The notes beneath the pieces are model-generated. The model did no database searches. It saw only the letters and a list, made by a program, of their open reading frames with translations, and was not told the origin of the DNA. A program made the position numbers and the translations under genes. From Bacteroidota bacterium (GTDB taxonomy: Bacteria; Bacteroidota; Bacteroidia; 2-12-FULL-35-15): DNA of 64,000 nucleotides. Below are positions 1 to 64,000 of the stretch, piece after piece. Location of the stretch: the NCBI GenBank assembly GCA_947479085.1, contig CANJYB010000022.1, positions 3,904-67,903 of the forward strand, read 5' to 3'. Position 1 is the stretch's first letter. Each line of letters opens with the position of its first letter.

Positions 1-1
1 A

Positions 2-298
2 AGTAAGAATTATGTTTCTTGGATTGTAAAGATGTTTTTAAAATACTTTTTAAAAGATGTTTATGCTGACAAAACTAAAATGGAAGAAATTATCACTACT
101 TCCGATATGAATTGGACAGTTGTGAGACCAGGAAGGCTATTAGACAAAGAATTGACAGAGAAATACCGTATTGAAAACAAATTATTCAAAGGAATTAATA
201 TAGGCGGTATTAATAGAGCAGATGTAGCGGACTTTTTAATAAAACAAGCTGAAAAACAAACTGAATTTAAAAAGTACATTGCTATATCTGAAAAATAG
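2..298 (+). CDS. NAD(P)H-binding (flavin/biliverdin reductase-like, atypical SDR) protein, 5'-truncated by window edge
   Basis: Frame open from base 2; C-terminal motifs WTVVRPG and INRADVADF typical of NAD_binding_10 proteins. Confidence 0.75.
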   Translation, partial: SKNYVSWIVKMFLKYFLKDVYADKTKMEEIITTSDMNWTVVRPGRLLDKELTEKYRIENKLFKGINIGGINRADVADFLIKQAEKQTEFKKYIAISEK

Positions 299-311
299 AA
301 TAAAAGCCGAA

Positions 312-506
312 CCGATAACATAAGATTTATGAAATAAAAAAAGGGGGGGGCGACCTGCCAGTATGAAGTTTCAAGCATTTAATAACGCTTGTCGCGGGGC
401 GAAAGAGACGAGCTGCTATCACACAGGCTCGCTCAAATGTGCTTTGGCACATTTGCCGGCCCCACATTTTTTTTAATGAGTAAATCTTTGAAACGATAGC
501 AGTAAT
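312..506 (+). repeat. Degenerate attC-like imperfect inverted repeat between cassette-like genes
   Basis: CCGATAAC (312-319) and AAGATTTA (322-329) mirrored by TAAATCTT (481-488) and CGATAGC (494-500). Confidence 0.45.
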
Positions 507-518
507 TTTAAGAACGAT

Positions 519-1019
519 ATGAATCCATATACAGACTTTACAAAACATTTCGGTAACTCTTTGAAAGCACCTGACTTTTCAAACTTCCTTGCCGAAATAT
601 TTACTGACCTGACAGAATACGATATTTTACAAAGCGAATATATTTTATCCGTTAAGACAGGAATAGAATTAGGATTTAAGAATGAAGATGCAGAATACGA
701 TGATGATGATATTATAATTTTTAAAAAAGGGACGCCAATATTTTCTCATTTTAATTTATTTCCGAAATCAGAAAGTATTATTTCTTCATTCCCTTTTGAC
801 ATTAAATTTTCAGACACTAGGAATATGCTTCACAAGAAAATTGGTGAACCACTTAAAACAGTATATTTACAAGACAAATTATTCAATAAGACATTTTTGA
901 TTGACCATTATAAACTTGGGGACATTGCAATCAGTATAGACTATGATTCGGAAACAGAAACTATTAATCATATTCAAATTCGTGATAACAATTTGGTTAT
1001 TGACGAACTTAAACTATAA
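519..1019 (+). CDS. Hypothetical acidic protein, possibly polymorphic-toxin immunity-like
   Basis: 166-aa ORF with ATG start; FPFDIKFSDTR...KKIGEP motif resembles small immunity-type proteins; no signal peptide. Confidence 0.6.
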   Translation: MNPYTDFTKHFGNSLKAPDFSNFLAEIFTDLTEYDILQSEYILSVKTGIELGFKNEDAEYDDDDIIIFKKGTPIFSHFNLFPKSESIISSFPFDIKFSDTRNMLHKKIGEPLKTVYLQDKLFNKTFLIDHYKLGDIAISIDYDSETETINHIQIRDNNLVIDELKL

Positions 1020-1098
1020 TGAAAAACTACTGATAACATAGCCCTTGAAACACTTGACACGAAAAAAAAGTGTCTATAGACTTCAGTGAGACCGAGCG

Positions 1099-1461
1099 AT
1101 GACAGGTGACAACGACATAGAATTGCAGACACGAATTCGGGAAAACATCCTGAATTGTTTAGACTTATGGACATCAAAGAACAAACAACTTGAATATCAG
1201 AAACGTGTTTCTATTGCAGACGTTTCAGTGGAACTGTTTTGTGGTTGGGACGACTTTTATCATCCAGACAACATCGACTTCATGAAAACATTTAACGAAC
1301 AAGAAAGACAAGCACTTGCCGACTTTGACAGAATATTAACTGAAATAGCAGACACGACACCGAAAGAATTACCTAACATTTTAGAGTTTGTGCAAACAGA
1401 AGAATGGAAGAAATTAAATTTAGTGGCAACAGAAACACTAAATAAAATCCACAGCCTGTAA
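1099..1461 (+). CDS. Hypothetical small helical protein, possibly immunity-like
   Basis: 120-aa ORF, QLEYQ...VELFCGWDD...EWKKL pattern; cassette-like context. Confidence 0.6.
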   Translation: MTGDNDIELQTRIRENILNCLDLWTSKNKQLEYQKRVSIADVSVELFCGWDDFYHPDNIDFMKTFNEQERQALADFDRILTEIADTTPKELPNILEFVQTEEWKKLNLVATETLNKIHSL

Positions 1462-1583
1462 CGAAAAAAAAGCAGACATAATTAACACTAAAGCTACTAA
1501 CGCCTAACATAAGTAGCCGTTGTACAACCCTCTTTAAAAATAAATAATTAAAAAAAACTGACTTCATCCAGCACTTGATATTC

Positions 1584-1724
1584 AACTCCTAAAGGAGTTG
1601 TGGAGGGATGGGTGTTTCGTTTACCCCCGGTTTCACCTTCGGCAAGCTCAGGCACCAACCGGGGGCTATTGAGATTTGACACTTCGGCACTTCGGCTGCG
1701 CTCAGTGACCGAAGCTCAGTGACC
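1584..1724. repeat. Cluster of nested REP-like palindromes
   Basis: AACTCCTAAAGGAGTT hairpin; CCCCCGGTT...AACCGGGGG enclosing CTTCGGCAAGCTCAGG; CTTCGGCACTTCGGCTGCGCTCAGTGACCGAAGCTCAGTGACC. Confidence 0.65.
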
Positions 1725-1779
1725 AGAGTCGGGGGAATTTGATTTTTTTTAAGAGCTTACTGAAACGAAAATAAAAGTG

Positions 1780-1956
1780 ATACACTCTCCATCTGCACCC
1801 GACCCGCGCGAAGTATCCTTTTTTTTTGATTGGACAGTTATTAAGGAGCTTTAACCTCCAAATCCGGAAAGGACCGGATTCGGAGGGAGAAGGTGATTAA
1901 AAAAAAGATACCGTGCGAGGGCGGGAAGACTGGTGAAAAGATGAGATAAAGTATCT
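1780..1956. repeat. Long imperfect inverted repeat (MITE- or structured-RNA-like) with central 39-nt hairpin
   Basis: GATACACTCTCCATCT vs AGATGAGATAAAGTATC; CCCGACCCGCGCGAAGTATCC-T-tract vs A-tract-GATACCGTGCGAGGGCGGG; central hairpin 1853-1891. Confidence 0.5.
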
Positions 1957-1987
1957 GCCCTAAAGATTTTTAATAAAAAGAAGCAAC

Positions 1988-2665
1988 TTACCGTTTCCTG
2001 AGCGAGAATAGCTCCTTGTTGTATTCCAGCAAAGCGAGGTTTTGAGTGGCTGTTGGGTTTTGTTCGGCTTTGAGCACCTGCTCGTAGAGCTGTTTGGCCC
2101 TGTTATAATACAAAATATTATGAGCAGCATTATTAACATATAAGCTGAAATACACCTGGGTGGCCAGGGCCATTTTAATAGCGTTTTCGTATTTCGTAAA
2201 CTCGGTATGGTTGGCCGAAGCATCGGCAATGGGGTAGTATTTTTTGAACACTTCAAAATTCCGCAAGGCTACTGGGTAATTAATGGTGTCTATACTTGGC
2301 GAAAGGTCGTTATACAACAGAGAGATTAAATAACTGATGTTGGCTTTGCTTTTAGTTGCATTGGCTTTTGAGGTATCCAGTTCCATTGCTTTTTTAAAAC
2401 ATTCGAGGGCAGCCATGCGGGCAGGCGATTCGGGGTTTGTTTTTTCCTGTTCAAGGTAAATTTCCTTATTGGCGCAACCTTTATAGTACCATGCTTCGGC
2501 ATCTTTGGCACCTTTTCCCTTTTTGGTGCAGGAATCGAGGCAGGCAAGTGCGGCTTTGTATTCCTTTGCCTGCATAAGGGTAAAGGCACGTGTTGTACTT
2601 TCTTTTTGCGAAAAGCCATTGGCTGTTAAAAGCCATACGGTTGATATTATGAGGAGTTTTTTCAT
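1988..2665 (-). CDS. Secreted tetratricopeptide-repeat-like protein
   Basis: Start re-assigned to MKKLLIISTVWLLTANGFSQ (signal peptide); AEAWYYKG and ALECFKKAMELD are TPR-like helices. Confidence 0.7.
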   Translation of the reverse strand: MKKLLIISTVWLLTANGFSQKESTTRAFTLMQAKEYKAALACLDSCTKKGKGAKDAEAWYYKGCANKEIYLEQEKTNPESPARMAALECFKKAMELDTSKANATKSKANISYLISLLYNDLSPSIDTINYPVALRNFEVFKKYYPIADASANHTEFTKYENAIKMALATQVYFSLYVNNAAHNILYYNRAKQLYEQVLKAEQNPTATQNLALLEYNKELFSLRKR

Positions 2666-2730
2666 GTTCCTGTCTTTTAATTTGGTTATTGATTTTGAAC
2701 AGGGAAACAAATGTATGAAAAAAAGCAGAT

Positions 2731-2900
2731 AGTTGGTGGTTGGTGGTTGGTTATTTGGGGTTGGTGGTGTGTAGATTGTTGTTGGTGGTTAGTTGTTGGT
2801 GGTTTGAGGTTGGTGGTTTGAGGTTGGTGGTTTGTTGTTTGAGGTTTGAGGTTTGTGGTTTGTGGTTTGTGGTTTGTGGTTTGTGGTTGTTGGTGGCGCG
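2731..2900 (+). repeat. GT-rich heptamer tandem repeats (GGTTTGT/GGTTGGT/GGTTTGA)
   Basis: Directly visible 7-bp periodicity. Confidence 0.85.
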
Positions 2901-3021
2901 AGGTTTAGTGTGGAGGGATGGTAAAAAAAACACACCCCCTACCCCCTCTCGCTTGCGCATTGGCAAACGCACAGAGGGGAATAGCTTCCGTGAAAAGAGG
3001 TGATAAAGTTGGGCACTGGGG

Positions 3022-3113
3022 CACTTCGGCACTTCGGCAAGCTCAGTGACCGGAGCTAAGTGATAGTGTTACGAAACCTCCAAACCGGCAAAGGAGCCGG
3101 TTCGGAGGGAGAA
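3022..3113. repeat. Second copy of nested REP plus 39-nt hairpin
   Basis: CACTTCGGCACTTCGGCAAGCTCAGTGACC matches 1680-1710; 3075-3113 matches 1853-1891. Confidence 0.7.
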
Positions 3114-3175
3114 ACCACAAACCACAAACTACAAACAACTAACAACTAACAACTAACATCTACCCACCACAAACT
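3112..3175 (+). repeat. AC-rich heptamer repeats (AAACCAC/AACTAAC), approximately the reverse complement of 2731-2900
   Basis: Directly visible. Confidence 0.8.
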
Positions 3176-3208
3176 TGAAACTTTCCCTCTGAAACCTTTA
3201 ATTTTTAT

Positions 3209-3216
3209 TAGTTTTG
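3209..3216 (+). promoter_or_regulatory. Bacteroidota sigmaA -7 element (TAGTTTTG)
   Basis: Matches TAnnTTTG, 27 nt upstream of ATG at 3244. Confidence 0.6.
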
Positions 3217-3243
3217 CACCCGAATATTAATACGAGTTTATAT

Positions 3244-3927
3244 ATGAACCAAATCAAGACATTTTTAGTAGATAACCTTTCGGGCTTTTCGTTAAAGGCT
3301 ATTCCGGGTTTTATTTTCAGTTTTATTGTTTGTGCGGTGCTGTCTTTTATTTTGGGCAAGGTGTACACCAAATATGGCAATTCGCTGTCGAACCGTAAGG
3401 CTTTTGCGCGTAACTTTATAGTACTGGCCATTACCACCATGTTTATTATTTCGGTAGTAAAGTCGTCATTGGCCCTGTCGTTAGGGTTGGTGGGTGCATT
3501 GTCCATTGTTCGTTTCCGGTCGGCCATTAAGGAACCTGAGGAACTGACCTATTTGTTCCTTACCATTGCCATCGGGCTGGGTTGCGGGGCAGGGCTGGCA
3601 GTACTTACAGTCATTGCTTTTGTAGGTTTTGTGGCAGTTATCTGGTTTACCAATACGTATCAGAAATCATTAGAATCACAGAATTTATATCTTACCATTT
3701 CCAGCAACGAGCCGAAGGCAGTGAACCTGAAAGACATTGTGGAATTGCTGAAAAAACACTGCAGCGGCATAAAACTAAAACGTACGGACGAAACAACTGC
3801 TACTATTGAGGCTTCTTTTTTTGTGGAGTTTGATGATTTTGAAAAACTGGAAGCAGCCAAAGGCGCTATCAAAGGCATGCACCCTTCGGTTTCGGTTTCG
3901 TTTATGGATAATACGAGGGATTTTTAA
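3244..3927 (+). CDS. DUF4956-family membrane protein (MgtC-like TM region plus C-terminal ACT-like domain)
   Basis: SLALSLGLVGALSIVRFRSAIKEPEEL signature; several TM helices; ATG at 3244 preferred over upstream TTG. Confidence 0.85.
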   Translation: MNQIKTFLVDNLSGFSLKAIPGFIFSFIVCAVLSFILGKVYTKYGNSLSNRKAFARNFIVLAITTMFIISVVKSSLALSLGLVGALSIVRFRSAIKEPEELTYLFLTIAIGLGCGAGLAVLTVIAFVGFVAVIWFTNTYQKSLESQNLYLTISSNEPKAVNLKDIVELLKKHCSGIKLKRTDETTATIEASFFVEFDDFEKLEAAKGAIKGMHPSVSVSFMDNTRDF

Positions 3928-4002
3928 ATGACCGATGTCGGATGACCGAAGACCGATGAGTTCTAGGTTGACCAATCACCATTGACTAATGACTAATCAC
4001 CA

Positions 4003-4689
4003 ATGACAAATAAACCAGAACCTTTACGTTATGAACGAAAATTCCTGATTACAGGATATTCGCACCGCGATGTGGAGCAGATGGTGAAATTTCATCCTGC
4101 CTGCTTTTCGGAGTTGTTTCATGAGCGGGTGGTGAACAATATCTATTTTGATACTGCCGGGTTGACGCATTATTTTGATAATGTGGAAGGTTCGCCCGAA
4201 AGGTTAAAGGTGCGTATCCGCTGGTATGGTGATACTTTTGGACCGATACAAAAACCGGTGCTGGAGTATAAAATCAAGAAAGGATTGCTGGGCAGGAAAG
4301 AGTCGTTTGTATTGCAGCCTTTTAAATTAACCAATGATTTTACAGAAATGGAAATAGCCATGGCGGTGAGTGATGAGGCCATTCCTGTTTCGGTTAAAAA
4401 CGAAATGCGGTCGCTAAAGCCTACTTTGCTCAACTCTTACACCCGCAGGTATTATTTATCTGCTGATAAAAATTACCGGATTACGGTGGATCATCACCTT
4501 ACCTATTACCGGATAGGGGTGCATGGCAATACGTTTACCAATAAGTCAGTGGATTATAACACCACAGTGCTTGAATTAAAATACGATTCGTCACTGGAAG
4601 ATGAATCGAAATTAATAGCAAATCAGTTTCCTTTTCCGCTTACCAAAAGCTCTAAATACCTGCAGGGACTGGAAAGGGTATTTATATAA
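4003..4689 (+). CDS. VTC-domain (polyphosphate polymerase-like, CYTH/TTM tunnel fold) protein
   Basis: RYERKF (ExK), NIYFD, KVRIRWYG, LEYKIK, RITVD, VLELKY, SKY motifs. Confidence 0.85.
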   Translation: MTNKPEPLRYERKFLITGYSHRDVEQMVKFHPACFSELFHERVVNNIYFDTAGLTHYFDNVEGSPERLKVRIRWYGDTFGPIQKPVLEYKIKKGLLGRKESFVLQPFKLTNDFTEMEIAMAVSDEAIPVSVKNEMRSLKPTLLNSYTRRYYLSADKNYRITVDHHLTYYRIGVHGNTFTNKSVDYNTTVLELKYDSSLEDESKLIANQFPFPLTKSSKYLQGLERVFI

Positions 4690-6458
4690 TGCAACCCATA
4701 TTACAACCCAAACGAACAACTTCCTTATCCATCAAACTGGCTGCAGTGGTGGTGTTTGTTATAGCTGTTATTGCCTTTGTTTTCAGTTTAAAATATGCCG
4801 GAGAAAGCAAAAAAGAATATCCCGATTTAACGTTTGATACCCAGATTCCCTTTCCTGAATGTGAACAAAAAGGTGGTTTTTATGCCGAACCGTTTGACCT
4901 GAAAATGACCATCACCGGTGGTAATTACAAAATATATTATACCGTGGATGGTTCGGAACCATCTTTAAAATCTCCTGTTTACACCAAACCTTTAATTATT
5001 ACCAACCGGACAGGAGAAAACAATAATTTATCCAACATTCCCTCTTCTCCTCGCTGGAAACCTCCTGTGGGCGATGTGTTTAAGGGAACGGTGGTAAGAG
5101 CAATAGCTGTAACGGATGACAATAAAAAAAGCCTTGAGTTTACACGCACCTATTTTGTGGACCCTAAAGGCAGCAAGCGTTATAGTTTCCCGGTGGTGGC
5201 CATTACGGTTAATCCGGATGATCTGTTTGGTTACAAAACCGGGATTTATGTTTTAGGCAAAAACTATGATGATAAAAACGATTATGCAAAAAAAGACATT
5301 CCGCTTGATTTGCGATGGTGGAAATACCCGTCCAATTACCTTAAAAGAGGAAACAATGCCGAACGCCCTGCTTTTATAGAGTTTTATGAACCGGAAAATA
5401 AACTGGCTTTTGAAAGCAAAGTGGGAGTTAGAATAAACGGAAATGCCACCCGGGGATACGCACAGAAATCGCTCAGGATTAATTTCAGGAAGGAATACGA
5501 TGCGGAAGAGTTGAATTATAAACTGTTTGCAACCAAAGAGGTAACAAAATTCAAATCGTTTATTTTAAGAAACTCCGGAAACGACTGGGATAAAACCATG
5601 TTCAGAGATGCCTTTATGCAATCGCTGATGGCCGACTCAAAGATGGACATTCAGAGCAACCGGCCTGCAATTGTTTTTATAAACGGTGAATACTGGGGAA
5701 TACATAACCTATGTGAACGGTTTGATGAAAATTATATTTCCTTTAAGTACAACTTACCCAAGGACAGTATCATTATCCTTGAAATGAGCGGGAATGTATA
5801 TTATGGCAAAAAGAGAGATGCGACTGATTTTAAAGAGTTGCTTGCGTTTATTAAAAGTAATGATTTGAGTATTAATGCCAATTACCAAAAGGTGAAAAAC
5901 GAGATGGACATTGATAATTTTATAGATTTTGTAATTACCAATGTGTATTACTGCAACAGCGACTGGCCCAATAACAATGTAAAATACTGGAGATATAAAA
6001 CCACACCAACAGGTAACGATTCGGCAGGAATAAAAGATGGCCGCTGGAGGTGGATGCTCTATGATACCGATTATGGATTCGGGTTTACCGGAAGCGATGC
6101 CATACAGATGAACCTGCTTGAAAAGGCAAAAACAACAGGAAGTGTGGGCGTTCTGTTTTCAGGATTATTAAAGAACAAACAATTTACAGATAAATTTATT
6201 ACTGCATTTCAAACGCGGTTGAATACTTCCTTCCGTGAAACCTTTGTAATAAGCAAGATAAACGAGTTTGAAACCGCCTTTGCTCCTGAAATGGAAGAAA
6301 ACATAAACCGATGGAGGTTTATGGGTTCATTTTCGAAATGGAAAAGCAATGTGCAGGACTTAAGAGATTTTGCAGGCAAACGTCCTGAAATTCAGGCCAA
6401 ACAATTGAATGACTTTTTCAGGTTAACAGAGAAGAATAAAATTACTATTAAAAAATAA
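4689..6458 (+). CDS. CotH-family kinase with N-terminal membrane anchor and chitobiase/Fn3-like domain
   Basis: N-terminal TM; IYYTVDGSEPS; QKSLRINF, FRDAF, NGEYWGIHNLCER, DWPNNN, WRWMLYDTDYGFG; start overlaps previous stop (TAATG). Confidence 0.85.
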   Translation: MQPILQPKRTTSLSIKLAAVVVFVIAVIAFVFSLKYAGESKKEYPDLTFDTQIPFPECEQKGGFYAEPFDLKMTITGGNYKIYYTVDGSEPSLKSPVYTKPLIITNRTGENNNLSNIPSSPRWKPPVGDVFKGTVVRAIAVTDDNKKSLEFTRTYFVDPKGSKRYSFPVVAITVNPDDLFGYKTGIYVLGKNYDDKNDYAKKDIPLDLRWWKYPSNYLKRGNNAERPAFIEFYEPENKLAFESKVGVRINGNATRGYAQKSLRINFRKEYDAEELNYKLFATKEVTKFKSFILRNSGNDWDKTMFRDAFMQSLMADSKMDIQSNRPAIVFINGEYWGIHNLCERFDENYISFKYNLPKDSIIILEMSGNVYYGKKRDATDFKELLAFIKSNDLSINANYQKVKNEMDIDNFIDFVITNVYYCNSDWPNNNVKYWRYKTTPTGNDSAGIKDGRWRWMLYDTDYGFGFTGSDAIQMNLLEKAKTTGSVGVLFSGLLKNKQFTDKFITAFQTRLNTSFRETFVISKINEFETAFAPEMEENINRWRFMGSFSKWKSNVQDLRDFAGKRPEIQAKQLNDFFRLTEKNKITIKK

Positions 6459-6479
6459 TACATAATTTCTATTTAACTG

Positions 6480-6487
6480 TATCTTTG
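6480..6487 (+). promoter_or_regulatory. Bacteroidota -7 element (TATCTTTG)
   Basis: Perfect TAnnTTTG 21 nt upstream of GTG at 6509. Confidence 0.55.
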
Positions 6488-6508
6488 AAAACTTATAATT
6501 AACAGAGT

Positions 6509-7825
6509 GTGTTAGAATATTACAAAGAAAACGGCCAATTTTATTTAATCATACTTGTCTGGCTGCTGGCCGGAATGTTTGGAGGACCCGTAATTTTTCT
6601 TGTTCTTCCGGGTACCTTGGTTTTAATGCGACAAAAGGGAATGTGGGAAGAACTGTTCCTTGGTTTCTTTTTCATACTTATTATGTCCGACAGCGAGTTG
6701 TCTTATCTGGCCTTTGCCAAGAACATAAAAATTGTTTACTTGGTTATCCTAGCGGCCTTTTTTATCCTTGACATGGATGAATTCAGACCATTAAACGGTA
6801 TTTACAAGCAATACATTCCGTTTTTTATAGTTGCCATTATTTGCTTGTTTTTTTCACCTTCTCTTTTTGTTGGATTTCAAAAAACGTTTTCCTACATCCT
6901 CATGTTTATTCTTGTTCCCAACATTGTAACAAGGCTTTTTAGGGAAACAGGCCAGAAGTTTTTTAAAAACCTTATTTACTTTGGAACCACGATATGCCTT
7001 GCGGGTTTTATATTATACGCTATAAAAAAGGAATATGCGTTTAATGCCATAATCGGAAGATACAATGGGGTATTTGGAAATCCGAATGGTTTGGGGTTAT
7101 ATGCCTTCCTGTTATTTGCCCTGTTTTTTACCCTAAATGATATTTACGAAAACATGTTTACTAGGAACGAGAAAATACTGATTTATTTTGCCATTCTATT
7201 TTCCATTGTTTTCTCCAATTCGAGAAATGCATTTCTTAGTGTTGTTATTCTTGTTTTGTTTGCCGCCATTTTCAAAAAGTCTTCTTTTCTCGGACTCATT
7301 ATGTCCATTGTTTTGTTTGTTGTCAATTTGTTAGTTGCAGATTATATCCCTATCCTTATAAAACAGTTAGGGCTGGAATCGTTTTTCAGGCTGCATACAC
7401 TTCAGGAATTAAGTGGAAGAGCGGTAGCCTGGCAGTTTGCCTGGACCAAGATTCAGAATAACTATTTTATTTCAAGAGGATTTGGATACGATGAGTTTAC
7501 CATGCGGGCCAATTATCATATGTTGAGCAGAATGGGTACACAGGGAGGGGTGCATAGTTCCTACTTATCGCTATGGTTAAATTTTGGACTAGTAGGGGCC
7601 TTGTTGTATATGCGTTCCTTCTTTTTAGTATTTATTAAAGCGATTAAGATAAATCGAGTATCGTTTTCGATAATGTATGCTGTATTATTTTCAGCTGCCT
7701 TCGAAGGTTTGTTTATTGGTTCATTAAACCCACAAATGATTATTTTATTGATTACCATTACTATTATAAGCGACCCTGATTTTAAAACGGAAGAGGCCGA
7801 AATCGGGGAGCTACAGATTGCATGA
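6509..7825 (+). CDS. O-antigen ligase/polymerase (Wzy_C-like) family membrane protein
   Basis: Many TM helices; GVFGNPNGLG, SNSRNA, SGRAVAW, HSSYL...FGLVG motifs. Confidence 0.8.
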   Translation: MLEYYKENGQFYLIILVWLLAGMFGGPVIFLVLPGTLVLMRQKGMWEELFLGFFFILIMSDSELSYLAFAKNIKIVYLVILAAFFILDMDEFRPLNGIYKQYIPFFIVAIICLFFSPSLFVGFQKTFSYILMFILVPNIVTRLFRETGQKFFKNLIYFGTTICLAGFILYAIKKEYAFNAIIGRYNGVFGNPNGLGLYAFLLFALFFTLNDIYENMFTRNEKILIYFAILFSIVFSNSRNAFLSVVILVLFAAIFKKSSFLGLIMSIVLFVVNLLVADYIPILIKQLGLESFFRLHTLQELSGRAVAWQFAWTKIQNNYFISRGFGYDEFTMRANYHMLSRMGTQGGVHSSYLSLWLNFGLVGALLYMRSFFLVFIKAIKINRVSFSIMYAVLFSAAFEGLFIGSLNPQMIILLITITIISDPDFKTEEAEIGELQIA

Positions 7826-8949
7826 GAAGTACAGTAAAACCGTTATTAAAATACAAAGGAATAATTGAATTAGTGATTTCATTTATTCTTGCCTTCAGTA
7901 TCATAGTAGCTTATTTTCACGAAACTACCAATTTCGAAAATCTTGCATTGGGAGTTTATACACGTGCCTATTACGGTAAGATTAATAATGTACCGATGCA
8001 TTCCATGGGACTGAGAAAAAAGGAAGAGATACTAAAGGGAAACAAAGAAAGAGGAGCTAAAGATGTTGTTTTATTAATAGGCAATTCGCAAACCCATTCC
8101 ATTAATCAATACAAAGAAGGAGATGTTACTTTTCCTGAATTACTTGCCGATTCATTAGACAAAAAATCAATTGATATTATTGCCAGCAGCGTTCCAAATG
8201 CTACCATGGAGGATTTTTATTTACTCTATCAATCCTGGAAAAAGGATGTGAATATTAAAATGGTGGTATTCCCTATTTTTCTTGATGATACCAGGGAAGA
8301 AGGAATTCAGCAGGGGTTTTACAATGATATTAAATCTTTCCGCATAGCAGATTCGAACGCGATAGCGAAAAAAATAAACGGAGAGCTAGAGAAAATGGAA
8401 AAAGTAACCGGAACAAATGATTTAGCAGCCCTGAATCAAACCTTCCAGGAAATTACAGAATCGAAACTGGACAATTATTTGAATACCCACTTTAACCCCT
8501 GGTTTTACCGTCCAAACATCAGGGGAGAATTTTTCAGCAATCTTTATAAATTAAGAAATACAGTATTGGGCATTGATGCAAAAACAAAAAGAGGAATTAT
8601 TAAAGATATTTATGAAGAAAATATTAAGGCGTTGAAAATGCTGTTGGATGATTGCAGAAAAAGTAATATAAAAGTTTTGGTTTACATTCCACCATTGAGA
8701 AATGATTACGAAATCCCCTATTACCGTAATGAATACATCACTTTTAAAAAGCAAATGGGAGAAATAACCAAAGAATACAATGCCGGCTTTATTAATATCG
8801 AAAACTGCGTACCAAATAAATACTGGGGATTTAAAGGAACCCGCACTTTTAAAGGGCTGTTGGACATCGACTTTATGCACTTTCAATATCCCGGACATAT
8901 TATTATGGCGGATACGCTTCAGACCGAAATAGAAAAAATGATTAAATAA
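7822..8949 (+). CDS. Membrane-anchored SGNH-like O-acyltransferase partner (AlgJ/AlgX/DltD-like)
   Basis: N-terminal TM; IGNS nucleophile motif and C-terminal DxxH (DFMH); directly upstream of MBOAT gene. Confidence 0.65.
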   Translation: MRSTVKPLLKYKGIIELVISFILAFSIIVAYFHETTNFENLALGVYTRAYYGKINNVPMHSMGLRKKEEILKGNKERGAKDVVLLIGNSQTHSINQYKEGDVTFPELLADSLDKKSIDIIASSVPNATMEDFYLLYQSWKKDVNIKMVVFPIFLDDTREEGIQQGFYNDIKSFRIADSNAIAKKINGELEKMEKVTGTNDLAALNQTFQEITESKLDNYLNTHFNPWFYRPNIRGEFFSNLYKLRNTVLGIDAKTKRGIIKDIYEENIKALKMLLDDCRKSNIKVLVYIPPLRNDYEIPYYRNEYITFKKQMGEITKEYNAGFINIENCVPNKYWGFKGTRTFKGLLDIDFMHFQYPGHIIMADTLQTEIEKMIK

Positions 8950-8954
8950 ACTGT

Positions 8955-10421
8955 ATGATTTTTAATTCTGTTACATACCTTATTTTTCTTACGCTTGCTG
9001 TCATTTTGTATTGGCTATTGCCATTGCGTGCCGGACGCGCCATGTTATTTGGAGGAAGTTTATTATTCTATGGTTTCTGGAGGTTCGAGTTTTTGCCCTT
9101 GCTATTGATAGCAGCCATTGTGGATTATTGGTGTTCCATTGAAATTGAAAAAAGAGAAGAACCGAAATCACGTTTACGTTTTCTTATATTCAGTTTAACC
9201 ATTAATCTTGGAATTCTCTTTTACTTCAAATACTTAATCTTTTTCACCGATAACGTGGTATGGGCATTAAATGTTTTTGGTTGCAATATTGCAATACCTC
9301 ATTTGGATATATTACTTCCATTAGGAATCAGTTTTTATACTTTCGAAACAATAAGTTATACAGTCGATGTATATCGTAAACACATAAAGGCGGAACGTAA
9401 TTTTTTAACCTATGCTACGTTCCTTGTATACTTTCCGCATTTGATTGCCGGACCTGTTCTGCGGGCTTCAGAAATATTGCCCCAGTTAAAAACTAAAAAA
9501 CCGTTTGAAAATGAATTCATAATTACAGGTATGAAACGATTACTTCAGGGCCTTTTTTTGAAAGTGGTGCTTGCAGACAATATTGCTCCTTTGGTTAATG
9601 AAGGTTTCGCTTTAAATGCCGGGTCATTAAGTGCTATTGATGTTCTGACATTGGCATTTATGTTCGGTATGCAGATTTATTTTGATTTCAGCGCCTATTC
9701 TCATATTGCTATAGGAAGTGCAAAAATGATGGGCATTAATTTTCCGGAAAATTTCAATTTCCCTTACGCAGCAGCTTCTTTCAGGGAGTTCTGGAAAAGA
9801 TGGCATATCTCCTTATCCAGTTGGATAAGAGATTATTTGTATTTGCCTATTATGAAAACGAAAGTGGTCAGCGATGGTTCTACCGGTATAGGAAACGTTT
9901 TGAATGATTCACAACCCAAACGAAATCGGAATGTTGCATTGTTTCTTACCTGGTCTATTATGGGATTGTGGCACGGAGCCAACTGGACATTTATCTTCTG
10001 GGGAGTATACCATGCAAGTTTTGTTTTTATTGAACGGATGATTAATAAGTTCAGAAAGAAAACTGCAACTAAAAATTGGTTCAAATTGTTTATGAGTTGG
10101 TCCATAGTAGTTCCTATTGCAATGCTAAGTTGGATTCCATTCAGAGCAACCAATATGACTATTGTCTGGGAAATGTATAGTAAACTCTTTTCGATGAAAG
10201 GATATACTTTTCTTGGAATGAAAGAAAACATCTACATCGTTTGTGCGCTTTTATTTGGTTTAACCACATTGATGTATGTTTATAAAACATTTATTAGTCA
10301 GAAGGTTCAAAAATCGGGCATCCTTTCTTCCATTATTAATATTAGTGCTTATACTGTAATGATAATATTAGTTTTCTGCTTTTTACGTCCTATCAGTCAG
10401 TTCATCTATTTCCAATTCTAA
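8955..10421 (+). CDS. MBOAT family O-acyltransferase (AlgI/DltB-like)
   Basis: LPLGISFYTF, QIYFDFSAYS, ENFNFPY, FWKRWHISLSSWIRDYLY, GLWHGA. Confidence 0.92.
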   Translation: MIFNSVTYLIFLTLAVILYWLLPLRAGRAMLFGGSLLFYGFWRFEFLPLLLIAAIVDYWCSIEIEKREEPKSRLRFLIFSLTINLGILFYFKYLIFFTDNVVWALNVFGCNIAIPHLDILLPLGISFYTFETISYTVDVYRKHIKAERNFLTYATFLVYFPHLIAGPVLRASEILPQLKTKKPFENEFIITGMKRLLQGLFLKVVLADNIAPLVNEGFALNAGSLSAIDVLTLAFMFGMQIYFDFSAYSHIAIGSAKMMGINFPENFNFPYAAASFREFWKRWHISLSSWIRDYLYLPIMKTKVVSDGSTGIGNVLNDSQPKRNRNVALFLTWSIMGLWHGANWTFIFWGVYHASFVFIERMINKFRKKTATKNWFKLFMSWSIVVPIAMLSWIPFRATNMTIVWEMYSKLFSMKGYTFLGMKENIYIVCALLFGLTTLMYVYKTFISQKVQKSGILSSIINISAYTVMIILVFCFLRPISQFIYFQF

Positions 10422-10425
10422 ATCA

Positions 10426-13020
10426 ATGTTAATAACACCTCCTAACAATATTGCGAAGGCTGATAAAGGAAAAAAGAAAAGAAACAAAAAGAAATACCTG
10501 TTTATTTTTTCTCTTCTTCTGATAACAGGTTTTATTGTTGGAAATCATTTCGCTTCTAAAACTTTACAAACTAAGGGCTATAGTAGTTTATGGGATTTTG
10601 TAAAAACTGTTTCATCTAACTATTGGAACGGACTAGATGCCAAGCCTGAAAAAGTATCTATTGAAATCAAGGAAAAGGATTATAAATTTCTGGAAAGAAA
10701 CAGGGAAAGAGCATTAGAAAGAAATGTTATAATTAATAACATTGACGGTGATTATGTTCCCGCTACATTTGAATATCAAGGCAAAAAATTAAAAATAAAG
10801 TTGAGGCTTAAAGGTCACATGACCGACCATTTGCAGGAAAACAAATGGTCGTTCCGGATAAAAGTGAAAGACAAAGGTTCGTTTATGGGAATGAAACGCT
10901 TCTCCATTCAACATCCCGGCACTCGAGGTTATTTGTATGAATGGATATACCATGAATTAATGAAAAGAGAAGGCATTATGGCTTTACGGTATAAATTTAT
11001 TAATGTAACAGTAAACGGACGCGATTGGGGAATATATGCTGTTGAAGAAAATTTCGATAAAGAATTAATTGAAAATAATAACCGGATATTGGCGCCTATT
11101 ATTCGTTTCAATCCTGATATGTATTGGATAAACAGGTATAATGTTATGAAAGCGCAGGCCTCAGCAGACGAATTTGCAACTTACTATTCAGCTAATCCTG
11201 AAGCATACAATGAAGATGCAGTTCTTGCAGATTCAATTCAACGAATTTACTTTTTAAAAGCAATGGCATTGGTAGAAGGATTCAGAAGCAAAGCACTCTC
11301 TGCTGACAAGGTGTTTGACATTGAAAAACTAGCAAAATTTCATTCCATTATTGATTTGGTTGGCGGTGAACATAGCATTGACTGGAGTGATATCAAATAT
11401 TACTACAATCCTGTTTCAGCAAAGTTAGAGCCTGTTGCCTATGAAAGCTTTACTTTTCTTGCATCAAGAGACATAACAGGAAGCTATAAGTATGTTCAAT
11501 TAGATAGTGAAAAGGATAATTATGAAGATTGGCATACTGCAATTTACAGCAACCCGGAATTTTTTAAAACCTATGTAAAAAATCTGGAAAGAATTTCTAA
11601 GTCAAGTTACCTCGACAACTTTTTCACATCTGTAAATTCAACTTTGAGTACTAATCTTAAAATTCTGAATAAAGAATTTCCTTATAAGAAATTTGACAAA
11701 AAGGGGTATTATAAAAATCAACAAATGATTCAAAGAATATTGTCAACTCCAAAAGGAATACAAGCCTATTTTAATAAGGTTTCAGACAATATGGTTCAAT
11801 TGCAAATAGGCGAAATCGAAAGCCTTCCGATAGAAATCAAATCAATTTCTTTGTCAGGAATAAAAGCGCTACCCTCCTCTCCTATTATTTTACCCGCTAA
11901 GCAAAAAAATGAGTATTTAAATTATAAAAATTACGAATTCAAACTGCCGGACAATTTCAAATGGGATAATTCACTAATCAAAACCATGAAAATTAATTAT
12001 TCCATTTTAGGAGCATCAGCAAATTTAGAAACAAACATTTATTCCTATCCACACACGGAAGATGAATTTATATCAGAAGATTTAAAAAGAAAAGAATCTA
12101 CTATTCATAACTTTTCTTTTTTAACGATAGACGAAAAAAATAAAAGCATTTTTATAAACAAAGGAAAACAAGTAATTAATTCTGATCTGATTATCCCCAG
12201 GGGATATAAGGTATTTGCCGATGCGGGAGTTCTGGTTGACCTAAAAAACAAGGCAAAAATAATCTCTTATTCAGGTCTAATGTTCTCAGGAAATGAGGAG
12301 GATCAAATCATAATCGAATCAAGTGATTCAACATCTGAGGGTATTGAAATTATTAATGCTTCCAGTTCAAAATTAAATTATGTAACATTTAAAAACTTCC
12401 CGAAAGTAAATGATGAGCAATGGCATAGATCCGGAGCAATAACCTTTTACGAATCTGCAGTTGAATTCAATAATTGCAGTTTCTATAATTGTAAAGCAGA
12501 AGATGAGGTAAATTTAATTCGTTCACATTTTTCGTTTAATGAATGTCTTTTCCAGAAAATGCATGATGATGCTATTGATGCAGATTATTCAGAAGGGAAA
12601 ATAAGCAATTCGGTATTTGAAAATTGTTTGGAAAATGCTTTGGACATTTCAACTTCCAAAGTACATGTAAATTCAATTTACATAAATGGATCTAATAATA
12701 AAGCTATTAATGTTAAGGCTGGCGGCCAATTAACAGGTACTGAAGTCAGAATAAAAAATTGCAACATTGCAATTTCTGCTGAAGATTTATCAAATATTAA
12801 TTTCCAAGCCTTAACGATTAGTGATTCTAAGGTTGGCGTTATTGCTTACAAAAATAAATCCGGAGGGGGACATCCAACTATTAATATTAAGAGAATTAGT
12901 CTATTGAACGTGAAGAAAAATTATTTAAAAGAACAAAAATCAACTATTACAATAAATGATAAAGAAATTGAAGAAGAAGTAAATGACGTAGAAAACATTA
13001 TTAAAAGTGATGGGAAGTAA
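10426..13020 (+). CDS. Divergent CotH-like kinase fused to C-terminal right-handed beta-helix
   Basis: N-terminal TM; RLKG...KWSFRIK, NGRDWGIYAVEE, HSIDWSDIKYYYNP...LEPVAYE; C-terminal DAIDAD/NALDIS/KAINVK parallel beta-helix repeats. Confidence 0.7.
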   Translation: MLITPPNNIAKADKGKKKRNKKKYLFIFSLLLITGFIVGNHFASKTLQTKGYSSLWDFVKTVSSNYWNGLDAKPEKVSIEIKEKDYKFLERNRERALERNVIINNIDGDYVPATFEYQGKKLKIKLRLKGHMTDHLQENKWSFRIKVKDKGSFMGMKRFSIQHPGTRGYLYEWIYHELMKREGIMALRYKFINVTVNGRDWGIYAVEENFDKELIENNNRILAPIIRFNPDMYWINRYNVMKAQASADEFATYYSANPEAYNEDAVLADSIQRIYFLKAMALVEGFRSKALSADKVFDIEKLAKFHSIIDLVGGEHSIDWSDIKYYYNPVSAKLEPVAYESFTFLASRDITGSYKYVQLDSEKDNYEDWHTAIYSNPEFFKTYVKNLERISKSSYLDNFFTSVNSTLSTNLKILNKEFPYKKFDKKGYYKNQQMIQRILSTPKGIQAYFNKVSDNMVQLQIGEIESLPIEIKSISLSGIKALPSSPIILPAKQKNEYLNYKNYEFKLPDNFKWDNSLIKTMKINYSILGASANLETNIYSYPHTEDEFISEDLKRKESTIHNFSFLTIDEKNKSIFINKGKQVINSDLIIPRGYKVFADAGVLVDLKNKAKIISYSGLMFSGNEEDQIIIESSDSTSEGIEIINASSSKLNYVTFKNFPKVNDEQWHRSGAITFYESAVEFNNCSFYNCKAEDEVNLIRSHFSFNECLFQKMHDDAIDADYSEGKISNSVFENCLENALDISTSKVHVNSIYINGSNNKAINVKAGGQLTGTEVRIKNCNIAISAEDLSNINFQALTISDSKVGVIAYKNKSGGGHPTINIKRISLLNVKKNYLKEQKSTITINDKEIEEEVNDVENIIKSDGK

Positions 13021-14071
13021 AACAAATAAATCAATTTTAATATTAAGCGGACTAACGTTGCTGTTGAATGTTTTAACAGCGCAGATTATTTCCCCCTTTA
13101 ATAATCTTCCTGTTTACGATTCTTCCAAAAACTACTCTTTTATTGTTAGTGGTCATTTTCATGGAGCGTCAACCAACTCATCCACCTTTCCAGCTTCAAG
13201 CCTCCTGGCGAATATAGATTCCTTAAATTCATTAAAGCCGGTCTTTTTAATGAGTCTGGGGGATATGTTTTTAGATGTTAATGATACCTATATAAACCAT
13301 TACAAATATTGTTTATTTGACAAATTAAAAATGCCTTTATTTAATTCGGTTGGCAATCATGATTTAGCAGGTAATGTTTACGAAAAAAAATTTGGAAAAA
13401 CATATTTTTCTTTTGTACATAATTCGGAACTATTCATTGTTCTTAATACCGAAATGAATGATGGCAGTATAAAAGATGAGCAATTGAAATTATTTACATT
13501 TTCAATTGACACTGCTTTGAAAAGCGAAATAAAAAATGTTTTCATTTTTACTCATCGTCCGATATGGGCAGAAAGAATAGAAAAATACAGTAAACTTTTC
13601 AGTGATAATACACGAACAGCTTTAGGAAATAATAACTTTATTGAGGACATTGAACCTCTTTTGAAAAAGGTTTCAAAAAATAAAAATGTATATTGGCTAT
13701 CAGGTTCTATGGGTGGAATGGCCCCAGCCTCTTTTTTCTTTGATAAAGACGAGAAAACAAATGTAACATTTATGCAAACTTCTATTCGTGATTTGCCAAG
13801 AGATGCTATACTCCAGGTAAACATTAATAACGGAATTGCTACCTTAAAAGGCATTTCAATAACAGGACAAAAATTAACACCCGTTGAAGATTACAATTTA
13901 GTCTACTGGAATAAAAATATGGCACCAGAACAGGCCTTTAATTTCAGATTGGTTCCATATTTAGCTAAACAAATGTTACTTCATCATTTCTTTTGGTTCG
14001 GGTTTTTCTTCTTTCTTTTAATAACTCTTACAATTACATTCATTAAAAAACGATGGAAAAGAAAAAAATAG
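13010..14071 (+). CDS. Calcineurin-like metallophosphoesterase, exported, with C-terminal TM anchor
   Basis: GHFHG, LGD, GNHD, THRP motifs; signal-like N-terminus; hydrophobic C-terminus followed by KKRWKRKK. Confidence 0.75.
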   Translation: MGSKTNKSILILSGLTLLLNVLTAQIISPFNNLPVYDSSKNYSFIVSGHFHGASTNSSTFPASSLLANIDSLNSLKPVFLMSLGDMFLDVNDTYINHYKYCLFDKLKMPLFNSVGNHDLAGNVYEKKFGKTYFSFVHNSELFIVLNTEMNDGSIKDEQLKLFTFSIDTALKSEIKNVFIFTHRPIWAERIEKYSKLFSDNTRTALGNNNFIEDIEPLLKKVSKNKNVYWLSGSMGGMAPASFFFDKDEKTNVTFMQTSIRDLPRDAILQVNINNGIATLKGISITGQKLTPVEDYNLVYWNKNMAPEQAFNFRLVPYLAKQMLLHHFFWFGFFFFLLITLTITFIKKRWKRKK

Positions 14072-15138
14072 TTTTTCTTTATTCTGAACTTGCAACTTAC
14101 TTTCTGGCCTGCATAAAACAGCTCCTATTGCATCCTGAAGTTGAGGTTCACATTGTACGTTGGGAAGTTAATAAGGAAGCTCCTTTTCAATTTTCATTCT
14201 CAGAAAACCTGAAGACATACGAACGAAAAGATTATTCTTCTTCTCAATTACTTGGATTGGTAGGTATTATTGACCCTGACATTATCTATTCCAGCGGATG
14301 GATGGATAAAGACTATTTAAAAATCTGCAAAAAATATAAAAACAAAATTCCTGTAATTGTTGGTTTTGATAACCAATGGAAAGGTTCCTTAAAACAGAAA
14401 ATAGCTACAATTGTCAGTCCATTTAAAATATTAAATCACTTCTCTTATTGTTGGGTGCCCGGAGAATTACAATATAAATATGCTTTAAAGCTAGGTTTTA
14501 AAACATCTAAAATATTAACCGGATTTTATTGTTGTGATTTTGATTTTTTTTATAACCAATATCTTGCAAATAAAGATCTGAAACAAAAACAATTTCCTCA
14601 CCGTTTTATCTATGTAGGACGATATGTAGAGCATAAGGGAATAATGGATTTATGGACTGCTTTTATCGAATTGCAAAAAGAGAATCCAAACGATTGGGAA
14701 CTTTGGTGTATTGGTACAGGTGATGTTCAGCCGGTTATTCATGATAAAATTAAACATTTTGGGTTTGTACAACCCAATGATTTACATTTGTATATAGAAA
14801 AAACGGGAGTTTTTGTATTACCAAGCCATTTTGAACCATGGGGTGTGGTTGTTCATGAGTTTACATCTGCAGGTTTTCCAATAATTTGCTCTGATGAAGT
14901 AGGTGCAAGAACTACATTTGTAGAAAATGATTTGAATGGTTATGTTTACGAATCAGGAGATATTAAATTACTAAAAGATGCCATGATAAAAACAATGAGT
15001 CATTCCGATTCGGAACTTATATTAATGTCTGAAAAGAGTATCGAGAAAGCGAGGCAACTTACTCCTGAAAAATGGGCTGCAACACTTTTAAAAGTTTGTG
15101 GTTCGGCAATTACTAATGATATTACAAGTCAAAAATAA
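14053..15138 (+). CDS. Glycosyltransferase family 4 (GT-B)
   Basis: YVGRYVEHKG and LPSHFEPWGVVVHE (ExxxxxxxE). Confidence 0.9.
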   Translation: MEKKKIVFLYSELATYFLACIKQLLLHPEVEVHIVRWEVNKEAPFQFSFSENLKTYERKDYSSSQLLGLVGIIDPDIIYSSGWMDKDYLKICKKYKNKIPVIVGFDNQWKGSLKQKIATIVSPFKILNHFSYCWVPGELQYKYALKLGFKTSKILTGFYCCDFDFFYNQYLANKDLKQKQFPHRFIYVGRYVEHKGIMDLWTAFIELQKENPNDWELWCIGTGDVQPVIHDKIKHFGFVQPNDLHLYIEKTGVFVLPSHFEPWGVVVHEFTSAGFPIICSDEVGARTTFVENDLNGYVYESGDIKLLKDAMIKTMSHSDSELILMSEKSIEKARQLTPEKWAATLLKVCGSAITNDITSQK

Positions 15139-17033
15139 TGTGTGGAATTAACGGAATACTTGGTTTATCTGATAAAAAAAATGCAGAACAAAAGGTTATT
15201 GCAATGAATACTGCAATGAAACATCGTGGACCTGATGATCAGGGCTTTTTTATTGACAAAAAAATAGCATTGGGACACAGGCGACTTTCCATTATTGATT
15301 TATCAGCAGCAGGACATCAGCCAATGCATTCTTTTGATGGTCGTTATCTAATTGTTTACAATGGTGAATTATACAATTTCAGGGAATTAAAATTTGAATT
15401 ACAACGCGTTGTTTCTGGTTCAAAAGAACAAGCCTATCTATTTCAAACAAATACAGATACAGAAGTAATTCTTGCTTCCTATATCCGTTGGGGAGCAGAA
15501 TGCCTGAATCGATTTAATGGAATGTTTGCCTTTGCAATATGGGACAGTCATACTAAAGAGCTTTTTATTGCCAGGGACAGACTTGGAATAAAACCCCTAT
15601 ATTATTATTTTACTGAGGGTATTTTAGCATTTTCTTCTGAAATCAGATCGTTACTTGCAAGTGACTTAATTAAAAGAAAATTAGATGAAACCAGTTTGAT
15701 TGATTACTTGCGATATCAAACCGTACATGCCCCGAACACCATGGTTAAGGGAGTAAAAATGTTAATGCCCGGCCATTATATGAAAGGATCTTTCAATAAG
15801 GTTACAATACATAGCTATTGGAATATAAGCGAAACAATTAGCGATGAATCAAAAGGAAAGTCATATAAAGAAGTATGTAGTGATGTAAATACTCTATTAA
15901 CAAAATCAGTAGAAAGAAGATTAATAGCCGATGTCCCTTTCGGTGCATTTCTTTCAGGAGGAATTGACTCTAGTGCAATAGTTGGATTAATGAGCAAAGT
16001 ATCTACAGAAAAGATAAAAACCTTTTCTGTTACGTTTGATGAAAGTGAATTTTCGGAAGCAAAATATGCTCAGTTAATTGCAAAAAAATTCAACACAGAC
16101 CATCATGAAATAAAACTCAAACCTGCTGATTTCATTGAACAACTTCCTAATGCTTTAAAAGCTATGGACCACCCAAGCGGTGATGGACCAAATACATATA
16201 TTGTTTCGAAAGCTACCAAAGAAGCAGGTATAACTATGGCCCTTTCCGGGTTGGGTGGAGACGAACTATTTGCGGGGTATGATGTATTTAAACGCTCTTT
16301 AGACTTAAATAAAAAAAATTGGCTTAATCTTTTTCCTTCATTCGCCCGAGGAATTGGAGGAGATATTTTAACTACACTAAAACCCGGAGTTGCGTCTGAA
16401 AAAATATCGGAATTATTAAAACAAAACAAAGTTAATTTTAACTCTTTCTATCCTTTATCCAGGCAAGTCTTGATGGATAATCAAATATTAGAAATAGTAA
16501 ACCAAAAAGAGCTACCCATCAACAAAGTATTTGAAATTGTTAAGGAAACAAACACTTCGAATCTGCAATCAGAAATTTCAAAAGTTAGTATCGCTGAAAT
16601 TTCAACCTATATGCAAAATGTCCTATTAGGAGATGCTGATCAGATGAGTATGGCTCATGCGTTGGAAGTTCGGGTTCCTTTCATCGATTATACACTTGTT
16701 GAATATGTATTGGGTGTGCCTGACAAATTTAAAATTCCAACTTCTCCAAAAAAATTATTGGTGGATGCTCTTGGTGATTTGCTCCCTTCGGAAATTGTAA
16801 ATCGACCTAAAATGGGATTTACTTTCCCTTGGAAACAATGGATGAAGCAGGAATTAAAAAACTTTTGCGAAGAGAAAATTATATCCTTATCAAAACGTAA
16901 ACCTTTTAATGAAAAAGGCATGATTAAACTCTGGAATGATTTTCTTTCAGACAAGCCAAACATTACCTGGTCAAGAATATGGTATTTAGTTGTTCTTGAA
17001 AATTGGTTGCAGGAAAATGATATTACTGATTAA
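15138..17033 (+). CDS. asnB: Asparagine synthase (glutamine-hydrolysing)-like amidotransferase
   Basis: MCGI N-terminus, HRGPD, LGHRRLSIID, FLSGGIDSS, LEVRVPF, RPKMGF. Confidence 0.93.
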   Translation: MCGINGILGLSDKKNAEQKVIAMNTAMKHRGPDDQGFFIDKKIALGHRRLSIIDLSAAGHQPMHSFDGRYLIVYNGELYNFRELKFELQRVVSGSKEQAYLFQTNTDTEVILASYIRWGAECLNRFNGMFAFAIWDSHTKELFIARDRLGIKPLYYYFTEGILAFSSEIRSLLASDLIKRKLDETSLIDYLRYQTVHAPNTMVKGVKMLMPGHYMKGSFNKVTIHSYWNISETISDESKGKSYKEVCSDVNTLLTKSVERRLIADVPFGAFLSGGIDSSAIVGLMSKVSTEKIKTFSVTFDESEFSEAKYAQLIAKKFNTDHHEIKLKPADFIEQLPNALKAMDHPSGDGPNTYIVSKATKEAGITMALSGLGGDELFAGYDVFKRSLDLNKKNWLNLFPSFARGIGGDILTTLKPGVASEKISELLKQNKVNFNSFYPLSRQVLMDNQILEIVNQKELPINKVFEIVKETNTSNLQSEISKVSIAEISTYMQNVLLGDADQMSMAHALEVRVPFIDYTLVEYVLGVPDKFKIPTSPKKLLVDALGDLLPSEIVNRPKMGFTFPWKQWMKQELKNFCEEKIISLSKRKPFNEKGMIKLWNDFLSDKPNITWSRIWYLVVLENWLQENDITD

Positions 17034-18271
17034 TTATTCGTGCTTTTGTAAAAAAGTGTAGAACAATTTTGTTTTCTAAAAATAATATTTGCCTGTTGCC
17101 GAATTTCTTCCGCTGATACAGCTAAGTACTTTTCCGTTTCGTGGTTTATTATCTCTGCATCTCCCATAAGCTCTGATATTGCAAGGTTAGTTGCTTTACT
17201 TAAAACGTCTATCTCTCCAAATATATGAGTCGCCTCACTTTTATTTTTCACCTTAGTCAATTCTTTTTCACTTACTAATTCATTTTTAAATTTATCCAAC
17301 ACAAACTCAATTGACTCATTTGCCAGCATCAAATCAACCCCTTTAGTTAACTTACCTGAAATAACGAATAGCCCTTTATCCATATCCCCCATAACGAAAG
17401 CATGAATCTCACTGAATATCTTTTTTTCTTTAATAAGCTCATTATGCAACCTTGATGAATTGCCCTGAGATAAAATATCTGATAATAAATCTACCGAATA
17501 GTATTCTTTGTCAAAACGCGAACACATATGATACACTTTATAAATCGCATCAAGCGGCACATCACGTTCGACAGTTAAAGTTCTTGCCTCGGTTTGAAAT
17601 GGCTCCGCAGGTAGTTTTCGTTCTTCTTTCTTTCCTTTTGGAATAGGAGCAAACCACTTTTCAGTGAGTTGTTTTACATTTCCTAAATCAACATTTCCAG
17701 CTACCACCATAATAGCATTATCAGGGGTATAGAATTTTTTAAAGAAATTTTTCACATCATCCATTTTTGCATTTTCTATGTGCGAAATTTCTTTCCCAAT
17801 AGTATCCCACTTGTAAGGATGAACCTTATAAGCTAATGGTCTCAATAAAAGCCAAACATCGCCATAAGGTTGATTAAGATAACGTTGTTTAAATTCCTCA
17901 ATAACTACATTACGTTGAACCTCTAAACTTTTTTCAGAAAAAGCAAGATTCATCATTCTATCACTTTCCAACCAAAAACCAGTTTCCAGATTATCTGCAG
18001 GAAGCGTCAAATAGTAATTTGTAATATCATTGGTTGTAAATGCGTTATTCTCCCCTCCTACTCTTTGCAAAGGCTCATCAAAATTCGAAACATTGGCACT
18101 TCCTCCAAACATTAAGTGTTCGAAAAGATGAGCAAAACCCGTTTGTTCAGGATTTTCATCACGGGCTCCGACATCATATAATATATTAATACAAGCAATT
18201 GGAGTAGATTTATCCTGATGCACAATTACAGTTAATCCATTATCCAATTTAAATTTCTCAAATTTTATCAT
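17030..18271 (-). CDS. M16 family zinc metallopeptidase
   Basis: GFAHLFEHLMF (HxxEH), NAFTT, LESDRM. Confidence 0.92.
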   Translation of the reverse strand: MIKFEKFKLDNGLTVIVHQDKSTPIACINILYDVGARDENPEQTGFAHLFEHLMFGGSANVSNFDEPLQRVGGENNAFTTNDITNYYLTLPADNLETGFWLESDRMMNLAFSEKSLEVQRNVVIEEFKQRYLNQPYGDVWLLLRPLAYKVHPYKWDTIGKEISHIENAKMDDVKNFFKKFYTPDNAIMVVAGNVDLGNVKQLTEKWFAPIPKGKKEERKLPAEPFQTEARTLTVERDVPLDAIYKVYHMCSRFDKEYYSVDLLSDILSQGNSSRLHNELIKEKKIFSEIHAFVMGDMDKGLFVISGKLTKGVDLMLANESIEFVLDKFKNELVSEKELTKVKNKSEATHIFGEIDVLSKATNLAISELMGDAEIINHETEKYLAVSAEEIRQQANIIFRKQNCSTLFYKSTNN

Positions 18272-18273
18272 TT

Positions 18274-19212
18274 TTACATTTTTAGTTCCTCTTTCACACT
18301 GTAATACTCTTTCATTATTTCATCTATTATATCCTTTGCAGGTTTAATTTCTCTAATTAACGAAGAAATCTGCCCGATTTCCAATTCCCCCTCTTCCAAA
18401 TCGCCCTCAAACATACCCTTTTTTGATCGCCCCCGACCTAAAAGAGTTGACAATTCTTCTATTGAGGCCCCTCTTATTTCTGCTTTTTCAACTTCCTCAT
18501 AAAATTTATTTTTCAAAAGTCTGACAGGAGTAAGTTGTTTTAACATCAACTTCGTATCGCCCTCATTTGAGCTGATTATTTTATTTTTAAAATTAATACT
18601 TGCGGAAGATTCGACAGAGGCGGCAAATCTACTACCAATTTGAACACCATCCGCTCCCAATGCCAATGCTGCCAGAAGGCCCCTTCCAGTGGCTATACCA
18701 CCTGCTGCTATAATTGGAATATTTACGGTTTGTTTAATTAATGGAATCAAACAAAAAGTAGTAGTTTCTTCTCTTCCATTATGCCCTCCAGCCTCAAAGC
18801 CTTCCGCTACAATTGCGTCCACTCCCGCTTCTTCTGCCTTTTTTGCAAATTTCGCATTTGAAATAACATGAACAACGACAATTCCATTATCTTTTAATTT
18901 TTGTGTCCAAGTTTTAGGATTTCCAGCGGAAGTAAAAACAACCTTAACTCCCTCTGAAATAATTATTTCAATATGCTTTTCAATATCCGGATATAGCATT
19001 GGAACATTAACCCCGAAAGGTTTATCGGTTGCATTTTTACATTTTTTTATATGTTCCTTTAAAGTCTCAGGATACATGCTTCCGCTACCGATAATCCCAA
19101 GACCACCAGCATTACTAACTGCAGATGCAAGTTTCCATCCACTACACCAAATCATTCCTGCCTGAACAAGTGGGTAACTAATATTAAAAAGTTTACAAAT
19201 TTTGTTGTTCAT
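18274..19212 (-). CDS. FabK-like enoyl-ACP reductase / nitronate monooxygenase family flavoprotein
   Basis: QAGM, AVSNAGGLG, EGFEAGGHNG, IAAGGI, GVQIGSRF. Confidence 0.88.
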   Translation of the reverse strand: MNNKICKLFNISYPLVQAGMIWCSGWKLASAVSNAGGLGIIGSGSMYPETLKEHIKKCKNATDKPFGVNVPMLYPDIEKHIEIIISEGVKVVFTSAGNPKTWTQKLKDNGIVVVHVISNAKFAKKAEEAGVDAIVAEGFEAGGHNGREETTTFCLIPLIKQTVNIPIIAAGGIATGRGLLAALALGADGVQIGSRFAASVESSASINFKNKIISSNEGDTKLMLKQLTPVRLLKNKFYEEVEKAEIRGASIEELSTLLGRGRSKKGMFEGDLEEGELEIGQISSLIREIKPAKDIIDEIMKEYYSVKEELKM

Positions 19213-19318
19213 ATAGGATTTTTAATTATTTTTGTCCAACGTTGCGAAGATAAAATATTTTTCTTCACTTAAGTTTTTAATTTTAATACTATCACATAAT
19301 TAATTTAATATTTGTACC

Positions 19319-20251
19319 ATGCGTAAAATAATACTAGCATTAGCAATTTTCACCACTCCTTTAATAGGAGTCGCCCAATATAATTGGGATATAGGTATTC
19401 AGGCAGGAGCATCTAACTACCTTGGTGAAATTGGAGGTAAATTTGATACCAGAAAAGATTTTGTTCGGGATATTAAATTAAATAAAACTCAATTTACAGC
19501 TGGTGGGTTTGCGAGATATAAATTCACTTCTCTTCTTTCAGCTCAATTAGGATTGAATTGGGTTAGAATACAAGGTGCTGATAACGCCTCTACTAATCCT
19601 GCACGTGTTGGACGTAACTTATCATTCAGAGACGATATTCTTGAATTGGCTTTAACCGCTCAAGTATTTTTTTATGAAATGCCGGATTTAGGTCATACTT
19701 ATCGTTATAAAAATGATTTTAAAATGTATGCATTTGGTGGAGTTGGTGGTTTTTATTATAACCCAAAAGCGTACACAAAAGAAGGGGATTGGGTTGCTTT
19801 AAGACCACTAAAAACAGAAGGGAAGAGCTATGGACCTGTAAATGTTTGTATTCCTTTGGGATTAGGCTTTCTTTTTACAGTTAATAAACGCCACCGTATT
19901 GGTTGGGAATTTAATTGGAGAACTACCTTTACTGATTATTTAGATGATGTAAGCAGTGAGTATGTTGATCCTTCAACTTTAGAAAGTGACGAAGCTCGCG
20001 CTTTGGCAAATCGTAATCCTGAAATAAGTTATATGCCAACCGGTACAGATGAAGGTGAAGTTGCTACTCCTGGACAATATGGAAGAGCAGGGGAAAAACG
20101 TGGCGACCCATCGCATAAAGACACCTATTTAACAACTTCTTTATACTATAGTTATGTTATACGTGGTAGAAGTAGTTTATATAAATCTAAATACGGAAGT
20201 ATCTTTAGAAAATCAAAATCTAAAAAACGTAAGATTCGTGCTAAGTTCTAA
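19319..20251 (+). CDS. DUF6089-type outer-membrane beta-barrel protein
   Basis: Signal peptide; GASNYLGEIGG, RNLSF, LRPLKTEG, TFTDYLDDVS, RGDP..KD.Y motifs. Confidence 0.7.
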   Translation: MRKIILALAIFTTPLIGVAQYNWDIGIQAGASNYLGEIGGKFDTRKDFVRDIKLNKTQFTAGGFARYKFTSLLSAQLGLNWVRIQGADNASTNPARVGRNLSFRDDILELALTAQVFFYEMPDLGHTYRYKNDFKMYAFGGVGGFYYNPKAYTKEGDWVALRPLKTEGKSYGPVNVCIPLGLGFLFTVNKRHRIGWEFNWRTTFTDYLDDVSSEYVDPSTLESDEARALANRNPEISYMPTGTDEGEVATPGQYGRAGEKRGDPSHKDTYLTTSLYYSYVIRGRSSLYKSKYGSIFRKSKSKKRKIRAKF

Positions 20252-20267
20252 AGCAAGATTCTAAGAT

Positions 20268-20304
20268 AAAAAAAGCGATGAAATTAATTTCATCGCTTTT
20301 TTTT
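20268..20304. terminator. Bidirectional intrinsic terminator
   Basis: A7-GCGATGAAATT/AATTTCATCGC-T8 between convergent genes. Confidence 0.85.
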
Positions 20305-20318
20305 AATATACTAAAAAG

Positions 20319-21068
20319 TTAGTTTAAAAACTGTCCTGCTTTTGATAATGGCTTTAATATAAAGGTAAACATTCCGGGCTTTAAGCCATTTATAAGCCAT
20401 GCTTTTTTATCCTCCCTATTTGCTCTTAAACGATTTAGTAAAGAAACATTGCTCTTGCCTCCTACTCTCATTTTAACAAGCACCTCAGGAATATAAGCAA
20501 TTGAGCATTTTTGTTTCTCAATTAGTCGTAACATCATTTCATAATCAGCAGCGGACTTTAAAGAAGTGTTAAATGTTCCATATCTATCATAACAATAGCT
20601 CCTTACAAAAAAAGATGGGTGAGGAGGCATCCAGCCTTTAATAAAACATCCCTCCTTATATTCACCAGATTTCCAATTTCGAATTAGTTTTGAAGTATCT
20701 GCTCTGTTAACATACTGCAAATCACCATAAACCGTATCCACCTCTTTTGCTTCAAAAGCTTTTACAATAGATGAAATTACTTTACTATTAGCATAAAAAT
20801 CATCCGCATGAAGAATAGCAATAACTTCACCGGAAGCAAGGGCAATACCTTTATTTATTGCAAAATAAATACCCTCATCTTTTTCGGAGATTATTTTTTT
20901 AATCCTGTCTTTGTATTTCTCTATTATTGCTAAAGTTTCATCTGTTGATTTACCATCAACAATAATGTACTCTATTTCCTTATAATCCTGTTCAATAACG
21001 GATTGGATTGTTTTTTCAATAGTATCAGCGCTATTGTAACATACCGTTATGATAGAAATCTTCAACAT
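20319..21068 (-). CDS. Glycosyltransferase family 2 (WcaE-like)
   Basis: ISIITVCYN, IVDGKSTD, ILHADD, WMPPHP. Confidence 0.92.
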   Translation of the reverse strand: MLKISIITVCYNSADTIEKTIQSVIEQDYKEIEYIIVDGKSTDETLAIIEKYKDRIKKIISEKDEGIYFAINKGIALASGEVIAILHADDFYANSKVISSIVKAFEAKEVDTVYGDLQYVNRADTSKLIRNWKSGEYKEGCFIKGWMPPHPSFFVRSYCYDRYGTFNTSLKSAADYEMMLRLIEKQKCSIAYIPEVLVKMRVGGKSNVSLLNRLRANREDKKAWLINGLKPGMFTFILKPLSKAGQFLN

Positions 21069-21071
21069 AGA

Positions 21072-22796
21072 TTACCTTGACACAATAAAATTTTCAAGTA
21101 CGAGCATGTCCATTTTGGTACGAAGAAAACAATCTAAAGCATTGGCGGGTGAGTTTACAATTGGTTCATTTTCATTAAAGGAAGTATTTAACAAAATTGG
21201 AACTCCTGTTTTTCTATTGAACGTGGAAATCAGAGCATGATACTTTGGTTCATATTCTTTATCCACAGTTTGCAAACGCCCTGTTCCATCGACATGAGTA
21301 ACAGCAGGTATTTTACTTCGCATGTTTTCTTTTATCAAATACACTTTTTCCATAAAGGGAACATTATCCGCATCGGCAAAATAATCCGGAACAAACTCTT
21401 TTAAAATTGAAGGTGCAAAGGGTCGAAAGGATTCTCTACGTTTAATTTTCAGATTCAATATTTCTTTTGCATCTGCTCTGCGTGGGTCGGCAATGATGGA
21501 CCGATGCCCTAAGGCACGGGGCCCAAACTCTGCTCTACCTTGGAACCAACCCACTACCCCGCCATCTATAATACAATCTGTAACCTTATCGTAAAGTTCA
21601 ACATCCGAATACTTTTGAAATTTTATATTCTGAGATTTCAAATAGGTTTCTATTTCACTGTCGGTAAAGTGACTTCCAAGTGAACCGGAATAAGTAGGAG
21701 CAATACGTTTTTGTTTTAAAATATGATTGTATAAAAATAACGCAGAACCCATGGAGGTCCCAGCATCGTGCCCCGCTGGAGGAATATAAACATTTTTGAA
21801 AGGGGTGTTTTTTAATACTTTTCCGTTGGCAACAGAGTTTTGTGCCACCCCTCCTGCAATACAAAGGTTATCCAGTCCGGTTTTTTTATGAAGATGGTTT
21901 AAAATATGAAATATCAATTCTTCGCACAATCGCTGAACAGATGCTGCCAAATCTTTATGATATTGGGTTAATTCATCTTCGCGTTTGCGGGCAGGTCCAA
22001 ATTTCTCTTCCATGTATTCACTGAAAATACTTTCAATATCCGGTTCTCCACCTTCCCAACTCATCTTTACCCCATCCTTATGATGTTTAAAATACTTTAA
22101 ATTCAATTCAAACAAACCATCATCAGTAAATTTCACAACGTCTTTTAATTTGTCAACATAAATAGCATTTCCATAAGGAGCAAGCCCCATTACCTTGTAT
22201 TCATCACCATACTTCGGGAAACCAAGATATTGGGTGAAAGAGGTATAAAATATTCCGGCAGAATGCGGAAAATGAACTGCATCCAAAACTTCTATCTGAT
22301 TCCCATTACCAATTGCAGTCATCGTAGAAGTAAAATCTCCAAAGCCATCAATAGAAAGTAACGCTGATTTTTCGAAAGGAGAAGCAAAAAAAGAACTTCC
22401 TATATGTGAACGATGATGTTCGATATTATGTATCTCTGCTTTTATATCACTCTCCAAAACACCTAATTCTTCTGCCAATGTAGCTTTCACTGATTTTACT
22501 TTTTTTGAATTAGTGTATCTGTCTAAAATAGCAGAGAACGAAACTTTATTTTTAAGTGTATGTTTTATTTTTTTTAATACATTAGCTGAGGGGTCCCGGG
22601 AAATGGTAATGTAATCTATTTCTTTGATAGAGATTCCGGCATCTTGCAAACAATATTTTATCGCCTCGATGGGAAATCCTGCCCAATGCTTGATTCTTCT
22701 AATACGCTCTTCTTCCAAGGCTACTACCACTTCACCATCTTTCAAAATACATGCAGATGAATCTCCATGAAAAGCATTTAATCCTAATATGTACAT
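21072..22796 (-). CDS. Carbamoyltransferase (NodU/CmcH family)
   Basis: HGDSSA, EEER, EHHRSH, EYKVMGLAPYG, EFGPRALG, ESFRPFAP, THVDGTGRLQTV, LNTSFN. Confidence 0.93.
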   Translation of the reverse strand: MYILGLNAFHGDSSACILKDGEVVVALEEERIRRIKHWAGFPIEAIKYCLQDAGISIKEIDYITISRDPSANVLKKIKHTLKNKVSFSAILDRYTNSKKVKSVKATLAEELGVLESDIKAEIHNIEHHRSHIGSSFFASPFEKSALLSIDGFGDFTSTMTAIGNGNQIEVLDAVHFPHSAGIFYTSFTQYLGFPKYGDEYKVMGLAPYGNAIYVDKLKDVVKFTDDGLFELNLKYFKHHKDGVKMSWEGGEPDIESIFSEYMEEKFGPARKREDELTQYHKDLAASVQRLCEELIFHILNHLHKKTGLDNLCIAGGVAQNSVANGKVLKNTPFKNVYIPPAGHDAGTSMGSALFLYNHILKQKRIAPTYSGSLGSHFTDSEIETYLKSQNIKFQKYSDVELYDKVTDCIIDGGVVGWFQGRAEFGPRALGHRSIIADPRRADAKEILNLKIKRRESFRPFAPSILKEFVPDYFADADNVPFMEKVYLIKENMRSKIPAVTHVDGTGRLQTVDKEYEPKYHALISTFNRKTGVPILLNTSFNENEPIVNSPANALDCFLRTKMDMLVLENFIVSR

Positions 22797-22897
22797 ATTT
22801 ATTTATTCTAAGTATTAATTCCCGTTTCTGAAATTTTGAACGGGATTGCAAATGTAATTAAGATTAGGAAAGTAACAAGTATATTTAATTATCTTCC

Positions 22898-24037
22898 TTA
22901 AAGGAATAAATGTCGGTTCTGCTCAATTAATAAAGGATCCTTAATATACTTCTTTGCATAATCAAAAGCTGAAAGTGACATTTTGTTATAATCCTCCTGA
23001 CTAATTAGAGCAACAAAATCAATTAACCTAGCAAACTCAGACATTTTATCCAAATCTATTTCCCAACCTATATTATGTTCAAATAAATGCTTCCATTGAG
23101 TTTTGTTGCTAATAATTACCGGGCAGCCTACTAATAGTGATTGTAAAATAATATGTCCGAAATTTTCGCCAGTAGTAGGCATAAACATAAATTCATAATT
23201 TGAAATTATATCCAATACTTTATCACTTTCCAAACTCCCCTTATAAGTGGCTTTAACATTTGAGGGTAAATCTTTCAAAGCGTTTTGGCATTCTTTCCAA
23301 TATTCCTGATTATAAATAGGCCCATAAAAATCAAAAAGGATGTTTTGTTTGGCAAGTTTTAATATTTGCAAGGCATATAATGTGTTTTTTTCAGGGGCTA
23401 TTCGTGCCACGTTTACTAAACGAACTTCATTTTCTTTCTTATCTCGTGTCCGAAGCGCTCTATTATCCATAATTTGTGGGAGCACGGCTGCAGTTTTTAT
23501 AGTTACTTTTTCTCCCATCACTTTCCTTATTTCATGCTTTTCTACTTCTGATGTGGCATGAAAAACGACCTTATCAAAAAACTGCAAAACCTTCACCATT
23601 CTGATAAAAATCTGCTTTTTGGTTGATTTAACTCCTAACGAACCTTCCGAAAACATTCCCCTGACTGCAATTACCACAGTTTTATCATGCTTTTTCCTTA
23701 AATAAAACAGCGGAATTAAGGTAAAATATAAAGAATAAATTCCATTCAGATAAACAAAATCAAAATCCGTTTTCCGAATCAAGGTGCGCATGTTTTTATG
23801 AGTTAATTCGTCATTTGAAAAATAATAAACGCGTATTCCATTAGGCAAAATATTCCATTCATTGCTTTTGACATTGCTGTATGGTAAGGTTTCGCAATAA
23901 TCTGTATCCCGGGTTATAATGGAAAATTCAAATTCTTCCTTTAAGTGCTCTACCAGATTAGCAACGGATTGTATCGGCCCCCCCGCTTTGTAGCCGGGCA
24001 AATACCAATCAATAAAAATGAGTATCTTCTTTTTCAC
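22898..24037 (-). CDS. Glycosyltransferase family 4
   Basis: PGYKAGGP, ARIAPEKN, PTTGENFGH; start re-assigned to GTG at 24037 just after a -7 box. Confidence 0.85.
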   Translation of the reverse strand: MKKKILIFIDWYLPGYKAGGPIQSVANLVEHLKEEFEFSIITRDTDYCETLPYSNVKSNEWNILPNGIRVYYFSNDELTHKNMRTLIRKTDFDFVYLNGIYSLYFTLIPLFYLRKKHDKTVVIAVRGMFSEGSLGVKSTKKQIFIRMVKVLQFFDKVVFHATSEVEKHEIRKVMGEKVTIKTAAVLPQIMDNRALRTRDKKENEVRLVNVARIAPEKNTLYALQILKLAKQNILFDFYGPIYNQEYWKECQNALKDLPSNVKATYKGSLESDKVLDIISNYEFMFMPTTGENFGHIILQSLLVGCPVIISNKTQWKHLFEHNIGWEIDLDKMSEFARLIDFVALISQEDYNKMSLSAFDYAKKYIKDPLLIEQNRHLFL

Positions 24038-24041
24038 ATTG

Positions 24042-24049
24042 CAAAAGTA
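24042..24049 (-). promoter_or_regulatory. -7 element (TACTTTTG), probably leaderless transcript
   Basis: TAnnTTTG ends 4 nt before GTG start. Confidence 0.5.
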
Positions 24050-24183
24050 ATTATTTAAAATTTTACAGCCCAAATAAGATGAATATCAACTGTATTGTAT
24101 GGTTATTTCAAGTTAAATTTTATTTGCCCAAAAGACATGTGGAGCACCTGAAATTTTATAAACGTATGCAAAGTATTAATCAT

Positions 24184-24370
24184 AATGGGCTGTAAATCGA
24201 TTTTTAAGCGAAAGTGAGTATTCAAAATGGGCTGTAAATCGATTTTTAATCGAAAGTGAGTATTCAAAACGGGCTGTAAATCGATTTTTAATCGAAAGTG
24301 AGTAATCAAAATGGGCTGTAAATCGATTTTTAATCCAAAGTGATTAATGAAGAGAGCTGAAAATCGATTT
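24184..24370. repeat. 42-bp tandem repeat, about 4.4 copies, with palindromic AAATCGATTT core
   Basis: Cores at 24194, 24236, 24278, 24320, 24361. Confidence 0.92.
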
Positions 24371-24448
24371 TTTTAGGTAAATTAAAAATTCCAAATAGAA
24401 AAAAATAGATATTTTAGAAATTTCGACAAAATAAATTTCAAAAAATAC

Positions 24449-25138
24449 TTATTTAATCAGTTTAAAAACCTCTTCTTCGTAAAGGCTACCAATAGGTATT
24501 TCTTTTCCATAAACTATCATAGTTTTTCCTTTTATATTTTCAATCCCTTTTATAGGAACAATAAAAGACCTATGTACCCGAATAAAATCTTTAGGTGACA
24601 ATTTTTCGTACACCGTTTTCGTGGTCATACGGGTGGTGATACGTTTAGCATTTTCCAGATAAATACAAATATAATCGCCCAGCGATTCTATATAATGGAT
24701 TTCTGGAAAAGCAATCTTAACTAAACTATAATCCGCACGAACGTATATGTACTGTGGTTTTGCAGTTTCCTTTTGATTTTGATAATTGTAGTATTCATTA
24801 GCCTTAATAACTGCTGATTCAAACCTTTCAAATGAGAATGGTTTTAGCAAAAAATCAATTGCATTTAGATTAAACCCTTCCAACGCATATTGGCTATGAG
24901 CAGTGGTAAAAATAACCATTGTACTTTGTTCAATAGATTTATAAAATTCAACGCCAGACATTTTTGGCATGTGGATATCCAAAAACAATAAATCAACAGG
25001 AAACTTTCGCAAATATTTTTGGGCTTCCACTATTTTGGTGAAAGTTCTTTCCAAACTTACTAATTCAGTTTTATCACAATACGCTTGCAGTATCTCAAGC
25101 GGCAATGGCTCGTCATCTATGGCTATAGCTCTTATCAT
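24449..25138 (-). CDS. LytTR-family response regulator
   Basis: IDDEP, LFLDIHMP, FTTAH, LLKP receiver motifs; FIRVHRSFIV LytTR motif. Confidence 0.93.
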   Translation of the reverse strand: MIRAIAIDDEPLPLEILQAYCDKTELVSLERTFTKIVEAQKYLRKFPVDLLFLDIHMPKMSGVEFYKSIEQSTMVIFTTAHSQYALEGFNLNAIDFLLKPFSFERFESAVIKANEYYNYQNQKETAKPQYIYVRADYSLVKIAFPEIHYIESLGDYICIYLENAKRITTRMTTKTVYEKLSPKDFIRVHRSFIVPIKGIENIKGKTMIVYGKEIPIGSLYEEEVFKLIK

Positions 25139-26193
25139 TTCCAGAAAATAATTAAATGTACTTTATAATAATGGTCGTTTTCGGTGATTTTAAATTTATG
25201 ACGTGAAGGATATAATAGATTTAACCTGCTTTTTGTTATCTCTATTCCAAATCCTGATTTTTCATGTGTTTCATTTGTATACGTTACTTTATTATTTTCA
25301 ACAATCATCTGAATACTTCCTTTATTAATCTCAACACTGATCTGAATATTCGAATCTTCATCAGGGTTTACACCATACTTAAATGCGTTTTCTATGAACG
25401 GAATCAAAATAATTGGAGCTATGATTTCTTCTCTTGCACTTCCTTTTACTGTATAACTAAGTTTAACGCTTTTATCTAATCTCAACTTTTGCAGTTCAAC
25501 ATAATTGCTTATATAATTTATTTCTTTTTCCAAAGGTACAAATTTGTTTGCTGATTCGGTTACCACATATCGCATCATCCCTGAAAGTTTTAACATTGCA
25601 TCAGCCGTTTTCGGTGCGTTTTCTCTAACCGCCAAGGCGTATATACTATTTAATGTATTGAACAAGAAGTGAGGCTTTATCTGAGATTTGAGATAAGATA
25701 ATTCTACATTGTGTTTTTCCTTTTCGGTAACTCTTAAATGATAATTGGTTCGGATAAATAAACTAATAAAAAAAATAAGTAAAAATAAAAAGATGTTCTC
25801 TGTATACTCTATATGAAGACTAACAGGTGAAGTTGGGATAGAATCATTATTAAAATTGCCTGAATCGGAACCGGAAAATAATTCTGAATGAAGTTGAAAA
25901 TAATAAGTTAAATAGATAAAGAGGGAAAAGAACACCAATGTTATTAAAACATAAACAGAATATTTTTTTTTAAAATAAATGAATGGCAACAAAACATAGA
26001 TGTTAAGGAAAAAGTATCCCATCATCAAAATATAAATTACAAATTCCGAGCGGTCATGAGCATTATGTAAAAGATCGGGCAGTACCAATAAATTGCCATA
26101 AGTGAAAGCATAAGGAAGAGCGAAAAAAGCCAAAATTCCGAGTATGCGCACCAAATAGAATAAAAATTTGTTATTGATAAGCAATAAATTCAT
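25135..26193 (-). CDS. LytS/YehU-type sensor histidine kinase
   Basis: TM region; LKSQIKPHFLFNTLN, ENAFKYG, SGFGIEIT. Confidence 0.92.
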   Translation of the reverse strand: MNLLLINNKFLFYLVRILGILAFFALPYAFTYGNLLVLPDLLHNAHDRSEFVIYILMMGYFFLNIYVLLPFIYFKKKYSVYVLITLVFFSLFIYLTYYFQLHSELFSGSDSGNFNNDSIPTSPVSLHIEYTENIFLFLLIFFISLFIRTNYHLRVTEKEKHNVELSYLKSQIKPHFLFNTLNSIYALAVRENAPKTADAMLKLSGMMRYVVTESANKFVPLEKEINYISNYVELQKLRLDKSVKLSYTVKGSAREEIIAPIILIPFIENAFKYGVNPDEDSNIQISVEINKGSIQMIVENNKVTYTNETHEKSGFGIEITKSRLNLLYPSRHKFKITENDHYYKVHLIIFWK

Positions 26194-26353
26194 TGTGTAA
26201 ATATAAAAACTTACTCCATATAAGTAAAATTAAATAGATAAGACAACATCTATTTGCGATGGTTATTTATTCTTTCTAAAATCTTAATAACAAAGACAAA
26301 AAAAAAGAACATTGCTATCAATGTTCTTTTTCTGTTTTATAAGTTTTGAAATC

Positions 26354-27352
26354 TTAGTTCTTCTTAGGTATCATTCCACGAACACCCATATCTACCACAT
26401 AATCTCCCATTTCGGGCTGGTAATACCCATCAACCAAAGTTTCGTGCCACTCAAAACTATTATTTATGGAAAGAGAAACAGTTATAACAATATCCTGAGT
26501 TTCGCTCCCGGTTATAACCAAAGGTGAATTTGCAAGGGTGTTATCAACAAACTGACCTGTTACCAAACAACTTCCCGCAGGAATTGGAGAATTGGTAAAA
26601 TTAGGATTTGGAACTGTAGTAGCTCCTGCCGGTGCTTGACCATCATAAAAATAATTGGTTCCTAACACATTAGTTTCAAATCCCCAATACCCTTGCAGGT
26701 GATCTCCAGGTCCTCCTGCAGCTGCACTTGGTGCATAATCATGTCCGTTTATTTTATATCCTGTGATGTAAGTTTTATATCCAATAAAAGAAGCAAGTGT
26801 TCCTGTTCCTAATTGATTTCCTGGCAAATACTGGGATTTATAAACGATATTATAATTTTGCTCTGCAAGTGAAATACGCAACCATTTATAAGTTCCGGGT
26901 GTCATTGTACTTAGTTTTTTTGCAAAGAAAACAACATTCTGACCAGTAACAGTTGATGCGCAATAATCAATAGCCGCTGAACCACCACCTGCAGTGGTAG
27001 ATGGTCCGGTATATAATACCTGCCCACTACCTACAGGATCAAAATCACCGGCCAATTCAATATAATGTTGACTGATACTAAAATTACGAGGGTTTTGAGC
27101 TGCGTTGCCCGAACCCACTCCTACAGGTACCCCAAAACTATTTAAACGTTGCTGTGTACTATCAAATACAAATTTAAAAACCAAATTAGGTCCCGTTCCA
27201 GGAGTATAAGAACTGGCGGGAACACAAGCACCGGAAGCTGGCGGATTTGTAGTTGAAGGAGGCGTTTCTTCCTGAGGCTTTTTACATGAATTGAATGCTA
27301 AAGCTACTCCAACTGTAAGGGTTAAAATTGAAAAAAATTTGTTTTGTTTCAT
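26354..27352 (-). CDS. Uncharacterised lipoprotein
   Basis: MKQNKFFSILTLTVGVALAFNSC lipobox followed by Pro-rich linker. Confidence 0.75.
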   Translation of the reverse strand: MKQNKFFSILTLTVGVALAFNSCKKPQEETPPSTTNPPASGACVPASSYTPGTGPNLVFKFVFDSTQQRLNSFGVPVGVGSGNAAQNPRNFSISQHYIELAGDFDPVGSGQVLYTGPSTTAGGGSAAIDYCASTVTGQNVVFFAKKLSTMTPGTYKWLRISLAEQNYNIVYKSQYLPGNQLGTGTLASFIGYKTYITGYKINGHDYAPSAAAGGPGDHLQGYWGFETNVLGTNYFYDGQAPAGATTVPNPNFTNSPIPAGSCLVTGQFVDNTLANSPLVITGSETQDIVITVSLSINNSFEWHETLVDGYYQPEMGDYVVDMGVRGMIPKKN

Positions 27353-27436
27353 GTTTTTTTTAGTATTAAAATTATAATTTAACAAAAGTATGGATTTTAT
27401 TTCAGATATTTACAATCGAAAAAACTCTCTTATTCT

Positions 27437-28537
27437 ATGAAAAAAATTACAATTATTGTATCCCTGTTAATTGGCTGTTCAGTTATTAATGCCCAGATTA
27501 CCATCGGACAATCTGATATGCCAAATGCTGGTGATTCTGTATTGGTTAGCATTACCAATTCTCTTGGTGGTATCGACCAGACACTTACCGGTGCAAATTA
27601 TAACTGGGATTATTCCACCTTGGTTTATAACAGTCAGCAGCAGGTTAAGTTTGATGCCCCATTAACGTTCCCAACCATTTTTGCACTTTTATTTAATCCA
27701 TTTAATACTTCTTATGGAAGGGAAAACAGGAATTTGACGAGTCTCCCTATTCCCGGTGTTTCCTTTACCGGTGCTTATGATTTCCTTAAAGAGTCATCCT
27801 CTGCGTTAAAACAGGTTGGTGCTGGTTTTACCATTAACGGAACTCCTATTCCCTTTTATTATTCTCCTAACGATTTTATTTTTCGTTTCCCTATGAATTA
27901 TCTTAACATCGATTCATGTGACTATCAGTACTCCCTTTCGATTCCAACCATTGGCGATTATGGTGAAAAAGGACATCGCGTAAATATGGTAGACGGTTGG
28001 GGAACATTAATAACTCCTCTTGCTACTTATCAAACATTACGTGTAAAATCAATTATTACTGCCATTGATACCTTATATATAAGTGCTTTTGGTATTGGAA
28101 GCAATATCCCTGTACCTACTCGTGTTCAGTATAAATGGTTGGCTACTGCAAAACAAATCCCTGTGCTGGAAATTGATGCAAACATTGTTGGTGGAAATGA
28201 AGTGGTAACCAACATTCAATATCAGGATACACTTCATCCTACTTCTTCCATTGGTATTGCTGAAAATTCTTCTTTAGATTTTAATGCAACCGTTTTTCCA
28301 AATCCTGGTCATGATTTTGCAGTGCTGAAATATAACCTGACCTCAGCTTCAAAAGTTAAAATTACATTGACAGATGTTTTGGGAAAAACAGTTTCTGTTA
28401 TTGCTGATGAAAACCAAACCATTAGCACTTATATTAAAACTATAAATCTAAAAGAATTGAATCTTGAGAAAGGAATTTACTTTATTAATATTCAAACCAA
28501 TTCTTCCAAAGAGGTTCAGAAACTGATTGTAGAATAA
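27437..28537 (+). CDS. T9SS type A sorting-domain protein
   Basis: Signal peptide; C-terminal VFPNP...KGIYFI...QKLIVE. Confidence 0.85.
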   Translation: MKKITIIVSLLIGCSVINAQITIGQSDMPNAGDSVLVSITNSLGGIDQTLTGANYNWDYSTLVYNSQQQVKFDAPLTFPTIFALLFNPFNTSYGRENRNLTSLPIPGVSFTGAYDFLKESSSALKQVGAGFTINGTPIPFYYSPNDFIFRFPMNYLNIDSCDYQYSLSIPTIGDYGEKGHRVNMVDGWGTLITPLATYQTLRVKSIITAIDTLYISAFGIGSNIPVPTRVQYKWLATAKQIPVLEIDANIVGGNEVVTNIQYQDTLHPTSSIGIAENSSLDFNATVFPNPGHDFAVLKYNLTSASKVKITLTDVLGKTVSVIADENQTISTYIKTINLKELNLEKGIYFINIQTNSSKEVQKLIVE

Positions 28538-28557
28538 ACTAAATAATTACACCTATT

Positions 28558-28592
28558 AAAAAGAGTTCCACCTATGTGTGGGACTCTTTTTT
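28558..28592. terminator. Intrinsic terminator
   Basis: AAAAAGAGTTCCAC...GTGGGACTCTTTTTT between convergent genes. Confidence 0.75.
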
Positions 28593-28622
28593 ATTTCCGG
28601 CAATATTCAATGGGCTTGTTGA

Positions 28623-29768
28623 TTAAGAAAATTTAGATTTGAGTTTTAAAAATATCATTTCAAAATAATGATAACTCAATAGTGATACCATGCAGGTGGC
28701 AAAAAAAGAAGTAACCGAAATACTAACAAAAGCAAATTTATTCATTCCCGAAAGATTCATCCCTGCGATATGAAGAACGAATAAAACAGAGAAAAAAACA
28801 ATCATGTGGTAACAATACATACCATAAGTGTACTTACCAAGCAGTGAAATTGTTTTAAGCCTACTTATTTTATAAAAGGAATGTTCCGCAAAATTCTGTT
28901 CCATAATTATAAATGCAAAAAATGCAGAGAGCAATACAGGAACCAATGAAGCTAACAACACATAATGCACCCCAAACTTCCAGGTATAAAGGCGAAGTGG
29001 AATGCATCCAAATCCAACTAAATAAATAATAACAATTACATACTTAGGTAGTTTTCTCATTAGACTAATTATTTTTTCTTTTGTTGATAGATGTGCAATA
29101 ATAGCTCCCATGGCAAGGTAGGTAATGCACGATAACGAATGAAATTTCAAAATAATGGCGCTTCCTTCTGAATAAAAATAACGGAACGCAGTTGAACCCA
29201 TAATTATTAAAACAAAACAACTTAATAAATATTTTCTGGGCACAAAGACTATAACAAGTGGCCAAAACAAATAAAACTGTTCCTCTACCGAAACCGACCA
29301 TAGAACCCCAAGAATTACATTGCTTACTCCATTATACACATAATCAAAATTACCGGTAAAAGTTAAATAATACCATGAATTTAATTGTGATGTAGAAATA
29401 TTTAATGGAAAATTCAGGGGAACTTGGTTTATAGCGAAAGGAATAATATACAATCCTAAAACTACTACTAAATAATACAATGGAACTATCCTCAACACGC
29501 GCCTGATGTAAAAATTCGTTATACTTATCTTTCCCGCTGTTTCTTTTTCCTTCAACAATAAATAAGTAATAAGAAAGCCACTTAAAACAAAAAAGAAACT
29601 TACTCCTATATCTCCATTCTTGAGGAAGTTCTCTCTGATGAATTCAAAGTGCTTATCTCTATTATAATATCCCAAGCATACAAATGCATGATTTATAAAA
29701 ACAGCAAAGAAAGCAAAAAACCTTAGCCCATCCAGGTTGGGGAAAAACACATTTGTGGATTCTTTCAT
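28623..29768 (-). CDS. Acyltransferase family 3 (OafA-like)
   Basis: LDGLRF, GVSFFFVLSGFLI, FYIRRVLRI, LWSVSVEEQFY, GKYTYGMY. Confidence 0.92.
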   Translation of the reverse strand: MKESTNVFFPNLDGLRFFAFFAVFINHAFVCLGYYNRDKHFEFIRENFLKNGDIGVSFFFVLSGFLITYLLLKEKETAGKISITNFYIRRVLRIVPLYYLVVVLGLYIIPFAINQVPLNFPLNISTSQLNSWYYLTFTGNFDYVYNGVSNVILGVLWSVSVEEQFYLFWPLVIVFVPRKYLLSCFVLIIMGSTAFRYFYSEGSAIILKFHSLSCITYLAMGAIIAHLSTKEKIISLMRKLPKYVIVIIYLVGFGCIPLRLYTWKFGVHYVLLASLVPVLLSAFFAFIIMEQNFAEHSFYKISRLKTISLLGKYTYGMYCYHMIVFFSVLFVLHIAGMNLSGMNKFAFVSISVTSFFATCMVSLLSYHYFEMIFLKLKSKFS

Positions 29769-29887
29769 TGTTTTAAAAAATAACAGGGCGCAATTTATTA
29801 CTTTTTCCCCTTGGATTGATTTCCATCAGTTGCTCATTTCTATTTTAATCGTAAATTCGCACCTTTCAAAAAAAGAAATACTTAAAA

Positions 29888-30958
29888 ATGGCTAAATTTC
29901 ATTCGTTAAAAGTTAAAGATATTGTTAAAGAAACCGCTGATGCAGTATCGGTAGCATTCGAAGTTCCTGATAATTTAAAATCTGAATATACTTACAAACA
30001 AGGGCAATACCTAACCCTTAAGCTTCCTGTTAATGGTGAGGAATTAAGACGCTCCTACTCTATTTGCAGCAGCCCAACTGCCGAAAACGAATTGCGTGTG
30101 GCTATTAAAAAGGTAAAAGAGGGAAAAGTTTCTACCTATATTAACGATACTCTAAAAGTTGGCGATACCCTGGAAGTAATGACACCGATGGGAACATTTT
30201 TTACAGAAATGAACCCATCCAACAAAAAGAAATACGTTCTTTTTGCTGGTGGTAGTGGTATTACTCCAATGTTTTCCATATTAAAAACGGTATTAAAAGC
30301 CGAACCTCTTAGTTCCATCGTTTTACTTTATGGGAACAATGATGAAGCTTCCATCATATTTCAGAAACAAATAGAAGTACTTGCCTTAGCCAATTCCGAC
30401 AGGTTAAATGTGGTACATGTTTTAAATGCACCTCCGGCCAATCATCCTCCTTTATTACAAGGATTGATGAGTAAGGAAAAAAACATTTCACTTATACAGA
30501 ATTACGTTGAACTTAGCGATTCGAATGAATATTTTATTTGCGGACCAGGGCCGATGATGGAAAATGTGGTGGCTGCTTTGAAAGAACTAAAAATTAGTGA
30601 AAATCAAATTCACATCGAATATTTTACTTCTCCGGTAAATCCAGAAGACATAAAACCGATAGAAAATGAAGTATCGGGTGCCAAAGCTACTATTATAATA
30701 GATGGCGATGAGCATGAGGTGGTGATGGAAGAAAACGAAACAGTGTTGGAAGCGGCACTCCGTATTGGTTTGGATGCCCCTTTTGCATGCCAGGGAGGCT
30801 CCTGCTGCACCTGTCGCGCTTTGCTGGAAGATGGCAAAGTGGAAATGACTGTTAATTATGCACTTTCGGCATCTGAAGTAAAACAGGGATATATACTTAC
30901 CTGTCAAAGCCATCCTACCACTGCTTCGGTAAAGGTAAATTACGATAAGGGGCTGTAA
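29888..30958 (+). CDS. Ferredoxin-NAD(P)+ reductase with C-terminal 2Fe-2S domain (PaaE/PaaK-like)
   Basis: RRSYSI, AGGSGITP, ICGPGPMM, CQGGSCCTC...LTCQ. Confidence 0.9.
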   Translation: MAKFHSLKVKDIVKETADAVSVAFEVPDNLKSEYTYKQGQYLTLKLPVNGEELRRSYSICSSPTAENELRVAIKKVKEGKVSTYINDTLKVGDTLEVMTPMGTFFTEMNPSNKKKYVLFAGGSGITPMFSILKTVLKAEPLSSIVLLYGNNDEASIIFQKQIEVLALANSDRLNVVHVLNAPPANHPPLLQGLMSKEKNISLIQNYVELSDSNEYFICGPGPMMENVVAALKELKISENQIHIEYFTSPVNPEDIKPIENEVSGAKATIIIDGDEHEVVMEENETVLEAALRIGLDAPFACQGGSCCTCRALLEDGKVEMTVNYALSASEVKQGYILTCQSHPTTASVKVNYDKGL

Positions 30959-31326
30959 TTATTTTTATACCAAAACCCTCCATAAAGTTAAAAATGGAGG
31001 CATTAATTACTAAAAATACTCCCAAAAACTGTATTTCTGATTATTCCTTTCCAGAAAACTCATCCAATAACTGGTTCTTCAGTAAAGTTGGTTAACGTAT
31101 TTCTAAAGTCTATTTTTTATTACGCCAATTTTACCACCATTATATATATAGTTAGAATTTTTTCCGGAAAAGTAATTTTCCCAGTACAACCCACTAAACC
31201 TTTAGTTAGCCTAAAATCAATTTCAATACTCAAAAACCCATTTTATCGACCTAAAAATAGAATTATTCATTCTCCAAACTCACTTTTTGACCACAATTTC
31301 CAAAAAAAGGCAACCCATTACTTACA

Positions 31327-31540
31327 TTCTCCCCAGCCTGAAGTCACTTCTCCCCAGCCTGAAATCACTTCTCCCCAGCCTGAAGTCACTTCTCCCCAGC
31401 CTGAAATCACTTCTCCCCTTCCTGAAATCACTTCTCCCCTTCCTGAAATCACTTCTCCCCAGCCTGAAATCACTTCTCCTCATCCTGAAGTCACTTCTCC
31501 CCAGCCTGAAATCACTTCTCCCCTCCCTGAAATCACTTCT
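31327..31540. repeat. 21-bp tandem repeat (TTCTCCCCAGCCTGAAATCAC), about 10 copies
   Basis: Directly visible; variants CAG/CTT/CAT/CTC and AAG/AAA. Confidence 0.95.
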
Positions 31541-31900
31541 TCCTTCTTAAAATTCATATCATTTCCAATACCTGAATCTGTTTATACCGATGTTATTTTC
31601 GGAAACGCCATCCAATCTATTTTATACCAATGTTGTTCTCTGCAATCATATTCTGAATGTAAGTCCAACCATTATCTTTTTAGACAATAATATTCCGAAA
31701 TTTATTTTGCAGCCTCCCGTTTTCTCCAAAAAATGATACAAAGAACGCCCCTCGATAATCAGAAATATCAGCACCTTTAAGCCAAATTTATTTTACCTCG
31801 TTATTTCTTACTTCTATCGACATTGGCAAAAATGATAGTGTTTGAAATGGTAATGTTTATAAATTTGCATCTTCAAAAAAATAAAATTTTAATCTAAACA

Positions 31901-34900
31901 ATGAAAAAAGCGATACTATTTATTTTAGTTGCAATGTTAATGAGCAATTCATTTGCTCAAAAAAACAAACACGATAATGAAGTTACCGTTATCCGATGCA
32001 CTGATTTTCACATCACTCGTCCGCTCCGCGATTTGGTAAAAGAATTTCCGGTGGATGAAAGCAAACTTAAAAAAGGTGAGTCGGAAGACCGTTTTAACCG
32101 TCACCCACAAAAGTTCCGCAAAACCGAAGAAAAAGACGGACCTGCTTATGGCAACGACCCTGCAAGTATTCAGCGTGAAATGGGTTCTACTCCCGGAAAA
32201 GCTCCTATAGCCAACTGGGCAGGGCAAACAGCATCGGGTTTCCGTCCTTTCGATCCTTCGGGAGCAGTAAGTACCACCAATTATATACAGATGATTAATT
32301 CCACCACCTTTAAGGTATATAACAAAACCACAGGTGCGGTAACATTAACGGCTACCTTTGGAACACTATGGGCACCGGCAACACCTAATGACGGAGATCC
32401 GATTGTGCTTTATGATAAAGCAGCTGACCGCTGGTTTTTATCGCAGTTCGGGCAAACCGGTAATAAAATGTATATCGCCATTTCGGCTACCAACGACCCG
32501 TTAGGTTCCTGGTACACTTACACCTATACTTCTCCGCAGTTTCCGGATTATTTAAAATTTTCTGTTTGGCAAGACGGTTATTATATGACCTCTAATCAAA
32601 CGCAGCGTGTATTTGCTTTTGAACGTACTGCTATGTTAGCAGGAAGTGCAGGAGCTCGTGCTTTATCCGTTACATTCTCACCACCACAGGGAACAGGATT
32701 TTTTGTGCCATTACCCGGAGATGCTTCTGACGGAACATTACCACCAACAGGTACTCCTTGTCCGATTTTCTCTTATTCAGATAATGGCTGGGGTGCCGGA
32801 TTTTCGGATGCAATAAATATTTATAAAATGGCTGTAAACTGGGCTCCTGCAACACCTACTGGAACAATAACCTTGGCAGCAAATGTCCCAACTGCTGCTT
32901 TCAACGGCCAGTACAATGCAAGCTGGAACGATGTATCTCAACCGGGAACAACTCAAAAGTTAGATGGAATAGGTGGAACATTGATGTTCAGGGCACAATG
33001 GAAACCATGGAATTCAGGAGGGTATAATACCGTTGTTTTAAGCTGGGGAGTTTATATCAGTGCCACACAGCGAAGCATCAAATGGTGCGAATTACGTCAG
33101 AACCAAACCACCCTCGCCTGGACCATGTACCAGGAAGGGATATATTCACCAACTACTGATTACAGATGGATGAGCAGTATAGCGATGGACAATAATGGAG
33201 GAATAGCTATGGCCTATTTAAAATCCAATGCTACCAGCATCTATCCAAGTTTATGTTATACCGGTCGTATGTCCTGCGACCCGCTTGGTACAATGCCAAT
33301 TGCAGAAATAGTTGCAAAAGCAGGTACCGGTTCACAAACCGGTGTAAATCGTGACGGTGATTATGCACAAACGGTTTTAGACCCTGATGGAGTTACCTTT
33401 TGGCATACCGGTGAATACATGGGAGCTGGAGGAGCAGCAGCCACACAGATATTTTCATTTCAACTACCTACCTGTGGCAATACAGCCTCAGTAATCATTG
33501 CACAAACTTCAGGAACAAATCCTGAGTGTACAGGGGCTTCAGCCACCTTTACAGCTACTCCCACTAACGGAGGAACCACTCCTGTATATCAATGGAAGGT
33601 GAATGGAGTGAATGTGGGAACTAACAGTCCTACCTATACCACCACTGCTTTAACCACCGGTCAGATTGTAACCTGTGTTATGACATCTAACCTGGTCGGA
33701 GTTTTAGGAAGCCCTGCAACTTCCAATGCAATTACTATGTTAGTTAACCCTATTGTTACACCTGCTGTATCCATTGCATTAACTACTGGTACAAATCCAC
33801 AGTGTGCCGGATCATCGGTAACATTTACTGCCACAGCTACTAACGGAGGAACAACTCCTGCTTATCAATGGCAGGTGAATGGAGTGAATGCGGGAACAAA
33901 TAGTGCTACGTTTACAACGACTACTTTAACTGCAGGGCAAATTGTAACCTGTATACTTACTTCCAATGTTGCCTGTGCAACAAGCACTACTGCAACTTCC
34001 AATGCCATCACCATGGGTGTAAATCCAAGTGTGGTTCCATCGGTAGTTATTGCACAAACTACAGGAACCAACCCAACCTGCACCGGTGCTTCTGTAACTT
34101 TTACAGCAACACCTACTAATGGAGGAACACCTTCTTATCAATGGAAGGTAAACGGTGTAAATGCCGGAACCAACAGTGCTACTTTTACAACTACTGCATT
34201 AACCAACGGACAAATTGTAACCTGTGTGATGACTTCAACAGCCGTTTGCGCTGTACCTGCCACTGCAACTTCCAATGCAATAACAATGGTTGTTTCTGCC
34301 AGCCTCTCACCTTCTGTTGCCATAGCTTTAACATCTGGTTCAAACCCGATGTGTACAGGGGCATCGACTACATTTACCGCCACCCCAACCAATGGAGGTG
34401 CTACACCTTCTTATCAATGGAAGGTGAACGGAGTAAATGCTGGAACTAACAGTGCTACATTTACTACTGCAGCATTAACCAACGGACAAATTGTAACCTG
34501 TGTTATGACCACTTCTGTTGCCTGTGCATCTGCTCCTACAGCTACATCCAATGCCATTACGGTGGTTGTAGCAGCCAGTTTTACACCATCTGTTACCATA
34601 GCACAGACTTCAGGTACCAATCCAATTTGTTCAGGAATATCAACCACCTTTACGGCAACACCTACCAACGGAGGCACACCTTCTTATCAGTGGTTGGTGA
34701 GTGGTGTAAACGCAGGTACTAACAGTGCCATATTTACCACCACCACATTAACCAACGGACAAATTGTAACCTGTGTTATGACAAGCAGTTTGAGTTGCGC
34801 CAGTTCAACAACTGCCGCTTCAAATGCGATTACCATGGTGGTTAACCCTAGTGTTACCCCTACCATCACCATTGCAATAACTGCCGGAACCAATCCTAAA

Positions 34901-37600
34901 TGTTCAGGTGCATCTACTACTTATACTGCTACCATTACCAATGGAGGAACAGCAACCTATCAATGGCAACGAAACGGGGCAAATGTGGGAACAAACAGTG
35001 CTGTTTACACCACTACCAACAATACCAACAATGCAGTTATTACCTGTATTTTAACATCCACAGCACCATGTGCTAATCCAACTACAGTTACTTCTAATGC
35101 TATTACCATGATAGTAGCAACAACTCTTGTTCCTTCAGTAACTATTGCACAAACAGCAGGTACCAATCCGATGTGTGCCGGTTCATCCGCTACCTTTACA
35201 GCTACTCCAACCAATGGAGGAACAGCACCTGCATATCAGTGGAAAGTTAACGGGGTAAACGCTGGAACCAATAGTCCTACTTTTACTACTACTACTTTAA
35301 CCAACGGACAAATTGTTACCTGTGTGCTTACATCGAGCCTTACCTGTGCCAATCCAACCACTGCAACATCCAATGGTATTACCATCAGTATTACTGCAAG
35401 TCTTACCCCTTCAGTGGCTATTGCTTTAACATCAGGAACCAACCCGGAATGTACAGGAGCTTCGGCTACATTTACTGCAACTGCAACGAATGGTGGAGTT
35501 ACACCTTCTTATCAATGGCTGGTTAACGGTGTAAATGCCGGTACTAACAGTGCTACATTTACAACAACTACTTTAACTAACGGACAAATTGTAACCTGTG
35601 TAATGACCAGCAGTATTACCTGTGCTTCAACACCTACTGCCACTTCCAATGCCATTACCATGTTAGTAAATACTGCCTCCACTCCTTCCATTGCCATCGC
35701 GTTAACATCCGGAACCAATCCTGAATGTGCAGGTGCTGCGGCTACATTTACAGCCACCATCACCAATGGAGGTACTACACCTTCCTATCAATGGATGGTG
35801 AATGGAGTTAATGCAGGAACCAACAGTTCAACTTTTACATCTGCCACATTAACCAATTCGCAAATAGTTACCTGTATGCTGACTTCTAATGCTGCATGCA
35901 TCAGTACTTCTACAGCAACTTCCAATGCTATTACCATGGTGGTGAATGCAAGCCCTGCAACTCCTGTAGCAAACAGCAACTCCGCAATATGTGCAGGAAA
36001 TGCAATTAACTTATCCACTGCAACTGTTGCTAATGCTACTTACGCATGGTCAGGACCTTCCTTTACTTCGGCTTTGCAAAACCCTGTCATTCTGAATGCT
36101 ACACCTGCAATGTCGGGAACATATTCAGTAACAGAAACAGTTGCCGGTTGTACTTCAGCAGCCGGAACTGTGTCGGTGGTGGTTAATGCAATTCCTGCTG
36201 TAACAAACAGCACTTTTACACAAAGCATTTGTTCAGGAGGCACAGCTGCCATAGTTCCGATTTCAACTGTTGCTAATACCACTTATAGCTGGACAGCCAG
36301 CAGTTCAGGAACTATTACAGGTTTCAGTGCAACAGGTACAGGAAACATCAATGATATTTTAATTAATACAGGAGCTGCAGCAGGAACAGTTATTTACATT
36401 GTTACCCCGACAGGACCTGCCACTACTTTATGCCCGGGAAGTCCTACCACTTTTGTGGTAACTGTAAATCCTTCACCATTGGTAACAGCTACAGATTCTA
36501 CTATCTGTGCTGGACAAACAGCAACTCTTACAGCTAACGGAGCAACCTCTTATACCTGGAGTGCAGGGGCTACTTCATCAGGGGTAAACACCGCAACTGC
36601 AAGTCCAACTAGTACCACTACCTATACCGTAACAGGAACTGCAGCAGGATGTACCGCTACTGCTACCTCTACAGTTACTGTAAATGCTTCTCCTTCCGTT
36701 GCAGTTAATTCCACTTCAATATGTGAGGGACAAACGGTGACCTTAATTGCAAATGGAGCGGCTTCTTATACCTGGAGTGCAGGACCAATTGTTACGGGAA
36801 CCAATACTGCAACTGTAACTCCTGCCACTACTTCCAGCTATACAGTTACAGGTACTTCAGGAGGATGTTCTGCTTCAGCAGTAGCTGTTATCACAGTTAA
36901 TCCTTTACCTGTGGTTACTGTCAATTCTCCTTCCATTTGTGAAGGACAAACAGCTTCACTTCTTGCGAACGGTGCTACTAACTATACCTGGTCGAGCGGA
37001 GTAGTTGTTACCGGTTCCAATTCAGCTTTTGCTTCTCCGGTTCTAACCACCACTTATACAGTTTCGGGAACCACGGCTGGCTGTGCAGGCTCTGCTGTTT
37101 CTACCGTTACTGTTACGGCAGTACCTCCTACTCCAACCATTACAATAAATGGGAATGTACTTACCTCGAGTGCAGCAACAGGAAATCAATGGTACTGGAA
37201 CGGTACAATCCTATCGGGTGCTACCGGTCAAACTTATACTGCTACTCAAAGCGGAAACTATTCCGTTATTGTTGGTATCAATGGATGTTTTTCACCGGCT
37301 TCTGCTGACATGCCTGTAATTGTAACAGGTATTGCTGATGTATCTGTAACTTCTTCTTTCGATATTTATCCGAATCCAAATAACGGAGTGTTTACCGTTA
37401 ATCTGACTCTTATCAAATCTTCTGATATCAGAATAAGAGTTGTAAATGTTCTTGGTCAGGAAATTATCAATAAAAATATTGGTAACAGTGCAGGCGGACA
37501 CTTTGATATGGACCTTTCTTCCAAATCAAGCGGAATTTATTTTGTGGAAGTAAAAGTGAACGGGAACAGCATCGTAAAAAAAGTAAATGTTATAAAATAA
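31901..37600 (+). CDS. Large T9SS-secreted surface protein with ~520-aa N-terminal domain and Cys-containing Ig-like repeats
   Basis: Signal peptide; nine ~92-aa repeats (TNPxC.G..ATFTATxTNGG..YQWxVNGVNAG...VTC); further PKD-like repeats; C-terminal IYPNP...GIYFV...KKVNVIK. Confidence 0.88.
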   Translation: MKKAILFILVAMLMSNSFAQKNKHDNEVTVIRCTDFHITRPLRDLVKEFPVDESKLKKGESEDRFNRHPQKFRKTEEKDGPAYGNDPASIQREMGSTPGKAPIANWAGQTASGFRPFDPSGAVSTTNYIQMINSTTFKVYNKTTGAVTLTATFGTLWAPATPNDGDPIVLYDKAADRWFLSQFGQTGNKMYIAISATNDPLGSWYTYTYTSPQFPDYLKFSVWQDGYYMTSNQTQRVFAFERTAMLAGSAGARALSVTFSPPQGTGFFVPLPGDASDGTLPPTGTPCPIFSYSDNGWGAGFSDAINIYKMAVNWAPATPTGTITLAANVPTAAFNGQYNASWNDVSQPGTTQKLDGIGGTLMFRAQWKPWNSGGYNTVVLSWGVYISATQRSIKWCELRQNQTTLAWTMYQEGIYSPTTDYRWMSSIAMDNNGGIAMAYLKSNATSIYPSLCYTGRMSCDPLGTMPIAEIVAKAGTGSQTGVNRDGDYAQTVLDPDGVTFWHTGEYMGAGGAAATQIFSFQLPTCGNTASVIIAQTSGTNPECTGASATFTATPTNGGTTPVYQWKVNGVNVGTNSPTYTTTALTTGQIVTCVMTSNLVGVLGSPATSNAITMLVNPIVTPAVSIALTTGTNPQCAGSSVTFTATATNGGTTPAYQWQVNGVNAGTNSATFTTTTLTAGQIVTCILTSNVACATSTTATSNAITMGVNPSVVPSVVIAQTTGTNPTCTGASVTFTATPTNGGTPSYQWKVNGVNAGTNSATFTTTALTNGQIVTCVMTSTAVCAVPATATSNAITMVVSASLSPSVAIALTSGSNPMCTGASTTFTATPTNGGATPSYQWKVNGVNAGTNSATFTTAALTNGQIVTCVMTTSVACASAPTATSNAITVVVAASFTPSVTIAQTSGTNPICSGISTTFTATPTNGGTPSYQWLVSGVNAGTNSAIFTTTTLTNGQIVTCVMTSSLSCASSTTAASNAITMVVNPSVTPTITIAITAGTNPKCSGASTTYTATITNGGTATYQWQRNGANVGTNSAVYTTTNNTNNAVITCILTSTAPCANPTTVTSNAITMIVATTLVPSVTIAQTAGTNPMCAGSSATFTATPTNGGTAPAYQWKVNGVNAGTNSPTFTTTTLTNGQIVTCVLTSSLTCANPTTATSNGITISITASLTPSVAIALTSGTNPECTGASATFTATATNGGVTPSYQWLVNGVNAGTNSATFTTTTLTNGQIVTCVMTSSITCASTPTATSNAITMLVNTASTPSIAIALTSGTNPECAGAAATFTATITNGGTTPSYQWMVNGVNAGTNSSTFTSATLTNSQIVTCMLTSNAACISTSTATSNAITMVVNASPATPVANSNSAICAGNAINLSTATVANATYAWSGPSFTSALQNPVILNATPAMSGTYSVTETVAGCTSAAGTVSVVVNAIPAVTNSTFTQSICSGGTAAIVPISTVANTTYSWTASSSGTITGFSATGTGNINDILINTGAAAGTVIYIVTPTGPATTLCPGSPTTFVVTVNPSPLVTATDSTICAGQTATLTANGATSYTWSAGATSSGVNTATASPTSTTTYTVTGTAAGCTATATSTVTVNASPSVAVNSTSICEGQTVTLIANGAASYTWSAGPIVTGTNTATVTPATTSSYTVTGTSGGCSASAVAVITVNPLPVVTVNSPSICEGQTASLLANGATNYTWSSGVVVTGSNSAFASPVLTTTYTVSGTTAGCAGSAVSTVTVTAVPPTPTITINGNVLTSSAATGNQWYWNGTILSGATGQTYTATQSGNYSVIVGINGCFSPASADMPVIVTGIADVSVTSSFDIYPNPNNGVFTVNLTLIKSSDIRIRVVNVLGQEIINKNIGNSAGGHFDMDLSSKSSGIYFVEVKVNGNSIVKKVNVIK

Positions 37601-37626
37601 GAATCATTTAATCTCATTATCAGTAG

Positions 37627-37662
37627 ATAAAAAAGGGACAACAAATGTTGTCCCTTTTTTAT
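37627..37662 (+). terminator. Intrinsic terminator
   Basis: AAAAAAGGGACAACA/TGTTGTCCCTTTTTT. Confidence 0.85.
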
Positions 37663-37746
37663 TTATCAAAATTGACATCTCTACTGTTAATTGTATTTGC
37701 TATAGCAATCTTATTCTATTGAATAGTATTATACATTCATGGGCAC

Positions 37747-37769
37747 AAAAAAGCCCCTTCCGGGGCTTT
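37747..37769 (-). terminator. Intrinsic terminator of the minus-strand OMP gene
   Basis: AAAAAAGCCCC-TTCC-GGGGCTTT. Confidence 0.75.
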
Positions 37770-37793
37770 CCTGGTTTGTATATGCATAAACTA

Positions 37794-38459
37794 TTAATGG
37801 AACTTAAACATGAAACCTAATCCCACGTTTGCACCATCAGCTTTTAATTTAAATTTATAATTGATGATATTATAAACATTAGTATTGTCAGACAAGGTAA
37901 GGTTTGGATAATTATATCCCATGTAGCCCACATTAAAAAACATCCCGAAATGTTTACCAAAATAAATACGTGGTACCAAAGCTATTCCATAATTCAACCC
38001 TCCCCCGGCAACAATACCATTTCTTGTATCAAGTGCAAGGTACTTAATATGCGAATAACCAAACGTAAATTGAACAGGCATATCAAAGTGTACCGTTTTT
38101 ATTAAATGCAATCCAAGAGTTAAATCACCATCCCAACCGTTAACATATGGTTTAGTACCAGTTGCTTTATCCGTTTCTGCATAATATTTCGAATAACCAA
38201 ACCTCCCTCCTATTCCAAGCCAGTTATTAACGGCATACTCTAAATTTAAAGCATACACACCCGAAGCTGCGCCACTGTTTGTATCATGGGCCTCATGGAT
38301 TGATAAATAATCCCATTCCGAATTAATTTTGGTTGCATATACCCCCAATGAGGCACTTGCACTTATAATTACTTTACCTTTAATAAAGGCTTTTTCCTGG
38401 GCTTTTGTTTGCAGCCCCATACATGCTGCTACTACTAATAATAGAATGATTTTTTTCAT
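37794..38459 (-). CDS. Outer-membrane beta-barrel protein
   Basis: Signal peptide, alternating amphipathic strands, C-terminal GLGFMFKFH. Confidence 0.7.
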   Translation of the reverse strand: MKKIILLLVVAACMGLQTKAQEKAFIKGKVIISASASLGVYATKINSEWDYLSIHEAHDTNSGAASGVYALNLEYAVNNWLGIGGRFGYSKYYAETDKATGTKPYVNGWDGDLTLGLHLIKTVHFDMPVQFTFGYSHIKYLALDTRNGIVAGGGLNYGIALVPRIYFGKHFGMFFNVGYMGYNYPNLTLSDNTNVYNIINYKFKLKADGANVGLGFMFKFH

Positions 38460-38651
38460 GGTTACGTTTTTAGTTTGAATTTGGTTATATGTTGTTTACA
38501 GCGATAAAAGTATATTTTTTTTTCAATATCAAAACACAGGTTTGACTTTATTTATCAAAACTCAAGGTTTGCATTGTCAATAAAATTAAATTATTGTAGT
38601 TCTATTTATTTATAGTTTTACGGCTCACATAGCTTATTAACTATTTCGTTT

Positions 38652-39611
38652 ATGAAAATAATTTTTATGGGTACCCCCGAATTTGCAGTGGAATCGCTGG
38701 ATATACTGGTAAAAAACAATTATGATATTGTGGGGGTAATTACGGTGCCCGATAAACCTGCCGGCCGCGGACAACAACTACACCAATCGGCAGTAAAAAA
38801 ATATGCACTCGAAAAAGGCCTTACCATTTTACAACCGGAAAAATTAAAAGACGAAACTTTTTTAAATCAGCTGCGCGAACTGAAAGCCGATTTACAGATA
38901 GTGGTCGCTTTTCGTATGTTGCCCGAAGTGGTCTGGAACATGCCACCCATGGGCACTGTTAACCTTCATGGTTCTTTATTACCTCAATACCGGGGAGCTG
39001 CTCCCATCAACTGGGCTATTATTAATGGTGAAACAGAAACAGGTGTTTCTACCTTTTTTCTGCAGCAGGAAATAGATACAGGTAAAATCATCTTCCGCGA
39101 AAAAACACCCATCAATGAAACAGACGATGCAGAGACCATTCACGACCGGCTGATGCACATAGGTGCTTCACTTATATTAAAGACGGTACAGGCCATCGAA
39201 AAGAACGATTACCCGCAAACGGACCAGTCTATATTAATAGGTGAAAACGAAGAAATAAAAACAGCGCCCAAAATATTTAAGGAAGATTGTGCCATTAACT
39301 TTAACCGTCCGCTCCATCAGGTATATAATTTTATTCGCGGACTTAGCCCCTACCCTGCTGCCCATACCACCTTATGTGCACCCGATGGTAAACAGATTTC
39401 ATTAAAGATTTTCAAATGCACCAAAGAGCCCATGCATATTGACTTTTCGCCCGGATCTATAAGTACCGATTCGAAAACATATTTAAAAATTGCCTGCACC
39501 GATGGATACCTTTCAGTAACCGATTTGCAACTGGCAGGAAAAAAAAGAATGCTGACAGGCGATTTTCTTCGCGGTTTCCCGATGGATACGAACTGGAAAA
39601 CACTTATTTAA
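38652..39611 (+). CDS. fmt: Methionyl-tRNA formyltransferase
   Basis: IFMGTPEFA, PDKPAGRG, NLHGSLLPQYRGAAPINWA. Confidence 0.96.
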   Translation: MKIIFMGTPEFAVESLDILVKNNYDIVGVITVPDKPAGRGQQLHQSAVKKYALEKGLTILQPEKLKDETFLNQLRELKADLQIVVAFRMLPEVVWNMPPMGTVNLHGSLLPQYRGAAPINWAIINGETETGVSTFFLQQEIDTGKIIFREKTPINETDDAETIHDRLMHIGASLILKTVQAIEKNDYPQTDQSILIGENEEIKTAPKIFKEDCAINFNRPLHQVYNFIRGLSPYPAAHTTLCAPDGKQISLKIFKCTKEPMHIDFSPGSISTDSKTYLKIACTDGYLSVTDLQLAGKKRMLTGDFLRGFPMDTNWKTLI

Positions 39612-39825
39612 AAACACTATAAATTACAACCCTGCAAATGCACCCTGCTATACCGTACAGCCTTATCTGTGGCTGTATCTACGCCTAAGGTAACGGTTCA
39701 AACTATTACTTTTCTGTAACATAACCACAGGTGCCCTTACAGACCAAGTTATTAACAAAATGGCTACTTATCAACAATTTTGAACATTTTTGGCTCTGAA
39801 CGTACCGTTGTATATGAATAGTATA

Positions 39826-39833
39826 TATCTTTG
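39826..39833 (+). promoter_or_regulatory. -7 element (TATCTTTG) of HU gene
   Basis: Perfect TAnnTTTG followed by A-rich leader. Confidence 0.6.
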
Positions 39834-39876
39834 TGCCGATAATTAAATTAATATTAACAATTAAAACCAAAACAAA

Positions 39877-40152
39877 ATGAACAAAGCAGAATTAGTAGAC
39901 GCAATCGCTTCTGAAGCGAAATTGACAAAAGCTGATGCATCTAGAGCATTAGAAGCATTCGTTAACGCTACAACAAAATCACTTAAAAAAGGTGACAGAG
40001 TTGCGTTAGTAGGATTTGGATCTTTCTCTATCTCTAAAAGAGCAGCGAGAACAGGCCGTAACCCTCAAACAGGAAAAGCTATTAAAATTGCAGCTAAAAA
40101 AGTTGCTAAATTTAAAGCTGGCGCTGACTTAGCTAAAACTGTTAACAAATAG
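39877..40152 (+). CDS. hup: DNA-binding protein HU
   Basis: [22 protein letters not shown]. Confidence 0.96.
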
Positions 40153-40167
40153 TCGTTAACACGTTTA

Positions 40168-40206
40168 AATAAAAAAGTCTCACAGTAATGTGGGACTTTT
40201 TTATTT
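40168..40206 (+). terminator. Intrinsic terminator
   Basis: AAAAAAGTCTCACA...TGTGGGACTTTTTT. Confidence 0.8.
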
Positions 40207-40242
40207 TATAACAGTTCCATGTATTTATATAAGCTCCTCTTT

Positions 40243-40346
40243 CCACATAGGCATATAGTAACATAGGAACTCACATAGAAAAAACAAAATACCTTTAATT
40301 TTTTATCCCTACTGTGTTTTATCTATGTTTCTATGTGCCTATGTGG
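40243..40346. repeat. REP-like inverted repeat built on CACATAG/CTATGTG units
   Basis: CCACATAGGCATATAG...CTATGTGCCTATGTGG; same right arm recurs near 42465-42500. Confidence 0.6.
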
Positions 40347-40546
40347 TAAAAAATAAATTCCTGAAAACGGTAAACACATCATAACTGGCGAAGCCTGTCA
40401 TCATAACTCCAATCTTAAATCATTTTTCAATCATCACTGATAAGTTAAATCTGCGTTCCATTTCTTTTACAAAAATTTAATTCTGCCTTCTCCTTTTTTC
40501 ACCCTACCTTTTATTTTATTACTTTCGCAACTCAAAAAAATAAACC

Positions 40547-41602
40547 ATGAGCAAACAGGATAAAATAAACAATTTCGACCCGAACGGTTTGGGTGACGAA
40601 AACAATGATATTTACGGATTACCTTTTACTACCGAAGAAGCCGAAGTAGTAATTGTTCCCGTTCCGTGGGAAGTGACCGTATCCTACAGTGCCGGTACAG
40701 CCCTTGGTCCGCAGGCCATTTATAATGCTTCGTTCCAGGTCGACCTGTTCGACCCTACCATTAAAGATGCATGGAAAATCGGTATTGCCATGGAACCTGC
40801 CTCTGACGACATCGCCAGCAAAAGCGAAAGCCTCAGAAGAAAAGCAGAAACCTATATCGGTTTGCTAGAAGAAGGAGATTCGCCCGAAACCAACGATGAA
40901 ATGTCCAAAATACAGAAGCTCATCAATGCCGAATGTGTTACCATGAATGCCGAAGTAAAAGAAACCTGCCTCAACCTGTTAAACAAAAATAAAATTGTTG
41001 CCCTCCTGGGTGGCGACCATAGCACACCATTGGGGTTAATGCAGGCGTTGGCCGAAAAAAATAATTCTTTCGCCATTTTGCAGATTGATGCTCATGCTGA
41101 TTTGCGCGATGCCTACGAAGGGTTTGATTTTTCGCATGCCTCCATCATGTTCAATGCACTAAAAATTCCGCAGGTATCCAAACTGGTGCAGGTAGGTATT
41201 CGCGATTATTGCGAAGCGGAATATGATTTGATTCAAAATTCAAACGGACGTATTGTTACCTTTTTCGACCGTGATATAAAACATCAGCAACTGGATGGCG
41301 CCAAATGGACCACCATTTGCAATAACATCATTGCTACCCTTCCAAACGAAATTTATTTAAGTTTCGATATTGACGGGCTCGACCCAAAGCTTTGCCCAAG
41401 CACAGGAACCCCTGTTGCCGGTGGTTTCGAGTTCGAACAGATATTAATGCTCGTGGAAAAAATAGTAGCAGCCGGCAAAAAAATCATTGCTTTCGACATT
41501 AACGAAGTTGCTCCCGGTGGTGATGAATGGGATGCCAACGTTGGCGCTCGTTTATTATACCGCATTGCCAACCAGGTTGCAAAATCGAATGGGAGAATTT
41601 AA
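40547..41602 (+). CDS. speB: Agmatinase / ureohydrolase family protein
   Basis: GGDHS, DAHADLR, SHAS, SFDIDGLDP, TGTP. Confidence 0.85.
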   Translation: MSKQDKINNFDPNGLGDENNDIYGLPFTTEEAEVVIVPVPWEVTVSYSAGTALGPQAIYNASFQVDLFDPTIKDAWKIGIAMEPASDDIASKSESLRRKAETYIGLLEEGDSPETNDEMSKIQKLINAECVTMNAEVKETCLNLLNKNKIVALLGGDHSTPLGLMQALAEKNNSFAILQIDAHADLRDAYEGFDFSHASIMFNALKIPQVSKLVQVGIRDYCEAEYDLIQNSNGRIVTFFDRDIKHQQLDGAKWTTICNNIIATLPNEIYLSFDIDGLDPKLCPSTGTPVAGGFEFEQILMLVEKIVAAGKKIIAFDINEVAPGGDEWDANVGARLLYRIANQVAKSNGRI

Positions 41603-42500
41603 TTATGAGTTATGAATTATGAATTATAAGCTGTAAGTCCCGCCCGTGCGGGATTTGTAGTTTATAATTTGTACTTAGCTAATTCACGCGTGCGTCATTG
41701 AGAGGTACGAACCAATCTCAATAATTAGAATTAACCCCAACCTCATAAAAACACTAAAAAAGAGATTCCTCATTCCATTCGGAATGACAGACTTTATGGG
41801 CATAAAAAAGGAGGAGAGAAAAACGGCTTTGCCGTTTTTCTCTCCTCCTTCCCAAACAAATTTCCAACCTTGTCATTCCGATTCGCCTGGGCGAAGAGGA
41901 ATCTATAACAAAACCCTACTTTTCATTCCCAAATCTTCCCACTTAATAAAAAATCCAAAACAATCCCGCACGAGGGAGCCACAAACCACAAACCCTCCCC
42001 CTGAACTCGTAATTACTTACAAAACAGCCACTTAAAAACAATATTTATTTTGTCCCAAATTTGGGAAACATGATGGCTCAAAACGCCCTGTTGATGAGGT
42101 ATTTGCTTTTTGCCTGAAAAAATTTACTTCCTAAATTTCAGGATAAAAAACCGGGAAACTCCCTGCCAGTATAGTTTATATGGGAAAATAAAAATTGCAT
42201 GTTCAGGGAAATGAAAAATAGTTACATTCCGCCCTGAAAAAAATCAAATAAGACGTAAATAGTGAAAAGTGAACAGTGAACAGTGAACAGTGAATAGTGA
42301 ATAGTCAATAGTTAAACTTCAAACCAAAAACCACAAACTATAAACTACAAACCATAAACTACAAACCATAAACTAACTCCCCACCACCACTCTTCTGAAA
42401 TCTTTCCCCAGTTGGGCGTAGGGTCCCCCTACGTCCAGTTTAACCGGCCTCAGGCCGTTTTTTTCTATGTGAATTCCTATGTTTCTATGTGCCTATGTGT
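41603..42500. repeat. Gene-free stretch packed with heptamer repeats and several REP-like families
   Basis: TTATGAA repeats ~41603-41630; AGATTCCTC...CGGAATGACA (41763-41789) and TGTCATTCCG...GAGGAATCT (41871-41904); GTGAACA repeats ~42262-42310; AAACTAC/AAACCAT ~42321-42376. Confidence 0.75.
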
Positions 42501-42825
42501 TAAAAAAGAAAACCACACCTCTCAAACCTCCAAAACTGCATTTTAGCCCCCGATTTTCACAAAATCATACTCAAAATCAAGGAAATCATAACCAAAAACC
42601 CATAAAATGGCAGACCCGTTCAAACCCAAGCCCCTTTTTGAGCCAAAAAACACTTGGCAGTTAATCCTCCTTATTATTTCCATAATTGTAATCATAGAAG
42701 GGCTAAATATGCTGGTCGGTTTATTCTTCGAAATGGCTACCTAATTCCCCTCCCCTCCCTCCTCTTTTTTTACACAATATGCTGATTTTCAGAAAACAAT
42801 ACATTTAAAGCCCCTTATTGGGCAT

Positions 42826-43010
42826 CCATAATCCCCTTACCATACCCCCATAATCGGCTTACCATCTCCCATAATCCCCATACAAGGTTCCCATAATCGG
42901 CATACAAGGTTCCCATAATCGGTATACAAGGTTCCCATAATCGGCATACAAGGTTCCCATAATTGGCATACAAGGTTCCCATAATCGGCATACAATACTC
43001 CCATAATCGC
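42826..43010. repeat. 22-bp tandem repeat (GGTTCCCATAATCGGCATACAA), 9 CCATAAT cores
   Basis: Cores at 42826, 42848, 42869, 42891, 42913, 42935, 42957, 42979, 43001. Confidence 0.93.
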
Positions 43011-43128
43011 CATCCTGGATATTTATAAAAGCCATACAAGGCAACTAAGGAAAACATACAACCCAATTAAAAAACAATTTCTAAAACTCATTTTATTCTA
43101 ACTTTGGCTTATCAAAATTCATAAACCA

Positions 43129-43731
43129 ATGAAAAAAACTATTCTAATAAGTATAGTGGTTTTTATAACCGCCTGCCAACCTATACTTATGAAAATATAT
43201 GGCATAAAACAACCCAAGGTAGAAAACCAAGCAAGCATACAAAAGCAGGCCCTTAAATACGGCTTAGATAATGCTAATATAGTTACCGTAGCTGCCAAAG
43301 ACTTCCTTCATGAATTTTGGGGTAAAAACATTCCCGATTGTGCCGTGTATGATAAAGACCAACGATACATAGAATACCGCCAGACAGATACTTCCTGCAA
43401 TGCAGGGCTGTTTGCGTTTATTCCCGCTTTAAATGCAACCACCACTTACCACCAGCCCCCTGCCCCATCGTTAAAAGAAGAACTGAAAAAGTTTCGCGAT
43501 ATGCAGGGAAAGGAATTAGGTGAACTAAAAAAAGCAGATTTTTACCTCCTCATTTATTTTACCGTATGGACCGGGAAGCTGAACAAAGACCATGTGAAAG
43601 CCTGGGAAGACCTTGCAAAAGCAAATAAAAATGCCAACATCCACATCATTAAAGTAAACCTGGACTTCCAGGAGTACTGGAACGAAACCGAACGAAACGA
43701 CATTATAAAGGCGTTAAGTAAAAAGAAATAA
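43129..43731 (+). CDS. Uncharacterised lipoprotein
   Basis: MKKTILISIVVFITAC lipobox; TAACTTTG -7 box upstream (~43099-43106). Confidence 0.75.
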   Translation: MKKTILISIVVFITACQPILMKIYGIKQPKVENQASIQKQALKYGLDNANIVTVAAKDFLHEFWGKNIPDCAVYDKDQRYIEYRQTDTSCNAGLFAFIPALNATTTYHQPPAPSLKEELKKFRDMQGKELGELKKADFYLLIYFTVWTGKLNKDHVKAWEDLAKANKNANIHIIKVNLDFQEYWNETERNDIIKALSKKK

Positions 43732-43896
43732 GGCAAGTAGCTATAACAGCTAATACTGAATAAGTTTTTACTTAGTTAGTAAGCCTGGAATATAAGTAGC
43801 ATTAAGAAAAAACAGTATGGGGGAAATCCCCTATCTTAAATAATTAATAAGAATTCCTGTTCTAGCTTTATTGGCAATGGCTTGCAGTAAATTAAT

Positions 43897-43932
43897 AAAA
43901 AACAGCCCCGATGAAAATACTTCGGGGCTGTT
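43897..43932 (-). terminator. Intrinsic terminator (copy of the one at 45913-45946)
   Basis: AAAAAACAGCCCCGA...TCGGGGCTG. Confidence 0.7.
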
Positions 43933-43937
43933 AAATT

Positions 43938-44313
43938 TTAGCGCAGTTGATTTAAGGCACTGTTTTCAGTGCTTCGTATAGCCACTTCCATACGGTTGAG
44001 GTTAAAGACAACCAATGGCACCGGCAGTCGGTCAAAATTAGAAATTTCCCAGGTGGTAGGTTCGCCCCAAACCACCAATGCTCCTGTTTCAAGCATGGAT
44101 AAATCTACTTTCGGAGTCATGCTTTTTATCAGACTTTTGTAGCTTTCAATATTTTCTTTCAGCTTGGCTACAGAAAGCTTAGGATTTTGATTGTGCAGTA
44201 ATTCCCTGACCACTTGCTCTCCAACTGAAGTCCTGAGTTCATCTATCTTCATTTTCCTTGCCTGCTCTTCGGTTACTTGCTCCGAAACTGCAATCAGGTA
44301 AATTTTTATTGCC
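43938..44313 (-). pseudogene. 5'-truncated diverged copy of the 3' end of the 45954-47201 gene
   Basis: Aligns without indels to 45954-46329; homology stops abruptly at 44313. Confidence 0.8.
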
Positions 44314-44382
44314 CCAGCAATACTGGAACTAAACCGAACGAAACGACATTATAAAGTTGTTAAGCAAAAAATAAAAAAGGCA
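44314..44382 (+). repeat. Diverged copy of the 3' end of the lipoprotein gene (43668-43734)
   Basis: TACTGGAAC.AAACCGAACGAAACGACATTATAAAG shared. Confidence 0.85.
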
Positions 44383-44393
44383 GCCGCCCTCTT

Positions 44394-44780
44394 TTATTTT
44401 TTGGGGCAAACCTGCTTTTTATAAGAAACAAAAAGATTAATCCAGATGATACGGGCTAATCTGTAAAAGACAGGCAACAACAGTATAGAGAGTATAGTAA
44501 AGGTTAATAAATAGGGTACTGTATCAATATCAAATAACAGACTCAAGGCAATGTACAATGCACCACCAAATGCTACTGTCATTGCATAACTTACATAGGT
44601 GGCGCCAAAATAATAACCCGGTTCGCGTCTGTAATCCTCATTACAAACAGGACACCTGTCGTTCATGGCACTGAAATTTTTTAAGTTGTAAAAATTATCT
44701 GTTTCAAAATACTTGCCCTGATGACAATGAGGGCAACGGTTATTAAGAATACTATATAATTTTGATTCCCGGTAGTTCAT
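44394..44780 (-). CDS. DUF983-family Zn-ribbon membrane protein
   Basis: RCPHC...RCPVC, REPGYYFGATYVSY, two TM helices. Confidence 0.8.
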   Translation of the reverse strand: MNYRESKLYSILNNRCPHCHQGKYFETDNFYNLKNFSAMNDRCPVCNEDYRREPGYYFGATYVSYAMTVAFGGALYIALSLLFDIDTVPYLLTFTILSILLLPVFYRLARIIWINLFVSYKKQVCPKK

Positions 44781-44865
44781 ACTTTTTGTTTTTAGTTTAC
44801 GCAACAAAATTAATGGTTTGCGGCCTGCCGGGTGTGGTACTATTTTATGCTTTTGTGGTACTTTA

Positions 44866-45729
44866 TTAAAACTTTTTGCGAAACTGATCAGGAGTAAGGC
44901 CTTCCTCTTTTTTGAAAAAACGATTGAAATACGAATTGTCCTTAAAATTAAGTTCGTATGCTATCTCACTCACCGTAAGCGAAGAATACACCAACAGGCG
45001 CCTGGCTTCAGCCATCACTCTTTCGTGAATTAAATCCTGAACGGTTTTATCAAGATAGTTTTTGGCTGTTGCATTTAGCTGTTGCGAAGTGGTGTGCAAC
45101 TTTTCTGCATAAAATAAAACAGAATGATGTTCTTTATAATACAGCCCTATTAATGTTTCCAATTCGGGAAGCACAGAACCCATCGTTTCCTGCTTCAGCG
45201 CATCAGCCTTTATTACGCTTGCTAACTTATAAAGCAATACATCCATATACGAACGCATAATAAAGGGCAGATATTTTGAATCAAAGGAATTTTCGGTAAG
45301 CATTGATTTGAAAATGTTGCTCGTTTGTTTCAAATCTTTTTCGTTTAATAAAGCATAACTTATTTTATTTTTTGTTCTGAAAAAAGGGAGGTTAAAAAGC
45401 TGCCTGGACAAGGCTTCCATCAAATGAAACGAAGAGTTAAAAAATAATATATATCCATCAGCATCATCGCTTAGTTTCCATGAATGCACTTCGGAAGGGG
45501 ACATAAAAAACATAGCCCCGCGGCTTATTTTATATTCATTAAAATCGATAGTGTGAGAACCACTGCCTTTGGTAAACAGCATAACTAAATAAAAATCGTG
45601 AGCATGAGCACTCATCACAAAAGGATGATCTGCCTTATGTTCCTGAAACGTCCGGATATATACTTCCGCTTTGGGGTTGTTCCTTTTAAAATTACTAATT
45701 TTCAGAACTGTGGGAGCTTGTTTGGGCAT
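44866..45729 (-). CDS. AraC-family transcriptional regulator
   Basis: Cupin HAHDFY/HTIDF; EIAYELNFKDNSYFNRFFKK...TP HTH. Confidence 0.93.
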   Translation of the reverse strand: MPKQAPTVLKISNFKRNNPKAEVYIRTFQEHKADHPFVMSAHAHDFYLVMLFTKGSGSHTIDFNEYKISRGAMFFMSPSEVHSWKLSDDADGYILFFNSSFHLMEALSRQLFNLPFFRTKNKISYALLNEKDLKQTSNIFKSMLTENSFDSKYLPFIMRSYMDVLLYKLASVIKADALKQETMGSVLPELETLIGLYYKEHHSVLFYAEKLHTTSQQLNATAKNYLDKTVQDLIHERVMAEARRLLVYSSLTVSEIAYELNFKDNSYFNRFFKKEEGLTPDQFRKKF

Positions 45730-45912
45730 AGGCTTTCATTTTTTGTAAATGTAATAATTGCTTTATAAATTTAAAGCAATGAATTCTTTTTTATAAAACA
45801 TTGGAATATAAGTAGCAATACCAAAAAATAGTATGGGGGAAATCCCCTATCTTTAGTATTTCCACTTTTTTCCATTTTAGCCTTTATTAGAAATGGTTTG
45901 AAGTACTTTAAT

Positions 45913-45946
45913 AAAAAACAGCCCCGATGAAAACACATCGGGGCTG
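45913..45946 (-). terminator. Intrinsic terminator
   Basis: AAAAAACAGCCCCGATG...CATCGGGGCTG just downstream of stop at 45954. Confidence 0.8.
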
Positions 45947-45953
45947 AATGTTT

Positions 45954-47201
45954 TTAGCGCAATTGGTTTAAGGCTGTATTTTCGCTGCTTTTAATAGCAA
46001 GTTCAATACGGTTGAGGTTAAAGATAACCAGCGGAACAGGCAGTTGTTCAAAGTTAGCCACTTCCCATGTGGTGGGTTCGCCATATACGGTCAGCGTTCC
46101 TGTTTCCAGCATAGTCAAATCTACTTTCGGAGCCAGGCGCATTATCAAACCCTTATAGCTTTCAATACTTTCTTTAAGCTTGTTTACAGAAAGCTTTGGA
46201 TTTTGATTATCCAGTAAATTCATTACCACTTGCTCTCCACCCGAAGTCCTGAGTTCATCTATCTTCATTTTCTTTGCCTGCTCCTCGGTTACTTGCTCCG
46301 AACCTGCAATCAGGTAAATTTTTATTGCCTCTATATAATCGGTCAGTTCATTCGTTTTAGCATGAACCAGCTTAAGGTTGGCAATGGTAGATGAATCGGA
46401 ACCGGAAGCAAAATTAGCTTCCCTCTCGTAAATGGCTTGGTTGGTTTTTGTGATAATAGCAAGTGAACTCTCACTCTCTGTTACCCCTCTCCAAAAGCTA
46501 TCCGATACTGGTCTGGAAATACCTGTACTCAATTCGGGAACTAACAGGCCTACACCTGCAATGATGAGTATTACGGTAGCCGTTGCATTTATTTTATCTG
46601 TGGTATTTTTATACACACTTAAAACATATACCGGCAAATAGCCCAAAACAAGCAATACAGCACCAGTTATGGCTGTAATTCTGGCTCCCGGCCAATGCAT
46701 GATTCTGAATAATACACCTACACAAATAAGTAAAGCTGATACAAACCCAATAATGCTTAGCAATACACTTCTGTTGCTTTCTGCCGTGGATTTGAATTTG
46801 AGAATAAACAGCAAAGGAAGAAACAGCACAGTAAGAAAGAAGGTTCCGACAATGAGCAACATGCTTGCACCCGGCCAATGTTGGAATTTAAAAATAGCAC
46901 CAAACAGTATCATCACAGATGATACGTAACCCGAAATTTTCATTGTTTTGTTCATAATATAATAGTGTTTAAATGTTAATAGTCGATTTGTCTCGTCCTG
47001 TATTTCCTTCAACCCCTTTTTGCCAAAGAGCAATAGTGTTTCCTGGTAAACAGAATCGAAGTTCCTGTATCCATCGGAGCTATTTTCAATTATACAACAT
47101 ATATGATCCAGCAAATCGACACTTAAGTCAGGAGAAGTAATTCCCCTGACTTTGATGTCGTTTTCAATAAAGGCAATTTGTTCTTCGGTTAAACTAAACA
47201 T
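45954..47201 (-). CDS. Membrane protein: N-terminal cytoplasmic helical domain, two GldL-N-like TM hairpins, C-terminal GldM-N-like domain
   Basis: ATG at 47201 overlaps PadR stop; DLLDHICC; GAIFKFQHWPGA and GVLFRIMHWPGA; TNELTDYIEAIKIYLI and TWEVANFEQLP...LNRIELAIKSSENTAL. Confidence 0.7.
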   Translation of the reverse strand: MFSLTEEQIAFIENDIKVRGITSPDLSVDLLDHICCIIENSSDGYRNFDSVYQETLLLFGKKGLKEIQDETNRLLTFKHYYIMNKTMKISGYVSSVMILFGAIFKFQHWPGASMLLIVGTFFLTVLFLPLLFILKFKSTAESNRSVLLSIIGFVSALLICVGVLFRIMHWPGARITAITGAVLLVLGYLPVYVLSVYKNTTDKINATATVILIIAGVGLLVPELSTGISRPVSDSFWRGVTESESSLAIITKTNQAIYEREANFASGSDSSTIANLKLVHAKTNELTDYIEAIKIYLIAGSEQVTEEQAKKMKIDELRTSGGEQVVMNLLDNQNPKLSVNKLKESIESYKGLIMRLAPKVDLTMLETGTLTVYGEPTTWEVANFEQLPVPLVIFNLNRIELAIKSSENTALNQLR

Positions 47202-47538
47202 AGTTAACGCCCGGCTTGAGATCAAGCAAAATGTTCATGGTATTAATGAAATCGGCAAATTCGTAAATCTTTTCTTTAGCCCGCTCCTGTCCGGAAGAAG
47301 TAAGCGTATAGTATTTCCTCACTCGTTTACCAATGCTCACCGATTCTGTTGTTACCACACCTTCTGCTTCCAGCTGGTGAAGCAAAGGGTAAAGGGCGCC
47401 CTCCGTGATAACAATTTTAGAGCCGGTAAGCTCTTTTACTTTTTGTGTAATCTCGTACCCGTACATTTGTTTGGTGTCGGATAACAACTTTAAAACAACT
47501 GTTTTTAAAGTACCTTTTATTAGCTCTGATGAATACAT
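47194..47538 (-). CDS. PadR-family transcriptional regulator
   Basis: ELIKGTL, MYGYEI, EGALYPLLHQLE, RKYYTLT. Confidence 0.93.
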   Translation of the reverse strand: MYSSELIKGTLKTVVLKLLSDTKQMYGYEITQKVKELTGSKIVITEGALYPLLHQLEAEGVVTTESVSIGKRVRKYYTLTSSGQERAKEKIYEFADFINTMNILLDLKPGVNYV

Positions 47539-47568
47539 AAGGCAAAGATACATAAGATTATTATGTAT
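47533..47568 (-). promoter_or_regulatory. -7 element TATCTTTG (47543-47550) overlapped by perfect inverted repeat ATACATAA-N5-TTATGTAT (putative PadR operator)
   Basis: Palindrome 47548-47568; additional ATACATAA half-site 47533-47540 over the start codon. Confidence 0.65.
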
Positions 47569-47783
47569 TAGCAAATTTATTTTCACATTTCTTAATAATA
47601 CACTGATAATCAATGAAATTATTTTTAATAGAAAAAGTAAAAAGATATAAAAATGTTAAGGAAGAATGAAAATTACTCAATTTTATAAAGCAAACTTCTT
47701 CCAAAAAGGATAGCTATTAAGTTGAGAAATTTGTTATTCCTATTAAATAGTTATTAATGACAATTAGAAAAATTTACTCTTTA

Positions 47784-48746
47784 TTAAGGGGCATCAAAAC
47801 TGATTAGTTCAATATCAAAAACAAGTGTAGTATAAGGTTCTATTGGTCCGCCTCCATTTTCACCATAACCAAGATAGGGAGGAATAATCAACAGCGCTTT
47901 GGTTCCGGGATTCATTAACAGCAAAGCTTCTTCAAAGCCCGGAATCACCATCCCTTGCCCCATTGGAATATCAAGCGGTTCGAAGGGACGACCTTCAACA
48001 TCCATCCCTCCTTTCCGAGCAATTTCCTTATCTGAACTATCAAGTACTTTTCCGTCCATGGTGCGAAGTGTATAATTAACCTTAGCCTTGCATCCTTTTA
48101 CCGGTTTACTTCCTGTACCCTTGGCTTGCTCAATATAATACAAACCACTGGTGGTAGGAGGAGTTGTAATATTATTCTTTAAAAGATACTCTTTACGTTG
48201 CAAGCTATCGGCCAGCTGGCGTGCTGCCAGGTAAGCTTGTCTTTGCTGGTCCTGCTCTGCCGATGCCTTGGCTGCAGAATCTTTGGAAATGATGTGAAGT
48301 AATTTGACATTGAAATTCAGTAATGAACCTTTCTCAAGGTAGTTCGGCATAAAAGGAGCACGAAAAGAAAGAAGGAAAACCGAATCAGTTGAAACAAGAA
48401 AACTCGCACTATCTCCCACAGTCATCATTCCCAGCCCTTGCTCAAAACTCCCTTTAAACTGAGACTTTTCGAGTGGAAACTCGATATAATTCTGTCCATT
48501 GCGACTATCTCTTACAGAAGAATATAAAACAGAATCCTTATTTGTTTTATACCACATCGCTACTCTTACCACATCCCCTTCTTTAGGTTTTGTGCCGGTT
48601 TTGTTCTGGCTGTAAAAACGGTAAATCATCCCGTCTGTTGATTCAATATAACCCTGATGTAGTTTACTTTTCTTCGATTTGATTCCTTTTTGTCCAAAGG
48701 CTAACATCGATGTTATAATAAACAATAGTGTAAAAATGTTTTTCAT
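47784..48746 (-). CDS. Exported FKBP-type peptidyl-prolyl isomerase, two FKBP domains
   Basis: Signal peptide; FEQGLGMMTVGDSASF and VIPGFEEAL...IPPYLGYG...LVFDIEL. Confidence 0.88.
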   Translation of the reverse strand: MKNIFTLLFIITSMLAFGQKGIKSKKSKLHQGYIESTDGMIYRFYSQNKTGTKPKEGDVVRVAMWYKTNKDSVLYSSVRDSRNGQNYIEFPLEKSQFKGSFEQGLGMMTVGDSASFLVSTDSVFLLSFRAPFMPNYLEKGSLLNFNVKLLHIISKDSAAKASAEQDQQRQAYLAARQLADSLQRKEYLLKNNITTPPTTSGLYYIEQAKGTGSKPVKGCKAKVNYTLRTMDGKVLDSSDKEIARKGGMDVEGRPFEPLDIPMGQGMVIPGFEEALLLMNPGTKALLIIPPYLGYGENGGGPIEPYTTLVFDIELISFDAP

Positions 48747-48942
48747 ATTTTTTCTTTTAAGACACAACATTAAGAAATATTTAATTACCAATTATAAAAT
48801 TATCAAATTCAATACCATTTATTACCGAAAAACTTTTTCCTTAACAAATCGCATTACTACCATCTAAGAATGGTTTAAAATAAATAACTTTACTTAAATG
48901 GCATTCTATTGGATATGATTAAAAAAATCTAAACTTATAGCT

Positions 48943-49356
48943 ATGAAAATACTTTCACTATCTTTATTATTAACTTTTGTTCTTACCTTCTCTGTATTAT
49001 CATCAATCACTGCACAAACAAAAGATTCTGCAAAAATGGAACTGAACGAAATGGTCCATGATTTCGGAACCATTCACCAGAATGACGCCTGCACTTACAA
49101 TTTAAAAGTTACCAACATTGGAAACATTCCTTTAATCATTTTGAATGCAAGTACAACTTGTGGCTGCGATATGGCTACCTGGCCAAGAGAACCAATACTG
49201 CCGGGCAAATCTGCATTTGTAAAGTACATATACGATTCGAACAGAATTGGTCACTTTGAAAAAACAATGAGTATTACCTCTAATGCTACTATACCCTCTA
49301 TAATTGTTAAATTCAAAGGAATTGTATTACGCGCATCAGAGAAAGCAGAAGAATAA
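48943..49356 (+). CDS. DUF1573 domain protein
   Basis: Signal peptide; HDFGTI, NIGNIPLII, TCGC, PILPG. Confidence 0.85.
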   Translation: MKILSLSLLLTFVLTFSVLSSITAQTKDSAKMELNEMVHDFGTIHQNDACTYNLKVTNIGNIPLIILNASTTCGCDMATWPREPILPGKSAFVKYIYDSNRIGHFEKTMSITSNATIPSIIVKFKGIVLRASEKAEE

Positions 49357-49455
49357 AAAGAATTTATTATTAATATTGGGTATTATATTGTTCTACAAGG
49401 TTGATTTATTTGCTTTCTGATAATTATTATCTTTGAAAACAAAATTTCAAAGCCA

Positions 49456-50658
49456 TTGAAACATAGTAAAACACCGGTATGGTGGGGAGCGCCAAAAAAG
49501 TTTTCGGAGAAAAGAGAAGAACGAAAAATAAGCTGGCTGGAATTATTTTATGACCTGGTATATGTTATTGCCATATCAAGAATAACTCACCACCTGGCTG
49601 TACACCATACCCTTTCGGGCCTACTTGACTATACTTATTTTTTCGGGATGATTTTCTGGGGTTGGGTAAATGGGAGTCTTCATCATGACATGCATGGCAC
49701 CAGCGGGCTTCGTACCAGCCTGATGACGTTATGGCAAATGATGATAGTAGCTGCTTTGGTTATTACCGTTAGCAGTTCGCCCGAACATTTGGTATTTAAT
49801 GCAACCATTGCAGTTATGGCTATGCAACTATTCATCACCTACCTCTGGTGGAGTGTTGGCATTTACGATAAAGAACACAGGAAACTAAACACACCCTATA
49901 CCGTTTTTTACCTTACCTCTTTTGCTTTGATGTTTCTTACTTTGTTCTTGCAACAGCCGTATGTTCGCATTGTGTTTTATATTGCTTTGCTATTAAATTA
50001 TCTGCCTCCCTTCATGTCTTTCTTTACTATGCGAAAAAGGGATATAGAATTTAATCTTTCTTCGAGCATGACGGAAAGACTAGGTTTGTTCACCATTATT
50101 ATTTTTGGTGAAGTGGTACTTGGAATAGTAAATGGGGTTATCGATCTGAATATTTTAAATCTTGATATATGGCTTTGTTTCGGGCTGGCGCTGCTTATTG
50201 TTTTTGCTTTATGGTGGCTTTTCTTTACGCTTATCTCCGACCAATCCTGCAAAAAAGGAATCATTAAAAGTAGTTTGATGGAAATAATTTACATACCTAC
50301 TTTAATGGCTTTGGGAATTATAGCTTTATCCTTTAGTGGTTTATTCCAAAGTTTCCTTCCAGTGCAAAACATTCCTATGAATTTAGTAAAAATGGGATTT
50401 GGAATTTCTACTGCTGTGTTTATTGGTGGTATTACGCTTTTGTTATCACTCCTGGAGTATCCGCCTCATTATCTTGCTTTCAAAAAGAAAATTCAACAAC
50501 TCTTATTTGCTTCCATTGCATTGTTACTGACAATTACCTTCGCTGAATTACAACTTTCTTTGTTTGCCTATTTGTTCATCATTTTATCCATACTGCTTAT
50601 TGTTATTGGATTATTAAACATGATATGGTATACCAAAATGAATAAGATAAAAGAGTAA
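49456..50658 (+). CDS. ltrA: Low temperature requirement protein A family membrane protein
   Basis: SWLELFYDLVYV and ERLGLFTIIIFGE; TTG start after TATCTTTG box. Confidence 0.85.
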   Translation: MKHSKTPVWWGAPKKFSEKREERKISWLELFYDLVYVIAISRITHHLAVHHTLSGLLDYTYFFGMIFWGWVNGSLHHDMHGTSGLRTSLMTLWQMMIVAALVITVSSSPEHLVFNATIAVMAMQLFITYLWWSVGIYDKEHRKLNTPYTVFYLTSFALMFLTLFLQQPYVRIVFYIALLLNYLPPFMSFFTMRKRDIEFNLSSSMTERLGLFTIIIFGEVVLGIVNGVIDLNILNLDIWLCFGLALLIVFALWWLFFTLISDQSCKKGIIKSSLMEIIYIPTLMALGIIALSFSGLFQSFLPVQNIPMNLVKMGFGISTAVFIGGITLLLSLLEYPPHYLAFKKKIQQLLFASIALLLTITFAELQLSLFAYLFIILSILLIVIGLLNMIWYTKMNKIKE

Positions 50659-50670
50659 TGTAAGTATATG

Positions 50671-50706
50671 AAAAAACTCCTTCCTGTTTTACTAGGAAGG
50701 AGTTTT
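50671..50706. terminator. Bidirectional intrinsic terminator
   Basis: AAAACTCCTTCCT...AGGAAGGAGTTTT between convergent genes. Confidence 0.8.
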
Positions 50707-50745
50707 CATTTCAGTCTTTCTTTCGAAAATTAAAAAATTACTGTT

Positions 50746-53700
50746 TTATTGTTTCACTAAAGTTTGTGAATAAATAGTATTAGCATCGTTATCAATCAAT
50801 CTCACGAAATACATTCCTGCTTCGTAATTTGAGATAGAGTTTGTTAGGGTGCTGGTACCTTTTGTCATTTGATGTTTTTCGTTGATAATTAAATTTCCGA
50901 TAACATCATATACCTGAACAGTTATTACCTCATCTACATCAGTAGTTACATCAATTTTAAATTCTGATGAAGTCGGGTTAGGATAAACAGCTGAAATTGT
51001 GTTTGCTCCTGTTTCTGTTAAAGTAAACATTGCACTTGATGTATGGCAATAAGTAATTCCCGTAGATCTATAAGCACTGGTATCATTGCAGGTATTTGAA
51101 GACCTAACTTTAACAATTCCTGAACCAGATGTTCCTGTAGCAGGTCCTGTAACAGTAATTGAAGATGTTCCTTGTCCACTGGTGATGGTCCAGCTGGTTA
51201 CAGCAAGAGACCAGGTATAAGTATAACCTGCACCTAATGAAGGAACAGAATAGGTTGCAGTAGTCATTCCGCAAAGATTAGAAGGACCTGTCATTAATCC
51301 TGGTTGAGCAGCACCTGTAGTAACAGCAAGTGTTTTATAAGCACCTGTTCCACAAGCATTAACTGCTGCTGCTGAAATGCTACCACTTCCACCGTTTAAA
51401 GCAACGGTAACAGAAGTTCCTGTATTTGAACCTATAATAGTTCCTATGCCGGATACTGTCCAGTTATATCCTGTTACATTTGTGAATGAAGGAATAGAAT
51501 AAGTTGCAGTTGACATTCCGCATACACGAGTCGGCCCGGAAATAGATACCGGTTTTAATGGAGCTGAACCTGTTACAAATAAAGTTTTTCCCGGTACATA
51601 ACCACAATTATTAATTCCTGTTACCTGAATTTTTCCTGAAACAAAAGTACTTGCAATAGCAACAGTAATGGCTGTTGTTCCCGCTCCTGATGTTACTGTC
51701 ATTCCGGCTGGAACATTCCACACATAACTTGTTGCACCATATAAAGCGGAAATAGAATAGTTTGCAGTATTCAAATTACAAACAGTTACAGGACCATAAA
51801 TTGTATCGGCCTGTTGTGGTTTAAAGGTAACATACAAATTGCTTGATGAACTTGTTCCGCAAGAATTAGTTGCTGTTGCAGTTATGTCGCCCACAGGACC
51901 ACCTAACACATGAACATTAATTGAAGTAGTACCTTGTCCTGAAAGTATTGTCATACCATTTGCTCCTGTAGGAACTGTCCAAGTGTAAGAAGTAGCGGTT
52001 GCTACAGCAGCAATAGAATAAACAGCATCTGTCATTCCGCATACCACGCTTGGTCCGGATATACTTCCCGGAGTTGCAGGAGCAGCATTACACAATAAAG
52101 AACAACCCATTGATGGCTGAAAACCATTGTTTGCATTTCCACCTAAGTCAGTACCACTTGTTAAAAATGGACTGTAAACAAAATTTGCAGAACCTAGTCC
52201 AAGAATTTCTGGTTGTCCTCCTGGTGCAGCAGCTGTGCCACCATATGCAACCGGAATTTGAGCAGCATAACCTGGCTCAGTGCTATTTGCAGTACTTACA
52301 GTTGGAGGATTAGATCCAAACCAATTGCAGGTAAAGTTTTTCATGTTAGTTGTTCCCGGAGTTGGTAATGAACCACCAGCCTGACGGTCTACTATTTCTC
52401 CGTACCAGTTACCACTTAAATCATTGCTGCTGAAATCGCTGTTTAAAGCTGATTGTACTGGTATGTTTGTTCCACCGCTTGCATCAAGAAATAAGATTCC
52501 CACTGTCCAGTTATTAGTAATGAAATTTTGCATAGCCAAAGTGCTATCTGTTTGATTTCTGAAAACAAGACCTGTTCTGTTAGAAGTAATAGTGTTGTTA
52601 TGGATGTTATTTCCATTACTATTATTAATATCGATACCTGTTCTGTTTCCTGTAATTTGGTTATTTCTTATTTCCGCATTGTTAGTTTGACCTTGAATAG
52701 AAATTCCAGCCGTATTTAAATTTGGATTGTTCCAATCAGTAGTATTATTGCCATCACGAGTGATAGTGAAACCATCAATTATTACGTTACTTGCTGCAAC
52801 CGAAATTGCCGAAGTGCTTCCCCCTATTGGTCCGCTGATGGTTGTAGAAGTCATACCTGCGCCCATTAGTGTTACTTGTTTGTTAACAGTAATATCCTCA
52901 TTATAAGAACCTGAATTAACATTTACTGTGTAACCTGCAGAAGCAGCATCTATACCACGCTGTATGCTCGCAACTGTTGTTGCAGGAGATACAAAACTAT
53001 TCATTGTTACGTAATCATTATTTGCTTTAACCATTACATATCCTAAACCACTTGCATCAATGCTGTGTGTGATTTTATCTCCTAATGAAAATAAATTAGT
53101 AAGAGAAAGTACAGTAGGCAATTGCAAACCTGCACCCATATCGTATTTATTATTTCTTGCATCCAGATTAGGAGTCCAATACGCCATAGTGGTTAACGAC
53201 CCTGCACCTGCTCCAATTATTGAAGTATATGCCGGAAATGTTGCACCACTGCTTGTTCCGGTTTGAGAATCCAAATAAATAACCTTTGCTATTCCAGCAT
53301 TAAAATTATTTTCGTTAGATAATGAACCAATAACAAATGTTCCGAAAGAAGCATTATCATTGTCGTGATTATAGAACCCCAACGCTGTACCTCCAAGAGT
53401 TCCTGAAACATTGAATGTATTGTTGATAATTGTTGCATCTATTGGAATTTGAAGCACCACACTTGAACTGGTAGCAATTACTTTCGTATTCACAGTAATG
53501 TGATGATAAGTAGTTGAGTTAGCCAATGGAGTAAATGTATTATTGTTGATAGATACATTTTTGTAATTCTCCAAACTGATTCCCCAGTTGTGTCCGGTAA
53601 AGGTATTTCCCGAAACAACAGTAACTTTGTTTTCCTGGTTATCTAATAACCTTAATGCGGAAGTATAAGAACTACCGAAAGTTCCATTAAAAGTATTACC

Positions 53701-54534
53701 TGTAACAGTAATATTTCCTGCTCCTGCATTATAATCAGCTAAATCTACACCACCACCGTTAATGTTATTATTCGTAACATTGATATCTCCGGCTCCGCCA
53801 AAACGTGCTTCTATATCCTGGCTGATAGATTGAATAGTGTTCAGCGTAAATGTACCCCCACCTTCATCTGTAGCTATACCATCGCGAAATCCGGCATCAT
53901 CAGCAGTACCAGGAGTATTATCTACACCATAATTGTAGGTAATAATATTTCCATGGATTAACACAACCGGATTAACAGAATTTAATCTGTAAGCACCATA
54001 GTTAATATTAATAGCATTACGTAATCCAAAAGCTACGGTAGTAGGCGCAGATCTGTAAGGATTAATGTTATTGTTTCTAACCGTTAAGTTGTTAAGTGTT
54101 GCTGAACTTGCAACAATGGCACTACCTATGTTAGTTACATTCACTTCAAAGTCCAATCCTTCTATTGTAACATTTGGCGATACAATTTCAAACTCTGTTT
54201 TTTTACCACTTACTAATGCACTTACTCCAGTAAAATTAATAATCGGTTTCGGTCCGATTAAATTTTTGATGGAGACTTCTTTGTTGACAAGTACCTGCTC
54301 GTTATACGTGCCGGCATCCACAAAAATAACATCTCCGTTGCTAGCCATAGCAATGGCATGAGTAATACTTGCAAAGGGGGTCGCAGAACTTCCCGAATTG
54401 CCATCATTTCCAACAGCCGTGGTGTACACATCGCCTGTCATGTTGTTGTCGTTCACATACCACGTGGTGGCACCAGCACTTGTTGCAAAAAGCAACGCAG
54501 CGGGAACGATTAATTTTCTTAAATTTTTCTTCAT
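50746..54534 (-). CDS. T9SS-secreted protein with two parallel beta-helix modules and PKD-like repeats
   Basis: Signal peptide; PFASITHAI...AGTY and SIQRGID...SGSY helix caps; ISGP..VC repeats; VYPNP...GMYFV CTD. Confidence 0.85.
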   Translation of the reverse strand: MKKNLRKLIVPAALLFATSAGATTWYVNDNNMTGDVYTTAVGNDGNSGSSATPFASITHAIAMASNGDVIFVDAGTYNEQVLVNKEVSIKNLIGPKPIINFTGVSALVSGKKTEFEIVSPNVTIEGLDFEVNVTNIGSAIVASSATLNNLTVRNNNINPYRSAPTTVAFGLRNAININYGAYRLNSVNPVVLIHGNIITYNYGVDNTPGTADDAGFRDGIATDEGGGTFTLNTIQSISQDIEARFGGAGDINVTNNNINGGGVDLADYNAGAGNITVTGNTFNGTFGSSYTSALRLLDNQENKVTVVSGNTFTGHNWGISLENYKNVSINNNTFTPLANSTTYHHITVNTKVIATSSSVVLQIPIDATIINNTFNVSGTLGGTALGFYNHDNDNASFGTFVIGSLSNENNFNAGIAKVIYLDSQTGTSSGATFPAYTSIIGAGAGSLTTMAYWTPNLDARNNKYDMGAGLQLPTVLSLTNLFSLGDKITHSIDASGLGYVMVKANNDYVTMNSFVSPATTVASIQRGIDAASAGYTVNVNSGSYNEDITVNKQVTLMGAGMTSTTISGPIGGSTSAISVAASNVIIDGFTITRDGNNTTDWNNPNLNTAGISIQGQTNNAEIRNNQITGNRTGIDINNSNGNNIHNNTITSNRTGLVFRNQTDSTLAMQNFITNNWTVGILFLDASGGTNIPVQSALNSDFSSNDLSGNWYGEIVDRQAGGSLPTPGTTNMKNFTCNWFGSNPPTVSTANSTEPGYAAQIPVAYGGTAAAPGGQPEILGLGSANFVYSPFLTSGTDLGGNANNGFQPSMGCSLLCNAAPATPGSISGPSVVCGMTDAVYSIAAVATATSYTWTVPTGANGMTILSGQGTTSINVHVLGGPVGDITATATNSCGTSSSSNLYVTFKPQQADTIYGPVTVCNLNTANYSISALYGATSYVWNVPAGMTVTSGAGTTAITVAIASTFVSGKIQVTGINNCGYVPGKTLFVTGSAPLKPVSISGPTRVCGMSTATYSIPSFTNVTGYNWTVSGIGTIIGSNTGTSVTVALNGGSGSISAAAVNACGTGAYKTLAVTTGAAQPGLMTGPSNLCGMTTATYSVPSLGAGYTYTWSLAVTSWTITSGQGTSSITVTGPATGTSGSGIVKVRSSNTCNDTSAYRSTGITYCHTSSAMFTLTETGANTISAVYPNPTSSEFKIDVTTDVDEVITVQVYDVIGNLIINEKHQMTKGTSTLTNSISNYEAGMYFVRLIDNDANTIYSQTLVKQ

Positions 54535-54735
54535 TTTTTTTGTTTTAAGGGTTAATAATTTATTTTAGTTTCTGAATTAATTTTCAGGGTACAAAAGTCC
54601 GTTCATTTAATTTTTAAGGTATTGTATAATAAAATAAAAATATTGCATCATTTTTTATTGAGCGTATAAAGCATCGATTTAAAGCATGTTATGCCAAAAC
54701 ATTTATCTTTGCGTTTTATAACTTATATTTAAAAT

Positions 54736-55425
54736 TTGAAAACTATTACATTAACCAACGAACTCATTAATTACCTTTCTCAATTTATCTCTGAATCACG
54801 AAGAGCTAAGTTTGATGAAGTACTTAATTTCCGCACACGACATATTACCATTGTTTTAGAAGATTTATATCAACCACATAATGCCTCTGCAGTATTGCGT
54901 TCATGCGATATTTTTGGTATACAGGATATTCACATCATCGAAAACAAACATGCTTATACCGTTAATAAAGACATTGCCATGGGATCTCCCAAATGGCTGA
55001 ACCTGCATAAATACCGAAACAAGGAAAATAACTCGCTTGCATGTATTAACACCTTAAAAGAAAAAGGATACCGAATCATCGCTACCTCTCCCAACGAAAG
55101 TGCCTGCACCATTGATGATTTACCGGTAGATAAACCATTGGCTTTATTTTTCGGAACTGAATTAACCGGTATTTCGGAAACAGTGGTGGACCATGCCGAA
55201 GAGCTGGTAAAAATACCTATGTATGGCTTTACCGAAAGTTTTAATATTTCTGTTTCTGCCGCATTGTGCCTACGCTCGCTGACGGAAAAACTTCATAAAT
55301 CGGAAGTGAACTGGCACCTGAATGATGATGAAAAGGAGGAGTTGTTGTTAAGATGGTTGCGAAACAGCATCCGGAAAGTAGATTTAATTGAAAAGGATTT
55401 TTTAGAAAAGAAGCAGCAGGGTTAA
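54736..55425 (+). CDS. trmH: TrmH/SpoU family tRNA/rRNA 2'-O-methyltransferase
   Basis: HNASAVLRSCD, FGTELTG, IPMYGFTESFNISV. Confidence 0.85.
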   Translation: MKTITLTNELINYLSQFISESRRAKFDEVLNFRTRHITIVLEDLYQPHNASAVLRSCDIFGIQDIHIIENKHAYTVNKDIAMGSPKWLNLHKYRNKENNSLACINTLKEKGYRIIATSPNESACTIDDLPVDKPLALFFGTELTGISETVVDHAEELVKIPMYGFTESFNISVSAALCLRSLTEKLHKSEVNWHLNDDEKEELLLRWLRNSIRKVDLIEKDFLEKKQQG

Positions 55426-55521
55426 CACTTAAAATTCAAGTTTGAGTTGTTAAGTTTTGTAGTTATTTAAATTTAGCGTACGTTTGTAGTCGAAATTAAC
55501 TAATAAAAACAAAAATACATT

Positions 55522-55728
55522 ATGGGAAAAGGTGATAAAAAAAGCCGCAAAGGTAAAATAACAATGGGTTCTTACGGAGTTTCAAGACCCAGAAAAAAAT
55601 CAACTGCTAAAGTTGCTCCAAAAGTTGCTGCCCCAAAAGCAGCTAAGGCAGAAGGTGCAACAAAAGTAGCTCCGAAAAAAGCAGCTAAAAAAGCAGCTAA
55701 AAAAGCAGCTAAAAAAACCGAAGAATAA
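55522..55728 (+). CDS. thx: 30S ribosomal protein bTHX with Lys/Ala-rich tail
   Basis: MGKGDKKSRKGKI..GSYG..RPRKK core. Confidence 0.88.
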   Translation: MGKGDKKSRKGKITMGSYGVSRPRKKSTAKVAPKVAAPKAAKAEGATKVAPKKAAKKAAKKAAKKTEE

Positions 55729-55749
55729 TAGTTTTCTTTTTATTGAACT

Positions 55750-55783
55750 AAAAACCCTTTGCATTAATAATGCAAAGGGTTTT
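55750..55783. terminator. Bidirectional intrinsic terminator
   Basis: AAAACCCTTTGCATTA/TAATGCAAAGGGTTTT, reaching the tamB stop codon. Confidence 0.85.
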
Positions 55784-58700
55784 ATTTTGAAATCTCCTCC
55801 TTTTTCTTCTTTTTAGGCTTAACCGCATTCAAATAACGAAGAAACAAATCTCCAATAAAGTCAAACTCTTCCCTGTAAAATATACCAACACCTTGCGTAT
55901 ACGGTCCGGAGGCATATTGATTACTTGAATTATCGTTTGCTTTATTAAATGCCTTCACCCTTATCTTTCCATCATCTGTTAATTTATATTCCACATTCAC
56001 ATCCCCGATGATGTTATTCGTATTCTGGTTATTGGTACTTTGGCTATTACTCACATTTCCGTCAATCGTAAGTTTATCATCAAATAACTGGGTGGAAAGG
56101 GCAAGGCCCAATTCTTCTTTACTGATGGCATCTCCCGGGCGATAATTTACCCCCACATCAAAATCCTTACTCACTTTACTTAACATATTGCTTAGTTGAT
56201 TTGACAACAACTCACTGCTGTTAGCACCAGCTGCAGAACCCACAGTAGGCCCTCCAACCGAATTGGTCAACTGATAAGGAGTAACGAAACTATTAAGAAT
56301 AAGCAATGAAAACACCTGACGGTTTCGCTCTGCATCTGTATTGATATAACTTAGTACCGTTTGTCGTTTGTCAGCATCTACAGTTGGCAGACCAATATCA
56401 AAATTAATTTCAGGAGATAATAAATCACCGGTCATTAATAGTTTTAAATCAACCGGAAATCTTTTTTTCATGTTACTGGTCGAATCTTCCGGGAAGAAAG
56501 GTTTTAATGAAGCACGCGCTTTGTACACAGCAGATAAATTCATATCGGCTTTGTAAGGTATTCCGCTCCAGCGAATGGTTCCTCCTTTTTCCAGTTCAAA
56601 TCGTTTATTAATGATGTTCTGAAGAGTAAATAAATAATCCCCGTTATCAATTACGTAATCACCATACATTTTAAAATCACCTTTGGAACTGATGTTTAAG
56701 TTAATCGTTCCTGTTCCTCTTGCTTTAATAATATCTCCCACCTTCTGATCAAAAATTAATTGAACTTCGGCATCGGGAGTAACATCCAGGTCGAAATTCA
56801 AAGTAAGACCACCTAACTTAACTTTATAGTCATCTTTAATTTTAATGGTGCTATCTTTTTTAACATACGTAACAAAATTACTTTCGCTTATTTCTGATTG
56901 TTTAGAAAGAGGAATATAAAACTTGGTTAATTCCGTTTTCGAATTCAGCCTGAATTTATCCGCTCTGTCACCTGGAGTTATTTTTTCGGTCCTTACATTT
57001 GCATCTATCCGGATGTTATCGGTATAACCAAATATATTCACTATACCTGTTATGTAGGCCTTTCCGTAATAAGAACTGTTATCTGCCTCGCTAGTATTCA
57101 GACACATAAACTTGTTTGCCTGAATGTCAAAATCAAGCTGAAAGTTCTTGAAATTATCATGATATACCTTTCCTCTCACCAATGCTGTATTTCCGTTATC
57201 ATCATACACTGTCATGTTTTCGACACCAAATGAATTATTATTAACCACTACATTTTGTGAGAAATTATATTTTGTATTCAGGTAATCAACTGTAATATTC
57301 TTTGCATTTACATTTACAATTCCTGACAACTCCGGCTTTTTTAATGAACCTTTTATTTTTAGTTTTCCTGCAAAGAAACCTTTGAATTTAGAACAATACT
57401 GCTTTACAAAAGGCTCGAACAAATCCATGCGCAATGCTTCCATGTTTATATCCATGTCCAGGTTATTTTCCTCTTTTTTAGGATAATAATATCCTGAAAA
57501 AACAATATTGGGAACAATGCCTAAGGTAAATGAGCCATTCATTTTCAAAGCCTGTGTAGGATTATCCCAAGTAGTTTTAATGTTTCCATCTCCCAGTTCG
57601 TTTTCGTTTATAAATACGGATTTAAAAACATTATCACTCGAGAAAACAAGATCATGATAAAAATCGGTAAAGGTAGAAGCTCCGTCAATTGTTCCTTTTA
57701 GTGTTACTCCTTTACCCTTAGTAAATAAATTTGCATTGGCAAGGTTGAAATTGGTAAGCAGCAATTTCAATTCATCCATTTTATTTTGCGATACAATTCC
57801 ATTCAAAGAAAAGGATTGATTCCCATGCTCAAATGTTACAGAGTTCACCGCAATATGACTGGTATCAATTAATATCTCGTTGTCTTTATCAATGGCCCAT
57901 GCCGAATCGGCCACAATAAATACAGAAGGGAGTATTTTAAACTTTATCGATTTATCAGTGTGGATATTCAGAAATGCTTTTATATCTCCTTTGTAATTGT
58001 TCTTTGTTTTATTATCCCACGTTAAAGCCAGATTTACACTATCGGCATGCGTTTGAGTGCTGATATTAAAATCGGTTAACCAGCTGCTGTCAGAAGTATA
58101 TAAGCGTGCACAGCCCGTTTCGAAATCCATCAGTCCGTTTGTTTTCAAATCCATGTGCCAGTCTTTTATTTCAAAACCTTTTACCATCAACTTATCCGAA
58201 TTTCCCTTTATTACCAAGTGATTGGTTGCCGAGTTAAAATTCCCTTTAATTAAAGTGGAAGGAGCTATTTTTATATCAGGAGCAAACAGGCGGGTGACTG
58301 CATCTGTTTTTTTAAACAGGAAATTATAATCAAAATTCTGTGGAATAATTGTTTTGGCATACACTGTGCTTCTGAAATAGGAAGGCAAGTATTTACTTAA
58401 TAAATATTCTATAGAAAGTGGCATGTCCAGAATTTTAAATGTTCCGTTTATTTTAGCATCCAGGAAATCTGAATTCAATCGTATGGATTTGCTTCCCTTT
58501 TCTTCTTCCGTAACAAGGTTAAACACCGACATTTTATACACTTCATTTTTTCGTTTATAGATGGTATTATCAAAGTTTATCTGACCTATCAGGTTATCAA
58601 TGTTATTTCCAGTTACATCTACTATTACCTGGGTCGAAAGGTTGGTTCTTGTTGTATCTTTTATAAAATGCAAAGCACCGAGGTCCGCATTATTTACTGT

Positions 58701-60269
58701 TGCCACAAAATCAAGGTGAGGAAGTTTATGCGTAAAATCAACTCCCCCGATAAAATTCAAATCAATATTATCATCTGCTACATTTAATTTTCCTTTAAAT
58801 ATTTTATTCGCAATAGTTCCTTCCACCGCAATATTCTGATAGGTATAATTATTAATATTTATGCTGTTCACTGTTCCTTTTAAATTAGCAGCCACATCTG
58901 ACAACGTAAATCCGGAACCATCCACATCCACATTCATGGTTACTTTTCCAAGTGATGCAACACCAAAGAATTTACCAAAATCAAATTCCGCAGATTTCAG
59001 TTTCCCTTTATAGAATTCCTTTTTCTTTAATGTATCATGCCTAACAGAAAGGTCGGAAGAAAGGTTGCCCAAGGCAGAAGTAAAATCACCATAGGCATAA
59101 AAGTCGTTGTACAAACCTGTAAAAGTTCCTTTAAATTTCATGTTTCCCAGCTTTGCAAAAGCATAAGGCACATCCAGTGTTTTATGGTCGGTAAAAGGAG
59201 GAACAGGAATCAGTTTTAAATCTCCGTAATTGGTACTCAGGTTTTTTACATTCAGATAAATGGAAGTTTCATCCAGGTGAGGCAGACCGGTTAACGTTAC
59301 ATCACCCGTAAAACGGGTATATCCGCCCAGGTAGATATCCATATCCTTTCCACGCAAATCGTTTATCAACCCTTTAATTTTTCCGGAAACGGTTAGGTTC
59401 TTATAAATCCCTTTCAGTGCAGGAGCAAAATAAGCAATGTCGGCCATTTCCACACGGGAATGATCAAAATCTGCCTTGATGGTTACCTTGTTTATAAAAT
59501 CCTTAAAGTCGCGATAATGGTCGTATTTAAACGTTAAGTCGGTAGCAATATTGCTTTCGGGAGTTTTTATTCTCAACTCATCCAGCTGTATCCCCACAGG
59601 GCTTATTTTTACATAACTGCTCAGGTTTTGAATAATAAACCCAGACCTTTCCTTAGCGGATAAATAATCAATGGTGGACCGGATGGTATCTTTATCAAAC
59701 CGGATGTCGGAAATTTCGGTATTGATGCGCCTTGCATTTACGTCAAAATAATTTACACCGGTGGTTATTAATGTATCGTGTTCGCTGCGGAAAACAAAAG
59801 CGGAGTTGATTAATGTTACCGATTTAAATTTTACATCCCAGGGTGCATTATGGGTAGCGGTGGTATCCGTATTTTTAAAAGAATCCAATATAAACTGAAA
59901 ATTAAAATCGTCCTCGGCCTTGTATTTAATAATTTTGGAATTGCAGTTCAATAATATCACATCTGCAATATGCAACTGATGTGCTTTAAAATCAATCCTG
60001 TTGATACTGATTTTTAATTTTTTGGCATACAGCAATGTGTCCTTGTGCAAATCCTGCACATAAACATCCTGCAATACTATTTTCCTGAAAAATTCGATGT
60101 CCACACTCCCAATTTCCACCCGGGTATTGAGTTTGGAAGAAAGAAATATGGCTGCCTCGCGACCAAGGTAAGTTTGTACCGACCTGATTTGGATAAGAAT
60201 AAAGAGCAACAACAATACAAAAATGATTGTTGAAAATATTCTGAATAATATTTTACCGACTTTTTTAAT
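55782..60269 (-). CDS. tamB: Translocation/assembly module TamB (DUF490) protein; start probably non-canonical (ATT at 60269)
   Basis: N-terminal TM then SVQT; long beta-taco-like body; C-terminal NRQVFSLL, GDVNVEYKLT, YTQGVGIFYREEF. Confidence 0.82.
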   Translation of the reverse strand: MKKVGKILFRIFSTIIFVLLLLFILIQIRSVQTYLGREAAIFLSSKLNTRVEIGSVDIEFFRKIVLQDVYVQDLHKDTLLYAKKLKISINRIDFKAHQLHIADVILLNCNSKIIKYKAEDDFNFQFILDSFKNTDTTATHNAPWDVKFKSVTLINSAFVFRSEHDTLITTGVNYFDVNARRINTEISDIRFDKDTIRSTIDYLSAKERSGFIIQNLSSYVKISPVGIQLDELRIKTPESNIATDLTFKYDHYRDFKDFINKVTIKADFDHSRVEMADIAYFAPALKGIYKNLTVSGKIKGLINDLRGKDMDIYLGGYTRFTGDVTLTGLPHLDETSIYLNVKNLSTNYGDLKLIPVPPFTDHKTLDVPYAFAKLGNMKFKGTFTGLYNDFYAYGDFTSALGNLSSDLSVRHDTLKKKEFYKGKLKSAEFDFGKFFGVASLGKVTMNVDVDGSGFTLSDVAANLKGTVNSININNYTYQNIAVEGTIANKIFKGKLNVADDNIDLNFIGGVDFTHKLPHLDFVATVNNADLGALHFIKDTTRTNLSTQVIVDVTGNNIDNLIGQINFDNTIYKRKNEVYKMSVFNLVTEEEKGSKSIRLNSDFLDAKINGTFKILDMPLSIEYLLSKYLPSYFRSTVYAKTIIPQNFDYNFLFKKTDAVTRLFAPDIKIAPSTLIKGNFNSATNHLVIKGNSDKLMVKGFEIKDWHMDLKTNGLMDFETGCARLYTSDSSWLTDFNISTQTHADSVNLALTWDNKTKNNYKGDIKAFLNIHTDKSIKFKILPSVFIVADSAWAIDKDNEILIDTSHIAVNSVTFEHGNQSFSLNGIVSQNKMDELKLLLTNFNLANANLFTKGKGVTLKGTIDGASTFTDFYHDLVFSSDNVFKSVFINENELGDGNIKTTWDNPTQALKMNGSFTLGIVPNIVFSGYYYPKKEENNLDMDINMEALRMDLFEPFVKQYCSKFKGFFAGKLKIKGSLKKPELSGIVNVNAKNITVDYLNTKYNFSQNVVVNNNSFGVENMTVYDDNGNTALVRGKVYHDNFKNFQLDFDIQANKFMCLNTSEADNSSYYGKAYITGIVNIFGYTDNIRIDANVRTEKITPGDRADKFRLNSKTELTKFYIPLSKQSEISESNFVTYVKKDSTIKIKDDYKVKLGGLTLNFDLDVTPDAEVQLIFDQKVGDIIKARGTGTINLNISSKGDFKMYGDYVIDNGDYLFTLQNIINKRFELEKGGTIRWSGIPYKADMNLSAVYKARASLKPFFPEDSTSNMKKRFPVDLKLLMTGDLLSPEINFDIGLPTVDADKRQTVLSYINTDAERNRQVFSLLILNSFVTPYQLTNSVGGPTVGSAAGANSSELLSNQLSNMLSKVSKDFDVGVNYRPGDAISKEELGLALSTQLFDDKLTIDGNVSNSQSTNNQNTNNIIGDVNVEYKLTDDGKIRVKAFNKANDNSSNQYASGPYTQGVGIFYREEFDFIGDLFLRYLNAVKPKKKKKEEISK

Positions 60270-60303
60270 AACTTTGTTCTCTTCTAAACCTTTTTAAATC
60301 AGG

Positions 60304-60311
60304 CAAAGTTA
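60304..60311 (-). promoter_or_regulatory. -7 element (TAACTTTG) for tamB
   Basis: Perfect TAnnTTTG on minus strand in the tamB/tsaD divergent gap. Confidence 0.55.
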
Positions 60312-60318
60312 GTAATTT

Positions 60319-61356
60319 ATGAGCAAATCTGTTATCTTACTTGGTATCGAATCGTCCTGTGACGACACAGCTGCTGCTATACTTAAAGATGGCAAACTGC
60401 TTGCCAACATTGTGGCCAACCAGGATATTCATAAACAATATGGCGGAGTGGTGCCCGAACTGGCTTCGCGCGCGCATCAGCAAAACATTATCCCGGTAGT
60501 ACACCAGGCCATTCTAAAGGCGGGAATTAATAAAGAAGACATTAATGCCATTGCATTTACGCGTGGTCCGGGATTAATGGGTTCCTTGCTGGTAGGTACA
60601 TCTTTTGCCAAAGCGTTTGCCATGGGGCTCAACATTCCGTTAATAGAAGTAAACCACATGCAGGCGCATATACTCGCGCATTTTATAACCTCTCCCGACC
60701 TCCCCAAAGGAGAGGAGAGACAACCGGAGTTCCCTTTTTTATGCTTAACCGTTTCGGGCGGACATACACAGATTGTATTGGTGAAAGACCATTTCGACAT
60801 GACGGTATTGGGTGAAACCATTGACGATGCTGCCGGTGAGGCTTTTGACAAAGCTGCTAAAATAATGAACCTTCCTTATCCCGGTGGTCCGCTGATAGAT
60901 AAATATGCAGCACTTGGAAATCCTTTAACATTCAAATTTACCAAGCCACAGCTTCCTGAATTAAATTTCAGTTTCAGCGGATTAAAAACAGGCTTTATGA
61001 ATTTCATCAATAAGGAGACAAGTAAAAACCCTAATTTTGTAACCGAAAACCTGAATGATATTTGTGCATCCATTCAGCATACCATTATCGAAATACTAAT
61101 GGATAAATTAAAAAAAGCTGCCTTGCAAACCGGTATACAACATATTGCCATAGCTGGCGGAGTATCTGCCAACAGCGGCTTACGAAAGGAATTACTTAAA
61201 AATGAAGAATTGCTGGGATGGAAAGTATTTATCCCCGCTTTTCAATATTGCACCGATAATGCAGCCATGATAGCCATGACCGGGTATTTAAAATTTTTAA
61301 AGAAAGATTTTACAACACAAGCTACCACGCCATCAGCCAGGTACTCCATAGCATGA
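60319..61356 (+). CDS. tsaD: tRNA N6-adenosine threonylcarbamoyltransferase
   Basis: LGIESSCDD, GGVVPELASRAH, HMQAH, VSGGHT, DDAAGEAFDK, TDNAAMI. Confidence 0.96.
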   Translation: MSKSVILLGIESSCDDTAAAILKDGKLLANIVANQDIHKQYGGVVPELASRAHQQNIIPVVHQAILKAGINKEDINAIAFTRGPGLMGSLLVGTSFAKAFAMGLNIPLIEVNHMQAHILAHFITSPDLPKGEERQPEFPFLCLTVSGGHTQIVLVKDHFDMTVLGETIDDAAGEAFDKAAKIMNLPYPGGPLIDKYAALGNPLTFKFTKPQLPELNFSFSGLKTGFMNFINKETSKNPNFVTENLNDICASIQHTIIEILMDKLKKAALQTGIQHIAIAGGVSANSGLRKELLKNEELLGWKVFIPAFQYCTDNAAMIAMTGYLKFLKKDFTTQATTPSARYSIA

Positions 61357-62075
61357 TTAAAAATCTTAAGTTAAATTATTTACTTTTTGTGTTCCTGTTT
61401 GCATTGGCAACTTCTGCTGTGGCCTTTTCTCCGGCTGATACCATACAACTCAAAAAGAAAAAAATACAGGAAGTAAAAGATAAAATTTTTGATTCTCCCA
61501 TCGTTTTCAAAACCAGCCCTACCGCATTTCTGGGTGGTGGTATTTTTCCGTTTACTGCCGAATACCGCCTGCTGATAGAGATTACAAGTGCCAGAACACA
61601 ATCGGACCAGATTGGTATTTCATTGCTTGGAAAAAGTGTGATTTATAAATTAGTAGAAATTAATCAAAACACCAGCACCATAGATGTAGGCAAAGTGAGC
61701 GGATGGAAATTTCAGTATGCGCATAAGTTTTACCTCCTTGGCCGAAGAGGCCACGCCCCTACCGGTTTCTTTTTCGGACCTCTTATTCAATACAGCAATG
61801 CAAGACTCTCCGAAGGGTTGGCACGACATTACTCTCATACCTATTTCGAATTTCATAATATTAATTTGAATCTGATGGCTGGTCTGCAAATAGCCAAAAG
61901 AGATAAAATAGCTTTCGAAATTTATTTTGGATTAGGTTATAAATCGAATACTCTTTATTATCATGCCAGCACTTACCGGTATGCCAAGATTGATGCCAGT
62001 AAATACATCGACTCGAAGACCTACCTATCTCATATTAATGCTATATTTGGTATTAACCTGGGGTATTCGTTTTAG
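61353..62075 (+). CDS. Putative outer-membrane beta-barrel protein (DUF3575-like)
   Basis: Signal peptide; amphipathic strands; C-terminal GINLGYSF. Confidence 0.6.
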   Translation: MIKNLKLNYLLFVFLFALATSAVAFSPADTIQLKKKKIQEVKDKIFDSPIVFKTSPTAFLGGGIFPFTAEYRLLIEITSARTQSDQIGISLLGKSVIYKLVEINQNTSTIDVGKVSGWKFQYAHKFYLLGRRGHAPTGFFFGPLIQYSNARLSEGLARHYSHTYFEFHNINLNLMAGLQIAKRDKIAFEIYFGLGYKSNTLYYHASTYRYAKIDASKYIDSKTYLSHINAIFGINLGYSF

Positions 62076-62090
62076 ATAATCTTATTTTTT

Positions 62091-62171
62091 TACCGCAGAG
62101 TTCGCTGAGATTTGCGCAGAGAGCCGCTGAGATTTAGTTCTTTTTTCTTCCTGCCTCTGCGCCTTTGCGGT
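62091..62171. repeat. REP-like inverted repeat (ACCGCAGAG...CTTTGCGGT)
   Basis: Arms directly visible; left arm recurs at ~62916-62936. Confidence 0.6.
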
Positions 62172-62182
62172 GGATCCTTTCC

Positions 62183-62893
62183 CTACTCCACCCAAAACCT
62201 TATGCATTCCGAAAAATCGCTTTGTACATTTTCCTTAATAATGGCTACCCGAAAATAATACGGCTTGTGCTTCAGGTGTTCGAAGGTAAACGCTGAACGT
62301 GTTGACATTTTCTGCTCCCATCTTTTTCCGTCAGCCGAAATCTGGAAAACATAAATCGCTCCTTTTTCAGCCTTGCGAATTACTGTTGCCGACAGCGGTT
62401 GTTTTCCCTTTCTTACAGCTATTAATGGTTTGATGTATTCTCTTTCTTTTCTGAATGCAAAACCAGATGCATCCAGTATTTCGTTTCTTTTCAGCAGGTT
62501 TTCAAATGCTTTTAAGCGAACAGTGGTGGCTGCATAGTCCAGGTAATGGTGCAGCCGGTAGCGAAGTTTGGTAAGGGTTACTACCTCTTCCGGTTCTTCG
62601 TCCAGATCTGTTCTGTGCAACTCGTCTTCCAGTTCCAGGGCAGTCTGTTCCAGTCTTTCAATCAGTTTCTCGCTCCCTTTATATAAATTGTTGCTGCGCA
62701 TGTTAAGAATTACATTCATGGCAAGTGTTATGCGTTCCGTATCGGATAGTTTTTTATAATTAATGGTTATGGTTCTCATAGTATTGGTTGTAGGTTTAGT
62801 AAATAGTTTAGTAAATAGTGTTTTTATAAATTGTAAAAATTGGTACACCAGGTTTTCTATTGAAGCTGGTTGTTTTAAAGTTATTGTGTTCAT
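62183..62893 (-). CDS. Uncharacterised helical + fibronectin type III protein (alternative start 62779)
   Basis: YVFQIS..W...TFEHL...YYFRVA...SDFS Fn3 pattern; paralogous to upstream gene. Confidence 0.65.
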   Translation of the reverse strand: MNTITLKQPASIENLVYQFLQFIKTLFTKLFTKPTTNTMRTITINYKKLSDTERITLAMNVILNMRSNNLYKGSEKLIERLEQTALELEDELHRTDLDEEPEEVVTLTKLRYRLHHYLDYAATTVRLKAFENLLKRNEILDASGFAFRKEREYIKPLIAVRKGKQPLSATVIRKAEKGAIYVFQISADGKRWEQKMSTRSAFTFEHLKHKPYYFRVAIIKENVQSDFSECIRFWVE

Positions 62894-62968
62894 TTTTTTA
62901 GATTTAAAATTTTTTACCGCAGAGGCGCAGAGACGCTTTTTCAACTCTGTCACCCTTCCGCTTGTCAA

Positions 62969-63022
62969 GACCTCACTTCCTTCACCCTTCCCCTTGTCAA
63001 GGGGAAGGGCCGGGGATGAGGT
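62969..63022. repeat. REP-like hairpin (CCTTCCCCTTGTCAAGGGGAAGG with GC-rich tail)
   Basis: Directly visible palindrome between the two Fn3 genes. Confidence 0.6.
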
Positions 63023-63046
63023 CCCGCAAAGGAATGAGGTTATTTT

Positions 63047-63679
63047 TTACAACACTATAATATTTATAGGGCTGCTCCAGGCACTTCTCCCATCTTTTGA
63101 AATAGAACACCAGCGCACCTGGTATTCTACTCCGCTGGTTAAGTCTGAAATAATACGGGTAGCGCTTGGCAATACTCCTGCCGATACGTATTCTTCATCT
63201 GCGCTGTTCGTCTTTTTGTACTCAAAATCGTAAGATGAAGCATTCTTAACCCGACCGGTATAGGTTTTCAACTGACCCGGAAGGGCTGTGTTTACAACAG
63301 TAAACTGACGTCTTGCACGGGGATTAATCCTTTTTACATCCATCCCGGAACTCAATGCTACTTCCTCTGCGGTTTCCGCATTGGTGTTTGCCACCGTTTG
63401 CACGTAAGCCCTCAATGTAGCCATACTTAGCATAAGGGTACGAAGCTTTACTTTCACCACTGCCTTGGCTGCACGGCTGCCGTTTTGCGCATCTGCCACT
63501 GCATCTACTAACTCATCCTTTTCTGTGGTAATAGTAGCAAGAGGAGGATTCGGAGTAGTGAAATTGGTATTGCCGGTCATTTTCAATAGTATGGATTCTA
63601 CCATACTAATTACTGTGGCAGCAGGTAATCCTGCTAGTTTTAAAACCACAGTTATTATTTTTATTATTGTTGTACTCAT
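63047..63679 (-). CDS. Uncharacterised helical + fibronectin type III protein
   Basis: KMTGNTNFTTPNPPL helical region; SYDFEY...ISDLTSGVEYQVR...SAWS Fn3 pattern; no signal peptide. Confidence 0.75.
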   Translation of the reverse strand: MSTTIIKIITVVLKLAGLPAATVISMVESILLKMTGNTNFTTPNPPLATITTEKDELVDAVADAQNGSRAAKAVVKVKLRTLMLSMATLRAYVQTVANTNAETAEEVALSSGMDVKRINPRARRQFTVVNTALPGQLKTYTGRVKNASSYDFEYKKTNSADEEYVSAGVLPSATRIISDLTSGVEYQVRWCSISKDGRSAWSSPINIIVL

Positions 63680-63769
63680 TTTTATTTTTAATCGGTTTAC
63701 CTCACACCGAAAGGTTTAATTTATATTTAGTTATTTGTTTTTAGTTATTAGTTGCTGAGTTTTTACGAA

Positions 63770-63850
63770 GTCCCGACTCATTCGGGATTAGTTATTCGGG
63801 ATTAGTTTTTTTTAACTCATCATTCATAACTCCTAACTCATAATTCTTAA
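63770..63850. repeat. REP-like hairpin plus heptamer repeats (AACTCAT)
   Basis: TCCCGA...TCGGGA hairpin, TTCGGGATTAG x2, AACTCAT/CATTCAT/AACTCCT series. Confidence 0.6.
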
Positions 63851-64000
63851 AGCTGTTATCCCTCCCAAAAGAGGAACTGCCGTTTGGCCAATGACTCGCG
63901 CCTAAAGACCAACGCCAACCTTCCCAAGCCCTGCCGGACCATATCTGCACGGGTTTTAAAAAGGTTGCGTTTATTGTGCAGACCAATAAAACAATACATT

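Follow-up and report, generated by a model that had tools for sequence, protein, structure and literature searches.

A DUF4956, VTC and CotH gene triad at the head of a Bacteroidota surface-glycan operon: a candidate system for polyphosphate export to periplasmic kinases

Results

Gene content of the locus

The window, a 64,000-nucleotide stretch of DNA from a Bacteroidota bacterium, carries an operon of ten genes on the + strand (3244–17033). Its first three genes (3244–6458) encode members of the DUF4956, VTC and CotH families, as a prior sequence-only reading had proposed, and all three score above their Pfam cut-offs. The 227-residue DUF4956 membrane protein (3244–3927; PF16316 and an AlphaFold2 model) likely starts at the ATG at 3244, the Pfam open reading frame running from 3214 or 3244 to 3927. 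It is followed by a soluble, Vtc4-like VTC/TTM tunnel protein of 228 residues (4003–4689; PF09359) and by CotH1, of 589 residues (4689–6458; PF08757 and hydropathy). The VTC stop codon TAA (4687–4689) overlaps the CotH1 ATG (4689–4691) by one base, which confirms the tight linkage described earlier.

The genes after CotH1, Wzy_C through AsnB, lie on the same strand and are spaced by no more than 50 bases or overlap. They encode a polytopic O-antigen ligase/polymerase-like Wzy_C membrane protein (6509–7825; Pfam), a protein with one membrane pass that matches DUF1574 weakly (7822–8949; 17.7 bits, below the cut-off), an MBOAT membrane O-acyltransferase (8955–10421; Pfam), the 864-residue CotH2 (10426–13020; Pfam), a putative, divergent calcineurin-like metallophosphoesterase of 354 residues (13007–14071; structure model and Foldseek), a GT4 glycosyltransferase (14053–15138; Pfam) and, as the final gene of the run, an AsnB-type glutamine amidotransferase (15138–17033; Pfam). 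The DUF1574-like and MBOAT genes are probably an O-acylation pair. Beyond the 3′ limit of the operon at 17033 lies a convergent M16 peptidase gene. A scan for terminator-like sites (15 found against 12.4 expected) returned none between operon genes, in line with the earlier reading, and those on the + strand within the operon were all intragenic. The presence of Wzy_C, MBOAT and GT4 genes, with Wzy_C and GT4 retained in related loci, likewise agrees with the earlier description of a surface-glycan locus.

Immediately upstream of the DUF4956 gene, within 2732–3182 (unstranded), are a G/T-rich heptamer array (2732–2913) and an inverted C/A-rich heptamer tract (3112–3182), about 220–290 nt apart. 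These tracts may serve in regulation or phase variation, and their membership in the triad system is uncertain. No Rfam matches were found in 2500–4100.

Comparison with related loci from metagenome-assembled genomes (MAGs) identified a seven-gene core, DUF4956-VTC-CotH1-Wzy_C-CotH2-metallophosphoesterase-GT4, ending in the GT4 gene and kept in four MAG loci at 44–82% identity. The DUF1574-like gene falls outside this core, and the MBOAT gene occupies its position in the window only, lying upstream instead in locus L057. A further locus, L027, has the order DUF4956-CotH2-VTC-Wzy_C. In the window, L027 and the four MAG loci alike, Wzy_C is the next gene after the module. Hydropathy analysis indicated that CotH1, CotH2 and the metallophosphoesterase each have a single anchor and a basic cytoplasmic tail, and the globular domains of these single-pass core members are predicted to face the periplasm.

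The VTC and DUF4956 proteins

The VTC protein matched PF09359 at 96 bits (cut-off 23) over model positions 2–234 of 235. In the PDB, a profile built from 22 VTC sequences matched chains of Vtc4, Vtc2 and Vtc3 only, and its top match was the Vtc4 catalytic domain at full length (E 8e-22). Residues K13, R71, R73, E191 and S217-K218 of the window protein align with Vtc4 K200, R264, R266, E426 and S457-K458, and the positions matching the Vtc4 catalytic tunnel residues K200, R264, R266, E426 and K458 do not vary in any of the 22 sequences. Tunnel residues are common to the triphosphatase, cyclase and polymerase enzymes of the TTM group, so their conservation is no proof of polymerase activity. Together the profile matches and alignments support a specifically Vtc4-like protein that retains the aligned catalytic residues. 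The inactivating Vtc4 triple mutant described in PMC9911596 is R264A/R266A/E426N. A hydropathy scan found no transmembrane segment in the VTC protein, and by Pfam its 228 residues hold the VTC domain alone, with no SPX domain. The genome also encodes PPK1, so VTC would be an extra system.

The DUF4956 protein matched PF16316 at 70.6 bits (cut-off 30.6), as did 34 of 34 aligned relatives. In the AlphaFold2 model its hydrophobic part has five helices. The invariant Arg of a GAxSIxRFR motif lies at the end of helix 3 that is predicted to be cytoplasmic; the C-terminal domain, also predicted to be cytoplasmic, is ACT/PII-like. Foldseek matches to the model were confined to this C-terminal domain, among them 2lqj, the C-terminal domain of MgtC (E 3.8e-3); for the membrane part the fold search yielded no transporter. 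Against MgtC (PF02308) the window protein scored 13.3 bits, below the cut-off of 31.4, and sub-threshold MgtC matches were obtained for 18 of 34 members (E up to 1; best 4.2e-6). The earlier suggestion of a split VTC complex did not hold as a matter of homology: no DUF202 (Vtc1-type) match was found for DUF4956 members among the 25 listed of 35 families, or in the whole genome (99.4% complete). A Vtc1-type channel homologue was thus rejected, the signal being MgtC-like instead. MgtC is the family nearest to DUF4956, and a passage of the preprint 10.1101/2024.04.20.589940 describes it as regulating other proteins and not as a channel. We propose DUF4956 as an inner-membrane translocator partner of VTC.

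The CotH proteins and the metallophosphoesterase

CotH1 matched PF08757 at 179.8 bits (cut-off 23.8) and also contains Fn3_assoc and CHB_HEX_C domains. A hydropathy scan indicated an N-terminal signal anchor with one transmembrane segment (residues 13–31), from which the kinase domain is predicted to be periplasmic, in agreement with the earlier claim of a periplasm-facing CotH. Both catalytic Asp residues are present, D425 and D459 aligning with B. cereus CotH D224 and D247, whose 23-residue spacing equals that of B. subtilis D228/D251, and both are kept in all 10 of the 10 CotH proteins that adjoin VTC or DUF4956. A spore-coat role for CotH1 is implausible in this T9SS-bearing Bacteroidota genome, in which many CotH-family proteins have T9SS export tails.

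CotH2 has a strongly basic N-terminus, a transmembrane anchor, a divergent CotH-like domain (PF08757 at 37.9 bits) and a C-terminal beta-helix-like region. Its catalytic-loop Asp is not conserved, an invariant His316 being found there instead; the metal site retains an acid (E or D). The putative metallophosphoesterase has an N-terminal signal sequence, a C-terminal transmembrane anchor and a basic tail, and its catalytic domain is predicted to be periplasmic. The window protein itself had no Pfam match at E 0.01; PF00149 was found in 8 of its homologues among the 120 matches listed, and the structure model (pLDDT 81.5) resembles purple acid phosphatases (Foldseek E 5e-9). Its GD and GNHD motifs are invariant, the first motif is SGHFH and the last is indistinct.

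Linkage of the three families across the phylum

Pfam-type matches to VTC, DUF4956 and CotH were collected from 301 genomes of the phylum. VTC was matched 52 times in 47 genomes; in 49 cases a same-strand DUF4956 match stood within less than 1 kb, and the VTC-to-DUF4956 gene order was constant in 48. The adjacency is beyond chance; the genomes are related, and Fisher values therefore overstate the association. All 47 VTC genomes carry both DUF4956 and CotH, and CotH is present in 72 of 254 VTC-negative genomes. DUF4956 occurs in 90 genomes, 43 of them without VTC, and 40 of those 43 have CotH. Among 22 sampled VTC-DUF4956 loci, a CotH-like gene lay within 10 kb in seven and none was that near in 15. 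In 14 control genomes, VTC and DUF4956 matches coincided in three, namely Bacteroides thetaiotaomicron, Corynebacterium glutamicum and Methanosarcina acetivorans, and CotH was matched in these and in B. subtilis. These distributions support a functional link between DUF4956, VTC and CotH. A strict dependence of CotH on the pair is contradicted by the 119 CotH genomes, of which 72 are without VTC and 32 without DUF4956.

Envelope-export genes next to DUF4956

In locus L062 the genes for CotH, DUF4956, an HlyD adaptor (PF16576, 46 bits), an OEP/TolC protein (PF02321, 63 bits) and VTC form one same-strand run, with no further inner-membrane transporter between CotH and VTC. A protein cluster encoded upstream of VTC in eight further loci resembles membrane-fusion proteins (E 4e-7). 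A DUF2490 gene follows the VTC-DUF4956 pair in eight loci, in L064 and at the second copy that this genome carries, and in L063 a Porin_O_P-like gene lies between DUF4956 and CotH. Where VTC is missing, an HlyD-like gene adjoins DUF4956 in 15 of 20 sampled loci, so the cargo of DUF4956 need not be VTC-made polyphosphate. No HlyD adaptor or outer-membrane factor gene was found by Pfam in the window operon. These recurrent neighbours fit a role of DUF4956 in export. To our knowledge, no known class of adaptor-associated transporters includes DUF4956.

Discussion

From the gene linkage, family memberships, conserved catalytic residues and predicted topologies observed or computed here, we infer three steps: polyphosphate synthesis at the inner membrane, its outward passage through DUF4956, and its use on a glycan by CotH in the periplasm. 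VTC and DUF4956 would act as a pair, the VTC tunnel enzyme converting nucleoside triphosphate to polyphosphate at the cytoplasmic face and DUF4956 carrying this polymer, or a phosphoanhydride donor made from it, through the inner membrane. In the periplasm CotH1, partnered by the CotH2-beta-helix protein and the anchored metallophosphoesterase, would use the donor so that phosphate is added to or trimmed from a Wzy-dependent surface glycan or envelope proteins. We favor this account tentatively, rating it slightly less likely than not. B. subtilis CotH uses ATP, and a switch of the CotH donor from ATP to polyphosphate would be part of the proposal. Besides this use of ATP, several points weigh against the account: the tunnel residues common to TTM enzymes of different activities, the regulatory role of MgtC, the lack of a transporter match for the membrane portion of DUF4956, the CotH genomes without VTC or DUF4956, the DUF4956 genomes without VTC, the pair loci with no nearby CotH gene, and the lack of adaptor and outer-membrane genes in the window locus.

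A wider form of the same idea, which we regard as possible yet somewhat doubtful, is that bacteria and some archaea possess an envelope-spanning polyphosphate synthase-exporter that feeds polyphosphate as donor to the Fam20-like CotH kinases. Its central parts would be a Vtc4-like tunnel enzyme and, as the MgtC-like channel onto which it docks, DUF4956; in cells with an outer membrane to cross, a phosphate porin, DUF2490, an HlyD adaptor or a TolC-type protein would be added. Such a system would bring phosphoanhydride energy to ATP-free compartments, and surface glycans or proteins would be the CotH targets.

Much of the same evidence can be read in other ways. Polyphosphate may itself be the exported product, laid down as a polyanionic coat on the surface or the glycan, with the phosphoesterase trimming it, CotH attaching or capping it without being a general donor user, and the adaptor and outer-membrane parts assisting VTC and DUF4956 where present. 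This would draw on the same linkage and export context, on the position of the ligase-like Wzy_C gene directly after the module, on the predicted periplasmic metallophosphoesterase of the conserved core and on the Porin_O_P-like gene of L063. It seems unlikely to us, as it leaves unexplained both the presence of CotH in every VTC genome and the retention of both catalytic Asp residues in all the neighboring CotH proteins, and no polyphosphate-binding or attaching enzyme was identified. Similarly improbable is a cytoplasmic regulator that exports nothing, in which a polyphosphate, triphosphate or nucleotide signal made or hydrolysed by the TTM protein is sensed by the ACT-like domain of DUF4956, which would tune glycan synthesis or membrane energetics. 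The sub-threshold MgtC matches in over half of the DUF4956 members, the resemblance of the C-terminal domain to ligand-binding PII-like/ACT domains and to 2lqj, and a passage of the S. intermedius preprint suggesting that polyphosphate may remain cytoplasmic (10.1101/2024.04.20.589940) speak for such a regulator. It would have no evident need for adjoining HlyD adaptors, TolC/OEP and DUF2490 proteins or a phosphate-porin-like protein, it sits poorly with the lack of another inner-membrane transporter between CotH and VTC in L062, and it does not explain complete co-occurrence with an extracytoplasmic CotH.

The many DUF4956 genomes with CotH and without VTC, the HlyD-like genes beside VTC-less DUF4956 and the use of ATP by Bacillus CotH would be accommodated if DUF4956 carried some other cargo (a nucleotide, phosphate or a cation) that CotH needs, for example exported ATP, with VTC as an accessory hydrolase or energiser. 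We consider this quite unlikely, given that VTC resembles Vtc4, the polymerase subunit, more closely than Vtc2 and Vtc3, which are non-catalytic, keeps the Vtc4 catalytic residues, and stands in a nearly constant order with DUF4956. Gene order is common to related genomes, and those surveyed are not independent of one another; even so, that chance or shared descent alone accounts for the neighborhood, with no joint function, is very improbable indeed, as the pair recurs in varied arrangements and contexts across many families, is present in the three distant control genomes and, according to the literature, occurs in Firmicutes and Actinobacteria.

The supply of a phosphoryl donor outside the bacterial cytoplasm is an open question that the triad would address. 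CotH-family kinases are widespread in non-spore-formers, as their frequency in the surveyed genomes illustrates, and we know of no donor or substrate for them there. A bacterial equivalent of the eukaryotic VTC complex, if the proposal is true, would give prokaryotes a further route of polyphosphate synthesis, a second one besides PPK1 and PPK2, and a way to energise chemistry in the periplasm or at the surface. The nested distribution, with VTC genomes within DUF4956 genomes within CotH genomes, together with the adaptors and porins, provides a concrete gene set. The position of the triad beside streptococcal and clostridial biofilm-polysaccharide loci would also give its function a bearing on matrix biology.

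Comparison with known systems

The VTC protein of the window shares a homologous catalytic TTM domain with the eukaryotic VTC complex (yeast Vtc4/Vtc3/Vtc1), in which the making of polyphosphate is coupled to its passage through the membrane. The Vtc4 TTM domain is joined to a transmembrane channel (PMC9911596), and the window VTC is similarly linked, at the genetic level, to a membrane protein that is small and polytopic. The eukaryotic complex has SPX and a DUF202-type three-helix transmembrane channel domain, whereas the window protein has neither; its partner is an MgtC-like DUF4956 and not DUF202, the compartment served would be the periplasm or surface and not the vacuole, and the pair is joined in relatives to HlyD, TolC or porin-type parts. 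The MgtC/SapB family resembles DUF4956 in having a small polytopic N-terminal part and a C-terminal ferredoxin/ACT-like domain, but DUF4956 differs in its own invariant GAxSIxRFR motif, its gene context and its below-threshold score against that family. Tripartite export systems, which combine an inner-membrane transporter, an HlyD/AcrA-type adaptor and a TolC-type outer-membrane factor, have a parallel in the DUF4956, HlyD-family adaptor and OEP/TolC succession of L062 and in the adaptor-like gene before VTC in eight further loci, whereas genes for adaptors or outer-membrane components are absent from the window locus. Bacillus CotH, a Ser/Thr kinase of the spore coat (PDB 5jd9), has both catalytic Asp residues aligned with those of CotH1; CotH1, by comparison, belongs to a host that is no spore former, is membrane-anchored, has added Fn3_assoc/CHB_HEX_C and is predicted to be periplasmic.

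The closest published parallels are in Gram-positive bacteria. Genes for cotH, a 'polyphosphate polymerase' and DUF4956 adjoin pel operons (Whitfield et al. 2020, PMC7112168 / 10.1101/768473), occur as accessory genes by pel in S. intermedius (10.1101/2024.04.20.589940) and, as the same three families, lie near exopolysaccharide genes in C. perfringens NELoc-2 (PMC2879425). The passages concerned in three of these sources (PMC7112168, 10.1101/2024.04.20.589940, PMC2879425) place the triad next to exopolysaccharide genes without a demonstrated function, and according to a statement in the preprint 10.1101/2024.04.20.589940 the combination was not found outside pel operons. A Pfam search found no pel genes in the window cluster. 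The triad itself is already published; we found no published account of an export-and-donor mechanism for it, which we put forward as a proposal. Compared with the Gram-positive pel loci, the window represents a diderm Bacteroidota with a Wzy_C-type cluster, and its core adds the CotH2-beta-helix protein and a predicted periplasmic metallophosphoesterase.

A ten-gene operon begins with DUF4956, VTC and CotH

Listing of open reading frames and Pfam searches placed ten genes in a single plus-strand run at 3244-17033 of the window. The first three, hereafter called the triad, encode a DUF4956 protein (PF16316; 3244-3927, 70.6 bits), a VTC protein (PF09359; 4003-4689, 96 bits) and CotH1, a CotH protein with Fn3_assoc/CHB_HEX_C (PF08757; 4689-6458, 179.8 bits). 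They are followed by an O-antigen ligase/polymerase-like Wzy_C protein (6509-7825, 53.7 bits), a weak DUF1574-like protein below the Pfam cut-off (7822-8949), an MBOAT protein above it (8955-10421), CotH2, which is a second CotH-like protein of 864 amino acids (10426-13020, 37.9 bits), a 354-aa protein without a Pfam match (13007-14071), and GT4 (14053-15138) and AsnB (15138-17033), both above cut-off. The genes are separated by no more than 76 bases or overlap, the VTC stop codon overlaps the start of CotH1 by one base, and a convergent peptidase gene bounds the operon at its end. The triad as described from sequence alone is therefore borne out by the reading frames, the Pfam matches, the tight spacing and the one-base overlap. 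The host genome (4.28 Mb, 99.4% complete) also contains T9SS sorting domains. A promoter and terminator scan, whose promoter models exclude Bacteroidota, gave counts at or below shuffle expectation, and NCBIfam matched none of the seven proteins searched from this genome (six from the window and one from contig C17).

On the minus strand at 20319-24073, a few kb past the end of the operon, GT2, carbamoyltransferase and GT4 genes may make up another small cluster for glycan modification. Directly upstream of the DUF4956 gene is an inverted heptamer region (2732-3182), in which a G/T-rich array of 22 GTTTGTG-like copies (2732-2888, reaching about 2913) stands opposite C/A-rich heptamers in inverted orientation (3112-3182). 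The two arms are 46-63 nt long, 76-83% complementary and about 220-290 nt apart. This region could act as a switch, by inversion or by change of length; an Rfam search of 2500-4100 returned no match. Short arrays with periods of 7, 14 or 21 nt are also seen at 3928-4011, 42258-42375 and 63726-63843, the first of them in the 76-nt gap between the DUF4956 and VTC genes, and periods of this kind may be common in the intergenic DNA of this genome. A longer tandem array at 33496-35856 (276-nt unit, 8.6 copies, 69% matches) probably corresponds to a repeated domain of a large surface protein. Other tandem repeats are present at 24170-24447 (42-nt unit, 4.9 copies, just upstream of a LytTR response-regulator/histidine-kinase pair), 31327-31540 (21-nt unit, 10.2 copies) and 42847-43013 (22-nt unit, 7.6 copies).

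The module is conserved in related glycan loci

The loci nearest to that of the window were found in Bacteroidota MAGs, five of which carry a VTC protein at 61-68% identity. Four complete loci share the order DUF4956-VTC-CotH1-Wzy_C-CotH2-354-aa protein-GT4, with identities of 44-82%. The triad had been said to head the locus, and this holds in the window only; in the four MAG loci the module sits mid-cluster, embedded in longer same-strand glycan runs that encode UDP-GlcNAc 2-epimerase, GT4, GT2, pyruvyl transferase, acyltransferase and deacetylase enzymes. In another locus, L027, the order is DUF4956-CotH2-VTC-Wzy_C, amid sugar-modifying genes.

Both catalytic Asp residues are present in CotH1, as they are in 10 of the 10 CotH proteins examined beside VTC or DUF4956. 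The N-terminus of CotH2 is strongly basic, with 9 K/R among the 15 residues preceding a TM segment. CotH2 also has a CotH-like domain that matches Bacillus cereus CotH (E = 3e-5) and a C-terminal region that, in the L027 orthologue, gives a sub-threshold right-handed beta-helix match. Its catalytic-loop Asp is not conserved, an invariant His316 is found there, and an acid is retained at the metal site. CotH2 could be a pseudokinase, or else a partner that binds the glycan. The 354-aa protein encoded at 13007-14071 has a signal sequence, a C-terminal TM segment, a tail with 7 K/R, and invariant GD and GNHD motifs. PF00149 was assigned to 8 of its 120 listed homologues, and a profile search against PDB sequences gave no match. 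Its structural model (pLDDT 81.5) matched purple acid phosphatases (E = 5e-9) as well as Rv0805, GpdQ and 5'-nucleotidases (9e-5 or better); the protein is predicted to be a periplasm-facing metallophosphoesterase.

VTC, DUF4956 and CotH are linked across genomes

Of 301 genomes of the phylum, 47 carried VTC, 90 DUF4956 and 119 CotH. Positions were listed for 150 of the 391 CotH matches, so that CotH distances cover part of the genomes. Cross-tabulation gave a nested pattern: all VTC genomes also carried DUF4956 (47/47) and CotH (47/47), and CotH was present in 87 of the 90 DUF4956 genomes. CotH also occurred in 72 of 254 VTC-negative and 32 of 211 DUF4956-negative genomes. Fisher values for co-occurrence were 1e-22 and 4e-44, which overstate the association because the survey genomes are kin. 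In one family, f29 (49 genomes), DUF4956 and CotH occur in an identical set of 37. Among fourteen control genomes, VTC and DUF4956 were confined to one shared set of three distant organisms, and CotH was present in these and in B. subtilis.

At the level of gene order, DUF4956 lay less than 1 kb from VTC on the same strand for 49 of 52 VTC matches. VTC came before DUF4956 in 48 of these close pairs, and the window supplied the one pair of the 49 in reverse order. Two other VTC matches had DUF4956 2.7-2.9 kb upstream with intervening genes, and one was a fragment without DUF4956 on its contig. Gene positions agree with the co-occurrence counts. A CotH-like gene was located inside the 10-kb flanks of 7 of 22 pair loci versus 2 of 20 loci with DUF4956 alone, against a chance rate that we roughly estimate at ~2% per 20-kb stretch, given a few CotH genes in a ~4-Mb genome. 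Twenty of the pair loci were chosen for spread over families, CotH having already been seen near one (G097), and five further loci picked for CotH or an odd frame stand outside the 7/22 count.

A second VTC-DUF4956 pair occurs in the source genome (C17:34815-36829; L014:4816-6830, minus strand), with a DUF2490 gene after it; CotH matches in this genome number 11. Two T9SS-tailed CotH genes are located at C17:20222-26287, about 12 kb from the second pair.

The VTC protein resembles Vtc4

A single-sequence PDB search with the window VTC protein returned weak Vtc4 matches only. A profile built from 22 bacterial VTC proteins matched the Vtc4 catalytic domain over its full length (E = 8e-22), with Vtc2 and Vtc3 scoring lower and no other match up to E = 1. 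In the numbering of chain 8i6v_E, window residues R9 and K13 correspond to Vtc4 R196 and K200, R71 and R73 to R264 and R266, E191 to E426, and S217 and K218 to S457 and K458. Five of these (K13, R71, R73, E191 and K218) are invariant in 22/22 sequences. K200 and K458 belong to the catalytic tunnel residues of Vtc4. In yeast, Vtc4 is inactivated by R264A/R266A/E426N, and its tunnel exit lies opposite a positively charged channel entrance (PMC9911596).

No TM segment was found in the window VTC protein. The source genome encodes PPK1; searches of it for PPK2 and for DUF202 (Vtc1-type) gave no match. A search for longer, fused VTC forms among 573 candidates found none, which the search itself rates as weak evidence. 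The only fused VTC protein seen is one of 778 aa (L061:5800-8136, G224:C10), with VTC at residues 515-746 and, on its N-terminal side, about 514 aa without a Pfam match.

DUF4956 and its export-type neighbors

One invariant Arg, within a GAxSIxRFR motif, is shared by 34 DUF4956 relatives, 18 of which have sub-threshold Pfam matches to MgtC. In the AlphaFold2 model (pLDDT 83.4, pTM 0.63), the hydrophobic part contains five helices; a short helix lies at the N-terminus, and the C-terminal domain is arranged as beta-alpha-beta-beta-alpha-beta. Foldseek matched only this C-terminal ACT/PII-like domain, to SbtB (PII-like), CutA and the MgtC C-terminal domain 2lqj; the membrane part gave no transporter and no Vtc1-like match. 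By the positive-inside rule, a cytoplasmic position fits best for the basic loops (residues 31-53 and the RFR region) and for the C-terminal domain. The sequence-only reading had proposed a split VTC complex. Given the sub-threshold MgtC matches and the lack of a DUF202 match in the source genome, this fails as a statement of homology; DUF4956 is not a homologue of the yeast channel, and the term therefore stands as an analogy only. Prediction of a DUF4956-VTC complex, run without controls, scored 0.00 against a mark of 0.32 and speaks neither for nor against binding.

Clustering of the neighbors at 42 loci brought out three recurrent partners. DUF2490 recurred in 8 loci and was confirmed by Pfam for the C17 copy and L064. 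A cluster of adaptor-like 354-aa proteins upstream of VTC was also found in 8 loci, and its profile matched membrane-fusion proteins, namely an RND MFP (4e-7), ZneB (7e-7), and AcrA and EmrA (1e-4 or better). An HlyD-like protein of 330 aa follows lone DUF4956 in 15 of 20 loci without VTC (L035-L042, L046, L049-L054), and in 13 of these the next gene encodes a 413-aa protein with no Pfam family. In a protein atlas the 413-aa protein falls near TolC-like clusters, with Pfam OEP on 11% of the members of the best named cluster, and its profile had no relevant match in the PDB; its TolC-like nature is a lead only. In four loci export-type genes accompany VTC, DUF4956 and CotH. L062, the clearest case, is a same-strand run of CotH, DUF4956, an HlyD adaptor (PF16576, 46 bits), OEP/TolC (PF02321, 63 bits) and VTC. 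L063 has the order VTC, DUF4956, Porin_O_P-like, CotH, where the third, a 334-aa protein (L063:10424-11428, G149:C15), only just passes the cut-off for the phosphate-selective porin family (22 bits versus 20.9). The orders in L064 and L065 are CotH, VTC, DUF4956, DUF2490 and CotH, adaptor, VTC, DUF4956, respectively.

A tentative polyphosphate-based mechanism

The most economical reading of these data has three steps. Polyphosphate would be synthesized at the membrane by the Vtc4-like enzyme, would pass outward through DUF4956, and would be used by periplasmic CotH enzymes and the phosphoesterase on a glycan handled by the Wzy_C protein. What the data show is gene linkage, membership of the families, conserved residues and a predicted topology, whereas polymerase activity, translocation and use as a donor are inferred. 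We regard this reading as possible, with a chance somewhat below even, and the interpretation first drawn from sequence alone as supported in part. Its broadest version, an envelope-spanning polyphosphate synthase-exporter feeding CotH in ATP-free compartments, we consider rather unlikely.

Counted against the polyphosphate reading are the many occurrences of CotH, and of DUF4956, without VTC, and the use of ATP as the donor by Bacillus CotH. MgtC relatives are moreover regulators, and the VTC-DUF4956 pair could likewise act purely as a cytoplasmic regulator. Such a role is hard to square with the adaptor, TolC, DUF2490 and porin neighbors, surroundings that are expected of an inner-membrane export component.

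Comparison with known systems

The component families are known, and the triad gene set is already in print. For streptococci, clostridia and bifidobacteria, cotH was described beside pel operons together with DUF4956, DUF4832 and a 'poly-phosphate polymerase', with a suggested regulatory kinase role (Whitfield et al. 2020, PMC7112168). A preprint on S. intermedius (10.1101/2024.04.20.589940) describes three proteins, one CotH-like and secreted, one Vtc4-like and cytoplasmic, and one MgtC-like with four TM segments and an ACT domain; it proposes that polyphosphate may remain cytoplasmic, and reports that the combination was not found outside pel operons. In NELoc-2 of C. perfringens (PMC2879425), two VTC-domain genes are each followed by a ~220-aa membrane protein annotated 'tubulin/FtsZ', and a resolvase gene separates one pair from the other; CotH comes next, and a chitin-synthase-like gene three genes on. 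In the literature found on the triad no function was given, and no proposal of polyphosphate export or of polyphosphate as a CotH donor was found; the supplements of the pel papers may list non-pel loci.

New here are the occurrence of the triad in Bacteroidota away from pel loci, its nested distribution across genomes, the presence of adaptor, TolC, DUF2490 and porin genes near DUF4956, and the extension of the core by CotH2 and a predicted periplasmic metallophosphoesterase. Set beside the eukaryotic VTC machine, the window system is a bacterial analogue whose membrane partner is non-homologous.
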